Positions 1 through 35,838 of a DNA stretch of 35,838 bases are shown piece by piece. The notes below the pieces were generated by a model, which did no database searches, had not been told where the DNA came from, and was given only the letters and a program-made list of their open reading frames with translations. The number at the start of each line of letters is the position of its first letter. Positions within the stretch are counted from its first letter, which is position 1. The DNA is from an uncultured Jatrophihabitantaceae bacterium. Its GTDB lineage: Bacteria; Actinomycetota; Actinomycetes; Mycobacteriales; Jatrophihabitantaceae. Made by a program: the position numbers and the translations under genes. Where the stretch lies: assembly GCA_964245745.1 (NCBI GenBank), contig CAXTNQ010000009.1, forward strand, positions 1-35,838, read 5' to 3'.

Positions 1-825
1 GACGGCTGGAACGCGAACAACCTGAAGGAGAAGGCGGCCGGCGCGCCGGCCGCGTCCGGCGCGCCCTTCGGGTGGCCGGGCACTGCTACGTCGACCCAGT
101 ACGTGGTCTATCCCGCCGTCGGTCACGTCGTGCTGCTGTCCCGCGCGCGCGGCGGCGACTGGCGGCCGGCCCGGGACCTGACCGCCGAGTACAACCTGCC
201 GCTGTGCGTCGACGAGCCGGTCGGCTACGAACTGGGCACCGACGGGACGCAGCACATCGTGTTCACGACCGGCGACGGGTTCGTCTTCGAGCTGTGGAAC
301 CGGGGCGGCGACACGTGGGGCGTCGGCAACCTGACCATGGCCGCCGGCGCACCGACCGAGCGCACCGACCGACCCGCCGACGGGCGCCTCGTCGGTTTCG
401 GGTTCACCGGTGGCGCGTCGCAACACGTGGCCTACCGCAGCCTCGACGACACCATCCACCAGCTGCGGTGGGACGCGACCGACGGATGGCGACACCACAA
501 CGTCACCGCAGAAACGGCCGGCATCTCAGTGCCGAGGTCGGGCCTGTCCGGCTACGCGTTCGAGCCGCACCAACCCGACCAGCCGCGCGGCACGACGCAC
601 CTCATGTACAGCGGCGTCAGCGGGCAGATCCACGAGTTGTGGTCCTGGGACGGCCTGACGTGGTCGCCGACGACGATCGCCGCCGCCGATCCCACACACT
701 TCCCAGCGGGCACACCGGCCGCCTGCGTGGACGTCGCGAACTCGACGCAGAACGTCTACTTCCCTACGACGACGGGCCACGTGGTGCAGGTCCACTGGAG
801 CGTCGGCACGGTGCGCCGGCGTTAG
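1..825 (+). CDS. 5'-truncated repeat protein, beta-propeller lectin-like (blade repeats)
   Basis: Frame 1 is open from base 1 to TAG 823-825. The first listed start (GTG 103) is internal. About 5 blades of 45-50 aa recur, with the pattern W..N(L/V)T..AG.P...G..G ... Q(H/Y).V(Y/F)....G.(I/V).(E/Q)LW (e.g. FVFELWNRGGDTWGVGNLT, TIHQLRWDATDGWRHHNVT, QIHELWSWDGLTW). Confidence 0.55.
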   Translation, partial: DGWNANNLKEKAAGAPAASGAPFGWPGTATSTQYVVYPAVGHVVLLSRARGGDWRPARDLTAEYNLPLCVDEPVGYELGTDGTQHIVFTTGDGFVFELWNRGGDTWGVGNLTMAAGAPTERTDRPADGRLVGFGFTGGASQHVAYRSLDDTIHQLRWDATDGWRHHNVTAETAGISVPRSGLSGYAFEPHQPDQPRGTTHLMYSGVSGQIHELWSWDGLTWSPTTIAAADPTHFPAGTPAACVDVANSTQNVYFPTTTGHVVQVHWSVGTVRRR

Positions 826-834
826 GCGGGCGGT

Positions 835-2265
835 CTAACTCTCACGTACGACCTCGTCCGGTGCCTTGTCCGGTCGCAGGCCACGCCAGGACGGATGCCG
901 CAGGCGTTGGTCGCTCGTCCACTCCGAGAAGCGGACCTCTCCGACGAGCTTCGGGCTCACCCACTCGGCGTCACGGGCGTCGGCCCGCGGCACCTCCGGC
1001 CGGAACGGGGACGTCTTGCGGGCCAGCCGATGCAGTCGACGGCCGAGATCGTCCAGGGCATCCTGGGTGAAGCCGGTGCCGACCTGGCCGATGTAGCGCA
1101 GGCCGTCCGGACCGGGCAGGCCGAGCAGCAACGCGCCGATCCCTCCCGCCCGGCGGCCCTTGCCCGGCGACCATCCGCCGACCACGACCTCCTGGGTGCG
1201 GACGTTCTTGATCTTGATCCAGTCCGGGGAGCGCCGTCCGGCCAGGTAGGGAGAGGTCTGGCGCTTGGCGACCACGCCCTCGAGCTGCTGCTCCTGGCTG
1301 GCCGCGACCGCGTCGGCACCGCGACCGGCGAACGCGGGCGGCGTCTGCCAGGACGGGCCCTGTAGGTCGAGGCCTTCGAGGATCGCGCGGCGCTCCCGGT
1401 AGGGCAGGCTCAGCAACGACCGGCCGTCGAGGTGGAGTACGTCGAACAGCAGCAACACGGCGGGATCTGACGCAGCCAGTGACCGGGCCGACGCCGCCGA
1501 GGCGACGTGCATGCGCTGCTGCAGCTGGCCGAAGCTGGGCCGGCCGTGGGCGTCGAAGGTGACGATCTCGCCGTCCAGGACAGCCTGCGCCGAACCCATC
1601 GCCTCGCCGAGTGCGCGCAGCTCGGGGTAGCTGACCGTCACGTCGCGGTCGTTGCGCGATCGGACGGTGACCCGTCCGCCGTCCACGAAAACGATCGCTC
1701 GCACGCCGTCCCACTTCATCTCGAACGCCCAGTCCCGGTCCTCCGCTGGCAGCGTGCCCAGGGTGGCCAGCATGGGGCTGAGGTGTTGCGGCAGCGGTTG
1801 CCAGTCGGGGCGGGCCGGCGCGTCCATGCGGTGCATCATCCAGTTCTTACCGCCGGTCTGGAACAGCACGAATCGGCCTTGCACACGTTGCCCGGCCAGC
1901 ACGACCTTGACCTCACGATCGGTCCACTTCTCGGTCTGGTACGTACCCGCATCCCAGATCGTCACCCGGCCCGCGCCGTATTCGCCTTCGCCGATGGAAC
2001 CTTCGTAGCTGCCGTACTCGAGCGGATGGTCCTCGACGTGGACGGCCAGCCGGTTCACCTTCGGGTCGGTCGGCACGCCCTTGGGCACCGCCCAGGACAC
2101 GAGCACGCCGTCGCGCTCGAGGCGGAAATCCCAATGCAGGGCGCGTGCGTGGTGCTCCTGGATCACGAATGAGTTGCCGGTTCCGGGCGTCGGGTCGCTT
2201 TCGGGGACCGGCTCCGACGTCCGCTGGGGATTCCGCTTGCGCCGGTACTCCTGCAGGGACGCCAT
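835..2265 (-). CDS. ligD: ATP-dependent DNA ligase LigD: 3'-phosphoesterase domain plus ligase domain, no polymerase domain
   Basis: ATG at 2265, TAG at 835. The N-terminus carries the LigD phosphoesterase signature FVIQEHHARALHWDFRLE. The central adenylation motif is FEMKWDGVRA (KxDG). No primase-polymerase module is present. Confidence 0.85.
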   Translation of the reverse strand: MASLQEYRRKRNPQRTSEPVPESDPTPGTGNSFVIQEHHARALHWDFRLERDGVLVSWAVPKGVPTDPKVNRLAVHVEDHPLEYGSYEGSIGEGEYGAGRVTIWDAGTYQTEKWTDREVKVVLAGQRVQGRFVLFQTGGKNWMMHRMDAPARPDWQPLPQHLSPMLATLGTLPAEDRDWAFEMKWDGVRAIVFVDGGRVTVRSRNDRDVTVSYPELRALGEAMGSAQAVLDGEIVTFDAHGRPSFGQLQQRMHVASAASARSLAASDPAVLLLFDVLHLDGRSLLSLPYRERRAILEGLDLQGPSWQTPPAFAGRGADAVAASQEQQLEGVVAKRQTSPYLAGRRSPDWIKIKNVRTQEVVVGGWSPGKGRRAGGIGALLLGLPGPDGLRYIGQVGTGFTQDALDDLGRRLHRLARKTSPFRPEVPRADARDAEWVSPKLVGEVRFSEWTSDQRLRHPSWRGLRPDKAPDEVVRES

Positions 2266-2267
2266 GA

Positions 2268-3566
2268 TCAGGCGGCCTGCGGGGACGGTGTGACCACTGG
2301 CAGCTGCGCCCAGCCGCGCAACACGCGCGTCGGTCGCCGGACACCCGGTCCGGCTGCGCGCAGCTCGGGGAAGCGGGTGAACAGGCTGCGCAGGCCGACT
2401 TCGCCCTCGACGCGGGCCAGCGCCGCCCCGAGGCAGTAGTGCCGGCCGCCGGAGAAGGCCAGATGCCGGTTGGCGTTGGGCCGCAGCACGTCGAAGGTCT
2501 GCGGATCGGCGAAGATCGCGGGATCACGGTTGGCGCCGGCCAGGACGAGCGACACGACACGGCCCGCCCCGACGTGCTGGTCGGCGAGTTCGACCGACCG
2601 CCGGGCGACCCGAGCCGTGGCGCGGACGGGCGACTCCAGCCGCAGAACCTCGTCGACAGCATTGGCCCACTGGTCGGGACGATCCTGCAGCACCGCGAGC
2701 TGATCGGGATGGTCGAGCAGCAGCCGCACGCCGTTGCCCAGCAGGTTGACCGTCGTCTCGAAGCCGGCGACCAACACGAGCCCGGCGGTGGCCCGCAACT
2801 CCTGGTCGTCGAGGGCGTGCCCGTCGGCCGAGGCGCGGACCAGCTGGCTCATCAGGTCCGTCCCGGGACGACGTCGCAGCTCGGCCAGATGAGCCGACAG
2901 CCAGCGGTCGAACCGGCGCAGTCCCCGCTCGACGCTGGCGTAGTCACGCCGGGACAACCCGAAGTCCAGGCTGGGCGCGGCCAGCTCGCCGTACTCAAGC
3001 ACCCGCGAGCGGTCGGCGGCCGGCACCCCGAGGATGTCGCTGATCACCGCCACGGGCAGCCGCGCGCAGTACCGGTCGACGATGTCGACGGGCCCGGCGG
3101 TGGCGGCGATTTCGTCGAGCAGCGCGTCGGCGATCGTCTGCACCCGGTCGCGCAGCCCCGCGACCGCTCGCGCGGTGAACACCGACGCCACGAGGACGCG
3201 GTAGCGCGTGTGGTCGGGCGGCTCGACAGCGAGCAGCGACGGCGCCTGCAGAGGGTGCAGGGCGTCGCCGCGGGTCGCGCGTTCGAGCCAGGCCAGTCCC
3301 GGGGGGACGCTTTCCGCGACGGACGTGACCCGGAACTCGTCCGACCGCAGGACCAGGTTGGCGATCTCGTAGTCGACGGTGATGTAGCCGATACGGGTCT
3401 TGGGCAACCGGCCGGCCGCGCGGATGCGGTCGAACGCCGGCCCCGGGTCGTCCTGGATCCGAGGATCGGCGATCAAGGTCGCCTGCAGGTCGCCCTGGGC
3501 GGCCCAGCGTCGGAAAGCGATCGCCGGCACGCCGTGCAGCGCTGCCCAGCGCAGCGAGGTCCGCAT
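2268..3566 (-). CDS. cytochrome P450
   Basis: Heme-thiolate loop FSGGRHYCLGAALAR, I-helix AGFETT, ExxR (EVLR). Its stop (TGA 2268-2270) lies 2 nt upstream of the ligD ATG. Confidence 0.9.
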   Translation of the reverse strand: MRTSLRWAALHGVPAIAFRRWAAQGDLQATLIADPRIQDDPGPAFDRIRAAGRLPKTRIGYITVDYEIANLVLRSDEFRVTSVAESVPPGLAWLERATRGDALHPLQAPSLLAVEPPDHTRYRVLVASVFTARAVAGLRDRVQTIADALLDEIAATAGPVDIVDRYCARLPVAVISDILGVPAADRSRVLEYGELAAPSLDFGLSRRDYASVERGLRRFDRWLSAHLAELRRRPGTDLMSQLVRASADGHALDDQELRATAGLVLVAGFETTVNLLGNGVRLLLDHPDQLAVLQDRPDQWANAVDEVLRLESPVRATARVARRSVELADQHVGAGRVVSLVLAGANRDPAIFADPQTFDVLRPNANRHLAFSGGRHYCLGAALARVEGEVGLRSLFTRFPELRAAGPGVRRPTRVLRGWAQLPVVTPSPQAA

Positions 3567-3610
3567 GCGATCTACGGTAGGGCTATCAGCGCGTCCGTGA
3601 AGGAGCGATC

Positions 3611-4036
3611 ATGCCCAAGAAGGTGCCCAGCAAGAACCTGCCCTCGACGCTGAAACGCTCGCCGGCCAAGGCGCAGCGGACGTACGAGGAGACCCTCGAG
3701 TCCGCCGAGAAGGAGTACGGCGACGGCGAGCGGGCGCACCGCACCGCGTTCGCGTCGCTCAAGCACAGCTTCGAGAAGGTGGGCGACCACTGGGAGCCGA
3801 AGGAGGGCGGACGCAAGGGACCGTCGGACGCGCAGGCCGCGAGGGAAGGCTCCGCGGCCCGGCGGGGTGGCCAGACAGCCGGCGGCGTCGACGCTAACGC
3901 CAGTAAGCAGCACCTCATGGAACGCGCCCGTGAGTTGGGCGTCTCCGGTCGCTCGTCGATGACCAAGCCGCAGCTGGTCGAAGCGCTGCAGAAGGCCAAC
4001 AACCGCGAGACGGCGCGGGCCCGCAAGCGCCAGTAG
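3611..4036 (+). CDS. ChaB-like domain protein with C-terminal Rho-N/SAP-like helix-extended-helix
   Basis: ATG preceded by GAAGGAG. The N-terminus LPSTLKRSPAKAQRTYEETLESAEKEYGDGERAHRTAFASLKHSFEK is ChaB-like. The C-terminus SKQHLMERARELGVSGRSSMTKPQLVEALQKA resembles the Rho N-terminal domain. Confidence 0.6.
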   Translation: MPKKVPSKNLPSTLKRSPAKAQRTYEETLESAEKEYGDGERAHRTAFASLKHSFEKVGDHWEPKEGGRKGPSDAQAAREGSAARRGGQTAGGVDANASKQHLMERARELGVSGRSSMTKPQLVEALQKANNRETARARKRQ

Positions 4037-4057
4037 CCTGCTTCACCCCGTGCGGGT

Positions 4058-5077
4058 CTATGGCTCCTCGCCGCGGGGGTAGAGCAACGGCCCGCTCGCT
4101 CCGCGGCCTTCGTGTATGGCCTGCACGAACTGGACGAGCGTGGCGTCGGCCGCGTGCGTCGGTTGCCAATCGAGTTCGCTGCGTGCGCGGTCGGTCTTCA
4201 TCAGCGGTACCGAGGCGGCGAGGTCGATCCAGCCGGCGTCGGTCGGCTGCACATGCGCCTTGAAACTGACGTCCGCAGCGACGCGAAGGGCCCGGATCGG
4301 CACCGCGGGGCCGATGCCGCCGACGGCCTCGCGCAGGGCGTCGCGGTCGATCACCGGGTCGCCCGCCAGGTTGAACGCACCCGCCGCCCGGCGCTCGACG
4401 ATGCGCGCAATGGCGTCCGCCACGTCGTCGGCATGCACGAACTGCACGCGCAGGCCACTCGGCCACGGCGTCCACCGGAGCAGCGACGGCTTCAGCAATG
4501 CCGTCGGGCCGGCGTGCCCCAGGAAGTAACGGGAGATCTCACTCGCCGCGTCCGGTTGCAGGACGAGCGCCGGACGGACGCGGGCGGTGATCGGAAAGCC
4601 TTCCCGAGACTCGGCGGCGTCGAGCATCGCCTCTGCGGCAGCCTTATCGACGCTGTACGAGGACGAGGGGACGCCCGTGGCGGGCCACGTCTCATCGACC
4701 CACGGGTGGCCGGGCGCCGCCGCGTACGCGCCGACCGACGAGGTGTGTACGAGCTGACCGATGCCCGCGGCCTGGGCCGCGGCAATGACGGCCCGGGTGC
4801 CGCCTTGGTTCGTCCGCCTCAGCAGTTCGCGGTCACGACCCGGCTGGATGAGCCAGGCCAGGTGCACCACGGCGTCGGCGCCGGCGAAGACACTCGTCAG
4901 CCGCTCGGTCGCGTCCAGTGCTCCCACATCGAGCGACACCCATTCGACGCCCGCGTACGCGTCGACGTCGGGCGGCGTACGGCGCGCGATGCCGATCAGG
5001 CTGGCGTCGGTGCCGGCCAACCGGCGCAACAGCGCCGTGCCGACGTTGCCTGAAGCGCCGGTCACCACAATTCGCAT
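4058..5077 (-). CDS. NAD-dependent epimerase/dehydratase family protein
   Basis: Rossmann motif MRIVVTGASGNVGTALLRRL at the ATG 5077 start. The longer ORF to 5113 begins with TTG and adds 12 non-conserved residues. YSVDK is a YxxxK-type active-site motif. Confidence 0.8.
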   Translation of the reverse strand: MRIVVTGASGNVGTALLRRLAGTDASLIGIARRTPPDVDAYAGVEWVSLDVGALDATERLTSVFAGADAVVHLAWLIQPGRDRELLRRTNQGGTRAVIAAAQAAGIGQLVHTSSVGAYAAAPGHPWVDETWPATGVPSSSYSVDKAAAEAMLDAAESREGFPITARVRPALVLQPDAASEISRYFLGHAGPTALLKPSLLRWTPWPSGLRVQFVHADDVADAIARIVERRAAGAFNLAGDPVIDRDALREAVGGIGPAVPIRALRVAADVSFKAHVQPTDAGWIDLAASVPLMKTDRARSELDWQPTHAADATLVQFVQAIHEGRGASGPLLYPRGEEP

Positions 5078-5242
5078 CTCGCGACCATAGGCAGGTTGTC
5101 GGGTCGCCCGCAAAGTGCACAGAGCCCCCGATCTCGGACACTGGCGCTCGGGCGGTTTGTCAACGTACGGTCATAATGCGACGTCTGCCGAGTCCAAACA
5201 GGTGGCTACGGAGGGCGCTCGGTCCCGCGAAAGGGATTCCCC

Positions 5243-5932
5243 ATGCACCGTCTGATTTCCCTGACGACGCGCGCCGGCATCGTGGCTGGCGTTGTGACTG
5301 CTTCGGCCACCTTTGGAGTGGCCTCCGCCCACGCTGCGGCGAGCGGCCAGGACAGCACCTTCGTCACCGGCAACGAGCAAACCAACCTCGCCGAGATCAC
5401 AATCGGCCAGCTGGCCCTGCAGCGTAGCTCGAACACCGCAGTGCGCCAGCTCGCGACGATGACGATCAGTGATCACCAGGCCGCCCAGGCCAAGCTCAAG
5501 CCGGTGGCGCAGGCGCTCACCCTCACCCTCCCCACCGTCCCGAGCGCCATGCAGCAACAGCAGGCGGCCCAGTTGCAGGCGGCTTCGGCCGCGCAGTTCG
5601 ACACTCTGTACTCGCAGATCCAGGTGGCCGGTCACCAAACGGCGATCGCCGACACAAACACTGAGATCTCCGGCGGAGGCGACCCGTCCGTCGTCACGTA
5701 CGCCAAGGGCTACCTGCCGGTGGCCACCATGCATCTGCAGATGGCGCAGGACGCTCTGAGCCAGCTGACCGGCACACCGAACGGCGTACCGGCGGGCAAC
5801 GGCGGCCAGGCCGCCGAGGTCGGTACCGGGACGCCGGCCTGGGCAATCGCGACCACCGTCGGCGGAACCGCCGCCGCGATCGTCGGCCTACTGGTGTTCG
5901 GCCGGATGCGCCTGCGCCGTTCCAGCCGCTAG
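5243..5932 (+). CDS. secreted DUF4142-like protein with C-terminal membrane anchor
   Basis: ATG preceded by AAGGGA. Signal-like N-terminus (LTTRAGIVAGVVTASATFGVASAHA). DSTFVTGNEQTNLAEITIGQLALQRS and ISDHQAA resemble DUF4142. C-terminal TM helix plus RMRLRRSSR tail. Confidence 0.65.
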   Translation: MHRLISLTTRAGIVAGVVTASATFGVASAHAAASGQDSTFVTGNEQTNLAEITIGQLALQRSSNTAVRQLATMTISDHQAAQAKLKPVAQALTLTLPTVPSAMQQQQAAQLQAASAAQFDTLYSQIQVAGHQTAIADTNTEISGGGDPSVVTYAKGYLPVATMHLQMAQDALSQLTGTPNGVPAGNGGQAAEVGTGTPAWAIATTVGGTAAAIVGLLVFGRMRLRRSSR

Positions 5933-5962
5933 TCCCTGTCTCGCCCGCGAGCGCGAGTTGGG

Positions 5963-5999
5963 CGCCTCGAGCGGACCGGTTTACCGCACGGTCGAGGCG
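5963..5999. terminator. hairpin between convergent genes (candidate bidirectional terminator)
   Basis: CGCCTCGA (5963-5970) pairs with TCGAGGCG (5992-5999), with an inner GCGG/CCGC stem. The right arm overlaps the last codons of the minus-strand gene. No U-tract. Confidence 0.3.
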
Positions 6000-7135
6000 T
6001 CGGCGTACCGCAGCCGAGCGGCGATACCGCCGTCGACGTAACGGTGGGCGTCCGGCGTGATCAACACGTCGGCCCCACCGCCGATGACGGCGCGCACGAG
6101 CGCGGCATCGAGCCGGTCCTCCTGCGGCTCGTCCACGCCCATCTCGTGCAGCTCCTCGGCCGTCGCGCCGAACACCAACGGGTCAGGTCCGATCCATGCC
6201 TTCAGCGTCGACGAGGGGTCGTCGGAGACGATCAGCGTTTCGACCTGCGCTCGGCGTAGCGCGTCGATCACTGCGGGGACCCCGGCCACGGCGTAATCGC
6301 CGCGTCCGAAGCCTTCCTGCAGTTTGGCCAGGACATCGCGCCGCTCGCGCCAGACGCGGTGCAGCAGCGCGTCGTGGACCGCGGCGTCCAACGCCTCCTG
6401 CTCGGCGGCAGACTGTTGCCCGCGCGCGCCGGCGTCGATCTCGACAACGTCGACGTTGGGGTTGACGACGTTGGGGACGTCCTGCGCCACGAGCGTTCGC
6501 GCCCGTTCGTCACCACCCACCAGGACGAGCCGGGCCGCCGCCTGCCCCACGTGGTCCGCGACCCGTTCGGCGATCTCGCGGGCGTTCGCTGCCTCGGTGT
6601 TGTCCACCTTGTTCTGGAAGTGCCACGCTGAGCGGTCGGCGTCCCGCGCCATGTGCACCGGCCAGGTGACCGAGCCCTTGACCACATCGTGCTGGCCCTG
6701 CTCGCCTTCGGTGGCGACCTGCGCCGTCGTGCTCCAGACGTCGGCGCCTTCCCGGTCGGCCACGACGAGGACGTAGGCGATCGCGGGGCCCCGCTGGGCG
6801 AGGTAGGGCATCAGGTGTGGCAAGGGTGCCCATCTCGTCCCGGGACGCGCCGGTGGCTGCGGCAGGACGGCGTCGAACCGGACCTCGCCGGCCGCCGCCA
6901 CAACGACCTGCCCGGGTGGCCCGGTGGCGTCGCGGTGCTGGCCGACGACCGCCGCGATGGCGTCGAGCGTGGCCTCGTCGGCGCCGGCCTGCGCGAGTTC
7001 CTCGCGGTGAGCTCGCCAGCGCAAGTCGACCTCGCGATCGCCCTCCTCGGTCGAACGGGTGGCGTCGAGGTACATCGTGGCGTACGGGCCGGCGGTCGCG
7101 TAGATCTCGGCGGGTAACAGGGTCATGCTTGGCAC
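5981..7135 (-). CDS. bacterial eRF1/Pelota/Vms1-like (baeRF) family protein
   Basis: 384-aa ORF with GTG at 7135 and an alternative ATG at 7126. The C-terminal block DYAVAGVPAVIDALRRAQVETLIVSDD resembles eRF1 domain 3. The N-terminus (ATMYLD.....DLRWR) resembles actinobacterial release-factor-like proteins. Assignment is by eye only. Confidence 0.5.
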   Translation of the reverse strand: MPSMTLLPAEIYATAGPYATMYLDATRSTEEGDREVDLRWRAHREELAQAGADEATLDAIAAVVGQHRDATGPPGQVVVAAAGEVRFDAVLPQPPARPGTRWAPLPHLMPYLAQRGPAIAYVLVVADREGADVWSTTAQVATEGEQGQHDVVKGSVTWPVHMARDADRSAWHFQNKVDNTEAANAREIAERVADHVGQAAARLVLVGGDERARTLVAQDVPNVVNPNVDVVEIDAGARGQQSAAEQEALDAAVHDALLHRVWRERRDVLAKLQEGFGRGDYAVAGVPAVIDALRRAQVETLIVSDDPSSTLKAWIGPDPLVFGATAEELHEMGVDEPQEDRLDAALVRAVIGGGADVLITPDAHRYVDGGIAARLRYADASTVR

Positions 7136-7529
7136 CCTACTGACGCGCTCAGCCGTCGCCGCGGCTCATTTCGCGCAGCGCCGCATCGTCGCTGGGCTGG
7201 GCGTCCGGCGTGCGCAACGGCCGCCACACCCATACCGCGAACAGGCCGCGAGCACGACCATGCCGACACCGGTTCAGATGTTGATGTGCACGCCCGACGG
7301 AAAAAGTCGTTGCTCGTCCGGACCGCACGTCGGGCCAGTAACCCGATGACGTGCACGACCACGAAGTAGCCGATCAGCAAGGTGTCGTCGAGCGGCGTCG
7401 ACCTGCAGGCGAAGTCCGGCGGCGAGAGGCACGCGTCACGCTCGCGAGCACAATCCCGAAGCTTGATCGGCTTCGCACGCTATGCGCGGACGGCGCTCCT
7501 GGCGAGAGTCACTTGTGGGGGTTGTCGCC

Positions 7530-8582
7530 TCACGGTGCGGTCGGCGGCAAGCGCAGCTCGCGTAGGTCTTCAGGCACCGGCCCCTCCGGTCGGTAGACCA
7601 ACGGAGCGCCGTCGTCGTCGGCGGCCGCCGCCGGAGCGTCCGCGAGGGAGAACCGGTCGCGCAGCCGCTCGTAGAAGTCGGTGTCGTCGACGCGCACGAT
7701 CTTGATCCGCCGGGCAGCCGGGTACACGCCCAACCAGTCACCCGGGTCGAGGACTCCGCGCAGCTGGCCGTCGACGCTCACCGCCACCTGGCCCGACCGC
7801 TGTAGGACCCGGATCGCCACCACCTCGTGCGGCGACAGCACGATGCTGCGGTCGAAGACCATGTGCGGCGCCACGGGCGTGAACACCACCGCGTCCAGGT
7901 ACGGCGAGAGCACCGGGCCACCTGCCGCGAAGCTGTACGCGGTAGACCCAGTGGGCGAGGCGACGATCACCGCGTCCGCAGAGTAGGAAGCGAACAGGCG
8001 GCCAGCCAGATAGATGCCGAGGCTGGCCTGCCGATCCCGCGCCAGCTTCTCGAAGACCACATCGTTGACGGCCATCACGTCGAGGGCCACTCCCCAGCCC
8101 ACCGCGGCCACCGAGCCGTCGCGCGCTTCGGGCGGCGGCAAGGCGGGCCCACGTCCGAAGCGGAGCAGCGTGTCCAGCCCGCGCGGAATGCTGAGCGGGC
8201 GCGACGCCCGCATCGTGAGGGCCAGCCGGCTCTCGATGCGGGCCGTACCGGCGGCGAAACGGTCGAGCGCCGCGGCGACCCCGGACGGGTCGACGTCGGT
8301 GAGGAAGCCGACGCGACCGGCGTTCACGCCCAGCACCGGACAGCCGGCGGCGATCGCGATGCGGGCCCCGCGCAGGAACGTCCCGTCGCCGCCGATGGTG
8401 ACCACCAGATCGAGCGGCCCCGCGTGCAACACCTCGTCCTTGCTGTGGCGACGCGGCTGCTCGTTCCACACGTCCATCTCGACGCCGACGGTGCCGTGAT
8501 CCGCGCACCACGCCTGCACGGTTGCTGCGGCGGCTCGAGCGGCGGGACGACCCTGATGGATCACCAGCCCGATGCGTCGCAC
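7530..8582 (-). CDS. nadK: NAD kinase
   Basis: GTG start at 8582. GGDGTFL motif, NDVV and TGSTAYSFAAGGP motifs. About 45 aa Pro/Asp-rich C-terminal extension. Confidence 0.85.
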   Translation of the reverse strand: MRRIGLVIHQGRPAARAAAATVQAWCADHGTVGVEMDVWNEQPRRHSKDEVLHAGPLDLVVTIGGDGTFLRGARIAIAAGCPVLGVNAGRVGFLTDVDPSGVAAALDRFAAGTARIESRLALTMRASRPLSIPRGLDTLLRFGRGPALPPPEARDGSVAAVGWGVALDVMAVNDVVFEKLARDRQASLGIYLAGRLFASYSADAVIVASPTGSTAYSFAAGGPVLSPYLDAVVFTPVAPHMVFDRSIVLSPHEVVAIRVLQRSGQVAVSVDGQLRGVLDPGDWLGVYPAARRIKIVRVDDTDFYERLRDRFSLADAPAAAADDDGAPLVYRPEGPVPEDLRELRLPPTAP

Positions 8583-8659
8583 ACCGTCGATCCCACCATC
8601 TCGCCGGATGCCTCGCCAACCTGCGCCCGGCGGCCCGGGTCATCGCCACCCCCGCGCAC

Positions 8660-8689
8660 GGTGACCCGACCGCCACGGACGCTGTCACC
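8660..8689 (-). terminator. hairpin downstream of the SDR gene (weak terminator candidate)
   Basis: GGTGAC (8660-8665) and GTCACC (8684-8689) with inner CCG/CGG pairing. Located 23 nt past the operon's last stop codon. Confidence 0.25.
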
Positions 8690-8711
8690 TCTCGCGCGGC
8701 AGCGCCTCCGG

Positions 8712-9485
8712 CTATACGGGGGTGACGTAGGCCCCGCTGATACCTCCGTCGACCAGGAACGTCGACGCCGTGATGAACGACGCGTCGTCGCTGGCCAGGA
8801 AGGTCGCGGCGGCGGCGATCTCCTCGGCTTCGGCGAACCGTCCCATGGGGATGTGCACCATGCGCCGCGCCGCTCGTTCCGGGTCCTTCGCGAACAACTC
8901 GCGCAGCATGGGCGTGTTGACCGGCCCCGGACAGAGGGCGTTGACCCGGACGCCGTCGCGCGCGAACTGCACGCCGAGTTCGCGGCTCATGGCCAGGACG
9001 CCGCCCTTGCTGGCGGTGTAGGAGATTTGGGAGGTGGCCGACCCCATGACCGCGACGAAGGACGCCGTGTTGACGATCGAGCCTCCGCCACGCATCCGCA
9101 TCTGGCCGATCGCGTACTTGCAGCAGAGGTAGACGCTGGTCAGGTTGGCGTCCTGCACGCGTCGCCACGTCTCGAGGTCCGTCTGCAGGATCGAGTCGTC
9201 GTCGGGCGGCGATATGCCCGCGTTGTTGAACACGACGTCGAGGCCATCCAGTGTCTGCACCGCTGCGTCGAACAGGTCGCGTACCGCGCGCTCGTCGGTG
9301 ACGTCCACCGCCTGGAAGCCGGCACCGATTTCCGCCGCGGCCTTCGCGCCTGCTTCGGCGTCGATGTCGACGCACAGCACCTGCGCGCCTTCGTGGACGA
9401 AGCGCGACGCCGTCGCCCGGCCGATGCCGCTGGCCGAGCCCGTGACCACCGCGGCCTTGCCTGCTAGGCGGTCCCCCACACTCAC
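8712..9485 (-). CDS. short-chain dehydrogenase/reductase (SDR)
   Basis: VVTGSASGIGRA cofactor motif and YTASKGG (YxxxK). The GTG start overlaps the upstream stop (GTGA at 9482-9485). Confidence 0.85.
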   Translation of the reverse strand: MSVGDRLAGKAAVVTGSASGIGRATASRFVHEGAQVLCVDIDAEAGAKAAAEIGAGFQAVDVTDERAVRDLFDAAVQTLDGLDVVFNNAGISPPDDDSILQTDLETWRRVQDANLTSVYLCCKYAIGQMRMRGGGSIVNTASFVAVMGSATSQISYTASKGGVLAMSRELGVQFARDGVRVNALCPGPVNTPMLRELFAKDPERAARRMVHIPMGRFAEAEEIAAAATFLASDDASFITASTFLVDGGISGAYVTPV

Positions 9486-10843
9486 TCCTCGGTCGAGATG
9501 AAGACATTCTTGGTTTCGGTGAACGCGAACGGGGCCTCCGGGCCCAGCTCGCGGCCGAGGCCGGACGCTTTGAACCCGCCGAACGGGGTCCAGTAGCGCA
9601 CGGAGGAATTCGAGTTGACGGACAGGTTGCCGCTGTCCACCGCGCGGCTGACGCGCAACGCCCGGCCGACGTCGCGCGTCCAGATCGAGCCGGACAGTCC
9701 GAACGCGCTGTCGTTGGCGAGGCTGACGGCATCCGCCTCGTCGTCGAAGGGGACGACCGCGACGACCGGGCCGAAGATCTCCTCCTGCAACAGACGATCG
9801 TGACGATCCGACGGGGTCAGCACGGTCGGCGGGAACCAGAACCCGGGTCCGTCCGGGGCGCGGCCGCGGAAGGCGACGGGCGCGTCGTCGGGGACGTAGC
9901 CGGTCACGCGGTCGCGCTGCGCGCTGCTGATCAGCGGCCCCATCTCGGTGTGCTCGTCGGCCGGGTCGGCGACGACGACGCCCTTGACTGCGGCCTCGAA
10001 GCGGGCGAGGAAAGTATCGAAGACGTTGCGCTGGACGAGAATCCGGGACCGGGCGCAGCAGTCTTGGCCGGCATTGTCGAACACCGCGTAGGGCGCGGCG
10101 GCCGCCGCCCGGTCGAGGTCCGCGTCGGCGAAGATGACGTTGGCGCTCTTGCCGCCGAGCTCGAGCGTGATCCGCTTCAGGTGCTGGGCGGCGCGCGCCA
10201 TGATCTGCCGGCCGACGTCCGTCGACCCCGTGAAGACAATCTTGGCGACGTCCGGGTGGTCGACCAGACGCTGGCCGACCACGGACCCAGGGCCGGGAAC
10301 GACCTGCAGGACGTTGGCCGGCAGCCCGGCGTCCCGGGCGAGCTCGGCCAGTCGCAACGCGGTGAGCGGGGTCAGCTCCGCCGGCTTGATCAGGACGCAG
10401 TTACCGGCGGCGAGGGCCGGCGCGAAGCCCCACGACGCGATCGGCATGGGGAAGTTCCACGGCACGATGATCCCGACTACGCCGAGCGGCTCGTGGAATG
10501 TGACGTCGACCCCTCCGGCCACCGGAATCTGCTGGCCGGACAGGCGCTCCGGGCTTCCGGCGTAATAAGAAATGACGTCGCGGGCGTTGCCGGCCTCCGA
10601 GCGCGCGTTCGAGATCGTGTGACCGGCGTTGGCCACCTCGAGCCGGGCGAGCTGCTCGCGGTCGGCGTCGACGGCCTCGGCGAAGCGCCGGAGCAGTCGC
10701 GCTCGATCGCCCGGAGAAACGGCGCGCCAACCCGGAAAGGCTCGCCGGGCACGGTCGATCGCGGCGTCGGTCTGCTCGACGTCGCAGGCCTCGACCGTGG
10801 CCACGACCTGTTCGGTCGCCGGGTTGATGAGGGCGCTTGTCAC
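9482..10843 (-). CDS. NAD(P)-dependent aldehyde dehydrogenase
   Basis: ELGGKSANVIF and FDNAGQDCCARSR (catalytic Glu and Cys motifs). GTG start at 10843. Confidence 0.9.
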   Translation of the reverse strand: MTSALINPATEQVVATVEACDVEQTDAAIDRARRAFPGWRAVSPGDRARLLRRFAEAVDADREQLARLEVANAGHTISNARSEAGNARDVISYYAGSPERLSGQQIPVAGGVDVTFHEPLGVVGIIVPWNFPMPIASWGFAPALAAGNCVLIKPAELTPLTALRLAELARDAGLPANVLQVVPGPGSVVGQRLVDHPDVAKIVFTGSTDVGRQIMARAAQHLKRITLELGGKSANVIFADADLDRAAAAAPYAVFDNAGQDCCARSRILVQRNVFDTFLARFEAAVKGVVVADPADEHTEMGPLISSAQRDRVTGYVPDDAPVAFRGRAPDGPGFWFPPTVLTPSDRHDRLLQEEIFGPVVAVVPFDDEADAVSLANDSAFGLSGSIWTRDVGRALRVSRAVDSGNLSVNSNSSVRYWTPFGGFKASGLGRELGPEAPFAFTETKNVFISTEE

Positions 10844-10919
10844 GACAGATCACCGCTCTTCGCGCAAGCGCTCATCGCCCTTGCTTCGCTTCTCACGCCT
10901 GCGGCGCTGCGGTGCTCAC

Positions 10920-12278
10920 TCATAGCCGCTCGAAGCCGCGCATGCGTTCCCAATCGGTGACCGCCGCGTCGAAGGCGGCCAACTCGACGCGCGCATAGTT
11001 GGCGTAGTGTTCGACGACGGCGTCGCCGAACGCCTCGCGCGCGATGCGGCTCGCGCGCCACAGTCCAGCCGCTTCCGCCAAGGTCGTCGGCACGTGCTCC
11101 GAGTCTGCGTCATAGGCGTTACCGGCAAACGCGTCCTCCAACGGCAACGCGTTCTCGAGGCCGTGCAGGCCGGCGGCGATCAGGCCGGCCACCGCCAGAT
11201 ACGGGTTCACATCGCCGCCGGGCACCCGGTTCTCGAAACGCAGGCTCTGGCCGTGCCCGACGATACGTAGTGCGCACGTCCGGTTGTCCAGACCCCACTT
11301 GACGGCCGTAGGCGCAAAAGAACCCGGTTGATACCTCTTGTAGGAGTTGACGTTGGGCGCGAAGAGCACCGTCAAGTCGCGCAACGCGGCCAACTGACCG
11401 GCCAGGAAGTGTTCGAAGTCCTTCGACATGCCGTGCGGCCGATCGCCGGCGAACACGGGCTCGCCGTCCGACGTGCGCAGCGATAGGTGAATGTGGCAGG
11501 AGTTCCCTTCGAGCTCGTTGTACTTGGCCATGAACGTCAAGGACGACCCGTGCTGCGCGGCGATTTCCTTTGCACCCGTCTTGTAGACCGAGTGGTTGTC
11601 GCAGGTGGTGAGCGCATCGGCGTAGCGGAAGGCGATCTCGTGCTGCCCGAGGTTGCATTCGCCCTTGGCCGACTCAACCTGCAGACCGGCCCCACGCATG
11701 CCGAGCCGGATCGCCCGCAACAGCGGCTCGACGCGCGACGTGCCGAGCACCGAGTAGTCGACGTTGTACTGGTTGGCTCCGGTCAGGCCGACGTAGTGGG
11801 CGGCGCGAGCATGCTCGTAGCTGTCGGCGAACACGATGAACTCGAGCTCGGTGCCGACCATGGCCTGCCAGCCGCGTTCGGCCAGCCGCTCGAGTTGCCG
11901 CTGCAGGATCTGCCTCGGTGACTCGATCACGGGCGCGCCGTCGAGCCAGCGGACATCGGCGAGGACCAGCGCGGTGCCGGGCTGCCACGGAATCCGGCGC
12001 AGCGTGGCGAAGTCCGGCGTCATCTCGAAGTCGCCGTAGCCCCGGTCCCAGCTGGAGATCGCGTAGCCGTCGACGGTGTTCATGTCTACGTCGACCGCGA
12101 GCAGGTAGTTGCATCCCTCGGTGCCGTGTGCGATCACCTCGTCGACGAAGTGATGCGCGTCGAACCGCTTGCCCTGTAGGCGTCCCTGCATGTCCACGAT
12201 GGCGAGGACGACGGTGTCGATCGAGCCGTCCTCGACGGCGACACGCAAGCCCTCGACGGACAGCGACGGGCCGGTCAT
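10920..12278 (-). CDS. glutamine synthetase family enzyme (gamma-glutamyl-amine synthetase type, GlnA3/GlnA4/PuuA-like)
   Basis: Internal ATG at 12278 preceded by GGGAGA (the ORF extends to 12413 but lacks an SD). GS catalytic-domain motifs include EGNSCHIHLSL, NSYKRY and ENRVPGGDVNPYL. Confidence 0.85.
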   Translation of the reverse strand: MTGPSLSVEGLRVAVEDGSIDTVVLAIVDMQGRLQGKRFDAHHFVDEVIAHGTEGCNYLLAVDVDMNTVDGYAISSWDRGYGDFEMTPDFATLRRIPWQPGTALVLADVRWLDGAPVIESPRQILQRQLERLAERGWQAMVGTELEFIVFADSYEHARAAHYVGLTGANQYNVDYSVLGTSRVEPLLRAIRLGMRGAGLQVESAKGECNLGQHEIAFRYADALTTCDNHSVYKTGAKEIAAQHGSSLTFMAKYNELEGNSCHIHLSLRTSDGEPVFAGDRPHGMSKDFEHFLAGQLAALRDLTVLFAPNVNSYKRYQPGSFAPTAVKWGLDNRTCALRIVGHGQSLRFENRVPGGDVNPYLAVAGLIAAGLHGLENALPLEDAFAGNAYDADSEHVPTTLAEAAGLWRASRIAREAFGDAVVEHYANYARVELAAFDAAVTDWERMRGFERL

Positions 12279-12300
12279 GGCGTCTCCCTTGCGATCGGCA

Positions 12301-12323
12301 GAAGGTATCACGGACGTACCTTC
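12301..12323. promoter_or_regulatory. perfect inverted repeat GAAGGTA-N9-TACCTTC upstream of the GS-like gene (candidate GntR/FadR operator, or terminator of the regulator gene)
   Basis: GAAGGTA 12301-12307 and TACCTTC 12317-12323. The core GGTA-N9-TACC fits the general GT-Nx-AC GntR-type half-site logic. It lies between the regulator stop (12334) and the GS start (12278). Confidence 0.35.
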
Positions 12324-12333
12324 GTGGGGCGGG

Positions 12334-13095
12334 TCAGTCGAGTAGCCCTCGGAGCAGGGCGGCCGTGGCGTCGACGTGCTCCTCCATCGTCGTCCGGGCA
12401 CGCTCCGGTTCACCGGCCAACACCGCGTCGACGACGGCCGCGTGCTGCCGATCGGAGTGCGCGATGTTGACCGGGATGACGGGGATCGCCCGCAGCAATT
12501 CGTCCAGACGCAGCTGCACGTCGGCGACGGCGGCGGCCAACGTGGAACTGCCCGCCGCGGCCGCGATCGCCATGTGCAGTCGCGAATCGGTTAGCCGTCG
12601 ACGCGCCGGGTCAGCCCCTTCGGCGGCCGCCAGGCAGCGGTGCAGCGTCGCCCGGTCGGCCGCGGTCAATGTGCGGGTGGCGGCGAGCGCGGCGGCGCCG
12701 GGTTCGACGACCCGCCGGGTGTCGAGGGCGTCGTCGCCGGCGCCGCGCATAGCCCGGCCGATGTGCTCGACCCGACGTGGCCGCCCGACGCGCGGTGCGA
12801 CCACGAAGGTGCCGCCGCCCCGTCCGCGGCGCGAGTCGACGAGGCCGACGCTGCGCAACGCCTTGATCGCCTCGCGCAGGGTTACCCGGCTGACCCCGAA
12901 GGTGGCAGCGAGTTCGCGCTCGGGCGGCAGGCGGTCGCCCTCGATAAGGACGCCGAGGCGGATCCCCTGCGCCAATCGCTCGACGGTCACCTCGAAGGCG
13001 TTCCGTACGGGCACGGGACAGAACACCGAACGCGCCCACAGCTCCTCGACCGTGCCGGTCACCTCCGTCAGGCGATCGCGACAGAGGACCGGCAT
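12334..13095 (-). CDS. GntR/FadR-family transcriptional regulator (wHTH plus FCD domain)
   Basis: The HTH is LPPERELAATFGVSRVTLREAIKALRSVGLVDSRRGRGGGTFV. The C-terminal half is all-helical and FCD-like. ATG 13095 overlaps the upstream gene by 28 nt. An alternative GTG at 13062 lies just after that gene's stop. Confidence 0.8.
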   Translation of the reverse strand: MPVLCRDRLTEVTGTVEELWARSVFCPVPVRNAFEVTVERLAQGIRLGVLIEGDRLPPERELAATFGVSRVTLREAIKALRSVGLVDSRRGRGGGTFVVAPRVGRPRRVEHIGRAMRGAGDDALDTRRVVEPGAAALAATRTLTAADRATLHRCLAAAEGADPARRRLTDSRLHMAIAAAAGSSTLAAAVADVQLRLDELLRAIPVIPVNIAHSDRQHAAVVDAVLAGEPERARTTMEEHVDATAALLRGLLD

Positions 13096-13784
13096 GCGGC
13101 GACGAACCCGTCGAAGAGGTGACCGCTTCCGGCGATCTCGGGGTGCCACTGCACACCGACCACCCACGCCGCGCCGGGCAGCTCAATGGCCTCGACGGTG
13201 CCGTCTCCCGCCCGTCCGGAAACCACCAGCCCACGTCCCAGGCGGTCGACGGCCTGGCGGTGGTAGGCGGCTACCTCGATACGGGGACCGATGAGCTCGG
13301 CCAGGCGCGTGTGCGGTTGCACGTCGACCGTTTCGCGCCCGTGCACACCGAGGTCGGCCCGGTGCGCGGTGTGCCCGACCACGTCCGGCAGGTACTGGAT
13401 AAGCGTGCCGCCGCGCGCGACGTTGAGCAGTTGCGCACCTCGGCAGATCGCCAACACCGGGACGTCCCGGGCGAGGGCGGCGTCGACCAGAGCCAGCTCC
13501 CACGCGTCGCGTTCGGGATGCACCGGTCCGGTCTGGGGATGCGGGGTGGCGCCGTACCGGGACGGCTCGACGTCCGCGCCGCCGGCGAGCAGCAGGCCGT
13601 GCACGCCGTCGAGCGCGGTGTGCGCCTCCTCCTCCGAGCCGCCGGGTGGCAGGAGCAGAGGAACGCCGCCGGCGTCCCGCACGGCCTCGGTATACGCGAC
13701 GGGCAGCAGGTCGGCGTGCCGGTTCGTCCATGCTCCCCACCGGGCGGCCTCGCGGTACATCGTCAGGCCGATACGCGGACGCAT
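13068..13784 (-). CDS. class-I glutamine amidotransferase / gamma-glutamyl-GABA hydrolase (PuuD, peptidase C26) family
   Basis: Internal ATG 13784 (MRPRIGLTMY...). Nucleophile elbow VLAICRGAQLLN and VGVQWHPE motif. Confidence 0.8.
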   Translation of the reverse strand: MRPRIGLTMYREAARWGAWTNRHADLLPVAYTEAVRDAGGVPLLLPPGGSEEEAHTALDGVHGLLLAGGADVEPSRYGATPHPQTGPVHPERDAWELALVDAALARDVPVLAICRGAQLLNVARGGTLIQYLPDVVGHTAHRADLGVHGRETVDVQPHTRLAELIGPRIEVAAYHRQAVDRLGRGLVVSGRAGDGTVEAIELPGAAWVVGVQWHPEIAGSGHLFDGFVAACRSSVAIA

Positions 13785-13824
13785 GGCCGAAATGGTAGGC
13801 CCGTCAGCCCTAAGCTCACGTGCT

Positions 13825-14574
13825 GTGCCGATCGACCTCAACGCCGACCTCGGCGAGGGATTCGGCGTGTGGCGGCTCGGCGACGACGAGGCGTTGTTGG
13901 ACGTGGTGTCGAGCGCCAACGTGGCTTGCGGCTTTCACGGCGGCGATCCGACCACCATGGTTCGGGTGTGCGGGCTCGCGGTGACGCGCGGGGTGGCCAT
14001 CGGTGCCCAGGTCGGCTATCCCGACCTCGTGGGCTTCGGTCGCCGACGACTGGACGTGGCGCCCGACGATCTCCGCGCCGATGTGCTCTACCAGGTCGGC
14101 GCCCTGAACGCGTGTGCGCGCGCCGGTGGTGGCGCGGTCCGCTACCTGAAGCCGCACGGGGCGCTGTACAACACGGCCGCGGACGACCCCGGTCAGGCGA
14201 CAGCGGTGATCGACGCCGCCGGCACGCTCGGCCTGCCCGTGCTCGGGCCACCCGCGTCTGCGCTGGCGGACGCCGCTGCCCGGACCGGTGTGCCGTTCGT
14301 GGTCGAAGCGTTCGCCGACCGCGCGTATACGCGGACCCGGCGTCTCGTGCCCCGTTCGGACCCCGCCGCACTGATCACCGACGAGGCGTCGGTCGTCGAG
14401 CGCAGTGTGCGGCTCGCGCGTGACAGCACGGTCGTCGCGGTGGACGGCACGGTGGTGGACGTCGAGGCGCAGTCGTTGTGCGTACACGGCGACACGCCAG
14501 GTGCGGCGGCACTGGCCAGGCAGATCCGCCGGGCGCTGGCCGACGCTGGCGTGTCGGTGGAACCGTTCGCGTGA
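13825..14574 (+). CDS. pxpA: 5-oxoprolinase subunit A (LamB/YcsF family)
   Basis: VPIDLNADLGEGFG ... ANVACGFHGGDP ... YLKPHGALYN. GTG 13825 gives the family-typical N-terminus. In-frame ATGs at 13783 and 13792 are alternatives. Confidence 0.85.
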   Translation: MPIDLNADLGEGFGVWRLGDDEALLDVVSSANVACGFHGGDPTTMVRVCGLAVTRGVAIGAQVGYPDLVGFGRRRLDVAPDDLRADVLYQVGALNACARAGGGAVRYLKPHGALYNTAADDPGQATAVIDAAGTLGLPVLGPPASALADAAARTGVPFVVEAFADRAYTRTRRLVPRSDPAALITDEASVVERSVRLARDSTVVAVDGTVVDVEAQSLCVHGDTPGAAALARQIRRALADAGVSVEPFA

Positions 14575-15185
14575 ACGTCCGGCCCTACGGCGACGACGCC
14601 CTACTCGTGGATCTCGTCGCGACGGACCCCGAGCCCCACGCGCTGCGCGAGGTGCTGCTCGGCGCCGACCTGGACGGCGTCGGCGAGGTGGTGCCGGGCG
14701 CCCGCACGCTGCTCGTCCACGTCGATGCCGCCAGATGGGACCCGGCCGCGCTGCGAGCGGTGCTCGCCGGACCGGCGCGCCCAGTTGCCCGCGGCACGGT
14801 TCCCGCAGACCTCATCGAGCTGCCGGTGCGTTATGACGGGGCCGACCTGGCCGACGTAGCCGCCCAGGTTGGTGCCTCGTGCGACGACGTTGCCGCATGG
14901 CATGCGGCGCCGACCTATACCGTCGCCTTCTGCGGCTTCGCACCCGGTTTCGCCTACCTGCGCGGCCTCGATCCCCGCCTGCACCTACCGCGCCTGGCCA
15001 CTCCCCGCGAACGCGTGCCGGCGGGCGCCGTGGGCATCGCGGACGAGTACACCGGGGTGTATCCGCACCGCTCCCCCGGTGGCTGGCGGCTCATCGGGCA
15101 TAGCGCCGCCGTGCTCTGGGACCTCGACCGCACGCCGCCGGCGGTACTCAGTCCCGGGACCCAGGTGCGGTTCGCCCCGACGTGA
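14571..15185 (+). CDS. pxpB: 5-oxoprolinase subunit B (KipI / allophanate hydrolase subunit 1 family)
   Basis: The GTG start overlaps the pxpA stop (GTGA). FCGFAPGFAYL and YPHRSPGGWRLIG motifs. Confidence 0.85.
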   Translation: MNVRPYGDDALLVDLVATDPEPHALREVLLGADLDGVGEVVPGARTLLVHVDAARWDPAALRAVLAGPARPVARGTVPADLIELPVRYDGADLADVAAQVGASCDDVAAWHAAPTYTVAFCGFAPGFAYLRGLDPRLHLPRLATPRERVPAGAVGIADEYTGVYPHRSPGGWRLIGHSAAVLWDLDRTPPAVLSPGTQVRFAPT

Positions 15186-16000
15186 TCGAGATCGTCGCCT
15201 GCCGGCCGCTGACCACCGTGCAAGACCTCGGTCGACCGGGCTACGCGCACCTTGGCGTGAGCCGCTCGGGCGCTGCCGATCGTGGCGCGCTGGCTCGCGC
15301 CAACCGCCTCGTCGGCAACGCGCCGGGGGCGGCGGCCCTGGAGATCACCCTGGGTGGCCTGGTCGCCCGTTTCGACCGGGCGGCCAGCATCGCGCTAACG
15401 GGCGCGCCATGCCCGGGCGGCGACCCCGACGTTGCCGTGAGCGTCGCCGCGGGTCACCTGCTCCGGCTCGTCACGCCTGAGACCGGCCTGCGTACCTACC
15501 TCTCGGTGCGCGGCGGTATCGACGTCGCGCCCGTGCTCGGCTCGCGTAGCACGGACACCCTCAGCTCGCTCGGACCGCCCGCCGTCCGCGCCGGCGCCGT
15601 CCTGCCGGTCGGGTCCGACGTCACCGGCCCGGTCAGTGGTGAGGTGGCCGTCCCGTCTCCGGTCGCGGGGGTCCGCCTCGCGGCCGGCCCGCGTGCCGAG
15701 TGGTTCGTCGAACACGCTCTGTCCACCCTGCTCGGGGCAGCGTGGACGGTCCGGCCGGACTCCGACCGGGTCGGCGTCCGCCTGGACGGACCACTCCTGC
15801 GCCGACGGGACCGGTCCGAACTGCCGAGTGAGCCGACCCTGCCTGGTGCGTTGCAGGTGCCGCCGGACGGCCGCCCGATCGTGCTCGGTCCGGACGCTCC
15901 GGTGACCGGGGGCTACCCGGTGATCGCCGTCGTGCGGTCCGTCGACCTCGATCAGATCGCGCAGCTGCGTCCCGGCGATCGTCTGCGGTTCGGGCGCTAG
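15182..16000 (+). CDS. pxpC: 5-oxoprolinase subunit C (KipA / allophanate hydrolase subunit 2 family)
   Basis: The GTG start overlaps the pxpB stop (GTGA at 15182-15185). TTVQDLGRPGYAHLGVSRSGAAD, with GGYPVIAVV near the C-terminus. Confidence 0.85.
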   Translation: MIEIVACRPLTTVQDLGRPGYAHLGVSRSGAADRGALARANRLVGNAPGAAALEITLGGLVARFDRAASIALTGAPCPGGDPDVAVSVAAGHLLRLVTPETGLRTYLSVRGGIDVAPVLGSRSTDTLSSLGPPAVRAGAVLPVGSDVTGPVSGEVAVPSPVAGVRLAAGPRAEWFVEHALSTLLGAAWTVRPDSDRVGVRLDGPLLRRRDRSELPSEPTLPGALQVPPDGRPIVLGPDAPVTGGYPVIAVVRSVDLDQIAQLRPGDRLRFGR

Positions 16001-16075
16001 ACCGTGTCTTCTTGGGTCGCCCGGCCGCGGCTCTCGCCGCGAACTCGCGCTCGCGCGAGAAGGGACGACCCGACG

Positions 16076-16390
16076 TCAGTCGTCGTGACGGCGAGCGGCG
16101 CGTACCCGCAACAGCACCAACAACGCCACGGCCGCGGCCGCCCCACCGAGAATCGCTTTGCCTCGCGGGGATTGCGCCCAGTGCAGCGCAGTCGTCTTCG
16201 CCTCGTCCGCCAGCCGTTTCGGGCTCGTCCGCTCGGCGAGCTGGTCGACCGTCGAGGCGAGCGACGCCCGTGCCTGCTCGATCTCGCGCTGGACGTCCTC
16301 CGGGGTCCGTGCCGTGCCCGAGGTTCCTGCCGTCCCGTCCGCCACCCGTTCGCCTCTCTGGTCGGCCGTAGCTCGTCGAGCCATCGCCAT
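16076..16390 (-). CDS. DUF3618-like small membrane-anchored protein
   Basis: Internal ATG 16390. RTPEDVQREIEQARASLASTVDQLAERTSPKRL followed by a C-terminal TM helix (AILGGAAAAVALLVLL). Confidence 0.6.
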   Translation of the reverse strand: MAMARRATADQRGERVADGTAGTSGTARTPEDVQREIEQARASLASTVDQLAERTSPKRLADEAKTTALHWAQSPRGKAILGGAAAAVALLVLLRVRAARRHDD

Positions 16391-16465
16391 GGCGTCGGCG
16401 CCCGAGCAGCGGCGTCGTCGCGCGCAGCCTAATGCGGTGACGAGGACATCACCTATGGTCGTCTC

Positions 16466-16930
16466 ATGCCACGACTCGCGACCGGCGATACCGCGCCGGA
16501 CTTCACGCTTCCCGACGCCGACGGTCGCGAGGTATCGCTGCACGACTACCGCGGGCGCAAGGTCGTCGTCTACTTCTACCCGGCCGCGTCCACGCCGGGC
16601 TGCACGACGCAGGCGTGCGATTTCCGGGACAACCTCAGCGACCTCAACGACGCCGGCATCGACGTCCTCGGCGTATCGCCCGACAAGCCGGTGAAGCTCG
16701 CGTCCTTCCGCGACGCCGAGAAGCTCACCTTCCCGCTGCTCTCCGACCCGTCACACGACACCCTCGAGGCGTACGGGACGTGGGGCGAGAAGTCGATGTA
16801 CGGCAAAACCGTGACCGGCGTCATCCGCTCGACCTTCGTGGTGGACCAGCAGGGCAAGATCGACGAAGCCCTCTACAACGTCCGCGCGTCGGGTCACGTC
16901 GCGAAGCTGCGCAAGGACCTGGGCGTCTGA
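16466..16930 (+). CDS. bcp: thioredoxin-dependent thiol peroxidase (peroxiredoxin Bcp)
   Basis: FYPAASTPGCTTQAC peroxidatic-Cys motif. 154 aa. Confidence 0.9.
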   Translation: MPRLATGDTAPDFTLPDADGREVSLHDYRGRKVVVYFYPAASTPGCTTQACDFRDNLSDLNDAGIDVLGVSPDKPVKLASFRDAEKLTFPLLSDPSHDTLEAYGTWGEKSMYGKTVTGVIRSTFVVDQQGKIDEALYNVRASGHVAKLRKDLGV

Positions 16931-16964
16931 CCCACGAGGCCGCCGACGATCGGGCAGCCGGAGG

Positions 16965-16994
16965 TCGACGGTCATTGCCCGACTCGACCGTCGA
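16965..16994. terminator. 9-bp hairpin between convergent bcp and the DinB-family gene
   Basis: TCGACGGTC (16965-16973) pairs with GACCGTCGA (16986-16994), with a 12-nt loop. It overlaps the minus-gene stop codon. Confidence 0.35.
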
Positions 16995-17556
16995 TGCACT
17001 CGCGGAGCAGGTCGGCGTGTCCGCAGTGCCGGGCGTACTCCTCGATCCGGTGCACCATCAGCTCCCGGACGGCGATCCCGTCCTCCGGTAGACGCTCACC
17101 GAGGTCGGGGTGCCGCGCCAGCGCGGCGTCGGTCGCGGCCTGCTCGGCGGCGAGCACCGCGTAGGCGGTATCGACCGAAGCCTGTTCGGCCACGGCACCG
17201 TCGAAGTCAGAGCCGCCGTACAGGCGCGGCAACGGTGCGTCGTCGCCGATCCAGTTGCGCCAGTCCCGTTCCGCCTCGGCGAGGTGGCGGAGCAGGCCGA
17301 GCAGCGACATCGTCGACGGCGGCACCGATCGACGGGCCAGCTGCTCCGCGTCCAGACCCTCACACTTCATTCGCAGGGTCATTCGGTAGCTCGTCACGTA
17401 GTCCTCGAGCGTCGCCAGTTCGCCGTCCGGGCTGACGCCGTTGCTGTTGCGCGGGTCGTCGGCCGGGTCGACCCACATATCGGGAAAGACCGTGGCCCGG
17501 GTCCACCGGTTGGGCGTGCTCACTGGATCATCCTTCGAGGTGTCACGGACCAGCAT
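16972..17556 (-). CDS. DinB/DUF664 family protein
   Basis: LEDYVTSYRMTLRMKCEGLDAEQLARRSVPPSTMSLLGLLRHLAEAERDW and C-terminal RHCGHADLLRE. Alternative GTG start at 17523. Confidence 0.7.
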   Translation of the reverse strand: MLVRDTSKDDPVSTPNRWTRATVFPDMWVDPADDPRNSNGVSPDGELATLEDYVTSYRMTLRMKCEGLDAEQLARRSVPPSTMSLLGLLRHLAEAERDWRNWIGDDAPLPRLYGGSDFDGAVAEQASVDTAYAVLAAEQAATDAALARHPDLGERLPEDGIAVRELMVHRIEEYARHCGHADLLRECIDGRVGQ

Positions 17557-17586
17557 TGTCGTCCGCAGACCCGGCCCCGCAACGGC

Positions 17587-17735
17587 GAGTGACGGATCGA
17601 TATGCCGAGTGACGGACCCTGTGCCGTCACTCAGCCCGCTGCTCGGTCACTCGATCAGGTCTCCGTCACTCGATCAGATGCGGCGTCACACGATCAGGTG
17701 TCCGTCACTCGATCAGGTGAGGCGTCACCCGGTCC
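17587..17735. repeat. phased iteron-like array: two inverted plus six direct copies of GTCAC(T)CGATCAGGT at alternating 20/19-bp spacing
   Basis: GTCAC starts at 17626, 17646, 17665, 17685, 17704 and 17724 (spacings 20, 19, 20, 19, 20). The four central units are near-identical, and units 2+3 versus 4+5 form a 39-bp higher-order repeat. Reverse-complement cores CGAGTGAC occur at 17586 and 17606 (20-bp spacing). Confidence 0.9.
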
Positions 17736-17772
17736 CGCGGGAGACACGCCCACGTAGGGTGGCCGAGGAGCG

Positions 17773-17845
17773 GGGGCCGTAGCCCAAAGGCAGAGGCGAA
17801 CGGTTTAGGTCCGTTTCAGTGAGGGTTCGACTCCCTCCGGCCCCA
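17773..17845 (+). tRNA. 73-nt class-I (short variable loop) tRNA with anticodon UAG (Leu codon CUA); identity ambiguous
   Basis: Acceptor GGGGCCG/CGGCCCC, U8, D-arm GCC(C)-AAAGGCAG-(A)GGC. Anticodon stem AACGG/CCGTT with loop TT-TAG-GT. 5-nt variable loop TCAGT, T-arm GAGGG-TTCGACT-CCCTC, discriminator A. CCA is not encoded. Confidence 0.75.
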
Positions 17846-17917
17846 CTCGAGGACCTTCGGCAGAACGCCGGGGTGTTGTGCACGGCGGCCGCGCACGAAC
17901 CTCTACAGGCTGACCCG

Positions 17918-19453
17918 TCAGGACGCCAGAGCGCTGCGAATATCGTGCCCGACGGAGGTCAGACACTTGCCGTCGGTGAGCCGCCACTTCCACCCGTGCA
18001 TCTGGCAGGTCAGCACGTCACCTTCCACGGAGCCGAACCGCGACAGGTCCGCCTTCAGATGCGGGCAACGTCGCTGCACGTCCCAACCGTCGATCGTTAT
18101 CGACTCAGCGGCCTCGGCGGCGTTCTGCTCGGTGAACCAGCCCTCCGCATAGTTGAGCCGTTCCTCGGACAGGCACTTGAAGAACACGTAGACGAACTCG
18201 TTGTACGGGCCGACGCGTTGGGCAGAGAACCGGCAGGAGAGGAACAGCGAGTTCACCCAGTCGATCTCGTGCTCGGCGACCAGCTTCTCGAGGTAGGCGC
18301 GCCGCGTACGGAAGCGGTAGCGGACGTTTTCGTCCGTGTATTCACGGACCTCGCGGGCCACGAAGTCGATGAGTATGTCGACGTCACCCCGCGTGGCGTC
18401 CTCGGCGGTGAATCGCACGCCACCGTCGATGCCGGCCGCCACATGATCCGCTTCTTCGAGCAACGGCGTGAACCACTTGCCGAGCTCGGCCAGCAGATCG
18501 ATCTCGGGACGCGCCCACGTGGCCTTCTCGGCCTCGACCGCGGGCTGCTGGCGTCCCTGGTACCCCCGCAGATAGGCCGTCTTGTCCGCGAACACCCGAG
18601 CGGGATCGAAGGGATGCGTGACCAGGCACTCCTGCTCGACCGCGGCGACCGTACCGGGCAGCAGGAGCCGGCCTTCGTGGTGTCCATGCCCGGCCAGCCA
18701 GGAGAGGTATACCGACTGGTCCGGGAAGATGTTCGACTCGTCGCCGAAGATGTCGTTGAACCCCCACAGTTCCTCGTCCAGGAAGCACGGGGGACCCGCT
18801 GTCGGGAAGACGAAGCGCGCCCCGCACTCCTCGATGTAGCGCAGCGTGCGGTCGAACTGCCGTTCGCGCTTCTGGGCCCCGAGCGCCTGCTTGGCCCGCT
18901 TCGGTAGCTCGTACACCATCGGGAACCAGATGGCGCCGGAGAACTGCACGAGGTAGGAGTCGATCGGGCCGAGTGCGGTGAAGACGTTCAACGAGGACGG
19001 GCGAGCGTCGTTCTGGTTGAGCAGCCGCTGTTGTCCGTCGTACACCCACAGGGACGAGTCGCCGATCGGACCGTCGGTCGGGGAGACCAGCGACTGGATC
19101 ATGATGTGCAGCCCGTCGACCTCGACGATCTCCTCCGACTTCGGCGCTACGAAACGGTGAAACCCCAGGTCGCGCAGGGCGTCCTCGAGGTCGGACGGCG
19201 GGTTGTCGGGCTGGAGGACCGTGATGTCCTTATCGACGTAGCGGCGCAGGTGTTCGGGGTCGAAGTGATCATGATGAAGGTGGCTGACGAACAGGTAGTC
19301 GGCGCGGCCGTAGGCGTCCCAGTCCAACTGTGAGTTATCCGGAAACGGGAACCACGAGCCGAAGTACGCGGGGTTGACCCAGGGGTCGGTGAGGATGCTG
19401 CCGTGGGCGGTCTCGATCAGGACGCTGGCGTGGCCCAACCCGGTCAGTCGCAC
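17918..19453 (-). CDS. MBL-fold (metallo-beta-lactamase-like) / C-terminal Rieske [2Fe-2S] fusion protein
   Basis: Probable GTG start at 19453 (VRLTGLGHASVLIE...); the longer ORF would overlap the CHAT gene by 167 nt. HLHHDHFD metal motif. C-terminal Rieske ligands CPH...CQMH (RRCPHLKADL ... LTCQMHGWKW). Confidence 0.75.
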   Translation of the reverse strand: MRLTGLGHASVLIETAHGSILTDPWVNPAYFGSWFPFPDNSQLDWDAYGRADYLFVSHLHHDHFDPEHLRRYVDKDITVLQPDNPPSDLEDALRDLGFHRFVAPKSEEIVEVDGLHIMIQSLVSPTDGPIGDSSLWVYDGQQRLLNQNDARPSSLNVFTALGPIDSYLVQFSGAIWFPMVYELPKRAKQALGAQKRERQFDRTLRYIEECGARFVFPTAGPPCFLDEELWGFNDIFGDESNIFPDQSVYLSWLAGHGHHEGRLLLPGTVAAVEQECLVTHPFDPARVFADKTAYLRGYQGRQQPAVEAEKATWARPEIDLLAELGKWFTPLLEEADHVAAGIDGGVRFTAEDATRGDVDILIDFVAREVREYTDENVRYRFRTRRAYLEKLVAEHEIDWVNSLFLSCRFSAQRVGPYNEFVYVFFKCLSEERLNYAEGWFTEQNAAEAAESITIDGWDVQRRCPHLKADLSRFGSVEGDVLTCQMHGWKWRLTDGKCLTSVGHDIRSALAS

Positions 19454-19526
19454 CGGTCCACGGTAACGGCCGTTAGTCCGCCAACGGTGTTGACCCAGCG
19501 GACTCAGGCGAAGCGTGCGGCGCGCG

Positions 19527-22244
19527 TCATGAGGCTCGATCGCGAAGGAGCGGCGGGGCGAAGCCGGCGCCGAAGCACAGGAACCCGGCGGCCGTCGCGA
19601 TCCCGGCCGGCCCGGTGGCCGCCGTCTCGACCTGGGCGGCCGCCAGCGCGGCCGCGGGCGCCTCGCCGCGACCCAACCTCTCGTGCAGCGCATTCATCAG
19701 GGGACGGGTCTCGACGTCGAGGATTGGGAGCACCGACGCCACCAGTTGTGCACTCCCCTGGGCCAGCAACGTGGCCGTCAGCCCCAGCAGCTCGTCGCCC
19801 GACGGCACCACAGGACGACCGGAGTCGCAGGCGGCCACGACTACCGTGTGCGCGGCGCGGGGCAACCGCTCGAGGTCGTAGATCATCAGCGGCCCGTCGC
19901 TCAGCCGGATCGCGTCGAACTGCGGGTTGTCGGCTCGGACCCGCCCGTGCGCCGCGAGGTGAACGAGCGCGGCGCCGTCCATGGCCTGCAGGACCCGTCC
20001 CACCGTGGCGGCCCCGTCGGTCAACGCCGTGGCGTCGTGCCATCTGGCCACGTCGCGGGCTTCCTCGACCGCCGCCGGCAGGTCGGGGCCGGCGGCGACG
20101 ACGATCCGATCCGTGCCGGGCGCCCGCGACCGAGCGGCGTGCCACAACGTCGCCGACGGGCTTACCGTCACCGGACGTCCCGCACACGAGGGCAACGTCG
20201 ACCACGGGAGCCACTGCAGGCGTCCGGTCGGGACGATCACCAAGGACCGGTCGCCCAGCTCGGTGAGTGGGCAGATCATCAGCTGATCCAGTTCGCGTGC
20301 CGCCGCTTCGAGCAGCCGCCTCGCGGCCGTCAGCTCGGCCGGACGGGCTCGTCGACGGGCGAGGCGATGCAGCGCGAACGGCAACCGTTCGGCGAGCGAC
20401 GTCACGCGCGACACGGCGCCGAGTACGTGCAGGCGGGTGCGACCGTCCACGAGCGTCACCGCGTACAGGGTGTCGTCCAGGGCGACGTACTCGATCAGTG
20501 CCACATCGCCCAGGGCAGCGCGCAAACCGGAAACCGTGATCAAGGCCGCCGACTTGCCGCCCGCGACCCGCCGCCGGCGATACCGATCGCGGACGACGCG
20601 CTCGAGGTTGGCCTGCCGGGCCAGCAGAGTCGGGCTGGCTTCACCCTGGGCGCGCCGGTCCTCGACCTCGCGGATTACCGACCGCAGTTCGACGAGCCGT
20701 TCGGCGAGTTCAGGATCGTCGGGCGGCCGTCCGGGAGGCCGGGCCAGGTGGCTGGCGCGGCCCAGCTCCGCCCACGCCAGCACATCTCGGGCCGAGCCGT
20801 GCTCGATCGCGATGCGCGCGCCGAGGACGCTCAATTCGTTGCGGTGCGTCGCTACGTGAGCCCTGATGTCGGTCGCGCCGAGCACGGCGGCGTAGTCGTC
20901 GAGGATGCGTAGCCCGCGCCGGACCGCCCGCCGCGCGCCGGCGTCGTCGTCGTGCGCGCGGTGCAGCACGGCCGTGGCGTACCACGCTCGAGCGCGGACC
21001 GTCGCCGTGCCGTTCGTCCGGCTGCGGGCGGCCGCGCGCAGGAACCGTTCGGCGTCCGCCGGCCGACGACGCGTCAGGGCCGCCTCACCGGCTTGGATGC
21101 GGGCCTCGAGCGCGACGTGGGGCCACAGCCCGGAGGCGGCGGCGATGGTCTGCTCGAGGTGGCCGGTATCCGGCGCGCGTCCGGTGCCGACCAGGCGCAG
21201 CGTGATCACGATCAGGCGTGCGAGGGCCGCCAGCTGGCGTTGACCCTGGCGGTCCAGCTCCCGGGCGGCCGACCGAGCCTGGCCGAGGGCACCGTCCAGA
21301 TTGCCCTGCAACTGCCGCGTACGCGCCAGGATCAAGCGCGCTTCCGGCAGGATCGCGCCGCGTCCCTCGGTCAGACACGCCGCGACGGCACGTTCGGCGA
21401 CCTCGGACGCCTCGGCAATGAGTCGCGCCGAGAGCAAGAGCTCTGCCCGGTCGCGCAGTAACGGTCCGAGCTGAGCGCCGAGCTCGACGAAGCGGGCCCC
21501 GGCCCGGTCGAAGTACTCGAGGGCGGCCGGGATGTCGCCGCGCAGCACTTCGAGGTAGCCCAGGTTGTGGTCGACATGACCTTGGGAAAGCGCCGCGTCG
21601 GACTTCTCGAACAGCTCGCGCGCCTCCTGCAGGTCGGCGTCGGCGGCGCCGAAGCTCAGCAGGTGCGCGTGGGCGTTACCCCGGTTCATCAGCACCTTGC
21701 CGAGCCACACCGGGTCGTCCGCTTCGCGCAGCACCGCGATCGCCGCGCTGTAGTCCGGCACCGCCACCGCGATGCGCCCTTGCTGGTGCCGTACGACGCC
21801 ACGTAACGCGAGCGCGCGGGCGAGCTCCAGACCGTCGAGGACATCGACCGCTCGCCCGATCACGCGGACCGCCTCCGCTGATCGGCCGCGCCAGCTCAGC
21901 AGGTAGGCGAGGCTCATCCTGGCCTCGGCCTCGACCGTCGGCGAGCCGGCGCGGTGACCCCACCGGACCGCCTCTCGGGCCGCGCCCAAGGCAGCTTCGA
22001 CGTCGTCCAATTGGAACAACGCTAAGCCCTGCACCCGCGCGGCGATCGAATGCACGACAGCGTCCGACGTCGGCACCTGTAATGCGGTGGCCAGCTTGAG
22101 GGCGCGACGCGGGTCGGCGTCCACAAGGGTCAGGGCGTCACGCGCCTGCTGCTCCACGGACGTCGTCACGTACGGCCCTTCCCCTGCAGGTCGTTCACAG
22201 GCATTCTCCTGTATCAGGCGCGCCGACGCCTCCTCCTTGCCCAT
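19527..22244 (-). CDS. TPR-repeat protein with C-terminal CHAT (caspase-like) peptidase domain
   Basis: About 550 aa of helical TPR-like repeats, then a CHAT domain with a His/Cys dyad (ALVHLAAHGRV ... VVVAACDSGRP). No signal peptide or TM. Start is ATG 22244 (no SD) or GTG 22169 (preceded by GGGGAAGGG). Confidence 0.85.
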   Translation of the reverse strand: MGKEEASARLIQENACERPAGEGPYVTTSVEQQARDALTLVDADPRRALKLATALQVPTSDAVVHSIAARVQGLALFQLDDVEAALGAAREAVRWGHRAGSPTVEAEARMSLAYLLSWRGRSAEAVRVIGRAVDVLDGLELARALALRGVVRHQQGRIAVAVPDYSAAIAVLREADDPVWLGKVLMNRGNAHAHLLSFGAADADLQEARELFEKSDAALSQGHVDHNLGYLEVLRGDIPAALEYFDRAGARFVELGAQLGPLLRDRAELLLSARLIAEASEVAERAVAACLTEGRGAILPEARLILARTRQLQGNLDGALGQARSAARELDRQGQRQLAALARLIVITLRLVGTGRAPDTGHLEQTIAAASGLWPHVALEARIQAGEAALTRRRPADAERFLRAAARSRTNGTATVRARAWYATAVLHRAHDDDAGARRAVRRGLRILDDYAAVLGATDIRAHVATHRNELSVLGARIAIEHGSARDVLAWAELGRASHLARPPGRPPDDPELAERLVELRSVIREVEDRRAQGEASPTLLARQANLERVVRDRYRRRRVAGGKSAALITVSGLRAALGDVALIEYVALDDTLYAVTLVDGRTRLHVLGAVSRVTSLAERLPFALHRLARRRARPAELTAARRLLEAAARELDQLMICPLTELGDRSLVIVPTGRLQWLPWSTLPSCAGRPVTVSPSATLWHAARSRAPGTDRIVVAAGPDLPAAVEEARDVARWHDATALTDGAATVGRVLQAMDGAALVHLAAHGRVRADNPQFDAIRLSDGPLMIYDLERLPRAAHTVVVAACDSGRPVVPSGDELLGLTATLLAQGSAQLVASVLPILDVETRPLMNALHERLGRGEAPAAALAAAQVETAATGPAGIATAAGFLCFGAGFAPPLLRDRAS

Positions 22245-22284
22245 GCCGGAGGGATAAATCGCGACACTTGACCAGGAGACGGGC

Positions 22285-23619
22285 ATGGCCGAGACGACTC
22301 GACTCGCACTCGAGCACACCGACGACATCGTCGTCGCGCTGTCCCACTCCGACCTGGTCCTCGACGAGCTCGGACGGCTCGTCGAGATGGAGTTGCTTGC
22401 CGCGCCGCCTCACATGCGACACCACAGCGACCGCCTGGGCCTCGGCATGATCGAGCTGAAGTTCCGGCCTGATCCCGTCGTCACGTCGGCCGAAGGTGTG
22501 GCCGCGGTGTCGAGCTTCGGGGTCACCGAGGCGCTGGCCATGGTGCGCGAGTCGTGTCGGTACAAGTACCGCGGCTGGATGCCCACCATGGGCAAGAACC
22601 GAGTGGTCAGCGGCATCGCAGGTGAAGGTGGTTACCTGGCCGGAGGCGGTGGCTACCTCGCCGGCGGCGGTGGCTATCTAGCCGGAGGCGGCGGTTATCT
22701 CGCCGGCGGGGGTGGCTACCTGGCCGGAGGCGGCGGCTACCTCGCGGGTGGCGGCGGCTACCTGGCCGGTGGCGGCGGCTACCTCGCCGGAGGCGGCGGC
22801 GGCCTACCCGAACTCGCCGACCACGCACCCCGTCGTCCGCGCGGCGATCGTGGCCACGACGCGAAGATCGCGATCCTGGACGGTCCGATCTACCGCGGTA
22901 CGGCCGTGGCCGGCCACGTCGACTACGTCGGCAAGCAGCCGGCCAAGCGCGAGCCGATGCCGATGGGCGGTGGCCACGCCGTCTTCATCCTCGGCCTGGT
23001 GCAGGACGCGGCACCGGGGGCGCGGATCACCGTGCGACCGACGCTGGACCTGCATGCGGTGGCGACGGCGTGGGAGGTGGCCACCGCGATGGCCGACTGC
23101 GCCGACGGCGAAGTCGACGTCGTCAACCTCTCCCTCGGGTGCTACACGGTCGACAACGAGCCGCCGCTGCTGCTGCAGCGCGCCGTCGACCTGTTGAGCG
23201 CTCGCACGCTGGTCGTTGCCGCGGCCGGCAACCATCGCCAACCGCGTCACCCGCGCCCGTTCTGGCCCGCAGCGATGGAGAACGTCATCGCGGTCGGCGC
23301 TCGTGACGAGGACAACCGGCTCGCCACGTTCAGCCCACGCGCGCCGTGGGTCGACGTGACCGCGCCCGGCGTGCACGTGGTCAGCCAGTACCTCGACGGC
23401 AAGGTCGAGTTGGCGCCGCGCACCGAGCGCGACCCCGCGGAGATTGAGGAGTTTCCCGGCTACGCCCGGTGGCGCGGCACGTCGTTCGCGGCGGCCACGG
23501 TCACCGGCGAGATCGCCCGGCACATGACCGGCAAGCGCGACCCCCACAAGGCGCTCGAGCGCATGCTGGCGCAGCCGCACGAGGCCACGCCCGTCCGCCG
23601 CTACCACCACCACGCGTGA
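22285..23619 (+). CDS. cytoplasmic S8 (subtilisin-family) serine peptidase with about 112-aa N-terminal domain and (GGGGYLA)x8 linker
   Basis: ATG preceded by AGGAGA. Catalytic triad contexts AKIAILDG (Asp), GGGHAVFILG (His), GTSFAAATVTG (Ser); oxyanion AAAGNH. No signal peptide. Confidence 0.85.
   Translation: MAETTRLALEHTDDIVVALSHSDLVLDELGRLVEMELLAAPPHMRHHSDRLGLGMIELKFRPDPVVTSAEGVAAVSSFGVTEALAMVRESCRYKYRGWMPTMGKNRVVSGIAGEGGYLAGGGGYLAGGGGYLAGGGGYLAGGGGYLAGGGGYLAGGGGYLAGGGGYLAGGGGGLPELADHAPRRPRGDRGHDAKIAILDGPIYRGTAVAGHVDYVGKQPAKREPMPMGGGHAVFILGLVQDAAPGARITVRPTLDLHAVATAWEVATAMADCADGEVDVVNLSLGCYTVDNEPPLLLQRAVDLLSARTLVVAAAGNHRQPRHPRPFWPAAMENVIAVGARDEDNRLATFSPRAPWVDVTAPGVHVVSQYLDGKVELAPRTERDPAEIEEFPGYARWRGTSFAAATVTGEIARHMTGKRDPHKALERMLAQPHEATPVRRYHHHA
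22627..22803 (+). repeat. in-frame 21-bp tandem repeat x8 encoding GGGGYLA
   Basis: Tyr codons fall at 22633 plus 21n (n=0-7). Peptide units are identical, while codons vary synonymously (Tyr TAC/TAT, Leu CTG/CTC/CTA, Ala GCC/GCG, Gly GGT/GGC/GGA/GGG). Confidence 0.95.
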
Positions 23620-23624
23620 CACCG

Positions 23625-24221
23625 ATGCACGACGACCCGACCGTCATCACCCTCGTCCGCCGGGCGCAGGGTGGTGAGCAAGCCGCGTGGGACGAGATCG
23701 TCGAACGGTTCGCTCCTCTCGTGTGGGGCATCTGCCGGCGGTTTCGGCTCGCAGACACCGACGCGCACGACGTCGGTCAGAACGTCTGGCTACGACTGGT
23801 CGAGCACCTGGACAAGCTGCGCGAGCCGGCGGCGTTGCCGGGCTGGATCGCCACGACCACCCGTCGTGAATGCATTCGCGCGCAGCGGGCAGCGTGGGAT
23901 CACGAGCGCGAACAGATCGAGCCGGACGCCCAGGTTGCGGCCGACGAGGAATCCACGCAGGTCGACCAGTGGCTACTGGCGGACGAGCGGGACTCGGTGA
24001 TCCGGGCCGCGTTCGCGCAGTTGCAACCGCGCTGCCAACAATTGCTGGCGCTGTTGATGAAGGATCCGCCGCCGGCGTACACGGAGATCAGCACATCCCT
24101 GCACATGCCGGTCGGAGCGATCGGGCCGAACCGCGCCCGCTGCCTGGACAAACTGCGGCGCAGTCCCTTGCTGGCCGCGTTCATCGACAGCCGCTCCCCC
24201 GCGGCGGGAATGGGTCTGTGA
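23625..24221 (+). CDS. ECF-type sigma-70 family RNA polymerase sigma factor
   Basis: ATG lies 5 nt after the S8 stop. Region 2 (FAPLVWGICRRFRLADTDAHDVGQNVWLRLVEH) and region 4 HTH (YTEISTSLHMPVGAIGPNRARCLDKLR). Confidence 0.9.
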   Translation: MHDDPTVITLVRRAQGGEQAAWDEIVERFAPLVWGICRRFRLADTDAHDVGQNVWLRLVEHLDKLREPAALPGWIATTTRRECIRAQRAAWDHEREQIEPDAQVAADEESTQVDQWLLADERDSVIRAAFAQLQPRCQQLLALLMKDPPPAYTEISTSLHMPVGAIGPNRARCLDKLRRSPLLAAFIDSRSPAAGMGL

Positions 24222-24222
24222 C

Positions 24223-24675
24223 GTGACCGAGAACTGGTGGAGCGACGACGACACGTTCGCCGCTGCGGTGGCGACGGCCCTCACGCCCGTCCCCGAGAGC
24301 TTCGTCGGGGCGGCCAAGGCGGTGTTCACTTGGCACAACATCGACGCCGAGCTGGCTGCGCTGGTGTACGACTCCGCGCAGGACGCGCTGGCCGCGGCCG
24401 GCACACGAGCCGAACCGGCCTCGCTGCGCTCGCTGACCTTCGACGCCCAGCACGTCACCATCGAGCTCGAGATCATCGACGACGTACTGCACGGCCAGCT
24501 GGTGCCGGCCACCTCAGGGCAGATCGAGGTCCGTCCACTGCGGGGCGATCCGACCACGGTCGACGTCGACGATGTCGGGTACTTCACGGTGACCCCGCTG
24601 CCGCAGGGCCGGTTCCGGCTCTACTGCCAGCCCGCCGACGGCGAGGCCGTGCTGACCGACTGGATCACCCTGTAA
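24223..24675 (+). CDS. 150-aa soluble protein translationally coupled to the ECF sigma (candidate non-canonical anti-sigma/partner)
   Basis: GTG lies 1 nt after the sigma stop (TGA-C-GTG). N-terminal helix FTWHNIDAELAALVYDS. The C-terminal half is beta-rich (GYFTVTPLPQGRFRLYC). No HxxxCxxC motif and no TM. Confidence 0.6.
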   Translation: MTENWWSDDDTFAAAVATALTPVPESFVGAAKAVFTWHNIDAELAALVYDSAQDALAAAGTRAEPASLRSLTFDAQHVTIELEIIDDVLHGQLVPATSGQIEVRPLRGDPTTVDVDDVGYFTVTPLPQGRFRLYCQPADGEAVLTDWITL

Positions 24676-24679
24676 CGCG

Positions 24680-27112
24680 TCACATCCGCACCCGGGTACC
24701 CCGCGGGTCGTAGAGCGGCTCGGCGCTGACCGTCGCCGCGATCCACATGCCGAACAGGTCGACCTCCACGCGGGTGCCCGGTGTCGTGCACTCGACGGGC
24801 AGATAGCCGTAGGCGATGGACGCGCGCAGCGTGTACCCGAAGCCGCCGGAGGTCACCCGGCCGGCGATATCGCGGCCGACTCGGATCGGTTCGCCGCCGA
24901 GCACCACCTGGCGCGGATCGTCGAGCACGAGACACGCGAGCCGGCGCGACACGTCCCGGGTGAGCGCGTCCCGGCCGGCGAAGCCACCGGGCTTGTCGAG
25001 CTTGACGCAGAACCCCAGCTTGGCCTCGTAGGGCGTGGTCTCGGGCGTGACGTCGGTGCTCCACACCCGGTAGCCCTTCTCCAGCCGGAGGCTCTCTATC
25101 GCCCGGTAGCCGCCCGCGCACAGCCCCACGCGTTCACCGGCCGACCACACGGTCTGCCACAGCGCGGCGCCGTAGTCGGGCGGCGCGTACAGCTCCCAGC
25201 CGAGCTCGCCGACGTAGGTCACGCGTAGCGCCTGCACGGGCACGGCCCCGATCGTGAGCGCCTGCGCGGTCATGAACGGGAAGGCGTCGTCCGACAGGTC
25301 GGCAGGAGTCAGTGGAGCCAGGACGTCACGGGCCTGCGGCCCCCACACGGCGTAACAGACCCATTGCCCGGTGACGTCGGTGAGGCGTACGCCGGCGTCG
25401 ATCCGTCGGGCCTGACGCCGCAACCAGGCCAGATCGTGAGATCCGAACGCGGTACCGGTGACGATGAAGAACTCGTCGTCGGCGACCCGGGTGACCGTGA
25501 AGTCGGCCTCGATCCCACCACGGTCGTTGAGCGCCTGAGCGTAGGTGACGGTGCCGACCCGGCGCGCCACTCGGTTGTCGCACACCCAATCCAGGAACGC
25601 GGCCGCGTCGGCGCCGGTCACCGCGATCTTGGCGAACGACGACTCGTCGAAGATCGCGGCCCGTTCGCGGGTCGCACGGTGCTCGGTCTCGACCGCAGGC
25701 GACCAGTTGCGTCCGGCCCAGCCGTGCGGACGAGTCGTGGCGTCGCCCGCATTGGCGTTCGTGACGTAGTAGTTGACGCGCTCCCACGCCGCCTTCTCGC
25801 CGAACACCGCGCCGTGCGCGGCATGCCAGCCGTACACCGGCGACCGCCGCAGCGGACGTCCCGCCTGCCGTTCGTCGCCCGGATAGCGGATGTCGTAGTA
25901 GGTCTCGTAGCTTTCGACCGTGCGCGCCAGCGTGTACGCCGGTGACTGGTACACCGTGCCGAAGCGATTGACGTCCATGTGCCAGACGTCGGCGTCCGGA
26001 CGCCCGTCCAGGATCCAATCCGCCATGAGCCGGCCGACACCTCCGGCCCCGGCGATTCCGTGCGCGCAGAAGCCGGCCGCTACGAAGAATCCGGCCACGG
26101 CGGTTTCGCCGAGACAGAACTCGTTGTCGGGCGTGAAGGCCTCCGGGCCGTTGATCAACCGGCGGACACCCACGTCCGCGAGCGCCGGCACCCGGCGTTG
26201 CGCGTTCTCGGCGATCTGCTCGAAGCGCGGCCAGTCCTCGGCGAGTAGGCGGCCGTTGAAGTCGGCGGGGACGTCGTCGTAGGACGTGGCCGAGACCTGC
26301 CACGGTGCAGACGTGCGTTCGTAGCCGCCCATGACGAGCCCGTTCACCTCGGTGCGGAAGTAGACCAAGTGGTCCGGATCGCGCAGAGTCGGCAGCGCGT
26401 CGGGCGTAGACCGGAACCCTTCAGTGACGACGTACTGGTGCGCCATGGGGACGATCGGCACGCGGACGCCGACCAGCCGGGCCACGTGGGCCGCGTACAT
26501 GCCCGCGCAGTCGACGACCACCTCGCATTCGACGTCGCCGCGGTCGGTCCGGACCCGTCGTACTCGCTGGCCTTCGACGTCGATCGCAGTGACGCGGGTG
26601 TGCGCGGCGATACGCACGCCGGCCGCTCGAGCAGCGGTGGCCAGCGCGTAGCACAGCTGTGACGGGTCGAGATAGCCGTCCGTGGGCAGGTAGGCGGCAC
26701 CGAGCACTCCGTCGGGCGACATCAGTGGGAACAGGTCCTGCGCCTCGCGCGCGGAGATCTCCTCGAGCGGCAAGCCGACACTGCGCGCCCAGCTGATCTG
26801 GCGACGGATCTCGGCGAGTCGCTCCGGGCTGGACGCGAGCCGTAGGCCGCCGCACTCGGTCCAGCCGACCGCGGCGCCGAATTCGCGGTACAGCGCCACC
26901 GAGTACATGTTCATGCGCGTTAGCGTGGGGTCGGCGCGCAATTGGCCGACGAGGCCTGCGGAGTGGAACGTCGATCCGCTGGTCAGCTCGTCACGTTCGA
27001 CCACGAGGACATCGCGCTCGCCGCGCAACGCCAGGTGGTAGGCCACGCTCGCGCCGCCTACGCCTCCCCCGATCACCACCACGCGCGACGCGGCAGGCAG
27101 ATCGTCGGCCAT
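24680..27112 (-). CDS. FAD-dependent oxidoreductase fused to GcvT-type aminomethyltransferase (sarcosine/dimethylglycine dehydrogenase-oxidase family)
   Basis: ATG 27112 preceded by GGAGG. VVVIGGGVGGASVAYHLA dinucleotide fold. The C-terminal roughly 380 aa is a GcvT-like folate-binding domain (YVGELGWELY). Confidence 0.85.
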   Translation of the reverse strand: MADDLPAASRVVVIGGGVGGASVAYHLALRGERDVLVVERDELTSGSTFHSAGLVGQLRADPTLTRMNMYSVALYREFGAAVGWTECGGLRLASSPERLAEIRRQISWARSVGLPLEEISAREAQDLFPLMSPDGVLGAAYLPTDGYLDPSQLCYALATAARAAGVRIAAHTRVTAIDVEGQRVRRVRTDRGDVECEVVVDCAGMYAAHVARLVGVRVPIVPMAHQYVVTEGFRSTPDALPTLRDPDHLVYFRTEVNGLVMGGYERTSAPWQVSATSYDDVPADFNGRLLAEDWPRFEQIAENAQRRVPALADVGVRRLINGPEAFTPDNEFCLGETAVAGFFVAAGFCAHGIAGAGGVGRLMADWILDGRPDADVWHMDVNRFGTVYQSPAYTLARTVESYETYYDIRYPGDERQAGRPLRRSPVYGWHAAHGAVFGEKAAWERVNYYVTNANAGDATTRPHGWAGRNWSPAVETEHRATRERAAIFDESSFAKIAVTGADAAAFLDWVCDNRVARRVGTVTYAQALNDRGGIEADFTVTRVADDEFFIVTGTAFGSHDLAWLRRQARRIDAGVRLTDVTGQWVCYAVWGPQARDVLAPLTPADLSDDAFPFMTAQALTIGAVPVQALRVTYVGELGWELYAPPDYGAALWQTVWSAGERVGLCAGGYRAIESLRLEKGYRVWSTDVTPETTPYEAKLGFCVKLDKPGGFAGRDALTRDVSRRLACLVLDDPRQVVLGGEPIRVGRDIAGRVTSGGFGYTLRASIAYGYLPVECTTPGTRVEVDLFGMWIAATVSAEPLYDPRGTRVRM

Positions 27113-27159
27113 CGGCCTCCTCGGTGGCGGATGACACCCCGTTTGCGACCCTCCGATGT

Positions 27160-27242
27160 TAAAGGCATGGGACAAGTCGCCCCCCTCCCGCGAGAGCGGG
27201 AGTTCGCGGCGAGAGCCGCGACCGGGCGACTAAAGGCATGGG
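27160..27242. repeat. 12-bp direct repeat TAAAGGCATGGG (27160-27171 and 27231-27242) flanking twin hairpins
   Basis: Exact 12-mer duplicated 71 bp apart in an otherwise GC-rich divergent intergenic region. CCGTTTG(C)GACC also occurs twice (about 27139 and 27250). Confidence 0.8.
27185..27221 (+). promoter_or_regulatory. two adjacent 7-bp hairpins, each closed by a GAGA (GNRA) tetraloop, in the leader of the kinase/permease operon
   Basis: CTCCCGC-GAGA-GCGGGAG (27185-27202) and TCGCGGC-GAGA-GCCGCGA (27204-27221). The loops are GNRA only on the plus strand. CCCTCCC (27183-27189) is complementary to GGGAGGG in the SD (27302-27308). Confidence 0.4.
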
Positions 27243-27314
27243 GGCTAGACCGTTTGACCAGAGCGGCTCTAGCATCCCGACATCCGCCCAGTGGACTGCG
27301 AGGGAGGGAGCAGC

Positions 27315-28226
27315 GTGCCGGCCGCGTGTGACGCCATCGACGAGCTCGAGGCCGCGTTGACCGGCGTGCCGGCGCTGGCTGGGCGGCAGCAGGTGTCCCC
27401 GTTGCCGGGCGGCCTGACCAACCACAACTACCGCGTCACGACCCCCGACGGGGATTACGTCGCGCGCGTCGCCTCGGCGAGCAGCGCGCTGATGGGCATC
27501 GACCGGGCCGCTGAGCACCGGAACGCACAACTCGCGGCTGGAGTCGGTGCCGGTCCGCGCGTCGTCGCGTATCGCCCTGGACTGCTGGTCATCGACTGGC
27601 TGGACGGCCGCACCCTCACCTCCCGCGACCTGCGCGAACCCGCCGTGCTCGACCGCGTCGTAACGGTAGTGCGGCGGTTACACGCGGCACCGCGCTTTCG
27701 CGGCGAGTTCGACATGTTCGCCATTCAACGGCGTTACCTGACGCTCGTCCGAGCGCGAGGGTTCCGGCTGCCGCCGCGGTATCTCGACTACGTCGAACGG
27801 GCCGAGCAGGTGGCTCGCGCGCTGGCCGTGCGTCCAGTCGCTCGCGTCTCGTGCCACAACGATCTGTTGGCTAGCAACTTCATCGACGACGGCGCTCGGG
27901 TGTGGATCATCGACTACGAGTATGCGGGCAACAACGATCCCGCGTTCGAGCTCGGCAATCTGTGGAGCGAAGCGGCGTTGCCCGTCGACGCGTTGCCGGC
28001 CATCGTCGGCCGCTACCACGGACGCGTCACGAACGCCGACCTCGCCCGGGCTCGGCTCTGGGGACTGGCCGCGCAGTACGCGTGGACGTTGTGGGCGTCC
28101 ATCCAGGACGCGCAGAGCGACATCGAGTTCGACTTCTGGACATGGGGCATGGCCAAGTACGACCGGGCCGTGGCAGAGTTCGACGGCCCGGACCTACCTG
28201 CACTGTTGACCGATGTGACGAGCTGA
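27315..28226 (+). CDS. choline/ethanolamine kinase-type phosphotransferase (APH fold)
   Basis: GTG 27315 lies 4 nt after AGGGAGGGAG. Brenner/kinase motifs HNDLLASNF and WIIDYEYAGNNDPAFELGN. Confidence 0.8.
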   Translation: MPAACDAIDELEAALTGVPALAGRQQVSPLPGGLTNHNYRVTTPDGDYVARVASASSALMGIDRAAEHRNAQLAAGVGAGPRVVAYRPGLLVIDWLDGRTLTSRDLREPAVLDRVVTVVRRLHAAPRFRGEFDMFAIQRRYLTLVRARGFRLPPRYLDYVERAEQVARALAVRPVARVSCHNDLLASNFIDDGARVWIIDYEYAGNNDPAFELGNLWSEAALPVDALPAIVGRYHGRVTNADLARARLWGLAAQYAWTLWASIQDAQSDIEFDFWTWGMAKYDRAVAEFDGPDLPALLTDVTS

Positions 28227-28237
28227 AGGGGAAGCCC

Positions 28238-29854
28238 GTGCCTGAAGCAACGCTCCTGAACGAGGACGAACAGCGACTGGCCGAACTCGGCTACAAGCAG
28301 GAGCTGCACCGTTCGTGGTCCGGCTTCTCGAACTTCGCGATCTCGTTCTCGATCATTTCGATCCTGGCCGGCTGCTTCACGACCTTCGGCGTCGGCTGGA
28401 ACAACGGTGGTCCCGCCGCGATCGCCTGGGGCTGGCCGATCGTGTCGATCTTCATTCTGATCATCGGCCTGTGCATGTCCGAGTTGGTGTCCGCCTTCCC
28501 GACCTCGGGCGGCATCTACTGGTGGGCGTCGAAGCTGGGCGGCCCGAAAGCCGGCTACTACACCGGCTGGCTCAACCTCATCGGACTCTTGGCCATCGAC
28601 GCGTCCGTGGCGTACGGCTGTGCGACGTTCTTCGACCTCATGCTCGGCACGTTCAGTACGTCCTGGGCCGACGGATACAGCCTCAAGCGAGTGTTCCTGA
28701 TCTTCATCGTCGTGCTCGTGCTCGTCGCCCTGGTCAACATCTTCTCGAGCCACCTGCTGGCCGTACTCAACAACATCTCGGTCTGGTGGCACGTGCTCGG
28801 CGCAGCCGCGGTCGTCGGCATCCTGCTGTTCGTGCCGAGCCACCACGCCAGCGCGGCGGCAGTGTTCACGCACACCGTGAACAACACCGGACTGTTCGGC
28901 AGTAACACGCACGGAGCCGGATTCATCCTGTACGTGCTGCCACTGTCGGCGATCCTCACCCAGTACACGATCACCGGTTACGACGCCTCGGCTCACTTGT
29001 CGGAAGAGACCCGTAGTGCCGCCAATTCCGCGGCCAAGGGCATCTGGCGGTCGATCTTCTACTCCGCCATCGGCGGCTGGATCCTGCTACTTGCGTTCCT
29101 GTTCGCGGTGCAGGACGAGGGCGGCGTCACCAAGGGCGGTGGCGGCGTCGCGGTGATCTTCAGCCAGGCGCTCACCTCGCGCTGGGCCGGCACGGTTCTA
29201 CTCATCTCGGCCGCGGGTCAGTTCTTCTGCACGGTGGCCTGCATGACGAGCACGACCCGCATGCTCTACGCGTTCAGCCGCGACCGCGCGGTCCCCGGCG
29301 CCCAGTACTGGTCACGGCTCAACCGCAACCGCGTTCCCGTCTTCGGCGTGATCGCCGCCGCAGTCGTCGCCATCCTCCTCACCCTGCCCGCGCTGGTCGA
29401 GGTCAACATCAACGGCGCCCCGGTACCCGTGGCGTTCTTCGCGGTCGTGTCCATCGGAGTGGTCGGGCTGTACGTCGCCTTCGCCGTGCCGATCTTCCTG
29501 CGGTGGCGCGCCGGGTCGCGTTTCCAACCTGGAGGCTGGACGCTCGGCACGAAGTACAAGTGGATGTGCGTCGTGGCCGTCGTGGAGATCGCCATCACGT
29601 CGATCATTGCGCTGCTGCCGACGTCCAACCTGGGACTGCCGTGGAACGACGGGTTCGGTTGGCGCTACGTGAACTACACGATCCTCGTGGTACCAGGAGC
29701 CTTGCTGCTGCTGTGGATCGCGTGGCACGTGTCGGTCAAGCACTGGTTCCACGGCCCGCGTACCACTGTCGACCTGCCGCTCGGCGTCTCGGCCGCGGAC
29801 GAGATTGCCGGCGAGCGTCACCACCACGGGGACCCCGAGCCCGCGGCCACCTAG
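28238..29854 (+). CDS. APC-superfamily amino acid/choline/ethanolamine-type permease
   Basis: GTG 28238 after GAAGGGGAAG. About 12 predicted TM segments. N-terminal motif YKQELHRSWSGFSNFAISFSIISILAG ... SELVSAFPTSGGIYWW. Confidence 0.9.
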   Translation: MPEATLLNEDEQRLAELGYKQELHRSWSGFSNFAISFSIISILAGCFTTFGVGWNNGGPAAIAWGWPIVSIFILIIGLCMSELVSAFPTSGGIYWWASKLGGPKAGYYTGWLNLIGLLAIDASVAYGCATFFDLMLGTFSTSWADGYSLKRVFLIFIVVLVLVALVNIFSSHLLAVLNNISVWWHVLGAAAVVGILLFVPSHHASAAAVFTHTVNNTGLFGSNTHGAGFILYVLPLSAILTQYTITGYDASAHLSEETRSAANSAAKGIWRSIFYSAIGGWILLLAFLFAVQDEGGVTKGGGGVAVIFSQALTSRWAGTVLLISAAGQFFCTVACMTSTTRMLYAFSRDRAVPGAQYWSRLNRNRVPVFGVIAAAVVAILLTLPALVEVNINGAPVPVAFFAVVSIGVVGLYVAFAVPIFLRWRAGSRFQPGGWTLGTKYKWMCVVAVVEIAITSIIALLPTSNLGLPWNDGFGWRYVNYTILVVPGALLLLWIAWHVSVKHWFHGPRTTVDLPLGVSAADEIAGERHHHGDPEPAAT

Positions 29855-29893
29855 TACCTCCCGCTGTGTCCTTCGACCCACCGACTGCACTTT

Positions 29894-29948
29894 GGTGATC
29901 AACGGAGCTGTACCGCCAAATTCCTGCCAATGTGCCCTGTTGATCACC
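29894..29948. repeat. 10-bp inverted repeat GGTGATCAAC / GTTGATCACC separated by 35 bp
   Basis: 29894-29903 and 29939-29948. Each arm contains the TGATCA palindrome. Located in the lower-GC 396-bp gap after the permease stop. Confidence 0.7.
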
Positions 29949-30250
29949 GTTGAGCGGGCATGCGTACCCGGCCGTTACGACGAGCTGATCGCAGCTGGTG
30001 GGGACCGGCGGTCCTCGGTCAGATCGGCGGCCGGTTCGTGGTGCAGATGGGCGTCGGACTTGCGGTGGTGCGGTCCGCGGCGCGGCATTGTTGATGTTCG
30101 TGCGTCGAGTGCCGCTGTCCAGCGAAGCTTTGTACCCGCTGCGCACGCTGGCGAGAGCCGACATCATGTACGGTGCCGCCACGCTGGCCCACGGCGCCGG
30201 CTTCCTGGCTGGCACGTGCGCTGACACCCCTAACAGCAGGGCACTTCGTA

Positions 30251-31393
30251 TCAGTCGGCGGCCGGGTCGGCGTGCTTCATGCCGGCGCTCCACTTGTCCT
30301 CGATGTGGCCCCAGTGCCAGATGGCGAGGGCGGCGGCCCAGGTGGCGATGAAGAGGGCGACGATGGCAAAGCCGAGAGTGTTGAGGTCCAGGCCGCTGAG
30401 CCAGTCCCAGAATCCGCCGGTCCAATCAAGTTGGCTCGACATCACGGACAGCAGTTCGACGGTACCGATGATCAACGCGACGGCGACCGACAATCCGGTG
30501 ATGGTGATGTTGTAGAACACCTTGCGAACCGGCTGAGAGAACGCCCAGCCGTAGGCGAAGTTCATGAATGACCCATCGATGGTGTCCAGCAGGCTCATCC
30601 CAGCCGCGAACAGGAGCGGCAGGCACAGGATCGCGTACCACGGCAGTCCGCCGGCCGCCGCTCCGCCAGCCAACACCAATAGGGCGACTTCGGTAGCCGT
30701 GTCGAAGCCCAGCCCGAACAGCAGCCCAACCGGGTACATCTGCCACGGCTTGGTGATCGATTTCATCAGACCACCGAACAGGCGGTTCATCAGCCCGCGG
30801 CTGGTCAACTGCTCTTCGAAGGCGGCTTCGTCGTAACGACCGCCGCGCATCCCTCGGAACACCCGCACAATGCCGACGAGGATGATCACGTTGAGGATCG
30901 CGATGATGTACAGGAAGGTGCCGGACACGCTGGTGCCGATCAGGCTGGTGTAGTGACGCAAGGTTGAGGAGTCGTCCTGGACCGGCCCCACCAGGGCTTT
31001 CACGCCCAGGGACAGCAGGAACGCCAACGCGAACACGATGGTCGAATGCCCTAGAGAGAACCAGAACCCCACCGACAGCGGGCGTTGCTCGTCGTTCATC
31101 AACTTGCGGGTCGTGTTGTCGATAGCCGAAATATGGTCGGCGTCGAAGGCGTGCCGCATACCCAAGGTGTACGCGGTCAGCCCGACGCCGATGCCGAGGG
31201 TCTTCGTGCCCAGGCTGAAATGCTGGGGCGAGACGATCGCGACCAGAGTCCCCCAGCCGACGACGTGCAGCAGCACGATGAAACCGACCATGCCGGTCAC
31301 CCGAGCCCACTCCCGGCCGGTCAACGCCGTCCGCACCCGGGTCAACGGGGAGCGGCCGCGCACCTCGCGGCGCATCGTGCTCGATGTAGCCAT
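30251..31393 (-). CDS. NiCoT (HoxN/HupN/NixA) family nickel/cobalt permease
   Basis: Family signature RHAFDADHISAIDNTTRKL in TM2. Also LGFDTATEV. Eight hydrophobic segments. Confidence 0.9.
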   Translation of the reverse strand: MATSSTMRREVRGRSPLTRVRTALTGREWARVTGMVGFIVLLHVVGWGTLVAIVSPQHFSLGTKTLGIGVGLTAYTLGMRHAFDADHISAIDNTTRKLMNDEQRPLSVGFWFSLGHSTIVFALAFLLSLGVKALVGPVQDDSSTLRHYTSLIGTSVSGTFLYIIAILNVIILVGIVRVFRGMRGGRYDEAAFEEQLTSRGLMNRLFGGLMKSITKPWQMYPVGLLFGLGFDTATEVALLVLAGGAAAGGLPWYAILCLPLLFAAGMSLLDTIDGSFMNFAYGWAFSQPVRKVFYNITITGLSVAVALIIGTVELLSVMSSQLDWTGGFWDWLSGLDLNTLGFAIVALFIATWAAALAIWHWGHIEDKWSAGMKHADPAAD

Positions 31394-31718
31394 GGCGTAC
31401 CCCTAGCGAACGAAGCGAACGAGGCGGACCGCGACACCGTGGGTCTATCGCAATCTTTCCTCAACAACGATCGACTCGGCGGCAGGTGACGCCGCAGCGA
31501 AACGAGGTGCCAGTCAGGCCTCACCAGACCGTGCTAGTCCAATGGCACACCGGGTCTTCGGTTCCTCAGGCAGGCGATGTGGACGCAACACGCAGCGAAG
31601 CGCGCAGCGTCGGGCGGCCGCCGCGGCACCGACATTGGTGTGTGGCCGGCACGATGGACCCGTCGCGGCCCGGCGGGACGCCTGATCCGCGGACAGGTCG
31701 CGGCATGTGCTCGGCGCT

Positions 31719-31740
31719 ATGCCTGCTACAGGTCAGGCAT
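31719..31740 (-). terminator. 7-bp hairpin just downstream of the His-rich protein gene
   Basis: ATGCCTG (31719-31725) and CAGGCAT (31734-31740), 16 nt past the stop at 31756. No U-tract. Confidence 0.25.
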
Positions 31741-31755
31741 CGACGCGTGCAGGCG

Positions 31756-32112
31756 TTAGGTGGCCGGCCAGTGAAGTTCGGTGATGTGTCCTCCGCGAAC
31801 GGTGGCGTGCAGCTGAACCGGTCCGTCGGGGCGGAGGTACAACTCGTACCGGCCCTGCGGCACGGCGGCGAACACGGCGCTGTGGATGACCCGATCGCAG
31901 ATGTGGTGGGCGACGACGCCGACGTGCGGGTGGTGTTCGGGGCCGCGCCCCGAGTCGCCGTGTGGCCGGAGCTCGACTTCGGCGCTGGCGAGGTTGGCGG
32001 GCATCGACACGATCAACGCGCCCACGTCGTCCCCGATGTCGAGCAGGACCGGGCCCTGCCCGGCGTGGTCATGGTCCACGCCGGCTGTGGCGCCGAGGTG
32101 CGTATGGGTCAT
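31756..32112 (-). CDS. His-rich 118-aa protein (putative metal-binding)
   Basis: The ATG overlaps the DUF4331 stop (ATGA at 32109-32112). 14 His in 118 aa, including MTHTH, DHDH, EHHPH and AHH. Confidence 0.55.
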   Translation of the reverse strand: MTHTHLGATAGVDHDHAGQGPVLLDIGDDVGALIVSMPANLASAEVELRPHGDSGRGPEHHPHVGVVAHHICDRVIHSAVFAAVPQGRYELYLRPDGPVQLHATVRGGHITELHWPAT

Positions 32113-33497
32113 GCCGCGGGCTCACCGAGGCCGGGGCCGGGCAGGTACTGGAACCCGCCCAGCGGGGTGCCAAGGTAGGGGAACTGCGCCAGATACGGCG
32201 CGTTGGTGTTCGTCGTCCCGTCGGTGAGTAGGGCGGCCGCGCCGTCGGGGGTGAAGGACGGGTCAACGAGAGGGATCGTGGCGCCGGCGATCGCGCGCAG
32301 TTCGATGGCGACGACGTCGTCGAAGACCCGGCGGCCGTTGGGGAACCCCGCGAGGTCTCCCCCGATGATCCCGAACGGGCTGGGCTCGTGGGTAGTGGGC
32401 CGAACGGCAAGGTTCAGGCGCACTAAGTCGGCTTGCACGGTGCCGGTGAAGTTTTGGAAGCCCGGCACTACGCCGGACGGGATACCGGTCAACAGGATCG
32501 CGGCCAGGTCGGCGCGCGGTTTCGTGTAGGCGGCCAGGTGCGGGAAGACGTTGGGGTAGAGGGCGGGCAGCAGCTGTGCGAGTTCGGGGTGGAGTACGTA
32601 CTTGGCGAACTGGCCATCGTCGGCCGGGTCGAGGTGGTTCCACCGGTCCTTTTCGGCCATGGGCACGATCACTTCGTTGAACAAGGGGTTGGCCAGCCGC
32701 GACACCTGCCGGAAGTCGCCGTGCCCGTGCCAGCCCCGCTCGTCCTGGACGCGGGAGTGCTGCCGGCTCGCGCTGGCATATACCCCGATCACCGAGTCCG
32801 CGGCGGTTACGTCGGTCGGGGTGTGGTGGCCGCGGGTGAGGTCGCTCTTGGGGACCTGCACGGCGATGGTGTGCACGTTGAGGGCTTGGGTGCCGTTGAC
32901 GCCGACCGCGTCGGCCGACGGAATGAGATGCAGATGCTGGAAGGGGCGCAGCGCGCCGAGGTCGAAGATGCTGCCCAGGTCGACGTAGAAGCCCTCCGCG
33001 CGCTGACCCGCGAACACCGTGCGTCCGCCGTTGATGCGGTGGACGGCCTGCCCGGCCAGGCCGGCGTAGTTCGGTGTGCTGCGGAACCCGACGTTGACCG
33101 GTGGCACGGTCAGGCCGGTGGCGAGCGTGCGCGCGCCCTGACCGCGCTCGACCCGCGTGACCGAGTAGGTCTGCGGCCGGTTCCACGTCGGGTCGGTGAT
33201 GTTCTTGATCGGCCCGGTGTTGTACAGGAACGTGTTGCGGTTGCGGATGCGGGTCGTGAACCGGAACTGATAGGTGATGTCGGCTTGCGCCTTGCCCCGG
33301 TTGGAGATGTGGATCTCGTAGAGCACGTCGTCGCCGAACTCATAAAAGTTCGGTCCGCCGTTCGGCTGCTGCAGCGGGATGAAGTTAGCGATCAGGGTGA
33401 CCGTGTCAGGACGGTCGGGGCTGACGAACGCGTACACGTCGGTGTTGTCGGCCACCGGATCCTTCGAGATCTCCGGCGCCTCACGATGCGACGACAT
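32109..33497 (-). CDS. DUF4331 family protein, no signal peptide
   Basis: ATG 33497 preceded by GGAAAGG. The N-terminus MSSHREAPEISKDPVADNTDVYAFVSPD matches the conserved start of DUF4331 as I recall it. 462 aa. Confidence 0.75.
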   Translation of the reverse strand: MSSHREAPEISKDPVADNTDVYAFVSPDRPDTVTLIANFIPLQQPNGGPNFYEFGDDVLYEIHISNRGKAQADITYQFRFTTRIRNRNTFLYNTGPIKNITDPTWNRPQTYSVTRVERGQGARTLATGLTVPPVNVGFRSTPNYAGLAGQAVHRINGGRTVFAGQRAEGFYVDLGSIFDLGALRPFQHLHLIPSADAVGVNGTQALNVHTIAVQVPKSDLTRGHHTPTDVTAADSVIGVYASASRQHSRVQDERGWHGHGDFRQVSRLANPLFNEVIVPMAEKDRWNHLDPADDGQFAKYVLHPELAQLLPALYPNVFPHLAAYTKPRADLAAILLTGIPSGVVPGFQNFTGTVQADLVRLNLAVRPTTHEPSPFGIIGGDLAGFPNGRRVFDDVVAIELRAIAGATIPLVDPSFTPDGAAALLTDGTTNTNAPYLAQFPYLGTPLGGFQYLPGPGLGEPAA

Positions 33498-33567
33498 GGC
33501 GAGCCTTTCCAGACATAGGCACAGCGGGATGGCCAGGCGGCGGTCGCCGCCGGCGAGGGGATGACGG

Positions 33568-33828
33568 TCAGAAGATGGCGCGGGTCAGTCGGTTGACGAT
33601 CTCCCGGTCGTGGATAACCACTTCCCGGTCCTCGACCATGACGGTCACGGCTGCGGACTGCACGTCCGTCACGTAGGCGACCAACGCGCCGCTGGCTCCC
33701 GCAACCGGTTTACTCGCCGGTGGGGGTGCCGCGCCTGCGGATGCGGCGCCGGCGACGCCCGCCGCAGCCGCGCCGGCACCGGCGATGGCCGCCGTCGCCA
33801 TGAACCCGCGACGAGTCTGATCCTTCAT
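33568..33828 (-). CDS. 86-aa protein with twin-arginine (Tat) signal peptide
   Basis: ATG preceded by GGAAGGA. TRRGFMATAAIAGAGAAAAGVAGAASA fits the Tat consensus (S/T-R-R-x-F-L/M plus h-region plus AxA). The mature part is about 55 aa and beta-rich. Confidence 0.6.
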   Translation of the reverse strand: MKDQTRRGFMATAAIAGAGAAAAGVAGAASAGAAPPPASKPVAGASGALVAYVTDVQSAAVTVMVEDREVVIHDREIVNRLTRAIF

Positions 33829-33882
33829 GGGGAGTCCTTCCTTTCCCGGGAGGCGACGTCGCTCACACCGTCGAGAGTCGCC

Positions 33883-33918
33883 GTATCCAGGACAACGACC
33901 GGAGTTCGCTATGGATAC
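33883..33918. promoter_or_regulatory. inverted repeat GTATCCA-N22-TGGATAC upstream of the Tat-peptide/DUF4331 operon
   Basis: 33883-33889 and 33912-33918, located 55-90 bp upstream of the ATG at 33828 in a locally AT-richer segment. Confidence 0.3.
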
Positions 33919-33957
33919 GCGGTACCTATGTGTCGTCGGTGTCCCGGAACGGCACGG

Positions 33958-35226
33958 TCAGGTCAGTGGTCGGGTGGCCCCGAAGTAGCCAGGTTCGACT
34001 TGCGTCAGCGGCGTGACCTTGACGATGTCGCCGCTGTGCGGGGCTTGGATCACCTCTCCGGCGCCGAGGTAGATGGCGACGTGCCCGATGCCGGACGCCT
34101 GACCGTTGTCCGACCAGAAGACCATGTCGCCCGCAAGCAGGTCGGGAACGGCGGGATGCACATGTCCGACCTGGCCGTACTGCGTCGTCGCGTAGTGATC
34201 CATAGCCAAGTACGGCGCCCACGCGTACAGGGACAGACCTGAGCAGTCGAATCCGACGATGTGCCCGTCGTTACGTGAGTCGTCGTCGACAGCCACCCCG
34301 AGCGTGGGTCCTGCGGCGTTACCGCCCGCGAACGAGTACGGCGTGCCCAACCACGCCAGAGCACGGTTCGCGGCGGACATGCCCACCGCCGGTGTCCAGC
34401 GTCCGGCGCTGGGGGCCAGCGGAGCCTGACGCGCCTGATCGGCGAGATGCTGATTGCTGAGGTCGAGAACGTCCTGGGTGACGGCGGCTTGCTGCGACAC
34501 CGTCGCGGTCGCCCGGGCGAGCGCCGCGACGCTCGAGTCTCGCTGTCGCTCGGCCACCGCGAGCGCCGACGCAAGGGCTGCGGCGTGAGCGCGCCCGGCG
34601 TCGCTGGCTGACTTGGCTCGGGCGACGGCCCGCTCAGCGGCTTGCGCCGCCGCCTGCTGCTGGCTGAGGGCCTGACGGGCGGCGCGTTCAGCCGCTGAAC
34701 GTCGGGTCAGCCCATCCTGCAGATCGGCGACGACGGCGCCCTGCCGGTTGGTGAGGTCCTGACTCAACGTGAGCGAGCCCAGAAGCTGGGAAGGGTCGGA
34801 GGTGACGAGGAGGGTCTCGACCGAGGTGGGGTCGCCGCTGGTGTAAGACTGGCGCACCATCGTGCGCAGCGTGGCCTGTGCGACGTCGATGTCGTGTTCC
34901 GCCGCTTCACTGGCGACGAGCGCCTCCTGCAGATGGGCGGCGGCCGCCTTCAGCAACGTGCGTTGGTACACGTACTGCTGCTCGGCGACTTGCCAGCGGG
35001 CCTGGTCGGCGGCGATGGCTCGCTGCGCCGTCGCCACCTGGGCGGCCAGCCGGTCAACGGTGTTGTCAGCAGCAGCCTTGGCGGCGGTGGCCGCCTCCAC
35101 CGTGGGGGCCGGTGTCGGAGAGGGACGCGCGAACGCTGTCCCGGAAGGGCCCAACGACAACCCCGCCGTCACCAGCGCCGTCAGCGCCACGAGGACGCGA
35201 GCGGGAACGGAGCGAAGTCGGCTCAC
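33958..35226 (-). CDS. secreted NlpC/P60 peptidoglycan endopeptidase with N-terminal coiled-coil (RipA-like architecture)
   Basis: Signal peptide LVALTALVTAGLSLGPSGTAFA. About 250 aa of Ala/Gln-rich coiled-coil. C-terminal NlpC/P60 catalytic motifs FDCSGLSLYAW and GHVAIYLG. The GTG start overlaps the upstream stop (GTGA at 35223-35226). Confidence 0.85.
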   Translation of the reverse strand: MSRLRSVPARVLVALTALVTAGLSLGPSGTAFARPSPTPAPTVEAATAAKAAADNTVDRLAAQVATAQRAIAADQARWQVAEQQYVYQRTLLKAAAAHLQEALVASEAAEHDIDVAQATLRTMVRQSYTSGDPTSVETLLVTSDPSQLLGSLTLSQDLTNRQGAVVADLQDGLTRRSAAERAARQALSQQQAAAQAAERAVARAKSASDAGRAHAAALASALAVAERQRDSSVAALARATATVSQQAAVTQDVLDLSNQHLADQARQAPLAPSAGRWTPAVGMSAANRALAWLGTPYSFAGGNAAGPTLGVAVDDDSRNDGHIVGFDCSGLSLYAWAPYLAMDHYATTQYGQVGHVHPAVPDLLAGDMVFWSDNGQASGIGHVAIYLGAGEVIQAPHSGDIVKVTPLTQVEPGYFGATRPLT

Positions 35227-35663
35227 GCCGCCGCCGCGAGGTGTACGTCGTCGCGGCGACCGTGCCGGTGCGTCAAGCGGAGACTCACGCGACCCAGTCG
35301 ACGCGCCCGACGCAGCCGCTGCAGCTCTGGACGCGCCACCCCCGGACGCAGCGCAACCCTCAGAGTAGGTCGCAACGCCGCGAGATAAGCCACCGTCTCC
35401 TCATTGTCACGTTGCTCCTCGGCCATCACCCGCGCCCGCCGCGCCTCTCTGCCCGGACGACTCACGACGACACCGATCACCGCCGCCACGCCAACCACGC
35501 CGACCGCGATGAACAGCAACACTTCGATCCGCACCTGATCACCACCCGACCGCGAGGACCGGCTGCCAAGCCGAACGCTTTCCTGCACAACGATCCGACC
35601 GGGTCGACAGATACGCACCCTTCGATCAGCAAGACGTCCAGGCAGGCCGACACCCTCCGTCAT
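35223..35663 (-). CDS. hypothetical single-pass membrane protein, translationally coupled to the NlpC/P60 gene
   Basis: The stop overlaps the downstream GTG. One TM (IEVLLFIAVGVVGVAAVIGVVV). The start is uncertain (ATG 35663 chosen; the ORF is open to 35750). Arg-rich, with modest codon bias. Confidence 0.3.
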   Translation of the reverse strand: MTEGVGLPGRLADRRVRICRPGRIVVQESVRLGSRSSRSGGDQVRIEVLLFIAVGVVGVAAVIGVVVSRPGREARRARVMAEEQRDNEETVAYLAALRPTLRVALRPGVARPELQRLRRARRLGRVSLRLTHRHGRRDDVHLAAAA

Positions 35664-35823
35664 CCGCCGACGTGATGAGTTGATCGGAACGCCGGGGCGG
35701 CGTAAGAATCGTCTGCTCGGCGCCTGGAATGATCTCCAGGATTCGATCACGCGTCTCCTGGAGGGTGGGCCTCCTCGGCTCCCTCACCTGCGCTAGGTAT
35801 CCGTCGACCTGCTCAGCCGACAT
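35650..35823 (-). pseudogene. frameshifted remnant of a DUF1801 (YdhG-like) gene
   Basis: ATG 35823. MSAEQVDGYLAQVREPRRPTLQETRDRILEIIPGAEQTI is a typical DUF1801 N-terminus. The expected continuation SYAAPAFR is found only in the +2 frame (GAT TCT TAC GCC GCC CCG GCG TTC CGA) and stops 7 codons later. Confidence 0.45.
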
Positions 35824-35838
35824 CCCGACCTTCGGGCA

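What the first reader, a model, noticed from the sequence alone, without database searches (positions are those of the whole stretch)
17773..17845. Canonical-looking class-I tRNA carrying a leucine (UAG) anticodon
**Seen in the sequence**
- The 73-nt cloverleaf is clean: 7-bp acceptor, U8, G18G19, a possible A15:U48 Levitt pair, T-loop TTCGACT and discriminator A73.
- Its anticodon loop is UU-UAG-GU.
- Its variable loop is only 5 nt.

**Established knowledge**
- Bacterial tRNA-Leu species are class II, with a long variable arm and a length of about 85 nt.
- A73 is a major LeuRS identity element.
- m1G37 is typical of CUN readers.

**Inference**
- This is either an atypical Leu isoacceptor or a tRNA of another identity that reads CUA (recoding or mistranslation).
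- It could also be a tRNA used outside translation, or a decoy or target linked to the neighbouring protease locus.
- The D-arm (GCC...GGC with a 13:22 mismatch) looks more Gln/Glu/Cys-like than Leu-like.
Basis: partly seen in the sequence, partly recalled or inferred. Interest (0 to 1): 0.66.

Follow-up and report, generated by a model that had tools for sequence, protein, structure and literature searches.

The report
Short-arm leucine tRNA of actinobacteria
This is a real, working-looking leucine tRNA that lacks the long extra arm textbooks expect in bacteria; such "type I" leucine tRNAs are already known from Streptomyces, and this one is a widespread version that reads the rare codon CUA, so the finding is genuine but largely ordinary.

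Summary
It is not a one-off. The same short tRNA with a UAG anticodon occurs in many Actinomycetota, usually just downstream of the peroxiredoxin gene bcp. Across 81 distinct sequences, 99.9 % of stem positions pair and 16 of 20 pairs show compensatory changes. Its D-arm has the layout of long-arm bacterial tRNA-Leu. A covariance model built from the UAG family recovers short-arm tRNA-Leu genes of all five leucine anticodons ahead of other tRNAs. CTA codons in genomes carrying it sit at leucine positions as often as CTG and CTC do. The one CTA in the window's namH is Leu in 118 of 119 orthologues. A "type I" tRNA-Leu(CAA), charged by the normal LeuRS and not deletable, was described in Streptomyces coelicolor (Fan et al. 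2019, NAR). The best reading is therefore an ordinary translational tRNA-Leu(UAG) of that known type. Recoding, decoy and protease-linked roles are not supported. Still open is whether it is the only CUA reader in these genomes. Novelty: new member of a known kind.

The parts
17773..17845 (+). Type I (short variable loop) tRNA-Leu gene with anticodon UAG; 73 nt, no encoded CCA
   Evidence: ARAGORN; Rfam RF00005 at 54.8 bits; family covariation, 99.9 % paired and 16/20 pairs with double-sided changes
17755..17760 (+). TAGGGT, a -10-like hexamer (TANNNT) 13-18 nt upstream of the mature 5' end; putative own promoter (inferred)
   Evidence: A TANNNT hexamer lies at -22..-3 in 43 of 90 related loci, against 2 of 90 in a control interval. 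The E. coli-type consensus scan finds nothing
16466..16930 (+). bcp (AhpC/TSA peroxiredoxin), the conserved upstream same-strand neighbour of this tRNA family
   Evidence: Pfam; Bcp found in 62 loci, mostly within 600 nt of the tRNA; the Bcp C-terminus runs straight into the tRNA in several loci
16972..17556 (-). DinB / mycothiol-S-transferase family gene lying between bcp and the tRNA in this window only (context, not part of the tRNA unit)
   Evidence: Pfam PF04978/PF12867; no match to this protein in any related locus
17918..19453 (-). namH-type UDP-MurNAc hydroxylase (MBL-SCP2-Rieske), convergent downstream neighbour; holds the CTA codon at 18905-18907 used in the decoding test
   Evidence: Pfam; source names; neighbour of the tRNA in only 9 loci; the CTA codon aligns to Leu in 118/119 orthologues

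Best explanation
The gene encodes a functional type I tRNA-Leu(UAG), that is, a leucine tRNA with a 5-nt variable loop instead of the usual long arm. The inferred mechanism is as follows. It is transcribed from its own short-leader promoter or together with bcp, receives CCA after transcription, and is charged with leucine by the organism's ordinary LeuRS. That enzyme in actinobacteria does not need the long arm. The tRNA then reads CUA (and, through U34 wobble, at least CUG) as leucine on the ribosome. It belongs to an old, vertically inherited actinobacterial gene family and has paralogues or analogues with the other leucine anticodons. Shown here: the gene, its conservation and covariation, its family relationships, and that CTA is used as a Leu codon. 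Inferred: charging by LeuRS, expression, and whether it is the only CUA reader.
For: 1. It is a bona fide tRNA.
2. The same short tRNA(UAG) sits at the syntenic site in relatives.
About 100 are actinobacterial: Pseudonocardiales, Streptosporangiales including Thermobifida fusca, Jatrophihabitantaceae, Nakamurella, Kribbella/Nocardioidaceae and Acidimicrobiia.
4. Across 81 distinct sequences, 99.9 % of cells pair and 16/20 pairs show double-sided changes. No shuffle reaches this (0/500), and the slid controls are far lower.
5. Linkage to bcp holds across orders.
6. The D-arm layout matches real type II tRNA-Leu genes, and A15/U48 and A73 are near-invariant or invariant.
7. The covariance model built from the UAG family gives 103 hits at 60 bits or more. 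Of these, 100 are short-arm Leu tRNAs of any anticodon, with CAA types up to 83.6 bits. Long-arm Leu reaches at most 58.8 bits and non-Leu at most 64.2.
8. At 68 CTA sites, the mean Leu fraction in orthologues is 0.57, against 0.57 for CTG and 0.62 for CTC. The window's namH CTA codon is Leu in 118/119 orthologues.
9. Published precedent: the S. coelicolor type I tRNA-Leu(CAA) has a 5-nt variable loop ACAGC, is leucylated by the single LeuRS (kcat/Km 6.25 vs 14.2 s-1 uM-1), and could not be deleted (PMC6614811).
10. Phages of Thermobifida, Mycobacterium and Streptomyces carry short tRNA-Leu genes, including a UAG one in T. fusca phage P318.
Against: There is no expression, CCA-addition or aminoacylation data for this gene or any UAG member. 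I could not inventory whole genomes, so a canonical long-arm tRNA-Leu(UAG) may coexist and do most of the CUA reading. The codon test shows that CTA means Leu; it does not show which tRNA delivers it. LeuRS of this lineage was not examined. In Fan et al., E. coli LeuRS and one Streptomyces LeuRS could not charge the type I tRNA, so charging depends on the enzyme. I never saw the S. coelicolor tRNA sequence itself; the link rests on features stated in the paper and on metagenomic CAA-type genes. The family set was collected with a pattern that fixed GGYAGA, YTTAGG and the T loop, so invariance at those positions is by construction.
Confidence: 0.85

Rival explanations
1. The tRNA has a non-leucine identity and inserts another amino acid at CUA, either as a codon reassignment or as deliberate mistranslation, as with the Streptomyces tRNAProX/ProRSx system.
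For: The class I shape is unusual for bacterial tRNA-Leu. Anomalous identity-switched tRNAs do exist in actinobacteria (ProRSx is listed in PMC9437257; the details are from my own knowledge of Vargas-Rodriguez et al. 2021).
Against: CTA codons align to Leu as often as CTG and CTC do, and 118/119 orthologues have Leu at the window's namH CTA. The scaffold is Leu-specific: 100 of 103 top covariance-model hits are Leu tRNAs. The D-arm is Leu-type. There is no G3:U70 (pair 3:70 is GC 57, CG 23, AU 1). No extra synthetase gene is among the 29 window ORFs scanned. From established knowledge, most other synthetases need their own anticodon.
Confidence: 0.03
2. The tRNA works outside translation, as a substrate, decoy or target tied to the neighbouring CHAT-TPR/subtilase locus or to cell-wall chemistry (namH).
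For: It lies 72 nt from namH and about 1.7 kb from a CHAT-TPR gene. tRNA-dependent cell-wall and natural-product enzymes exist in actinobacteria (established knowledge).
Against: The linkage is not conserved: NamH is near the tRNA in 9 loci and CHAT/S8 in 3, whereas Bcp appears in 62. L003 keeps CHAT-namH without the tRNA. No Fem/CDPS/PEARL-like or synthetase genes are in the window. The anticodon loop and G37 are those of a decoding tRNA.
Confidence: 0.02
3. It is a redundant extra copy, for example a relic of a phage or tRNA array, alongside a canonical long-arm tRNA-Leu(UAG) that does the real work.
For: Short-arm Leu tRNAs are common in phages and in tRNA arrays. I could not check the rest of any carrier genome.
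Against: The gene keeps one chromosomal position next to bcp across several orders, with strong compensatory evolution. That is not expected of a dispensable relic. The window shows no integrase or phage genes near it. None of the roughly 100 actinobacterial hits came from Streptomyces, whose UAG isoacceptor is long-armed (PMC6614811), which hints at a complementary distribution. The S. coelicolor type I tRNA is itself essential.
Confidence: 0.1

Closest known systems
Type I tRNA-Leu(CAA) of Streptomyces coelicolor (Fan, Huang, Ji, Wang 2019, Nucleic Acids Res 47:6369; PMC6614811)
   Same: Both are actinobacterial leucine tRNAs with a 5-nt variable loop carrying C45-A46-G47 (paper: ACAGC; window: UCAGU). 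Both have U8:A14, G18G19, U54:A58 and A73. Metagenomic CAA-type genes share the window tRNA's D-arm, variable region and T-arm and score up to 83.6 bits with the UAG-family model.
   Different: The anticodon is UAG (codon CUA) rather than CAA (codon UUG). It occurs in non-Streptomyces lineages; in S. coelicolor the UAG isoacceptor is long-armed. The acceptor stem differs (GGGGCCG vs mostly GCCCCGG in CAA types), position 48 is U rather than C, and there is no biochemical data. I did not see the S. coelicolor sequence itself.
Canonical type II bacterial tRNA-Leu (e.g. E. coli tRNA-Leu; L128 UAA and L233 GAG genes seen here)
   Same: Shared features are the Leu anticodon family, A73, a 3-bp D stem with a 13/22 mismatch, the D loop A14-A15-N(1-2)-G18-G19-Y-A-G-A, and the anticodon loop YU-NAG-G37.
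   Different: The window tRNA has no long variable arm (5 nt vs 13-17 nt), A9 instead of G9, C13 instead of G13, and a D stem of GCC/GGC instead of GYG/CRC.
Human mitochondrial tRNA-Leu(UUR), the classical type I tRNA-Leu
   Same: Both are short-variable-loop leucine tRNAs charged without a long arm (as summarised in PMC6614811).
   Different: The mitochondrial tRNA is organellar and AT-rich, with a weak elbow and its own LeuRS. ScoLeuRS does not charge it. No sequence relationship was tested here.
bldA tRNA-Leu(UAA) of Streptomyces (rare-codon regulatory tRNA)
   Same: Both are leucine tRNAs for a very rare codon in a high-GC genome (CTA 1.58 and TTA 0.37 per 1000 codons in the carrier loci).
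   Different: bldA is long-armed, dispensable and developmentally regulated. Nothing here shows regulation or dispensability of the UAG tRNA.
tRNAProX/ProRSx mistranslation system of Streptomyces (Vargas-Rodriguez et al. 2021; listed in PMC9437257)
   Same: Both are actinobacterial tRNAs whose shape and anticodon look mismatched at first sight.
   Different: There the body is proline-type with a non-Pro anticodon and a dedicated synthetase. Here the body is Leu-type, the anticodon is Leu, there is no dedicated synthetase nearby, and CTA is used as Leu.

Membership tests
tRNA (Rfam RF00005) | Full-length match to the tRNA covariance model above the gathering score | tested here: met
   54.8 bits vs 29, model positions 1-71/71; ARAGORN agrees
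tRNA (Rfam RF00005) | Cloverleaf maintained by compensatory substitutions among homologues | tested here: met
   81 sequences, 99.9 % paired, 16/20 pairs with double-sided changes, 0/500 shuffles as high
Bacterial type I tRNA-Leu (Fan et al. 2019) | Leucine anticodon | tested here: met
   U34 A35 G36 in a canonical 7-nt loop with U33 and G37
Bacterial type I tRNA-Leu (Fan et al. 2019) | Short variable loop of exactly 5 nt including nucleotide 48 | tested here: met
   U44 C45 A46 G47 U48; 5 nt in all 81 family members, with A46 G47 U48 at 90 % or more. The paper gives 5 nt as the minimum for charging
Bacterial type I tRNA-Leu (Fan et al. 2019) | U8:A14 tertiary pair (the shared identity element in the paper) and elbow nucleotides G18 G19 / U55 C56, U54:A58 | tested here: met
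   All are present in the window sequence. U8 and A14 are invariant in the family without being fixed by the search pattern
Bacterial type I tRNA-Leu (Fan et al. 2019) | Same sequence and structure scaffold as type I tRNA-Leu(CAA) genes | tested here: met
   The UAG-family model scores lone high-GC CAA-type genes at 65-84 bits, above long-arm Leu (58.8 or less) and non-Leu tRNAs (64.2 or less). The S. coelicolor gene itself was not available
Bacterial type I tRNA-Leu (Fan et al. 2019) | Leucylation by the organism's single LeuRS | not testable with these tools
   Needs in vitro charging. Indirect support only: CTA codons are Leu
Bacterial type I tRNA-Leu (Fan et al. 2019) | Cognate LeuRS carries the leucine-specific-domain features that allow type I charging | not tested
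   leuS is not in the window or in any fetched locus
Canonical type II bacterial tRNA-Leu | Long variable arm (more than 10 nt, stem-loop) | tested here: not met
   The variable loop is 5 nt, compared with 13-17 nt in L128, L233 and L155
Canonical type II bacterial tRNA-Leu | Leu-type D arm (3-bp stem, 13/22 mismatch, AA-N-GG-Y-AGA loop) and A73 | tested here: met
   Direct comparison with long-arm Leu genes
Identity-switched / mistranslating tRNA (tRNAProX type) | The codon read by the tRNA is occupied by a different amino acid than the standard code predicts, or a dedicated synthetase is encoded nearby | tested here: not met
   CTA behaves as Leu; no synthetase among the 29 window ORFs scanned
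bldA-like regulatory rare-codon tRNA | Cognate codon is rare | tested here: met
   CTA occurs at 1.58 per 1000 codons in 185,248 codons of carrier loci
bldA-like regulatory rare-codon tRNA | Conditional expression and dispensability, with cognate codons concentrated in regulated genes | not testable with these tools
   No expression data; too few CTA sites in the window for an enrichment test

The most novel reading that the evidence does not exclude
In this lineage the short-arm tRNA-Leu(UAG) is the only reader of the rare codon CUA. Its synthesis is controlled through the lineage-specific array of eight operator-like repeats just upstream (17586-17734), making CUA a regulated codon in the manner of bldA/UUA in Streptomyces. 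A weaker and much more likely part of this reading is that type I tRNA-Leu has replaced the long-arm isoacceptor as sole CUA decoder across several actinobacterial orders. That would mean arm-independent LeuRS recognition is widespread rather than a Streptomyces curiosity.
Probability: 0.07. Interest if true: 0.6.

Novelty: new member of a known kind. Interest (0 to 1): 0.3.

Why it matters
For annotating this window it matters little, because this is a housekeeping tRNA gene. More broadly, the only published bacterial case treats type I tRNA-Leu as a rarity of some Streptomyces and calls their LeuRS the only prokaryotic enzyme known to charge both types. The scans here show short-arm tRNA-Leu genes to be much more common than that. 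A UAG form is conserved next to bcp across several actinobacterial orders, and a CAA form is abundant in metagenomes. All five leucine anticodons occur in phage genomes and tRNA arrays from several phyla. If confirmed biochemically, the textbook rule (bacterial tRNA-Leu is class II) and the assumed LeuRS recognition rules would need qualifying. Isotype predictors and orthogonal-pair design that rely on the long arm should take this into account.

Tried and rejected
- Looking up the long stop-to-stop namH ORF as an exact protein failed because the start codon was wrong. The Bcp look-up returned only a 1.1-kb contig.
- The E. coli-type promoter/terminator scan found nothing around the gene, which is uninformative for a 70 % GC actinobacterium. 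A position-specific TANNNT count across 90 loci was used instead.
- The upstream repeat array was tested as a possible part of the tRNA unit and rejected. It is absent upstream of the tRNA in related loci.
- The protease and namH linkage was tested and rejected.
- The supplement of Fan et al., which holds the tRNA sequences, is not held. The S. coelicolor gene could therefore not be aligned directly, and metagenomic CAA-type genes were used as proxies.
- Four literature searches found no description of a bacterial type I tRNA-Leu(UAG). This holds only for the library searched.
- Whole-genome tRNA inventories of carrier genomes and inspection of their LeuRS were not possible.
- The window-only CTA test has just three usable sites. 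One lies in a low-complexity repeat of the subtilase gene and aligns to Gly, which I regard as unreliable.

Full report
**1. The observation**

The window is 69.8 % G+C and contains one tRNA gene. ARAGORN calls tRNA-Leu(tag) at 17773-17846. The Rfam tRNA model matches 17773-17845 (+) over its full length at 54.8 bits (gathering score 29). Read from the sequence, the molecule has these features:
- a 7-bp acceptor stem, then U8 A9
- a 3-bp D stem (GCC/GGC) with a C13/A22 mismatch
- D loop AAAGGCAG
- anticodon loop UU-UAG-GU
- a 5-nt variable loop UCAGU
- T loop UUCGACU
- discriminator A73, with no encoded CCA

Every detail in the finding is correct. The RNA folds better than all 200 shuffles.

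**2. Surroundings**

Genes were called by third-position GC and scanned against Pfam. The order around the tRNA is:
- bcp, an AhpC/TSA peroxiredoxin (16466-16930, +)
- a DinB/mycothiol-S-transferase gene (16972-17556, -)
- a repeat array (17586-17734)
- the tRNA
- a namH-type UDP-MurNAc hydroxylase (17918-19453, -)
- a CHAT-TPR protein
- an S8 subtilase

None of the 29 ORFs scanned is an aminoacyl-tRNA synthetase, a tRNA-dependent transferase, an integrase or a phage gene. NamH homologues place the contig near Jatrophihabitantaceae and Pseudonocardiales MAGs.

**3. The gene is conserved and under selection**

Three of four orthologous namH loci carry the same short tRNA(UAG), already with compensatory changes at 27:43, 31:39 and 50:64.

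I then scanned one genome per species with a pattern that only a class I tRNA with this D loop and a UAG anticodon can match. About 100 of them are single genes in Actinomycetota:
- Pseudonocardiales: Amycolatopsis, Pseudonocardia, Kutzneria, Saccharopolyspora, Prauserella, Actinophytocola, Actinomycetospora, Lentzea
- Streptosporangiales: Thermobifida fusca, Nonomuraea, Streptosporangium, Planotetraspora
- Jatrophihabitantaceae/Frankiales
- Nakamurella
- Kribbella/Nocardioidaceae
- Corynebacterium flavescens
- Acidimicrobiia

No Streptomyces or Mycobacterium appears among them.

On 81 distinct sequences (alignment A2), 99.9 % of stem cells form standard pairs. Sixteen of 20 pairs show changes on both sides. 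No shuffle out of 500 reaches the observed values, and the slid controls collapse to 35-54 % paired. A pseudogene or chance cloverleaf is excluded.

**4. Which neighbours are conserved**

A Bcp homologue was found in 62 loci, mostly within 600 nt of the tRNA and often with the Bcp stop codon 13-120 nt upstream on the same strand. NamH is nearby in 9 loci and CHAT/S8 in 3. The window's DinB gene and repeat array are found in none.

The conserved unit is therefore bcp followed by tRNA-Leu(UAG). The protease locus is incidental.

A TANNNT hexamer lies at -24 to -13 in 43 of 90 loci, against 2 of 90 in a control interval. In the window it is TAGGGT at 17755-17760. This suggests an own promoter with a short leader (inference).

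**5. What kind of tRNA it is**

Real long-arm tRNA-Leu genes from high-GC contigs have this D region:
- L128 (UAA): ...UG GUG G AAUCGGUAGA CAC...
- L233 (GAG): ...UG GUG G AAAGGCAGA CAC...

The window tRNA has UA GCC C AAAGGCAGA GGC. The layout is the same: a 3-bp stem, a 13/22 mismatch, and A14 A15 N(1-2) G18 G19 Y A G A. It differs at position 9 (A vs G) and position 13 (C vs G).

A15 and U48 are conserved at 90 % or more and A73 is invariant. None of these was fixed by the search pattern.

It returned many lone high-GC genes of the form GCCCCGG-UA-GCCCAAYNGGCAGAGGC ... CUCAAA ... NCAGUG-GGGUUCGA ... A.

A covariance model built only from the UAG family was run over 100 loci rich in other tRNAs and cross-tabulated against ARAGORN's calls:

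| Class of hit | Score (bits) |
|---|---|
| Short-arm Leu(CAA) | up to 83.6 |
| Long-arm Leu | 58.8 or less |
| Best non-Leu tRNA | 64.2 |

Of 103 hits at 60 bits or more, 100 are short-arm Leu tRNAs (CAA, UAG, UAA, GAG, CAG). The scaffold is a leucine-specific, short-arm family.

**6. Decoding**

In 92 high-GC loci that carry the tRNA (185,248 codons), CTA is rare but present at 1.58 per 1000 codons. At 68 CTA sites aligned to orthologues that use a different codon, the results were as follows:

| Codon | Mean Leu fraction in orthologues |
|---|---|
| CTA | 0.57 |
| CTG | 0.57 |
| CTC | 0.62 |

The only CTA codon in the window's namH (18905-18907, - strand) is Leu in 118 of 119 orthologues. 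In the CHAT gene, the CTA at 20910 aligns to Leu in both orthologues available. CUA therefore means leucine in these organisms, and reassignment is not supported.

**7. What is already known**

Fan et al. (2019, Nucleic Acids Res 47:6369; PMC6614811) reported the following:
- S. coelicolor has four long-arm tRNA-Leu isoacceptors (UAA, GAG, CAG, UAG) and one type I tRNA-Leu(CAA) with a 5-nt variable loop A44-C45-A46-G47-C48.
- Its single LeuRS leucylates both types (kcat/Km 6.25 vs 14.2 s-1 uM-1).
- E. coli LeuRS cannot charge the type I tRNA.
- U8:A14, C74 and a variable loop of at least 5 nt matter for charging. A73 does not.
- The leucine-specific domain of LeuRS is required.
- The CAA gene could not be deleted.

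The window tRNA has the listed features (5-nt loop with C45 A46 G47, U8:A14, G18G19, U54:A58) but carries UAG and comes from lineages outside Streptomyces. Four searches of the paper library found no description of a type I UAG isoacceptor.

Public phage annotations already label such short genes tRNA-Leu. Mycobacteriophage Bonray has a long Leu(cag) next to short Leu(gag) and Leu(caa). Streptomyces phage Tomas has a short Leu(taa). Thermobifida phage P318 carries an unannotated short Leu(UAG). This suggests that host LeuRS enzymes in these genera accept short-arm Leu tRNAs.

**8. Mechanism proposed**

*Shown:* a conserved, structurally constrained, Leu-type short-arm tRNA with a UAG anticodon, and CUA used as a Leu codon.

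*Inferred:*
- transcription from a TANNNT promoter or with bcp
- 3' CCA addition by the CCA-adding enzyme
- m1G37 by TrmD (G36-G37 context; established knowledge)
- leucylation by the housekeeping LeuRS through U8:A14, the elbow and the 3' end rather than the variable arm, as in S. coelicolor
- reading of CUA, and by U34 wobble at least CUG

Whether it is the only CUA reader is open (about even odds). In favour are the long-term retention at one locus, the absence of Streptomyces (which has a long-arm UAG) among the hits, and the essentiality of the S. coelicolor type I gene. No genome-wide inventory was possible.

**9. Rivals**

- Non-Leu identity or mistranslation: contradicted by sections 5 and 6.
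- A non-translational or protease-linked role: contradicted by section 4 and the gene content of the window.
- A redundant relic: made unlikely by sections 3 and 4, but not excluded.

**10. Verdict**

The object is a new member (UAG isoacceptor, non-Streptomyces lineages) of a known kind, bacterial type I tRNA-Leu.

Interest is modest. The specific gene is ordinary. However, the breadth of short-arm tRNA-Leu genes seen here, across several actinobacterial orders, in phages and in tRNA arrays from other phyla, is wider than the literature I could find implies.

Noticed in passing
window 17586-17734: There are six direct copies (about 19.5-nt period) and two inverted copies of a CCGTCACTCGATCAGG-like motif between the start of the DinB/MST gene and the tRNA. 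It looks like an operator or iteron array. The motif occurs nowhere else in the window (4 strict matches vs 0.57 expected) and is absent upstream of the tRNA in 90 related loci.
   Followed up: partly
L055 (Dehalococcoidia MAG, 29 tRNAs); L006/L024/L068 (Kribbella); L008, L016, L020 and other Chryseobacterium loci; metagenome loci L129, L143, L173, L174, L200, L225, L244: Dense tRNA arrays contain short-arm tRNA-Leu genes of all five leucine anticodons, sometimes beside long-arm ones. In L055 all four Leu tRNAs are short. Short-arm Leu tRNAs therefore also occur outside Actinomycetota, probably on mobile elements.
   Followed up: partly
L247 1497-1570 (Thermobifida phage P318, MK240575.1, about 15700-15773): An unannotated short-arm tRNA-Leu(UAG) of the same family lies between orf16 and the small terminase gene of a T. 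fusca phage.
   Followed up: partly
L246 1408-1643 (Mycobacterium phage Bonray): A long-arm tRNA-Leu(cag, 86 nt) sits directly next to short-arm tRNA-Leu(gag, 74 nt) and tRNA-Leu(caa, 75 nt). All three are annotated as tRNA-Leu by the depositors.
   Followed up: no
L040 (alphaproteobacterial endosymbiont), L052 (DhMRE endosymbiont), L023/L061/L119 (Armatimonadota), L124 (Glaciecola MAG contig): Short-arm tRNA-Leu(UAG) genes with different acceptor and D stems occur singly or in pairs in unrelated bacteria (with a short Leu(cag) in L040 and a short Leu(taa) in L124). The origins may be independent.
   Followed up: no
window 5981-7135 (-): This ORF matches the bacterial archaeo-eukaryotic release factor family 2 (baeRF_family2, 84 bits). 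It is a translation-related protein of uncertain role, about 10 kb from the tRNA.
   Followed up: no
window 22627-22800 (+): A 21/42-nt tandem repeat (8 copies, Gly/Ala/Tyr-rich) lies inside the S8 subtilase gene. The CHAT-TPR plus S8 pair recurs in L003 and L004/L005, there with a sigma-70 region-2 gene.
   Followed up: no
L125, L174, L244, L236, L194, L230: ARAGORN reports odd tRNAs: 4-nt anticodons (gacc at 91 nt in L125; tcaa in L174) and suppressor-like anticodons in arrays (tta in L244, cta in L236, tca in L194 and L230).
   Followed up: no
L004/L005 7804-10606: In one Jatrophihabitantaceae lineage, an AMP-binding enzyme, small ORFs and an HNH nuclease gene are inserted between namH and the tRNA. 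In the window, a DinB gene is inserted on the other side of the tRNA. The tRNA flanks appear to be insertion hot spots.
   Followed up: no

What the first reader, a model, noticed from the sequence alone, without database searches (positions are those of the whole stretch)
19527..24675. Cytoplasmic two-protease / ECF sigma module: TPR-CHAT divergent from an S8-subtilase, sigma and partner operon
**Seen in the sequence**
- A roughly 900-aa TPR protein ends in a CHAT caspase-like domain with the His/Cys dyad intact (HLAAHG, AACDSG).
- It is transcribed divergently from a tight operon, 40-115 bp away depending on which start is used.
- Operon gene 1 is an S8 subtilase with an intact Asp/His/Ser triad.
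- Operon gene 2 is an ECF sigma factor, 5 nt downstream.
- Operon gene 3 is a 150-aa protein, 1 nt downstream.
- None of the four proteins has a signal peptide or TM helix, so both proteases are predicted to be intracellular.
- No recognisable anti-sigma factor (ZAS or TM type) is present.

**Established knowledge**
- CHAT/TPR proteins and intracellular subtilases are recurrent effectors in bacterial conflict and programmed-cell-death-like systems.
- ECF sigmas are normally held by a cognate anti-sigma, which is often released by proteolysis.

**Inference**
- This may be a proteolytic switch in which one or both proteases process the sigma partner, or each other, to release the sigma factor.
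- Alternatively, the sigma factor may drive expression of a protease-based suicide or defence effector.
- I do not know of a characterised system with this composition.
Basis: partly seen in the sequence, partly recalled or inferred. Interest (0 to 1): 0.82.

Follow-up and report, generated by a model that had tools for sequence, protein, structure and literature searches.

The report
Sigma factor, partner and two proteases
This is a real four-gene module conserved across soil actinobacteria: a caspase-like protease, an intracellular pro-subtilisin, a stress-type (ECF) sigma factor and an uncharacterised 150-aa partner. Its gene association is already noted in the sigma-factor literature, but nobody has worked out how it functions.

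Summary

**Adjacency is not chance.**
- The sigma gene sits directly upstream of the 150-aa gene in 76 of 80 related loci. The two genes usually overlap.
- A CHAT/S8 protease pair lies within about 8 kb in 37 of 51 loci with full flanks, in three different arrangements.

**The module is not unrecorded.** Reviews of ECF sigma factors describe group ECF54 as having no anti-sigma factor and neighbours with carboxypeptidase, subtilase and CHAT domains. Characterised analogues also exist: Craspase Csx29–Csx30–sigma, SAVED-CHAT→PCaspase, and CalpL/T/S.

**New here.**
- The 150-aa protein belongs to a large family with no Pfam model (2,765 clusters). It has N-terminal helices and an Ig-like domain, and is the likely missing sigma regulator.
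- An ECF-type promoter, GTATCA-N17-CTCYG, precedes the sigma operon and the S8 gene but never the CHAT gene. The window copy is at 22210–22236.
- S8 resembles an unprocessed pro-subtilisin. Its propeptide junction motif is amplified 8 times here and 1–8 times in relatives.
- The protease pair is swapped or deleted as a unit, while sigma and its partner stay unchanged.

**Best model (inferred).** An autoregulated sigma/partner switch induces a zymogen protease, and TPR-CHAT acts as the initiator.

The parts
19527..22244 (-). TPR-CHAT protease gene. The start is uncertain: ATG 22244 or GTG 22169. The longest ORF reaches 22328 and would overlap the S8 start.
   Evidence: Pfam CHAT plus weak TPR hits. 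Homologue alignments begin at residues 36-66 of the long ORF.
19620..20306 (-). CHAT (caspase-like) domain. The catalytic His794 codon is 19947-19949 and the Cys834 codon is 19827-19829.
   Evidence: Pfam E 5.8e-31. H794 and C834 are 100 % conserved in 55 homologues.
22210..22236 (+). ECF-type promoter-like motif TGTATCAG-N-CTCC. The -35 element is GTATCA, followed by a 17-nt spacer and a -10 element CTCC. It points at S8-sigma-P150, about 50 nt upstream of the S8 ATG.
   Evidence: This is the only match in the window, where 0.12 are expected. The same motif occurs upstream of sigma or S8 in relatives, with 107 matches against 6.9 in shuffles.
22285..23619 (+). Intracellular pro-subtilase (S8) gene, first gene of the operon.
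   Evidence: Pfam Peptidase_S8. The triad D199/H231/S400 and N316 are invariant. AF2 model pLDDT 83.
22285..22620 (+). S8 N-terminal propeptide-like domain (residues 1-112), ending in the invariant G103-K104-N105.
   Evidence: AF2 pLDDT is above 90 for residues 14-109. The best Foldseek matches are unprocessed pro-subtilisins aligned over about 450 columns. GKN is invariant.
22624..22800 (+). Tandem 21-bp / heptad repeat encoding EGGYLAG + (GGGYLAG)x7 at the propeptide-catalytic domain junction.
   Evidence: TRF period 21, 8.0 copies, 83 % matches. Copy number is 1-8 in homologues. The segment is disordered in AF2, pLDDT about 27.
23625..24221 (+). ECF sigma factor gene (198 aa), 5 nt after the S8 stop.
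   Evidence: Sigma70_r2. TIGR02937 scores 69.8 bits, above its cut-off.
24223..24675 (+). 150-aa sigma partner ('P150'), 1 nt after the sigma stop. It has N-terminal helices (residues 9-45) with the invariant motif W37 / D41-A-E-L-A45 / D50-S51, and a C-terminal Ig-like beta-sandwich (residues 70-150).
   Evidence: 393 homologues, none with a Pfam hit. 2,765 representative clusters. Alignment and AF2 model. Weak CarboxypepD_reg hits in 11 of 20 members. Adjacent to sigma in 76 of 80 loci. The genes overlap or lie within 12 nt in 74 of 77 loci.

Best explanation
**Regulatory core.** The sigma factor and its translationally coupled 150-aa partner (P150) form the core. P150 is most likely the missing cognate regulator. 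In this reading its N-terminal helices hold the sigma factor like an anti-sigma, and its C-terminal Ig-like domain is the input or docking surface.

**Promoter and regulon.**
- When free, the sigma factor would recognise a GTATCA-N17-CTCYG promoter.
- That promoter precedes its own operon (positive autoregulation) and the S8 gene.
- In this window a single copy at 22210-22236 would drive S8, sigma and P150 together.

**S8.**
- S8 is made in the cytoplasm as an inactive zymogen with a subtilisin-type propeptide.
- The junction motif (aromatic/His, then an aliphatic residue, then Gly-rich) that would dock in or be cut at the active site has been amplified 8 times here.

**TPR-CHAT.**
- This gene is transcribed divergently and lacks the sigma-type promoter. 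It is inherited together with S8 as a cassette.
- I infer that it is the constitutively present, TPR-gated initiator protease. It would process pro-S8, P150 or both.
- A stimulus would then give a self-amplifying burst of sigma activity and intracellular proteolysis. The likely output is growth arrest, cell death or defence.

**Shown computationally:** the gene content, the synteny, the promoter distribution, the pro-enzyme architecture and the cassette behaviour.

**Inferred:** sigma-P150 binding, which protease cuts what, and the physiological output.
For: **Sigma-P150 coupling**
- Sigma is directly upstream of P150 in 76 of 80 loci.
- The sigma stop and P150 start overlap in 57 of 77 loci and lie within 12 nt in 17 more.
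- The P150 N-terminal region is the most invariant block (W37, DAELA, DS). AF2 nevertheless gives it low confidence as a monomer (pLDDT below 50 for residues 35-66). That is typical of a segment that folds on a partner.

**Promoter**
- The motif was found de novo upstream of sigma.
- The spacer is fixed at 17 nt in 57 of 74 instances.
- There are 107 matches against a mean of 6.9 in dinucleotide shuffles.
- A PWM trained only on sigma-upstream sites scores at least 12 bits toward S8 in 34 of 43 divergent regions and toward CHAT in 0 of 43.
- The window site is at 22210-22236.
- Loci retrieved through S8 also carry the motif before S8 (L082, L084).

**S8 as a zymogen**
- The best structural matches are unprocessed pro-Tk-subtilisin, ProN-Tk-SP and pro-subtilisin E, aligned over about 450 columns.
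- The catalytic residues are invariant.

**CHAT/S8 as a unit**
- The two genes are always found together, in two co-varying lineages.
- The pair was replaced in L002 at the same site, with sigma 89 % and P150 73 % identical to the window.
- The pair was deleted in L003, L009 and L013, leaving an S8 remnant and the promoter.

**Precedents for protease-to-sigma logic and CHAT-initiated cascades**
- PMC10028731 and bioRxiv 10.1101/2023.06.23.546230.
Against: - No direct evidence that P150 binds sigma. A complex prediction could not be run.
- P150 has no sequence or solved-structure relative among known anti-sigma factors.
- That this sigma factor recognises the motif is assumed from position and ECF-like architecture, not shown.
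- Sigma and P150 persist without any protease pair in 14 of 51 loci with full flanks, and they do not co-vary with the protease lineage. The proteases are therefore not needed for sigma-P150 to be maintained, which weakens any obligatory CHAT-to-P150 step.
- In L017 and L022 the sigma gene is absent while P150 stays next to S8.
- The window's -10 element (CTCCTT) departs from the CTCCG consensus.
- A defence or cell-death role is not supported by the window's neighbours, which are metabolic genes.
- No relatives were found on phage or viral contigs.
Confidence: 0.4

Rival explanations
1. **Protease-gated release (Craspase or DegS/RseA logic).** P150 is an anti-sigma whose only role is to be cut by TPR-CHAT and/or S8 after a signal. 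The proteases act strictly upstream of sigma, and S8 is not an output.
For: - Characterised precedents exist. TPR-CHAT Csx29 cleaves the sigma inhibitor Csx30 (PMC10028731). CalpL cleaves CalpT to release CalpS.
- CHAT lacks the sigma-type promoter, so it could be present before induction.
- P150 has a poorly conserved, variable-length linker (about residues 52-68), with pLDDT below 50 up to residue 66.
- P150 stays beside S8 even where sigma is missing (L017, L022).
Against: - S8 carries the sigma-type promoter in about 80 % of loci, including those where it is physically separate from the sigma operon. It is therefore downstream of sigma at least transcriptionally.
- Sigma and P150 are maintained without the proteases (14 of 51 loci; deletion remnants).
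- Sigma and P150 are unchanged when the protease pair is exchanged.
Confidence: 0.25
2. **Published ECF54 proposal.** The proteases degrade the sigma factor itself. This keeps it off, or, with S8 under sigma control, forms a negative-feedback pulse generator. P150 is an accessory protein, not an anti-sigma.
For: - This is the proposal in the review of non-canonical ECFs (PMC8999054 section 3.3; its table lists ECF54 under 'Proteolysis').
- S8 lies in the same autoregulated operon, which would make a coherent negative loop.
Against: - It does not explain the near-universal, translationally coupled P150.
- It does not explain the zymogen architecture with an amplified junction motif.
- No experiments exist for any member.
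Confidence: 0.15
3. **Two independent modules that merely travel together.** Sigma-P150 is a self-contained regulatory pair. CHAT-S8 is an unrelated two-protease cassette that tends to insert next to it.
For: - Sigma-P150 occurs alone.
- The protease cassette is exchanged or lost with no change in sigma/P150 similarity.
Against: - Adjacency is kept in three different gene orders across several actinobacterial families.
- All three look-ups that started from S8 returned the full four-gene set.
- S8 carries the same promoter motif as the sigma operon.
Confidence: 0.08
4. **S8 is an ordinary exported or maturation subtilase.** Examples would be a mycosin, a lanthipeptide or quinohemoprotein maturation protease, or a nutritional protease, with no link to the sigma factor.
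For: - Weak NCBIfam similarity to mycosin (80 bits) and QhpE (69.6 bits).
- Some sources name homologues 'membrane-anchored mycosin'.
Against: - Both scores are far below the curated cut-offs of 278.75 and 165.
- No signal peptide or TM anchor was found.
- No T7SS, precursor-peptide or biosynthetic genes lie nearby.
Confidence: 0.03

Closest known systems
ECF sigma group ECF54 and its conserved neighbourhood (Huang et al. 2015; Casas-Pastor et al. 2021; review PMC8999054)
   Same: - An actinobacterial ECF sigma with no recognisable anti-sigma factor.
- Neighbours with subtilase and CHAT domains and a 'carboxypeptidase' domain. P150 homologues give weak CarboxypepD_reg hits.
- Regulation by proteolysis has been proposed.
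   Different: - Membership of this sigma in ECF54 could not be verified with the ECF Hub models.
- The 2021 paper stresses a neighbouring 4Fe-4S protein, which I did not see in these loci.
- The literature gives no role for the +1 protein. The summaries I could read give no promoter and no experiments.
Type III-E CRISPR 'Craspase': Cas7-11-Csx29 (TPR-CHAT), Csx30, Csx31, CASP-sigma (PMC10028731)
   Same: - A TPR-CHAT protease encoded with an ECF sigma factor and small uncharacterised partners.
- The protease cleaves the sigma inhibitor.
- The sigma factor has target promoters inside its own locus.
   Different: - No Cas7-11, crRNA or CRISPR context here.
- No detectable sequence similarity of the window's TPR-CHAT or P150 to any solved chain, Csx29 and Csx30 included.
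- A second protease (S8) is present.
- The partner is 150 aa with an Ig-like domain.
Type III-B SAVED-CHAT -> PCaspase cascade with PCc-sigma and PCi (Haliangium ochraceum; bioRxiv 10.1101/2023.06.23.546230)
   Same: - A CHAT protease, a second protease made as an inactive precursor, a sigma factor and a small protein, all encoded together.
- The CHAT protease activates the second protease.
   Different: - The sensor here is a TPR array, not SAVED/cA3.
- The second protease is a pro-subtilase, not a caspase.
- There is no CRISPR or CBASS link.
- In that system the sigma factor is a protease substrate. Here S8 appears to be a sigma target.
CalpL-CalpT-CalpS and DegS/RseP-RseA-RpoE
   Same: - Release of an ECF sigma factor by cleavage of its anti-sigma factor.
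   Different: - Different protease families (Lon-SAVED; PDZ serine protease and site-2 protease).
- RseA is membrane-bound, whereas all four proteins here look cytoplasmic.
Pro-subtilisins with an N-terminal (I9-type) propeptide, e.g. pro-Tk-subtilisin 2e1p, ProN-Tk-SP 3afg, pro-subtilisin E 3whi
   Same: - Predicted fold and relative placement of the N-domain and the catalytic domain.
- An intact D/H/S triad.
   Different: - No signal peptide.
- No sequence-level match to a propeptide family.
- A 56-residue Gly-rich heptad array is inserted at the junction, with copy number varying from 1 to 8 among relatives.

Membership tests
ECF (group IV) sigma-70 factors | Sigma-2 and sigma-4 regions only, with a score above the family cut-off | tested here: met
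   TIGR02937 sigma70-ECF scores 69.8 bits against a 42.9 cut-off. Pfam Sigma70_r2 E 1.6e-12. The protein is 198 aa.
ECF54 group | Assignment by the ECF Hub group HMM, or clustering with reference members such as SFT86700.1 from Geodermatophilus amargosae | not testable with these tools
No Geodermatophilus entry appears among the top 120 of 3,237 sigma homologues.
ECF54 group | Actinobacterial, with no canonical anti-sigma factor and neighbours carrying subtilase, CHAT and carboxypeptidase-type domains | tested here: met
   Relatives are all Actinomycetota. S8 and CHAT are adjacent. P150 homologues give weak CarboxypepD_reg hits in 11 of 20 members. No ZAS or TM anti-sigma factor is present. 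The group description comes from PMC8999054.
ECF54 group | A neighbouring protein with a 4Fe-4S cluster (Casas-Pastor 2021) | tested here: not met
   No Fer4-type domain appears in the window's neighbours or in the annotated contexts L081-L084. Only a Rieske 2Fe-2S protein lies upstream.
Peptidase S8 (subtilases) | An Asp-His-Ser triad in that order plus an oxyanion-hole Asn | tested here: met
   D199, H231, S400 and N316 are invariant in 42 sequences.
Pro-subtilisin zymogens | An N-terminal propeptide domain packed on the catalytic domain | tested here: inconclusive
   The AF2 model matches unprocessed pro-subtilisins best by Foldseek. There is no sequence match to a propeptide family, and rmsd is 4.7-7.6 A. 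Inhibition and processing were not tested.
CHAT / clan CD caspase-like peptidases | A catalytic His-Gly ... Cys dyad within a CHAT domain | tested here: met
   Pfam CHAT E 5.8e-31. H794-G795 and C834 are 100 % conserved in 55 homologues.
Type III-E Craspase (Csx29/Csx30/CASP-sigma) | Association with Cas7-11 and crRNA, and homology to Csx29 and Csx30 | tested here: not met
   No cas genes are among the annotated neighbours. No PDB sequence match for TPR-CHAT or P150.
SAVED-CHAT / CalpL type cyclic-oligonucleotide-gated proteases | A SAVED sensor domain fused to the protease | tested here: not met
   Only TPR and CHAT hits were found in the 933-aa protein.
Class I anti-sigma factors (ASD / ZAS) | An anti-sigma domain detectable by sequence, with an HxxxCxxC zinc motif for the ZAS type | tested here: not met
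   No zf-HC2, RskA or other anti-sigma family matches even at E up to 1. The only invariant Cys is C135, in the Ig-like domain. This lowers the claim 'is a known anti-sigma', not the claim 'acts as one'.
T7SS mycosins | A score above the TIGR03921 cut-off, a signal peptide and a C-terminal TM anchor | tested here: not met
   80 bits against a 278.75 cut-off. No hydrophobic leader or anchor was found.

The most novel reading that the evidence does not exclude
P150 would found a new, very large class of soluble anti-sigma factors, with short sigma-binding helices and an Ig-like sensor or docking domain. That would solve the 'no regulator' status of ECF54-type sigma factors. The exchangeable TPR-CHAT/pro-subtilase pair would be a CRISPR-independent, caspase-like proteolytic cascade under sigma control. 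In it, the initiator CHAT protease cuts a tandemly amplified junction motif to fire an intracellular executioner subtilase. This would be an actinobacterial counterpart of the Craspase and SAVED-CHAT/PCaspase abortive-response pathways.
Probability: 0.3. Interest if true: 0.75.

Novelty: new member of a known kind. Interest (0 to 1): 0.55.

Why it matters
ECF54-type sigma factors are among the few ECF groups still listed without any regulator, and no member has been studied experimentally.

This analysis turns the vague idea of 'regulated by neighbouring proteases' into specific hypotheses that can be tested cheaply:
- **A named candidate regulator.** P150 belongs to a family of 2,765 clusters at 50 % identity with no Pfam model.
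- **A defined promoter and a minimal regulon.** The regulon comprises the sigma operon, the pro-subtilase and a few lineage-specific genes.
- **A likely processing site.** This is the amplified junction motif in S8.

If the cascade model holds, it would show that CHAT-initiated protease cascades coupled to sigma factors also exist as stand-alone chromosomal modules in Actinomycetota, outside CRISPR and CBASS loci.

Cultured hosts carry the module: Nonomuraea gerenzanensis and Amycolatopsis sp. cg5.

Tried and rejected
- **Sigma-P150 complex prediction.** I tried a linker fusion of the two proteins.
- **Natural sigma-P150 fusions.** None appear among the best 150 representatives.
- **P150 against solved structures.** The profile search found nothing (best E 0.11). 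Foldseek on the model found only generic Ig-like folds (E at least 0.01).
- **TPR-CHAT against PDB sequences.** Only weak generic TPR hits were found (best E 0.07), and no match to any CHAT protease, Csx29 included.
- **PADLOC defence models.** Only a generic subtilase hit was returned. Nothing matched CHAT, sigma or P150.
- **ECF54 membership.**
  - Huang et al. 2015 (PMC4518836) is not held.
  - The supplements of Casas-Pastor 2021 are not held.
  - The sigma homologue list did not surface the reference member.
- **Mobile-element origin.** No P150 relative was found in phage records or viral contigs. The one 'plasmid' hit is the Nonomuraea chromosome, mis-filed.
- **Sigma-70-type promoters and terminators.** Scans around the divergent region and the CHAT 3' end found nothing.
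- **Chance adjacency.** Rejected on synteny.
- **Mycosin or maturation-protease readings.** Rejected on scores and on the absence of export signals.

Full report
**1. Observation**

*TPR-CHAT*
- The minus-strand ORF 19527..22328 carries a CHAT domain at residues 675-903 (E 5.8e-31) after weak TPR matches.
- His794 (HLAAHG) and Cys834 (AACDSG) are invariant in 55 homologues that are as little as 37 % identical.
- The start may be ATG 22244 or GTG 22169. These lie 40 nt and 115 nt from the S8 ATG at 22285.

*S8*
- S8 (22285..23619) has D199, H231, S400 and the oxyanion N316 invariant in 42 homologues.

*Sigma*
- The sigma gene starts at ATG 23625, 5 nt after the S8 stop.
- It passes the ECF model cut-off (69.8 bits against 42.9).

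*The 150-aa protein (P150)*
- The 150-aa ORF starts at GTG 24223, 1 nt after the sigma stop.
- It has no hit in Pfam, NCBIfam or PADLOC.

*Localisation*
- A crude hydropathy check finds no leader or TM segment in any of the four proteins.

- S8 residues 114-169 are a tandem heptad array, EGGYLAG + (GGGYLAG)x7.
- The array is encoded by 21-bp units that are only 83 % alike at the DNA level.

**2. Is the adjacency real?**

*Starting from P150*
- P150 has 393 homologues at 90 % clustering. All are about 150-160 aa and unannotated.
- A profile search finds 2,765 representative clusters at E up to 1e-3.
- Scanning one genome per species found 229 relatives, and the best 80 loci were fetched. All come from Actinomycetota: Streptosporangiaceae, Jatrophihabitantaceae, Micromonosporaceae, Mycobacteriales and Amycolatopsis.
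- Sigma is immediately upstream of P150 in 76 of 80 loci. Two of the four exceptions are contig ends.
- The sigma stop and the P150 start overlap in 57 of 77 loci and lie within 12 nt in 17 more.

*The protease pair*

Of the 51 loci with full flanks, 37 have both CHAT and S8 within about 8 kb:

| Arrangement | Gene order | Loci |
|---|---|---|
| A (window type) | CHAT(-)<>S8(+)-sigma-P150 | 9 |
| B | sigma-P150, then a convergent CHAT(-)<>S8(+) pair | 25 |
| C | S8-CHAT-sigma-P150 | 1 |
| Other | | 2 |
| D | no CHAT or S8 within the flanks | 14 |

*Starting from S8*
- Three look-ups that began from S8 homologues all returned CHAT(-)<>S8-sigma-~150 aa.
- One of these is the complete genome of Amycolatopsis sp. 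cg5.
- Nonomuraea gerenzanensis also has the module.

Chance adjacency is excluded.

**3. What the parts are**

*P150*
- AF2 (pLDDT 71.5) gives three short N-terminal helices and a confident seven-strand Ig-like sandwich at residues 70-150.
- Foldseek finds only generic Ig-like folds.
- Eleven of 20 homologues give weak CarboxypepD_reg hits. This probably explains the 'carboxypeptidase' in published ECF54 neighbourhood descriptions. That link is my inference.
- The most invariant block (W37, D41-A-E-L-A45, D50-S51) falls in the part modelled with the lowest confidence. That is expected for a segment that folds on a partner.

*S8*
- AF2 (pLDDT 83, pTM 0.84) models a confident N-domain (residues 14-109), a disordered repeat and a canonical catalytic domain.
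- The best PDB matches are unprocessed pro-subtilisins aligned over about 450 columns. Mature subtilisins align over about 250 columns.
- The N-domain ends in W-x-P-x-h-G-K-N-R, with GKN invariant.
- A junction motif follows. It is single in many relatives (FPYVGGGG, LPHIDGG, SPHVGGGG).
- In the window's closer relatives the motif is amplified 1-8 times as GGGQVSG, GGGFLSG, GGGFLAG, GGGYLGG or GGGYLAG.
- A second S8 lineage, found in most arrangement-B loci and in L002, has a different N-domain with the motif ATPNHVLTV...CPATEPE.

*CHAT and S8 lineages*
- The two co-vary. CHAT is 46-51 % identical to the window's where S8 is of the window's lineage. It is 32-38 % identical where S8 is of the other lineage.

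**4. A shared ECF-type promoter**

*Discovery and statistics*
- Dyad counting on the 200 nt upstream of sigma, in loci where sigma is the first gene, gave YGTATCA(G)-N-CTCYG.
- The spacer between GTATC and CTCY is 17 nt in 57 of 74 instances and 18 nt in 15.
- There are 107 matches in the 81 sequences, against a mean of 6.9 in dinucleotide shuffles.
- The layout resembles ECF promoters (compare GGAAC-N16/17-TCTGA for RpoE, from my own knowledge).

*Where it occurs*
- It occurs before sigma and before S8, in both arrangement A and arrangement B.
- A PWM trained only on sigma-upstream sites scores at least 12 bits toward S8 in 34 of 43 CHAT<>S8 divergent regions, and toward CHAT in none.
- The window has exactly one match, 22210-22236 on the plus strand, where 0.12 are expected. 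It lies about 50 nt before the S8 ATG.
- S8-sigma-P150 is therefore probably one autoregulated operon.
- The site lies inside the long version of the CHAT ORF. This favours the downstream CHAT starts.

*Other genes behind the motif*

These are lineage-specific:
- DO-GTPase2 in Amycolatopsis.
- An APH-like kinase.
- A Cys-rich small protein.
- A 214-aa protein of unknown function.

**5. Cassette behaviour**

| Locus | Flanks | CHAT | S8 | Sigma | P150 |
|---|---|---|---|---|---|
| L082 (close relative) | same as window (Rv3818-like; DAO/GCV_T) | window lineage | window lineage, 69 % | 88 % | 75 % |
| L002 | same as window | other lineage, 33 % | other lineage, 36 % | 89 % | 73 % |

- The figures are identities to the window's proteins.
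- L003, L009 and L013 keep the flank, the promoter and sigma-P150. They have lost CHAT. They retain only an in-frame S8 remnant, with the N-terminal ~30-70 residues (depending on the locus) joined to the C-terminal ~20-35.
- L017 and L022 keep CHAT, S8 and P150 but lack the sigma gene.

Sigma-P150 is therefore the stable core. CHAT-S8 is a co-inherited, replaceable and losable pair.

**6. Mechanism**

The model I consider most likely has these parts. Each is an inference unless marked otherwise.
- P150 is the cognate sigma regulator.
- The sigma factor autoregulates and induces pro-S8. The promoter distribution supporting this is shown computationally.
- TPR-CHAT lacks the sigma-type promoter and always travels with S8. 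It is the signal-gated initiator that processes pro-S8 at the junction motif, P150, or both.
- The output is a burst of sigma activity and intracellular proteolysis.

The main rivals are listed below:
- Pure protease-gated release of sigma.
- The published idea that the proteases degrade sigma itself.
- Functional independence of the two gene pairs.
- An ordinary exported subtilase.

The window gives no evidence for a defence or cell-death role. Its neighbours are metabolic: LigD, P450, aldehyde dehydrogenase, a GlnA-like gene, and choline/dimethylglycine catabolism genes. No relatives occur on phage or viral contigs. Some related loci sit beside TIR_2, Imm1, PIN or IS genes, but this is anecdotal.

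**7. Comparison with what is known**

*ECF54*
- A 2022 review states that ECF54 sigma factors lack an anti-sigma factor.
- It says they have conserved neighbours with carboxypeptidase, subtilase and CHAT domains, and it lists them under 'Proteolysis'.
- Casas-Pastor et al. 2021 list ECF54 among groups without a regulator and mention a 4Fe-4S neighbour. I did not see such a neighbour here.
- I could not run the ECF Hub models, so membership rests on context only.

*Experimentally characterised analogues*
- Craspase. TPR-CHAT Csx29 cleaves the sigma inhibitor Csx30, and CASP-sigma has targets in its own locus.
- SAVED-CHAT to PCaspase. A CHAT protease activates a second protease. A sigma factor and a small inhibitor are encoded between the two protease genes.
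- CalpL/T/S.
- Kaur et al. 2021 also note caspase systems coupled to ECF sigma factors and TPR proteins.

No sequence relationship to any solved chain, these systems' components included, was detected.

**8. Verdict**

- The claim of an unrecorded composition is not right.
- The locus is a new member of a described but experimentally untouched kind.
- Four features appear not to be in the literature I could read, and they make the system directly testable:
  - the P150 family as candidate regulator;
  - the promoter and regulon;
  - the zymogen with an amplified junction motif;
  - the cassette dynamics.

Noticed in passing
window 22624-22800 (S8 residues 114-169): A heptad repeat, EGGYLAG + (GGGYLAG)x7, sits at the propeptide/catalytic junction. 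The DNA units are only 83 % alike while the peptide units are identical. Homologues carry 1-8 copies of variant units (GGGQVSG, GGGFLSG, GGGFLAG, GGGYLGG). Its function is unknown. I suspect it is an amplified processing or pseudo-substrate site.
   Followed up: partly
L028 8477-8560, and the equivalent sites in L033, L037, L042, L044, L049, L050, L053 and L062: A second copy of the sigma-type promoter motif lies 36-140 nt after the P150 stop. It points straight into a conserved 12-bp GC hairpin with 3 compensatory pairs, often followed by a T-run. No ORF follows on that strand, and the next gene is convergent. It could be a tiny hairpin RNA, an antisense start or a sigma decoy site. It remains unexplained.
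   Followed up: partly
L003 ~7200-7350, L009 ~7100-7350, L013 ~7000-7290: The S8 gene is reduced to a short in-frame remnant (N-terminal ~30-70 residues, depending on the locus, joined to the C-terminal ~20-35). CHAT is absent, while the promoter motif, sigma and P150 are intact. This shows recent loss of the protease pair.
   Followed up: yes
L017 7751-8001 and L022 (same position): The sigma gene is missing between S8 and P150. CHAT, S8 and an intact P150 with all N-terminal invariant residues remain.
   Followed up: partly
L002 3181-7205 compared with window 19527-23619: At the same chromosomal site and with the same flanks, the CHAT/S8 pair belongs to a different lineage (33 % and 36 % identity). 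Sigma and P150 are 89 % and 73 % identical. This looks like a cassette replacement.
   Followed up: yes
L082 4239-6932 and 9679-11272: In a close relative with the same flanks, CHAT is split into five frame-shifted pieces. This is either a pseudogene or long-read assembly error. An ISL3 transposase and a PIN-domain gene are inserted between P150 and the DAO/GCV_T gene.
   Followed up: no
L083 9702-10994 (Amycolatopsis sp. cg5) and L061 ~10311: The sigma-type promoter motif precedes a DO-GTPase2 (PF19993) gene next to the module. In other lineages the genes behind the motif are an APH-like kinase, a Cys-rich 110-170 aa protein divergent from sigma, and a 214-aa protein of unknown function.
   Followed up: partly
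window 17918-19693 (-): An Rv3818-like protein (metallo-beta-lactamase fold, SCP2-like and Rieske domains) lies directly downstream of CHAT on the same strand. Its longest ORF overlaps the CHAT 3' end by about 166 nt, so its true start is probably further downstream. The same gene flanks the module in L002, L007, L008, L011 and L082.
   Followed up: no
window 24680-29854: A DAO/GCV_T dehydrogenase (dimethylglycine/sarcosine type) converges on P150, with only 4 nt between the stop codons. A choline kinase/APH gene and an amino-acid permease follow. Together they look like a choline/glycine-betaine catabolic cluster unrelated to the module.
   Followed up: no
window 7738-9732 (-): A 664-aa ORF with no Pfam hit at E up to 1e-5. 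It may be a spurious high-GC ORF or an unannotated gene.
   Followed up: no

Follow-up and report, generated by a model that had tools for sequence, protein, structure and literature searches.

Intracellular subtilisins (ISPs) carry an N-terminal motif, [LVI][IFLV]P[YFH], that lies across the active site and keeps the enzyme inactive (PMC6220982). This motif is inhibitory, with the scissile bond placed out of reach, and processing is thought to be multi-step (PMC6220982). Proteases can also act on sigma factors: a TPR-CHAT protease relieves the inhibition of an ECF sigma factor (PMC10028731), and elsewhere a second protease, once activated by a CHAT protease, cleaves a sigma factor and an inhibitor (bioRxiv 10.1101/2023.06.23.546230). 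Here we describe, from an uncultured actinobacterium, a subtilisin-like protease of family S8 whose gene contains an in-frame tandem repeat and is flanked by genes for a TPR-CHAT protease and an ECF-type sigma factor. The window, the whole stretch of DNA that we analysed, is 35,838 nucleotides long, and the genes are arranged within it as follows.

19527..22169, minus strand: TPR-CHAT (caspase-like) protease, about 880 aa, divergent from the S8 gene (Pfam CHAT, E 5.8e-31, plus TPR matches)
22203..22216, plus strand: element conserved upstream of the S8 gene, ATTCTCCTGTATCA, 75 nt ahead of its ATG
22285..23619, plus strand: S8 (subtilisin-like) protease gene, 444 aa, predicted to be cytoplasmic (Pfam Peptidase_S8, E 7.5e-19, residues 205-415)
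23625..24221, plus strand: ECF-type sigma factor, 198 aa, directly downstream of the S8 gene (Pfam Sigma70_r2, E 1e-12)
24223..24675, plus strand: 150-aa protein without a family assignment, always after the sigma gene, no transmembrane segment

These four genes form a fixed module, CHAT / S8 / ECF sigma / 150-aa, in 14 of 14 loci with flanks, as far as the contigs reach. The CHAT homologue adjoins the S8 gene in every one of them, being fragmented in L001 and truncated where the contig stops in L013 and L014. As the CHAT start we took the GTG that matches the beginning of the homologues. The open frame itself continues to 22328, and tblastn alignments to this longer ORF start at residues 36-57, most often 54. 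The sigma factor scores 68.8 bits against the sigma70-ECF model TIGR02937 (cut-off 42.9). Its homologues (51-88% identical) and those of the 150-aa protein (40-75% identical) are present in every locus extending that far. The 150-aa protein has no match in Pfam, NCBIfam, PADLOC or the PDB and may be a soluble anti-sigma factor or a substrate. The module is located among housekeeping genes and is syntenic between species. This gene context was absent from the initial annotation of the repeat, as was the origin of the repeat unit by amplification of a motif that the family conserves.

Within the upstream element, TGTATCA occurs only once in the 35.8-kb window. In nine other loci the same heptamer precedes the S8 start by 68-107 nt, and in L005 it is found upstream of the inverted sigma gene instead. 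The element is a candidate promoter or operator of an S8-sigma operon. Neither the window ORFs nor the gene calls of the related loci include CRISPR-Cas, SAVED or cyclic-oligonucleotide genes, Tandem Repeats Finder detected no CRISPR-like array in the window, and PADLOC returned no system-level match, only its generic "subtilase" model. A described module of CHAT, S8 and ECF genes was not found in the searchable literature, and the main text of the ECF reclassification paper mentions neither CHAT nor subtilases. The four-gene module in Actinomycetota is apparently undescribed so far.

The S8 protein passes the Pfam PF00082 gathering score comfortably (68.6 bits, cut-off 21.8), and AGGAG lies 9 nt upstream of its ATG. 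We read the conservation of its catalytic residues from a 61-sequence family alignment, to which subtilisin BPN' was added with hmmalign.

22879..22881, plus strand: codon of catalytic Asp199, invariant column, aligned to D32 of BPN'
22975..22977, plus strand: codon of catalytic His231, invariant column, aligned to H64 of BPN'
23230..23232, plus strand: codon of oxyanion-hole Asn316, at least 90% conserved, aligned to N155 of BPN'
23482..23484, plus strand: codon of catalytic Ser400 in the GTSFAA motif, invariant column, aligned to S221 of BPN'

Asp, His and Ser occur in the S8 order and the oxyanion Asn is present; the catalytic set is complete and the enzyme is predicted to be active. Mycosin is the best NCBIfam match and the commonest automatic label of the homologues. 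We rejected this assignment, as the protein scores 80 bits against TIGR03921 (cut-off 278.75) and has neither a signal peptide nor a C-terminal membrane anchor; ESX genes are also absent from its neighbours. No hydrophobic segment is present (maximum Kyte-Doolittle value 1.32). Because none of the four module proteins contains a signal peptide or transmembrane segment, the S8 protein and its three partners are all predicted to be cytoplasmic.

Outside the catalytic domain, the protein consists of an N-terminal domain, the repeat array and a short conserved lead-in.

22285..22626, plus strand: N-terminal domain, residues 1-114, novel in sequence and prodomain-like by predicted fold
22627..22794, plus strand: repeat array, in which units of 21 bp encode GGYLAGG eight times in frame, residues 115-170
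22795..22860, plus strand: Gly run and conserved "GLP" anchor, GGGLPELADHAPRRPRGDRGHD, an ordered lead-in to the catalytic domain

The AlphaFold2 model bears out the original placement of the repeat exactly between the N-terminal and catalytic domains. Residues 9-115 and 171-444 are predicted with confidence, and residues 116-170 have a pLDDT of about 30. Values for the N-terminal domain are mostly 92-98, falling to 66-75 in the loop at 61-80, and the anchor segment is at 88-96 from residue 171 onward. By DSSP, the N-terminal domain of the model has the topology strand-helix-strand-strand-helix-strand. It ends in a segment that is invariant in the family: G97-W98, any residue, P100, two residues and G103-K104-N105-R106.

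Sequence searches gave no relatives of this domain outside its own family. Three N-terminal domains had no Pfam match at E up to 10, including I9 (PF05922), and a profile compared with the PDB produced chance matches only. The domain occurs in no other family among 1.84 billion representative proteins; the idea that it is a shared adaptor domain was rejected, since that search returned its own family only. For both the whole model and that of P0032, a homologue with a single motif copy, the best Foldseek matches are the unautoprocessed pro-subtilisins 3afg, 3whi and 2e1p, with both domains aligned. The query-normalised TM-scores are 0.50-0.57 over 425-480 alignment columns, but the superpositions are loose (rmsd 6-8 Å). 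Mature enzymes alone reach 0.40-0.50 with either model. From these models, the N-terminal domain is tentatively predicted to resemble a subtilisin I9 prodomain in fold and docking.

The repeat had been described as eight perfect copies of GGGGYLA. There are indeed eight identical units when the array is read from 22627 as GGYLAGG, followed by GGC GGC GGC to 22803, whereas the GGGGYLA register contains seven perfect copies and begins with GEGGYLA. Tandem Repeats Finder places the array at 22633-22800, with period 21, 8.0 copies, 83% matches, no indels and a score of 224, and also calls a 42-bp super-period with 86% matches. At the DNA level all eight units are mutually different. Variation affects every one of the seven third positions and none of the 14 first and second positions. 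The mean pairwise identity is 0.84, and two units differ on average at 3.3 of their 7 third positions. All the synonymous variants reported initially are present: TAC/TAT, CTG/CTC/CTA and GCC/GCG are mixed across the units, as are the glycine codons GGT/GGC/GGA/GGG. Only 20 of the 63 single-base changes possible in the unit are synonymous, and at least nine independent changes are required to account for the array. Under neutral drift, the probability that all of these would be silent is at most 3e-5.

We also considered whether the repeat is an assembly artefact, which the initial annotation had named as a refuting outcome, and rejected this explanation. The eight DNA units are distinct and the longest exact repeat inside the array is 17 nt, which is so short that collapse or expansion during assembly is unlikely. 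The array is real. Relatives with five to six copies are found on 200-442 kb contigs of environmental genome bins, probably from long-read assemblies.

Comparison across the family points to the origin of the array. At the same place after the invariant GKNR, 74 relatives have a junction motif consisting of a few residues, the tripeptide [Y/F/H/Q][L/I/V][small], in which the small residue is A, S, G or D, and then GGG, G, any residue and P. The motif is single in most relatives, and in this lineage it occurs in up to eight copies as a 7-residue unit. As read from these alignments, the array is a tandem amplification of the family-wide junction motif. The ancestral single-copy form in the relatives is G[L/F]P[H/Y][I/V]; in the repeat-bearing clade its Pro is replaced by Gly, and nearly all repeat-bearing homologues have GGGG[L/F]P after the array. 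The motif has been amplified independently with periods of 5, 7, 11-13, 19 and about 25 residues (P0005, P0026-31, P0044, P0050, P0070 and P0071), and every such amplification contains an aromatic/His-aliphatic core. In P0032 the single motif forms a low-confidence loop (residues 122-129), and AlphaFold2 leaves the junction motif undocked in this protein as well as in the array protein.

The comparison of orthologues proposed in the initial annotation showed what had been anticipated for a functional repeat, a varying copy number with the type of peptide retained. Orthologues share the G4-X3 heptad with the tripeptides FLS, FLA, YLG, HIS, QVS or VLV and have 1-8 copies, although numbers from short-read metagenome assemblies may be collapsed, as their contigs break within the array. 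The genome scan was run with an N-terminal-domain alignment of the seven closest sequences. Across nine arrays (that of the window and eight further ones), 30 of 30 variable DNA columns are synonymous. The peptide in each array copy is under purifying selection, as had been proposed. The accompanying claim, that this pattern speaks against recent slippage, does not hold for the family, in which proteins 98-99.5% identical outside the array have 1, 2, 3, 4 or 6 copies. In several arrays, identical DNA units follow one another in runs, and a syntenic orthologue has four copies of FLS where the window gene has eight of YLA. The arrays undergo concerted turnover by duplication, loss and homogenisation, with shifts of both copy number and tripeptide between orthologues.

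The same comparison bears on two functions previously suggested for the repeat. Its Tyr or Leu had been put forward as P1 residues for self-cleavage, which we consider doubtful. Orthologues have QVS, HIS or VLV at the same place, and Phe326, which aligns with the S1-floor residue Gly166 of BPN', is mostly Phe in the family whatever the tripeptide. By analogy, a bulky residue at the S1 floor would argue for a small P1. Co-variation between tripeptide and pocket residues is uninformative because the tripeptide classes coincide with clades. A ladder of tyrosines promoting assembly or phase separation is likewise a poor fit to orthologues with QVS and VLV.

Given these observations, we tentatively favor a model, held with slightly less than even confidence, in which the array provides a cytoplasmic zymogen with a flexible linker for activation or processing, built from multiple copies of the motif, within a protease-to-sigma signalling cascade. 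The N-terminal domain would keep the S8 protease inactive, and the interdomain link would be cut at the junction motif. The subtilase could make this cut itself, acting in cis or in trans, and the CHAT protease is as good a candidate. Each added copy would supply a redundant accessible target and a longer tether, and copy number would set the ease with which the enzyme is released. The freed subtilase would then act on the regulator of the sigma factor, probably the 150-aa protein, and thereby turn on a transcriptional response. Neither YLA nor [YFH][LIV][AGSD]GG, which might mark shared substrates, was found in the CHAT, sigma or 150-aa proteins of the window. The position of the cut could also differ from this proposal: the true processing or recognition site might be the invariant GKNR, in the last strand of the N-terminal domain, and the repeat a mere spacer. 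Cleavage after Arg is frequent among caspase-like proteases. Similarly, the site of amplification may reflect mutation bias in slippage-prone, GGC-rich DNA rather than selection for more copies.

The junction motif might instead inhibit the enzyme across its active site and never be cut, which we regard as unlikely. As an uncleaved pseudosubstrate or adjustable tether, the array would provide alternative inhibitory segments or alter the tether length and local concentration of the N-terminal domain, and activation would occur by displacement, for instance through the TPR-CHAT protein or a ligand, rather than by proteolysis. Purifying selection on each unit is compatible with such a role, the bulky Phe326 fits poor turnover of the segment, and the single-copy form G[L/F]P[H/Y][I/V] shares an [aliphatic]-P-[Y/F/H] core with the inhibitory ISP motif. 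However, a three-residue resemblance can arise by chance, and the bulge mechanism of ISPs cannot simply be carried over to the repeat-bearing clade, where Gly replaces Pro. The motif is also undocked in the AlphaFold2 models, and one active site has no need of eight tandem inhibitory segments. It is decidedly unlikely, in our estimate, that the array is a multivalent docking element in which the TPR domain of the neighboring CHAT protein, or some other partner, binds each heptad as a short linear motif. Such an array would recruit or cluster its partners, with copy number as valency, in keeping with the common activation of caspase-like proteases by induced proximity. TPR domains bind short extended peptides, the CHAT-TPR gene is an invariable neighbor, and the units are exposed, flexible, identical to one another and evenly spaced. 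The tripeptide also switches in all copies together between lineages, as co-evolution with a partner would predict. Nevertheless, most members have a single copy and close relatives range from one to six, so multivalency cannot be essential.

In another explanation, GGC-rich slippage in a loop from which nothing but flexibility is required would yield a tolerated low-complexity expansion with a functionally meaningless copy number. Nearly identical proteins do differ in copy number, adjacent units are identical in several arrays, the loop is predicted to be disordered and single-copy relatives evidently function. Even so, we find this account quite improbable. A neutral spacer would gather amino-acid changes, whereas the window array shows none among at least nine changes with its third positions near half diverged, and the variable columns are silent in all the arrays examined. 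The motif pattern is, moreover, family-wide, and its aromatic/His-aliphatic core recurs in every independent amplification. The most speculative possibility, to which we give very little credence, is that the array is a fast-evolving proteolytic fuse or "tripwire", with a row of identical baits in the tether of a caged cytoplasmic subtilase. The cutting would be done either by the sensor CHAT protease or by a protease of foreign, for instance phage, origin, and any single cut would free the subtilase and raise a transcriptional alarm through the ECF sigma factor. Concerted swaps of the tripeptide (YLA, FLS, QVS, HIS and others) and shifts in copy number would in that case follow the cutter's specificity and tune the trigger threshold. 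In a rarer variant of this scenario, the identical heptapeptides set free by regular cutting would act as a signal.

Should the array be a multi-copy activation site, as in the model we favor, nature would here tune the sensitivity of a protease through the number of copies of a cleavage or pseudosubstrate motif, a number that can shift in single mutational steps. The family provides a natural series for studying this, with one to eight copies and several tripeptides. The module itself is apparently new, a conserved set in Actinomycetota of a TPR-CHAT protease, a prodomain-bearing cytoplasmic subtilase, a sigma factor of the ECF type and a 150-aa protein. It resembles the CRISPR-adjacent cascades that lead from CHAT to protease to sigma factor, here in chromosomal form and without a CRISPR partner, and it offers a testable route to a new mode of ECF sigma factor control.

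Among described systems, the predicted architecture is most readily compared with the I9 prodomains of pro-subtilisin E, pro-Tk-subtilisin and ProN-Tk-SP. In these, as in the prediction for the protein described here, a strand-helix-strand-strand-helix-strand domain sits beside the catalytic domain, and the segment after its last strand leads into the protease. Unlike the I9 domains, to which it has no sequence similarity, the N-terminal domain described here bears the invariant GW-P-GKNR segment and is about 110 residues long; an I9 prodomain has about 77 (compare the title of PDB entry 1spb). The enzyme also differs from I9 pro-subtilisins in being predicted to be cytoplasmic, without a signal peptide, and its junction is a Gly-rich loop with a tandemly amplified motif. 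We know of no classical pro-subtilisin in which a junction motif has been amplified in tandem.

With the ISPs of Bacillus and Planococcus, which have a LIPY/F pro-peptide, the protein shares its predicted cytoplasmic location, a putative control of the S8 enzyme by its own N-terminal segment and a short aliphatic/aromatic motif proposed to lie near the active site. An "intracellular serine protease" chain, 4zoq, is among both the sequence and the fold matches, although the title of that entry refers to a lanthipeptide protease. In ISPs, however, the extension comprises only about 18 residues, and a folded N-terminal domain, repeats, and CHAT or sigma partners are all absent. The order of motif residues differs, GGYLAGG lacks Pro and the folded domain has 114 residues, which sets the protein apart from the ISPs; the G[L/F]P[H/Y][I/V] of single-copy relatives resembles the ISP motif only partly. 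In gene content, the closest parallels are the CRISPR type III CHAT cascades, Csx29 with Csx30/CASP-sigma and SAVED-CHAT with PCaspase, a sigma factor and its inhibitor, in which a CHAT gene is likewise linked to an ECF sigma gene. The second protease of the SAVED-CHAT cascade is a caspase that CHAT activates by cleavage, whereas in the module described here that second protease is an S8 subtilase.

The repeat array lies within the S8 (subtilisin-like) protease gene, an ORF at 22285-23619 (+) encoding a 444-residue protein. Tandem Repeats Finder placed it at 22633-22800, with a period of 21 bp, 8.0 copies, 83% matches and no indels, and also detected a super-period of 42 bp (86% matches). These values agree with the eight in-frame copies described in the initial annotation. 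The claim of eight perfect GGGGYLA units requires adjustment: in that register the first unit reads GEGGYLA and the other seven GGGGYLA, whereas in the register starting at 22627 all eight are identical, each translating as GGYLAGG. Three more glycine codons and the sequence LPEL follow the array.

At the DNA level, all eight units differ from one another. Every third codon position varies (7/7), and none of the 14 first and second positions does, confirming that the differences are confined to synonymous sites. Pairs of units share a mean DNA identity of 0.84 and differ at 3.3 of 7 third positions. Because only 20 of the 63 single-base changes possible per unit are silent and the array requires at least nine independent changes, the probability that all would be silent is at most 3e-5. 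CTG/CTC and GGA/GGC alternate from unit to unit, indicating that part of this silent variation was copied along in duplications of two-unit blocks. The longest exact repeat inside the array is only 17 nt. An assembly artefact is therefore unlikely, and the array is badly suited to further slippage. We conclude that the array is real and of greater interest than a plain linker.

To place the array in its family, we searched 5.8 billion proteins and recovered 152 relatives, and all those with a complete N-terminus share the same architecture. An invariant stretch (G97-W98-x-P100-x-x-G103-K104-N105-R106) closes the N-terminal domain, and a short Gly-rich junction comes after it. Most members carry a single-copy motif there, such as G-[L/F/S/A]-P-[H/Y]-[I/V]-[D/G/S]-GGG, any residue, G, any residue, P. 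At the same position, the clade containing the window carries heptads of four glycines and a tripeptide:

YLA x8, window
FLS x4, syntenic orthologue P0002
FLA x5; YLG x8 and x5; (P)HIS x4; VLV x2-3, other clade members
QVS in 1, 2, 3, 4, 5 or 6 copies
QVT in at least 3 copies

Elsewhere in the family, the junction has been amplified independently:

P0026-31, period 11-19 residues
P0050, period 12 residues
P0070, period 5 residues
P0071, period 12 residues
P0044, period about 25 residues

The conserved junction motif has thus been amplified repeatedly, and the window array is the longest and most diverged case. The junction of a 200-aa relative, P0122, reads AGQRRWR x3.6, which looks like the GGC-rich heptad DNA in another frame and suggests that a frameshift, genuine or introduced in assembly, lies in or ahead of its array.

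Across nine arrays, all 30 variable DNA columns are synonymous, consistent with the proposed selection on the peptide. The accompanying claim that recent slippage was not involved does not hold for the family. The other arrays are more homogeneous than the window's (0.90-0.98), several contain runs of 3-5 identical units, which points to recent duplication, and proteins 98-99.5% identical outside the array differ in copy number (for example, 1 versus 4 at 99.5% identity and 3 versus 6 at 99.2%). Among orthologues copy number varies, as for QVS (1-6), while the type of heptad peptide is kept. Compared with the window, the syntenic orthologous locus L001 is 66-85% identical in flanking genes, and its sigma factor (88%) and 150-aa protein (75%) have diverged far less than the S8 N-terminal domain (50%; catalytic domain, 68%). 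In its array, both tripeptide and copy number have been replaced, in all units. The arrays therefore undergo concerted evolution combined with selection on the peptide. Short-read assemblies break at the array, as do L007/P0121 and P0123, which stop within it, or may collapse it; arrays of 5-6 copies nevertheless occur on 200-442 kb contigs of environmental genome bins, whose length makes long-read assembly probable.

The Pfam Peptidase_S8 match spans residues 205-415 (E 7.5e-19). Across an alignment of 61 family members D199, H231 and S400 never vary and N316 hardly does; their counterparts in subtilisin BPN' are D32, H64, S221 and N155, so the enzyme should be active. Mycosin, the top NCBIfam match, scored far too low (80 bits against a cut-off of 278.75). 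None of the four proteins encoded by the module described below contains a hydrophobic segment; the S8 protein is a subtilase that is soluble and cytoplasmic.

An AlphaFold2 model from the family alignment (pLDDT 84.9, pTM 0.85) is confident for residues 9-115 and 171-444. Residues 116-170, at pLDDT about 30, are exactly the array, which therefore sits at the domain junction, as first proposed. In the PDB, the whole model is closest to pro-subtilisins in unautoprocessed form (3afg, 3whi and 2e1p; 435-480 columns aligned), with query-normalised TM-scores up to 0.53 versus 0.40-0.43 for mature subtilisins alone. For a model of P0032, a single-copy homologue (pLDDT 89, pTM 0.91), the matches ranked alike: 2e1p and 3whi led, and TM-scores reached 0.57. 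The modeled N-terminal domain has strand-helix-strand-strand-helix-strand topology. It has no Pfam or PDB sequence match, however, and among 1.84 billion representative proteins it is confined to the family of relatives described here (12 matches). We therefore term it prodomain-like, on predicted fold and position, rather than a demonstrated member of I9.

The S8 gene belongs to a four-gene module conserved in 14/14 related loci, and a divergent TPR-CHAT protease gene precedes it in the window and in all 14. The other members in the window are:

19527-22328 (-), TPR-CHAT protease
23625-24221 (+), ECF sigma factor
24223-24675 (+), 150-aa protein, unmatched in Pfam, NCBIfam, PADLOC and the PDB

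The CHAT gene is fragmented in L001 and truncated where the contig stops in L013 and L014, and the sigma gene is inverted in L005. In L001 (5239-7576) the fragments were called as 173 and 144 aa, with a one-piece alignment only over residues 153-464; they represent either a pseudogene or assembly frameshift errors. The same locus has an ISL3 transposase and a PIN gene inserted 3' of the 150-aa gene. One uncultured actinomycetote bin, MFD05841.bin.3.160, carries two complete paralogous modules, on contigs L009 and L010, with QVS x6 and QVS x5 arrays. The window itself is ordinary chromosomal actinobacterial DNA (70% G+C) with genes such as those for mycothiol S-transferase, LigD and glutamine synthetase. 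Near the module we found no CRISPR array or defence island, and PADLOC recognized it only through a generic subtilase model.

An Rv3818-like protein with Lactamase_B_3, SCP2_Rv3818 and Rieske domains is encoded at 17918-19693 (-). In the window and the closest relatives (L001 3201-4505, L015 1-1506, L002 61-1620) its gene adjoins the CHAT gene or lies close by; distant relatives lack it there. A 2025 preprint describes MBL-fold effectors that are activated by proteases, and links one of their clades to S8 proteases (PMC12642450). Between this gene and the mycothiol S-transferase gene lies an intergenic tandem repeat (17646-17728) with a period of 19 bp (4.2 copies) or 39 bp (2.1 copies, 90% matches). 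Far from the array, 5981-7165 (-) encodes a bacterial archaeo-eukaryotic release-factor family 2 protein (baeRF, Pfam PF18844).

A conserved element, ATTCTNNTGTATCA, lies upstream of the S8 gene at 22203-22216 (+). It is an extended form of the 7-mer TGTATCA, whose single occurrence in the 35.8-kb window precedes the S8 start by 75 nt. Nine other loci have the element at the same place, 68-107 nt upstream across loci, and L005 has it elsewhere:

L001 7918
L002 8043
L004 7930
L006 5801
L007 5887
L008-L011 5926
L005 10331 (-), upstream of the inverted sigma gene, not of S8

The placement in L005 indicates that the element goes with the sigma operon. It is a candidate auto-regulated ECF promoter or an operator.

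What, then, does the array do? The initial annotation proposed cleavage after Tyr or Leu, or a Tyr ladder. Neither is supported. The ladder does not fit orthologues carrying QVS or VLV at the same position. Regarding P1, Phe326, gaplessly aligned from the VIAVGA anchor, matches Gly166 on the S1 floor of BPN', and this position is mostly Phe across the family irrespective of tripeptide. The known behavior of subtilisin Gly166 variants suggests that Phe326 would favor a small P1. The tripeptide is variable at position 1, aliphatic at position 2 and small at position 3, a pattern that would agree more with these positions being P3, P2 and P1 than with Tyr at P1. Cleavage could instead fall at the invariant GKNR, as caspase-like defence proteases often cleave after Arg. 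It is unlikely that the array is an uncleaved pseudosubstrate or tether, although single-copy relatives have a P-[H/Y] core similar to the motif of intracellular subtilisins (ISPs). We consider a multivalent docking motif for the TPR domain less probable still. Least probable is a neutral low-complexity expansion, given that array variation is exclusively silent.

A flexible motif, present in multiple copies and under selection, lies where the intact cytoplasmic subtilase joins its prodomain-like domain, and the gene is fixed within a CHAT/sigma module. We favor a model in which the N-terminal domain cages the enzyme and either the subtilase itself or the CHAT protease cuts the leash at the motif. 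Extra copies would provide more targets and a longer tether, such that copy number might tune release, and the freed subtilase would act on a regulator of the sigma factor. An autoproteolytic tether is plausible. Our literature search found no paper describing this combination of genes, and the protease-sigma module appears undescribed; within it, the S8 protein would be a subtilase of zymogen type whose activation junction can be amplified. Three known systems support the model: the TPR-CHAT protease Csx29 cleaves Csx30 and so frees an ECF sigma factor from inhibition (PMC10028731); a second protease, once activated by SAVED-CHAT, cleaves a sigma factor and an inhibitor (bioRxiv 10.1101/2023.06.23.546230); and an N-terminal LIPY/F motif inhibits intracellular subtilisins (PMC6220982).
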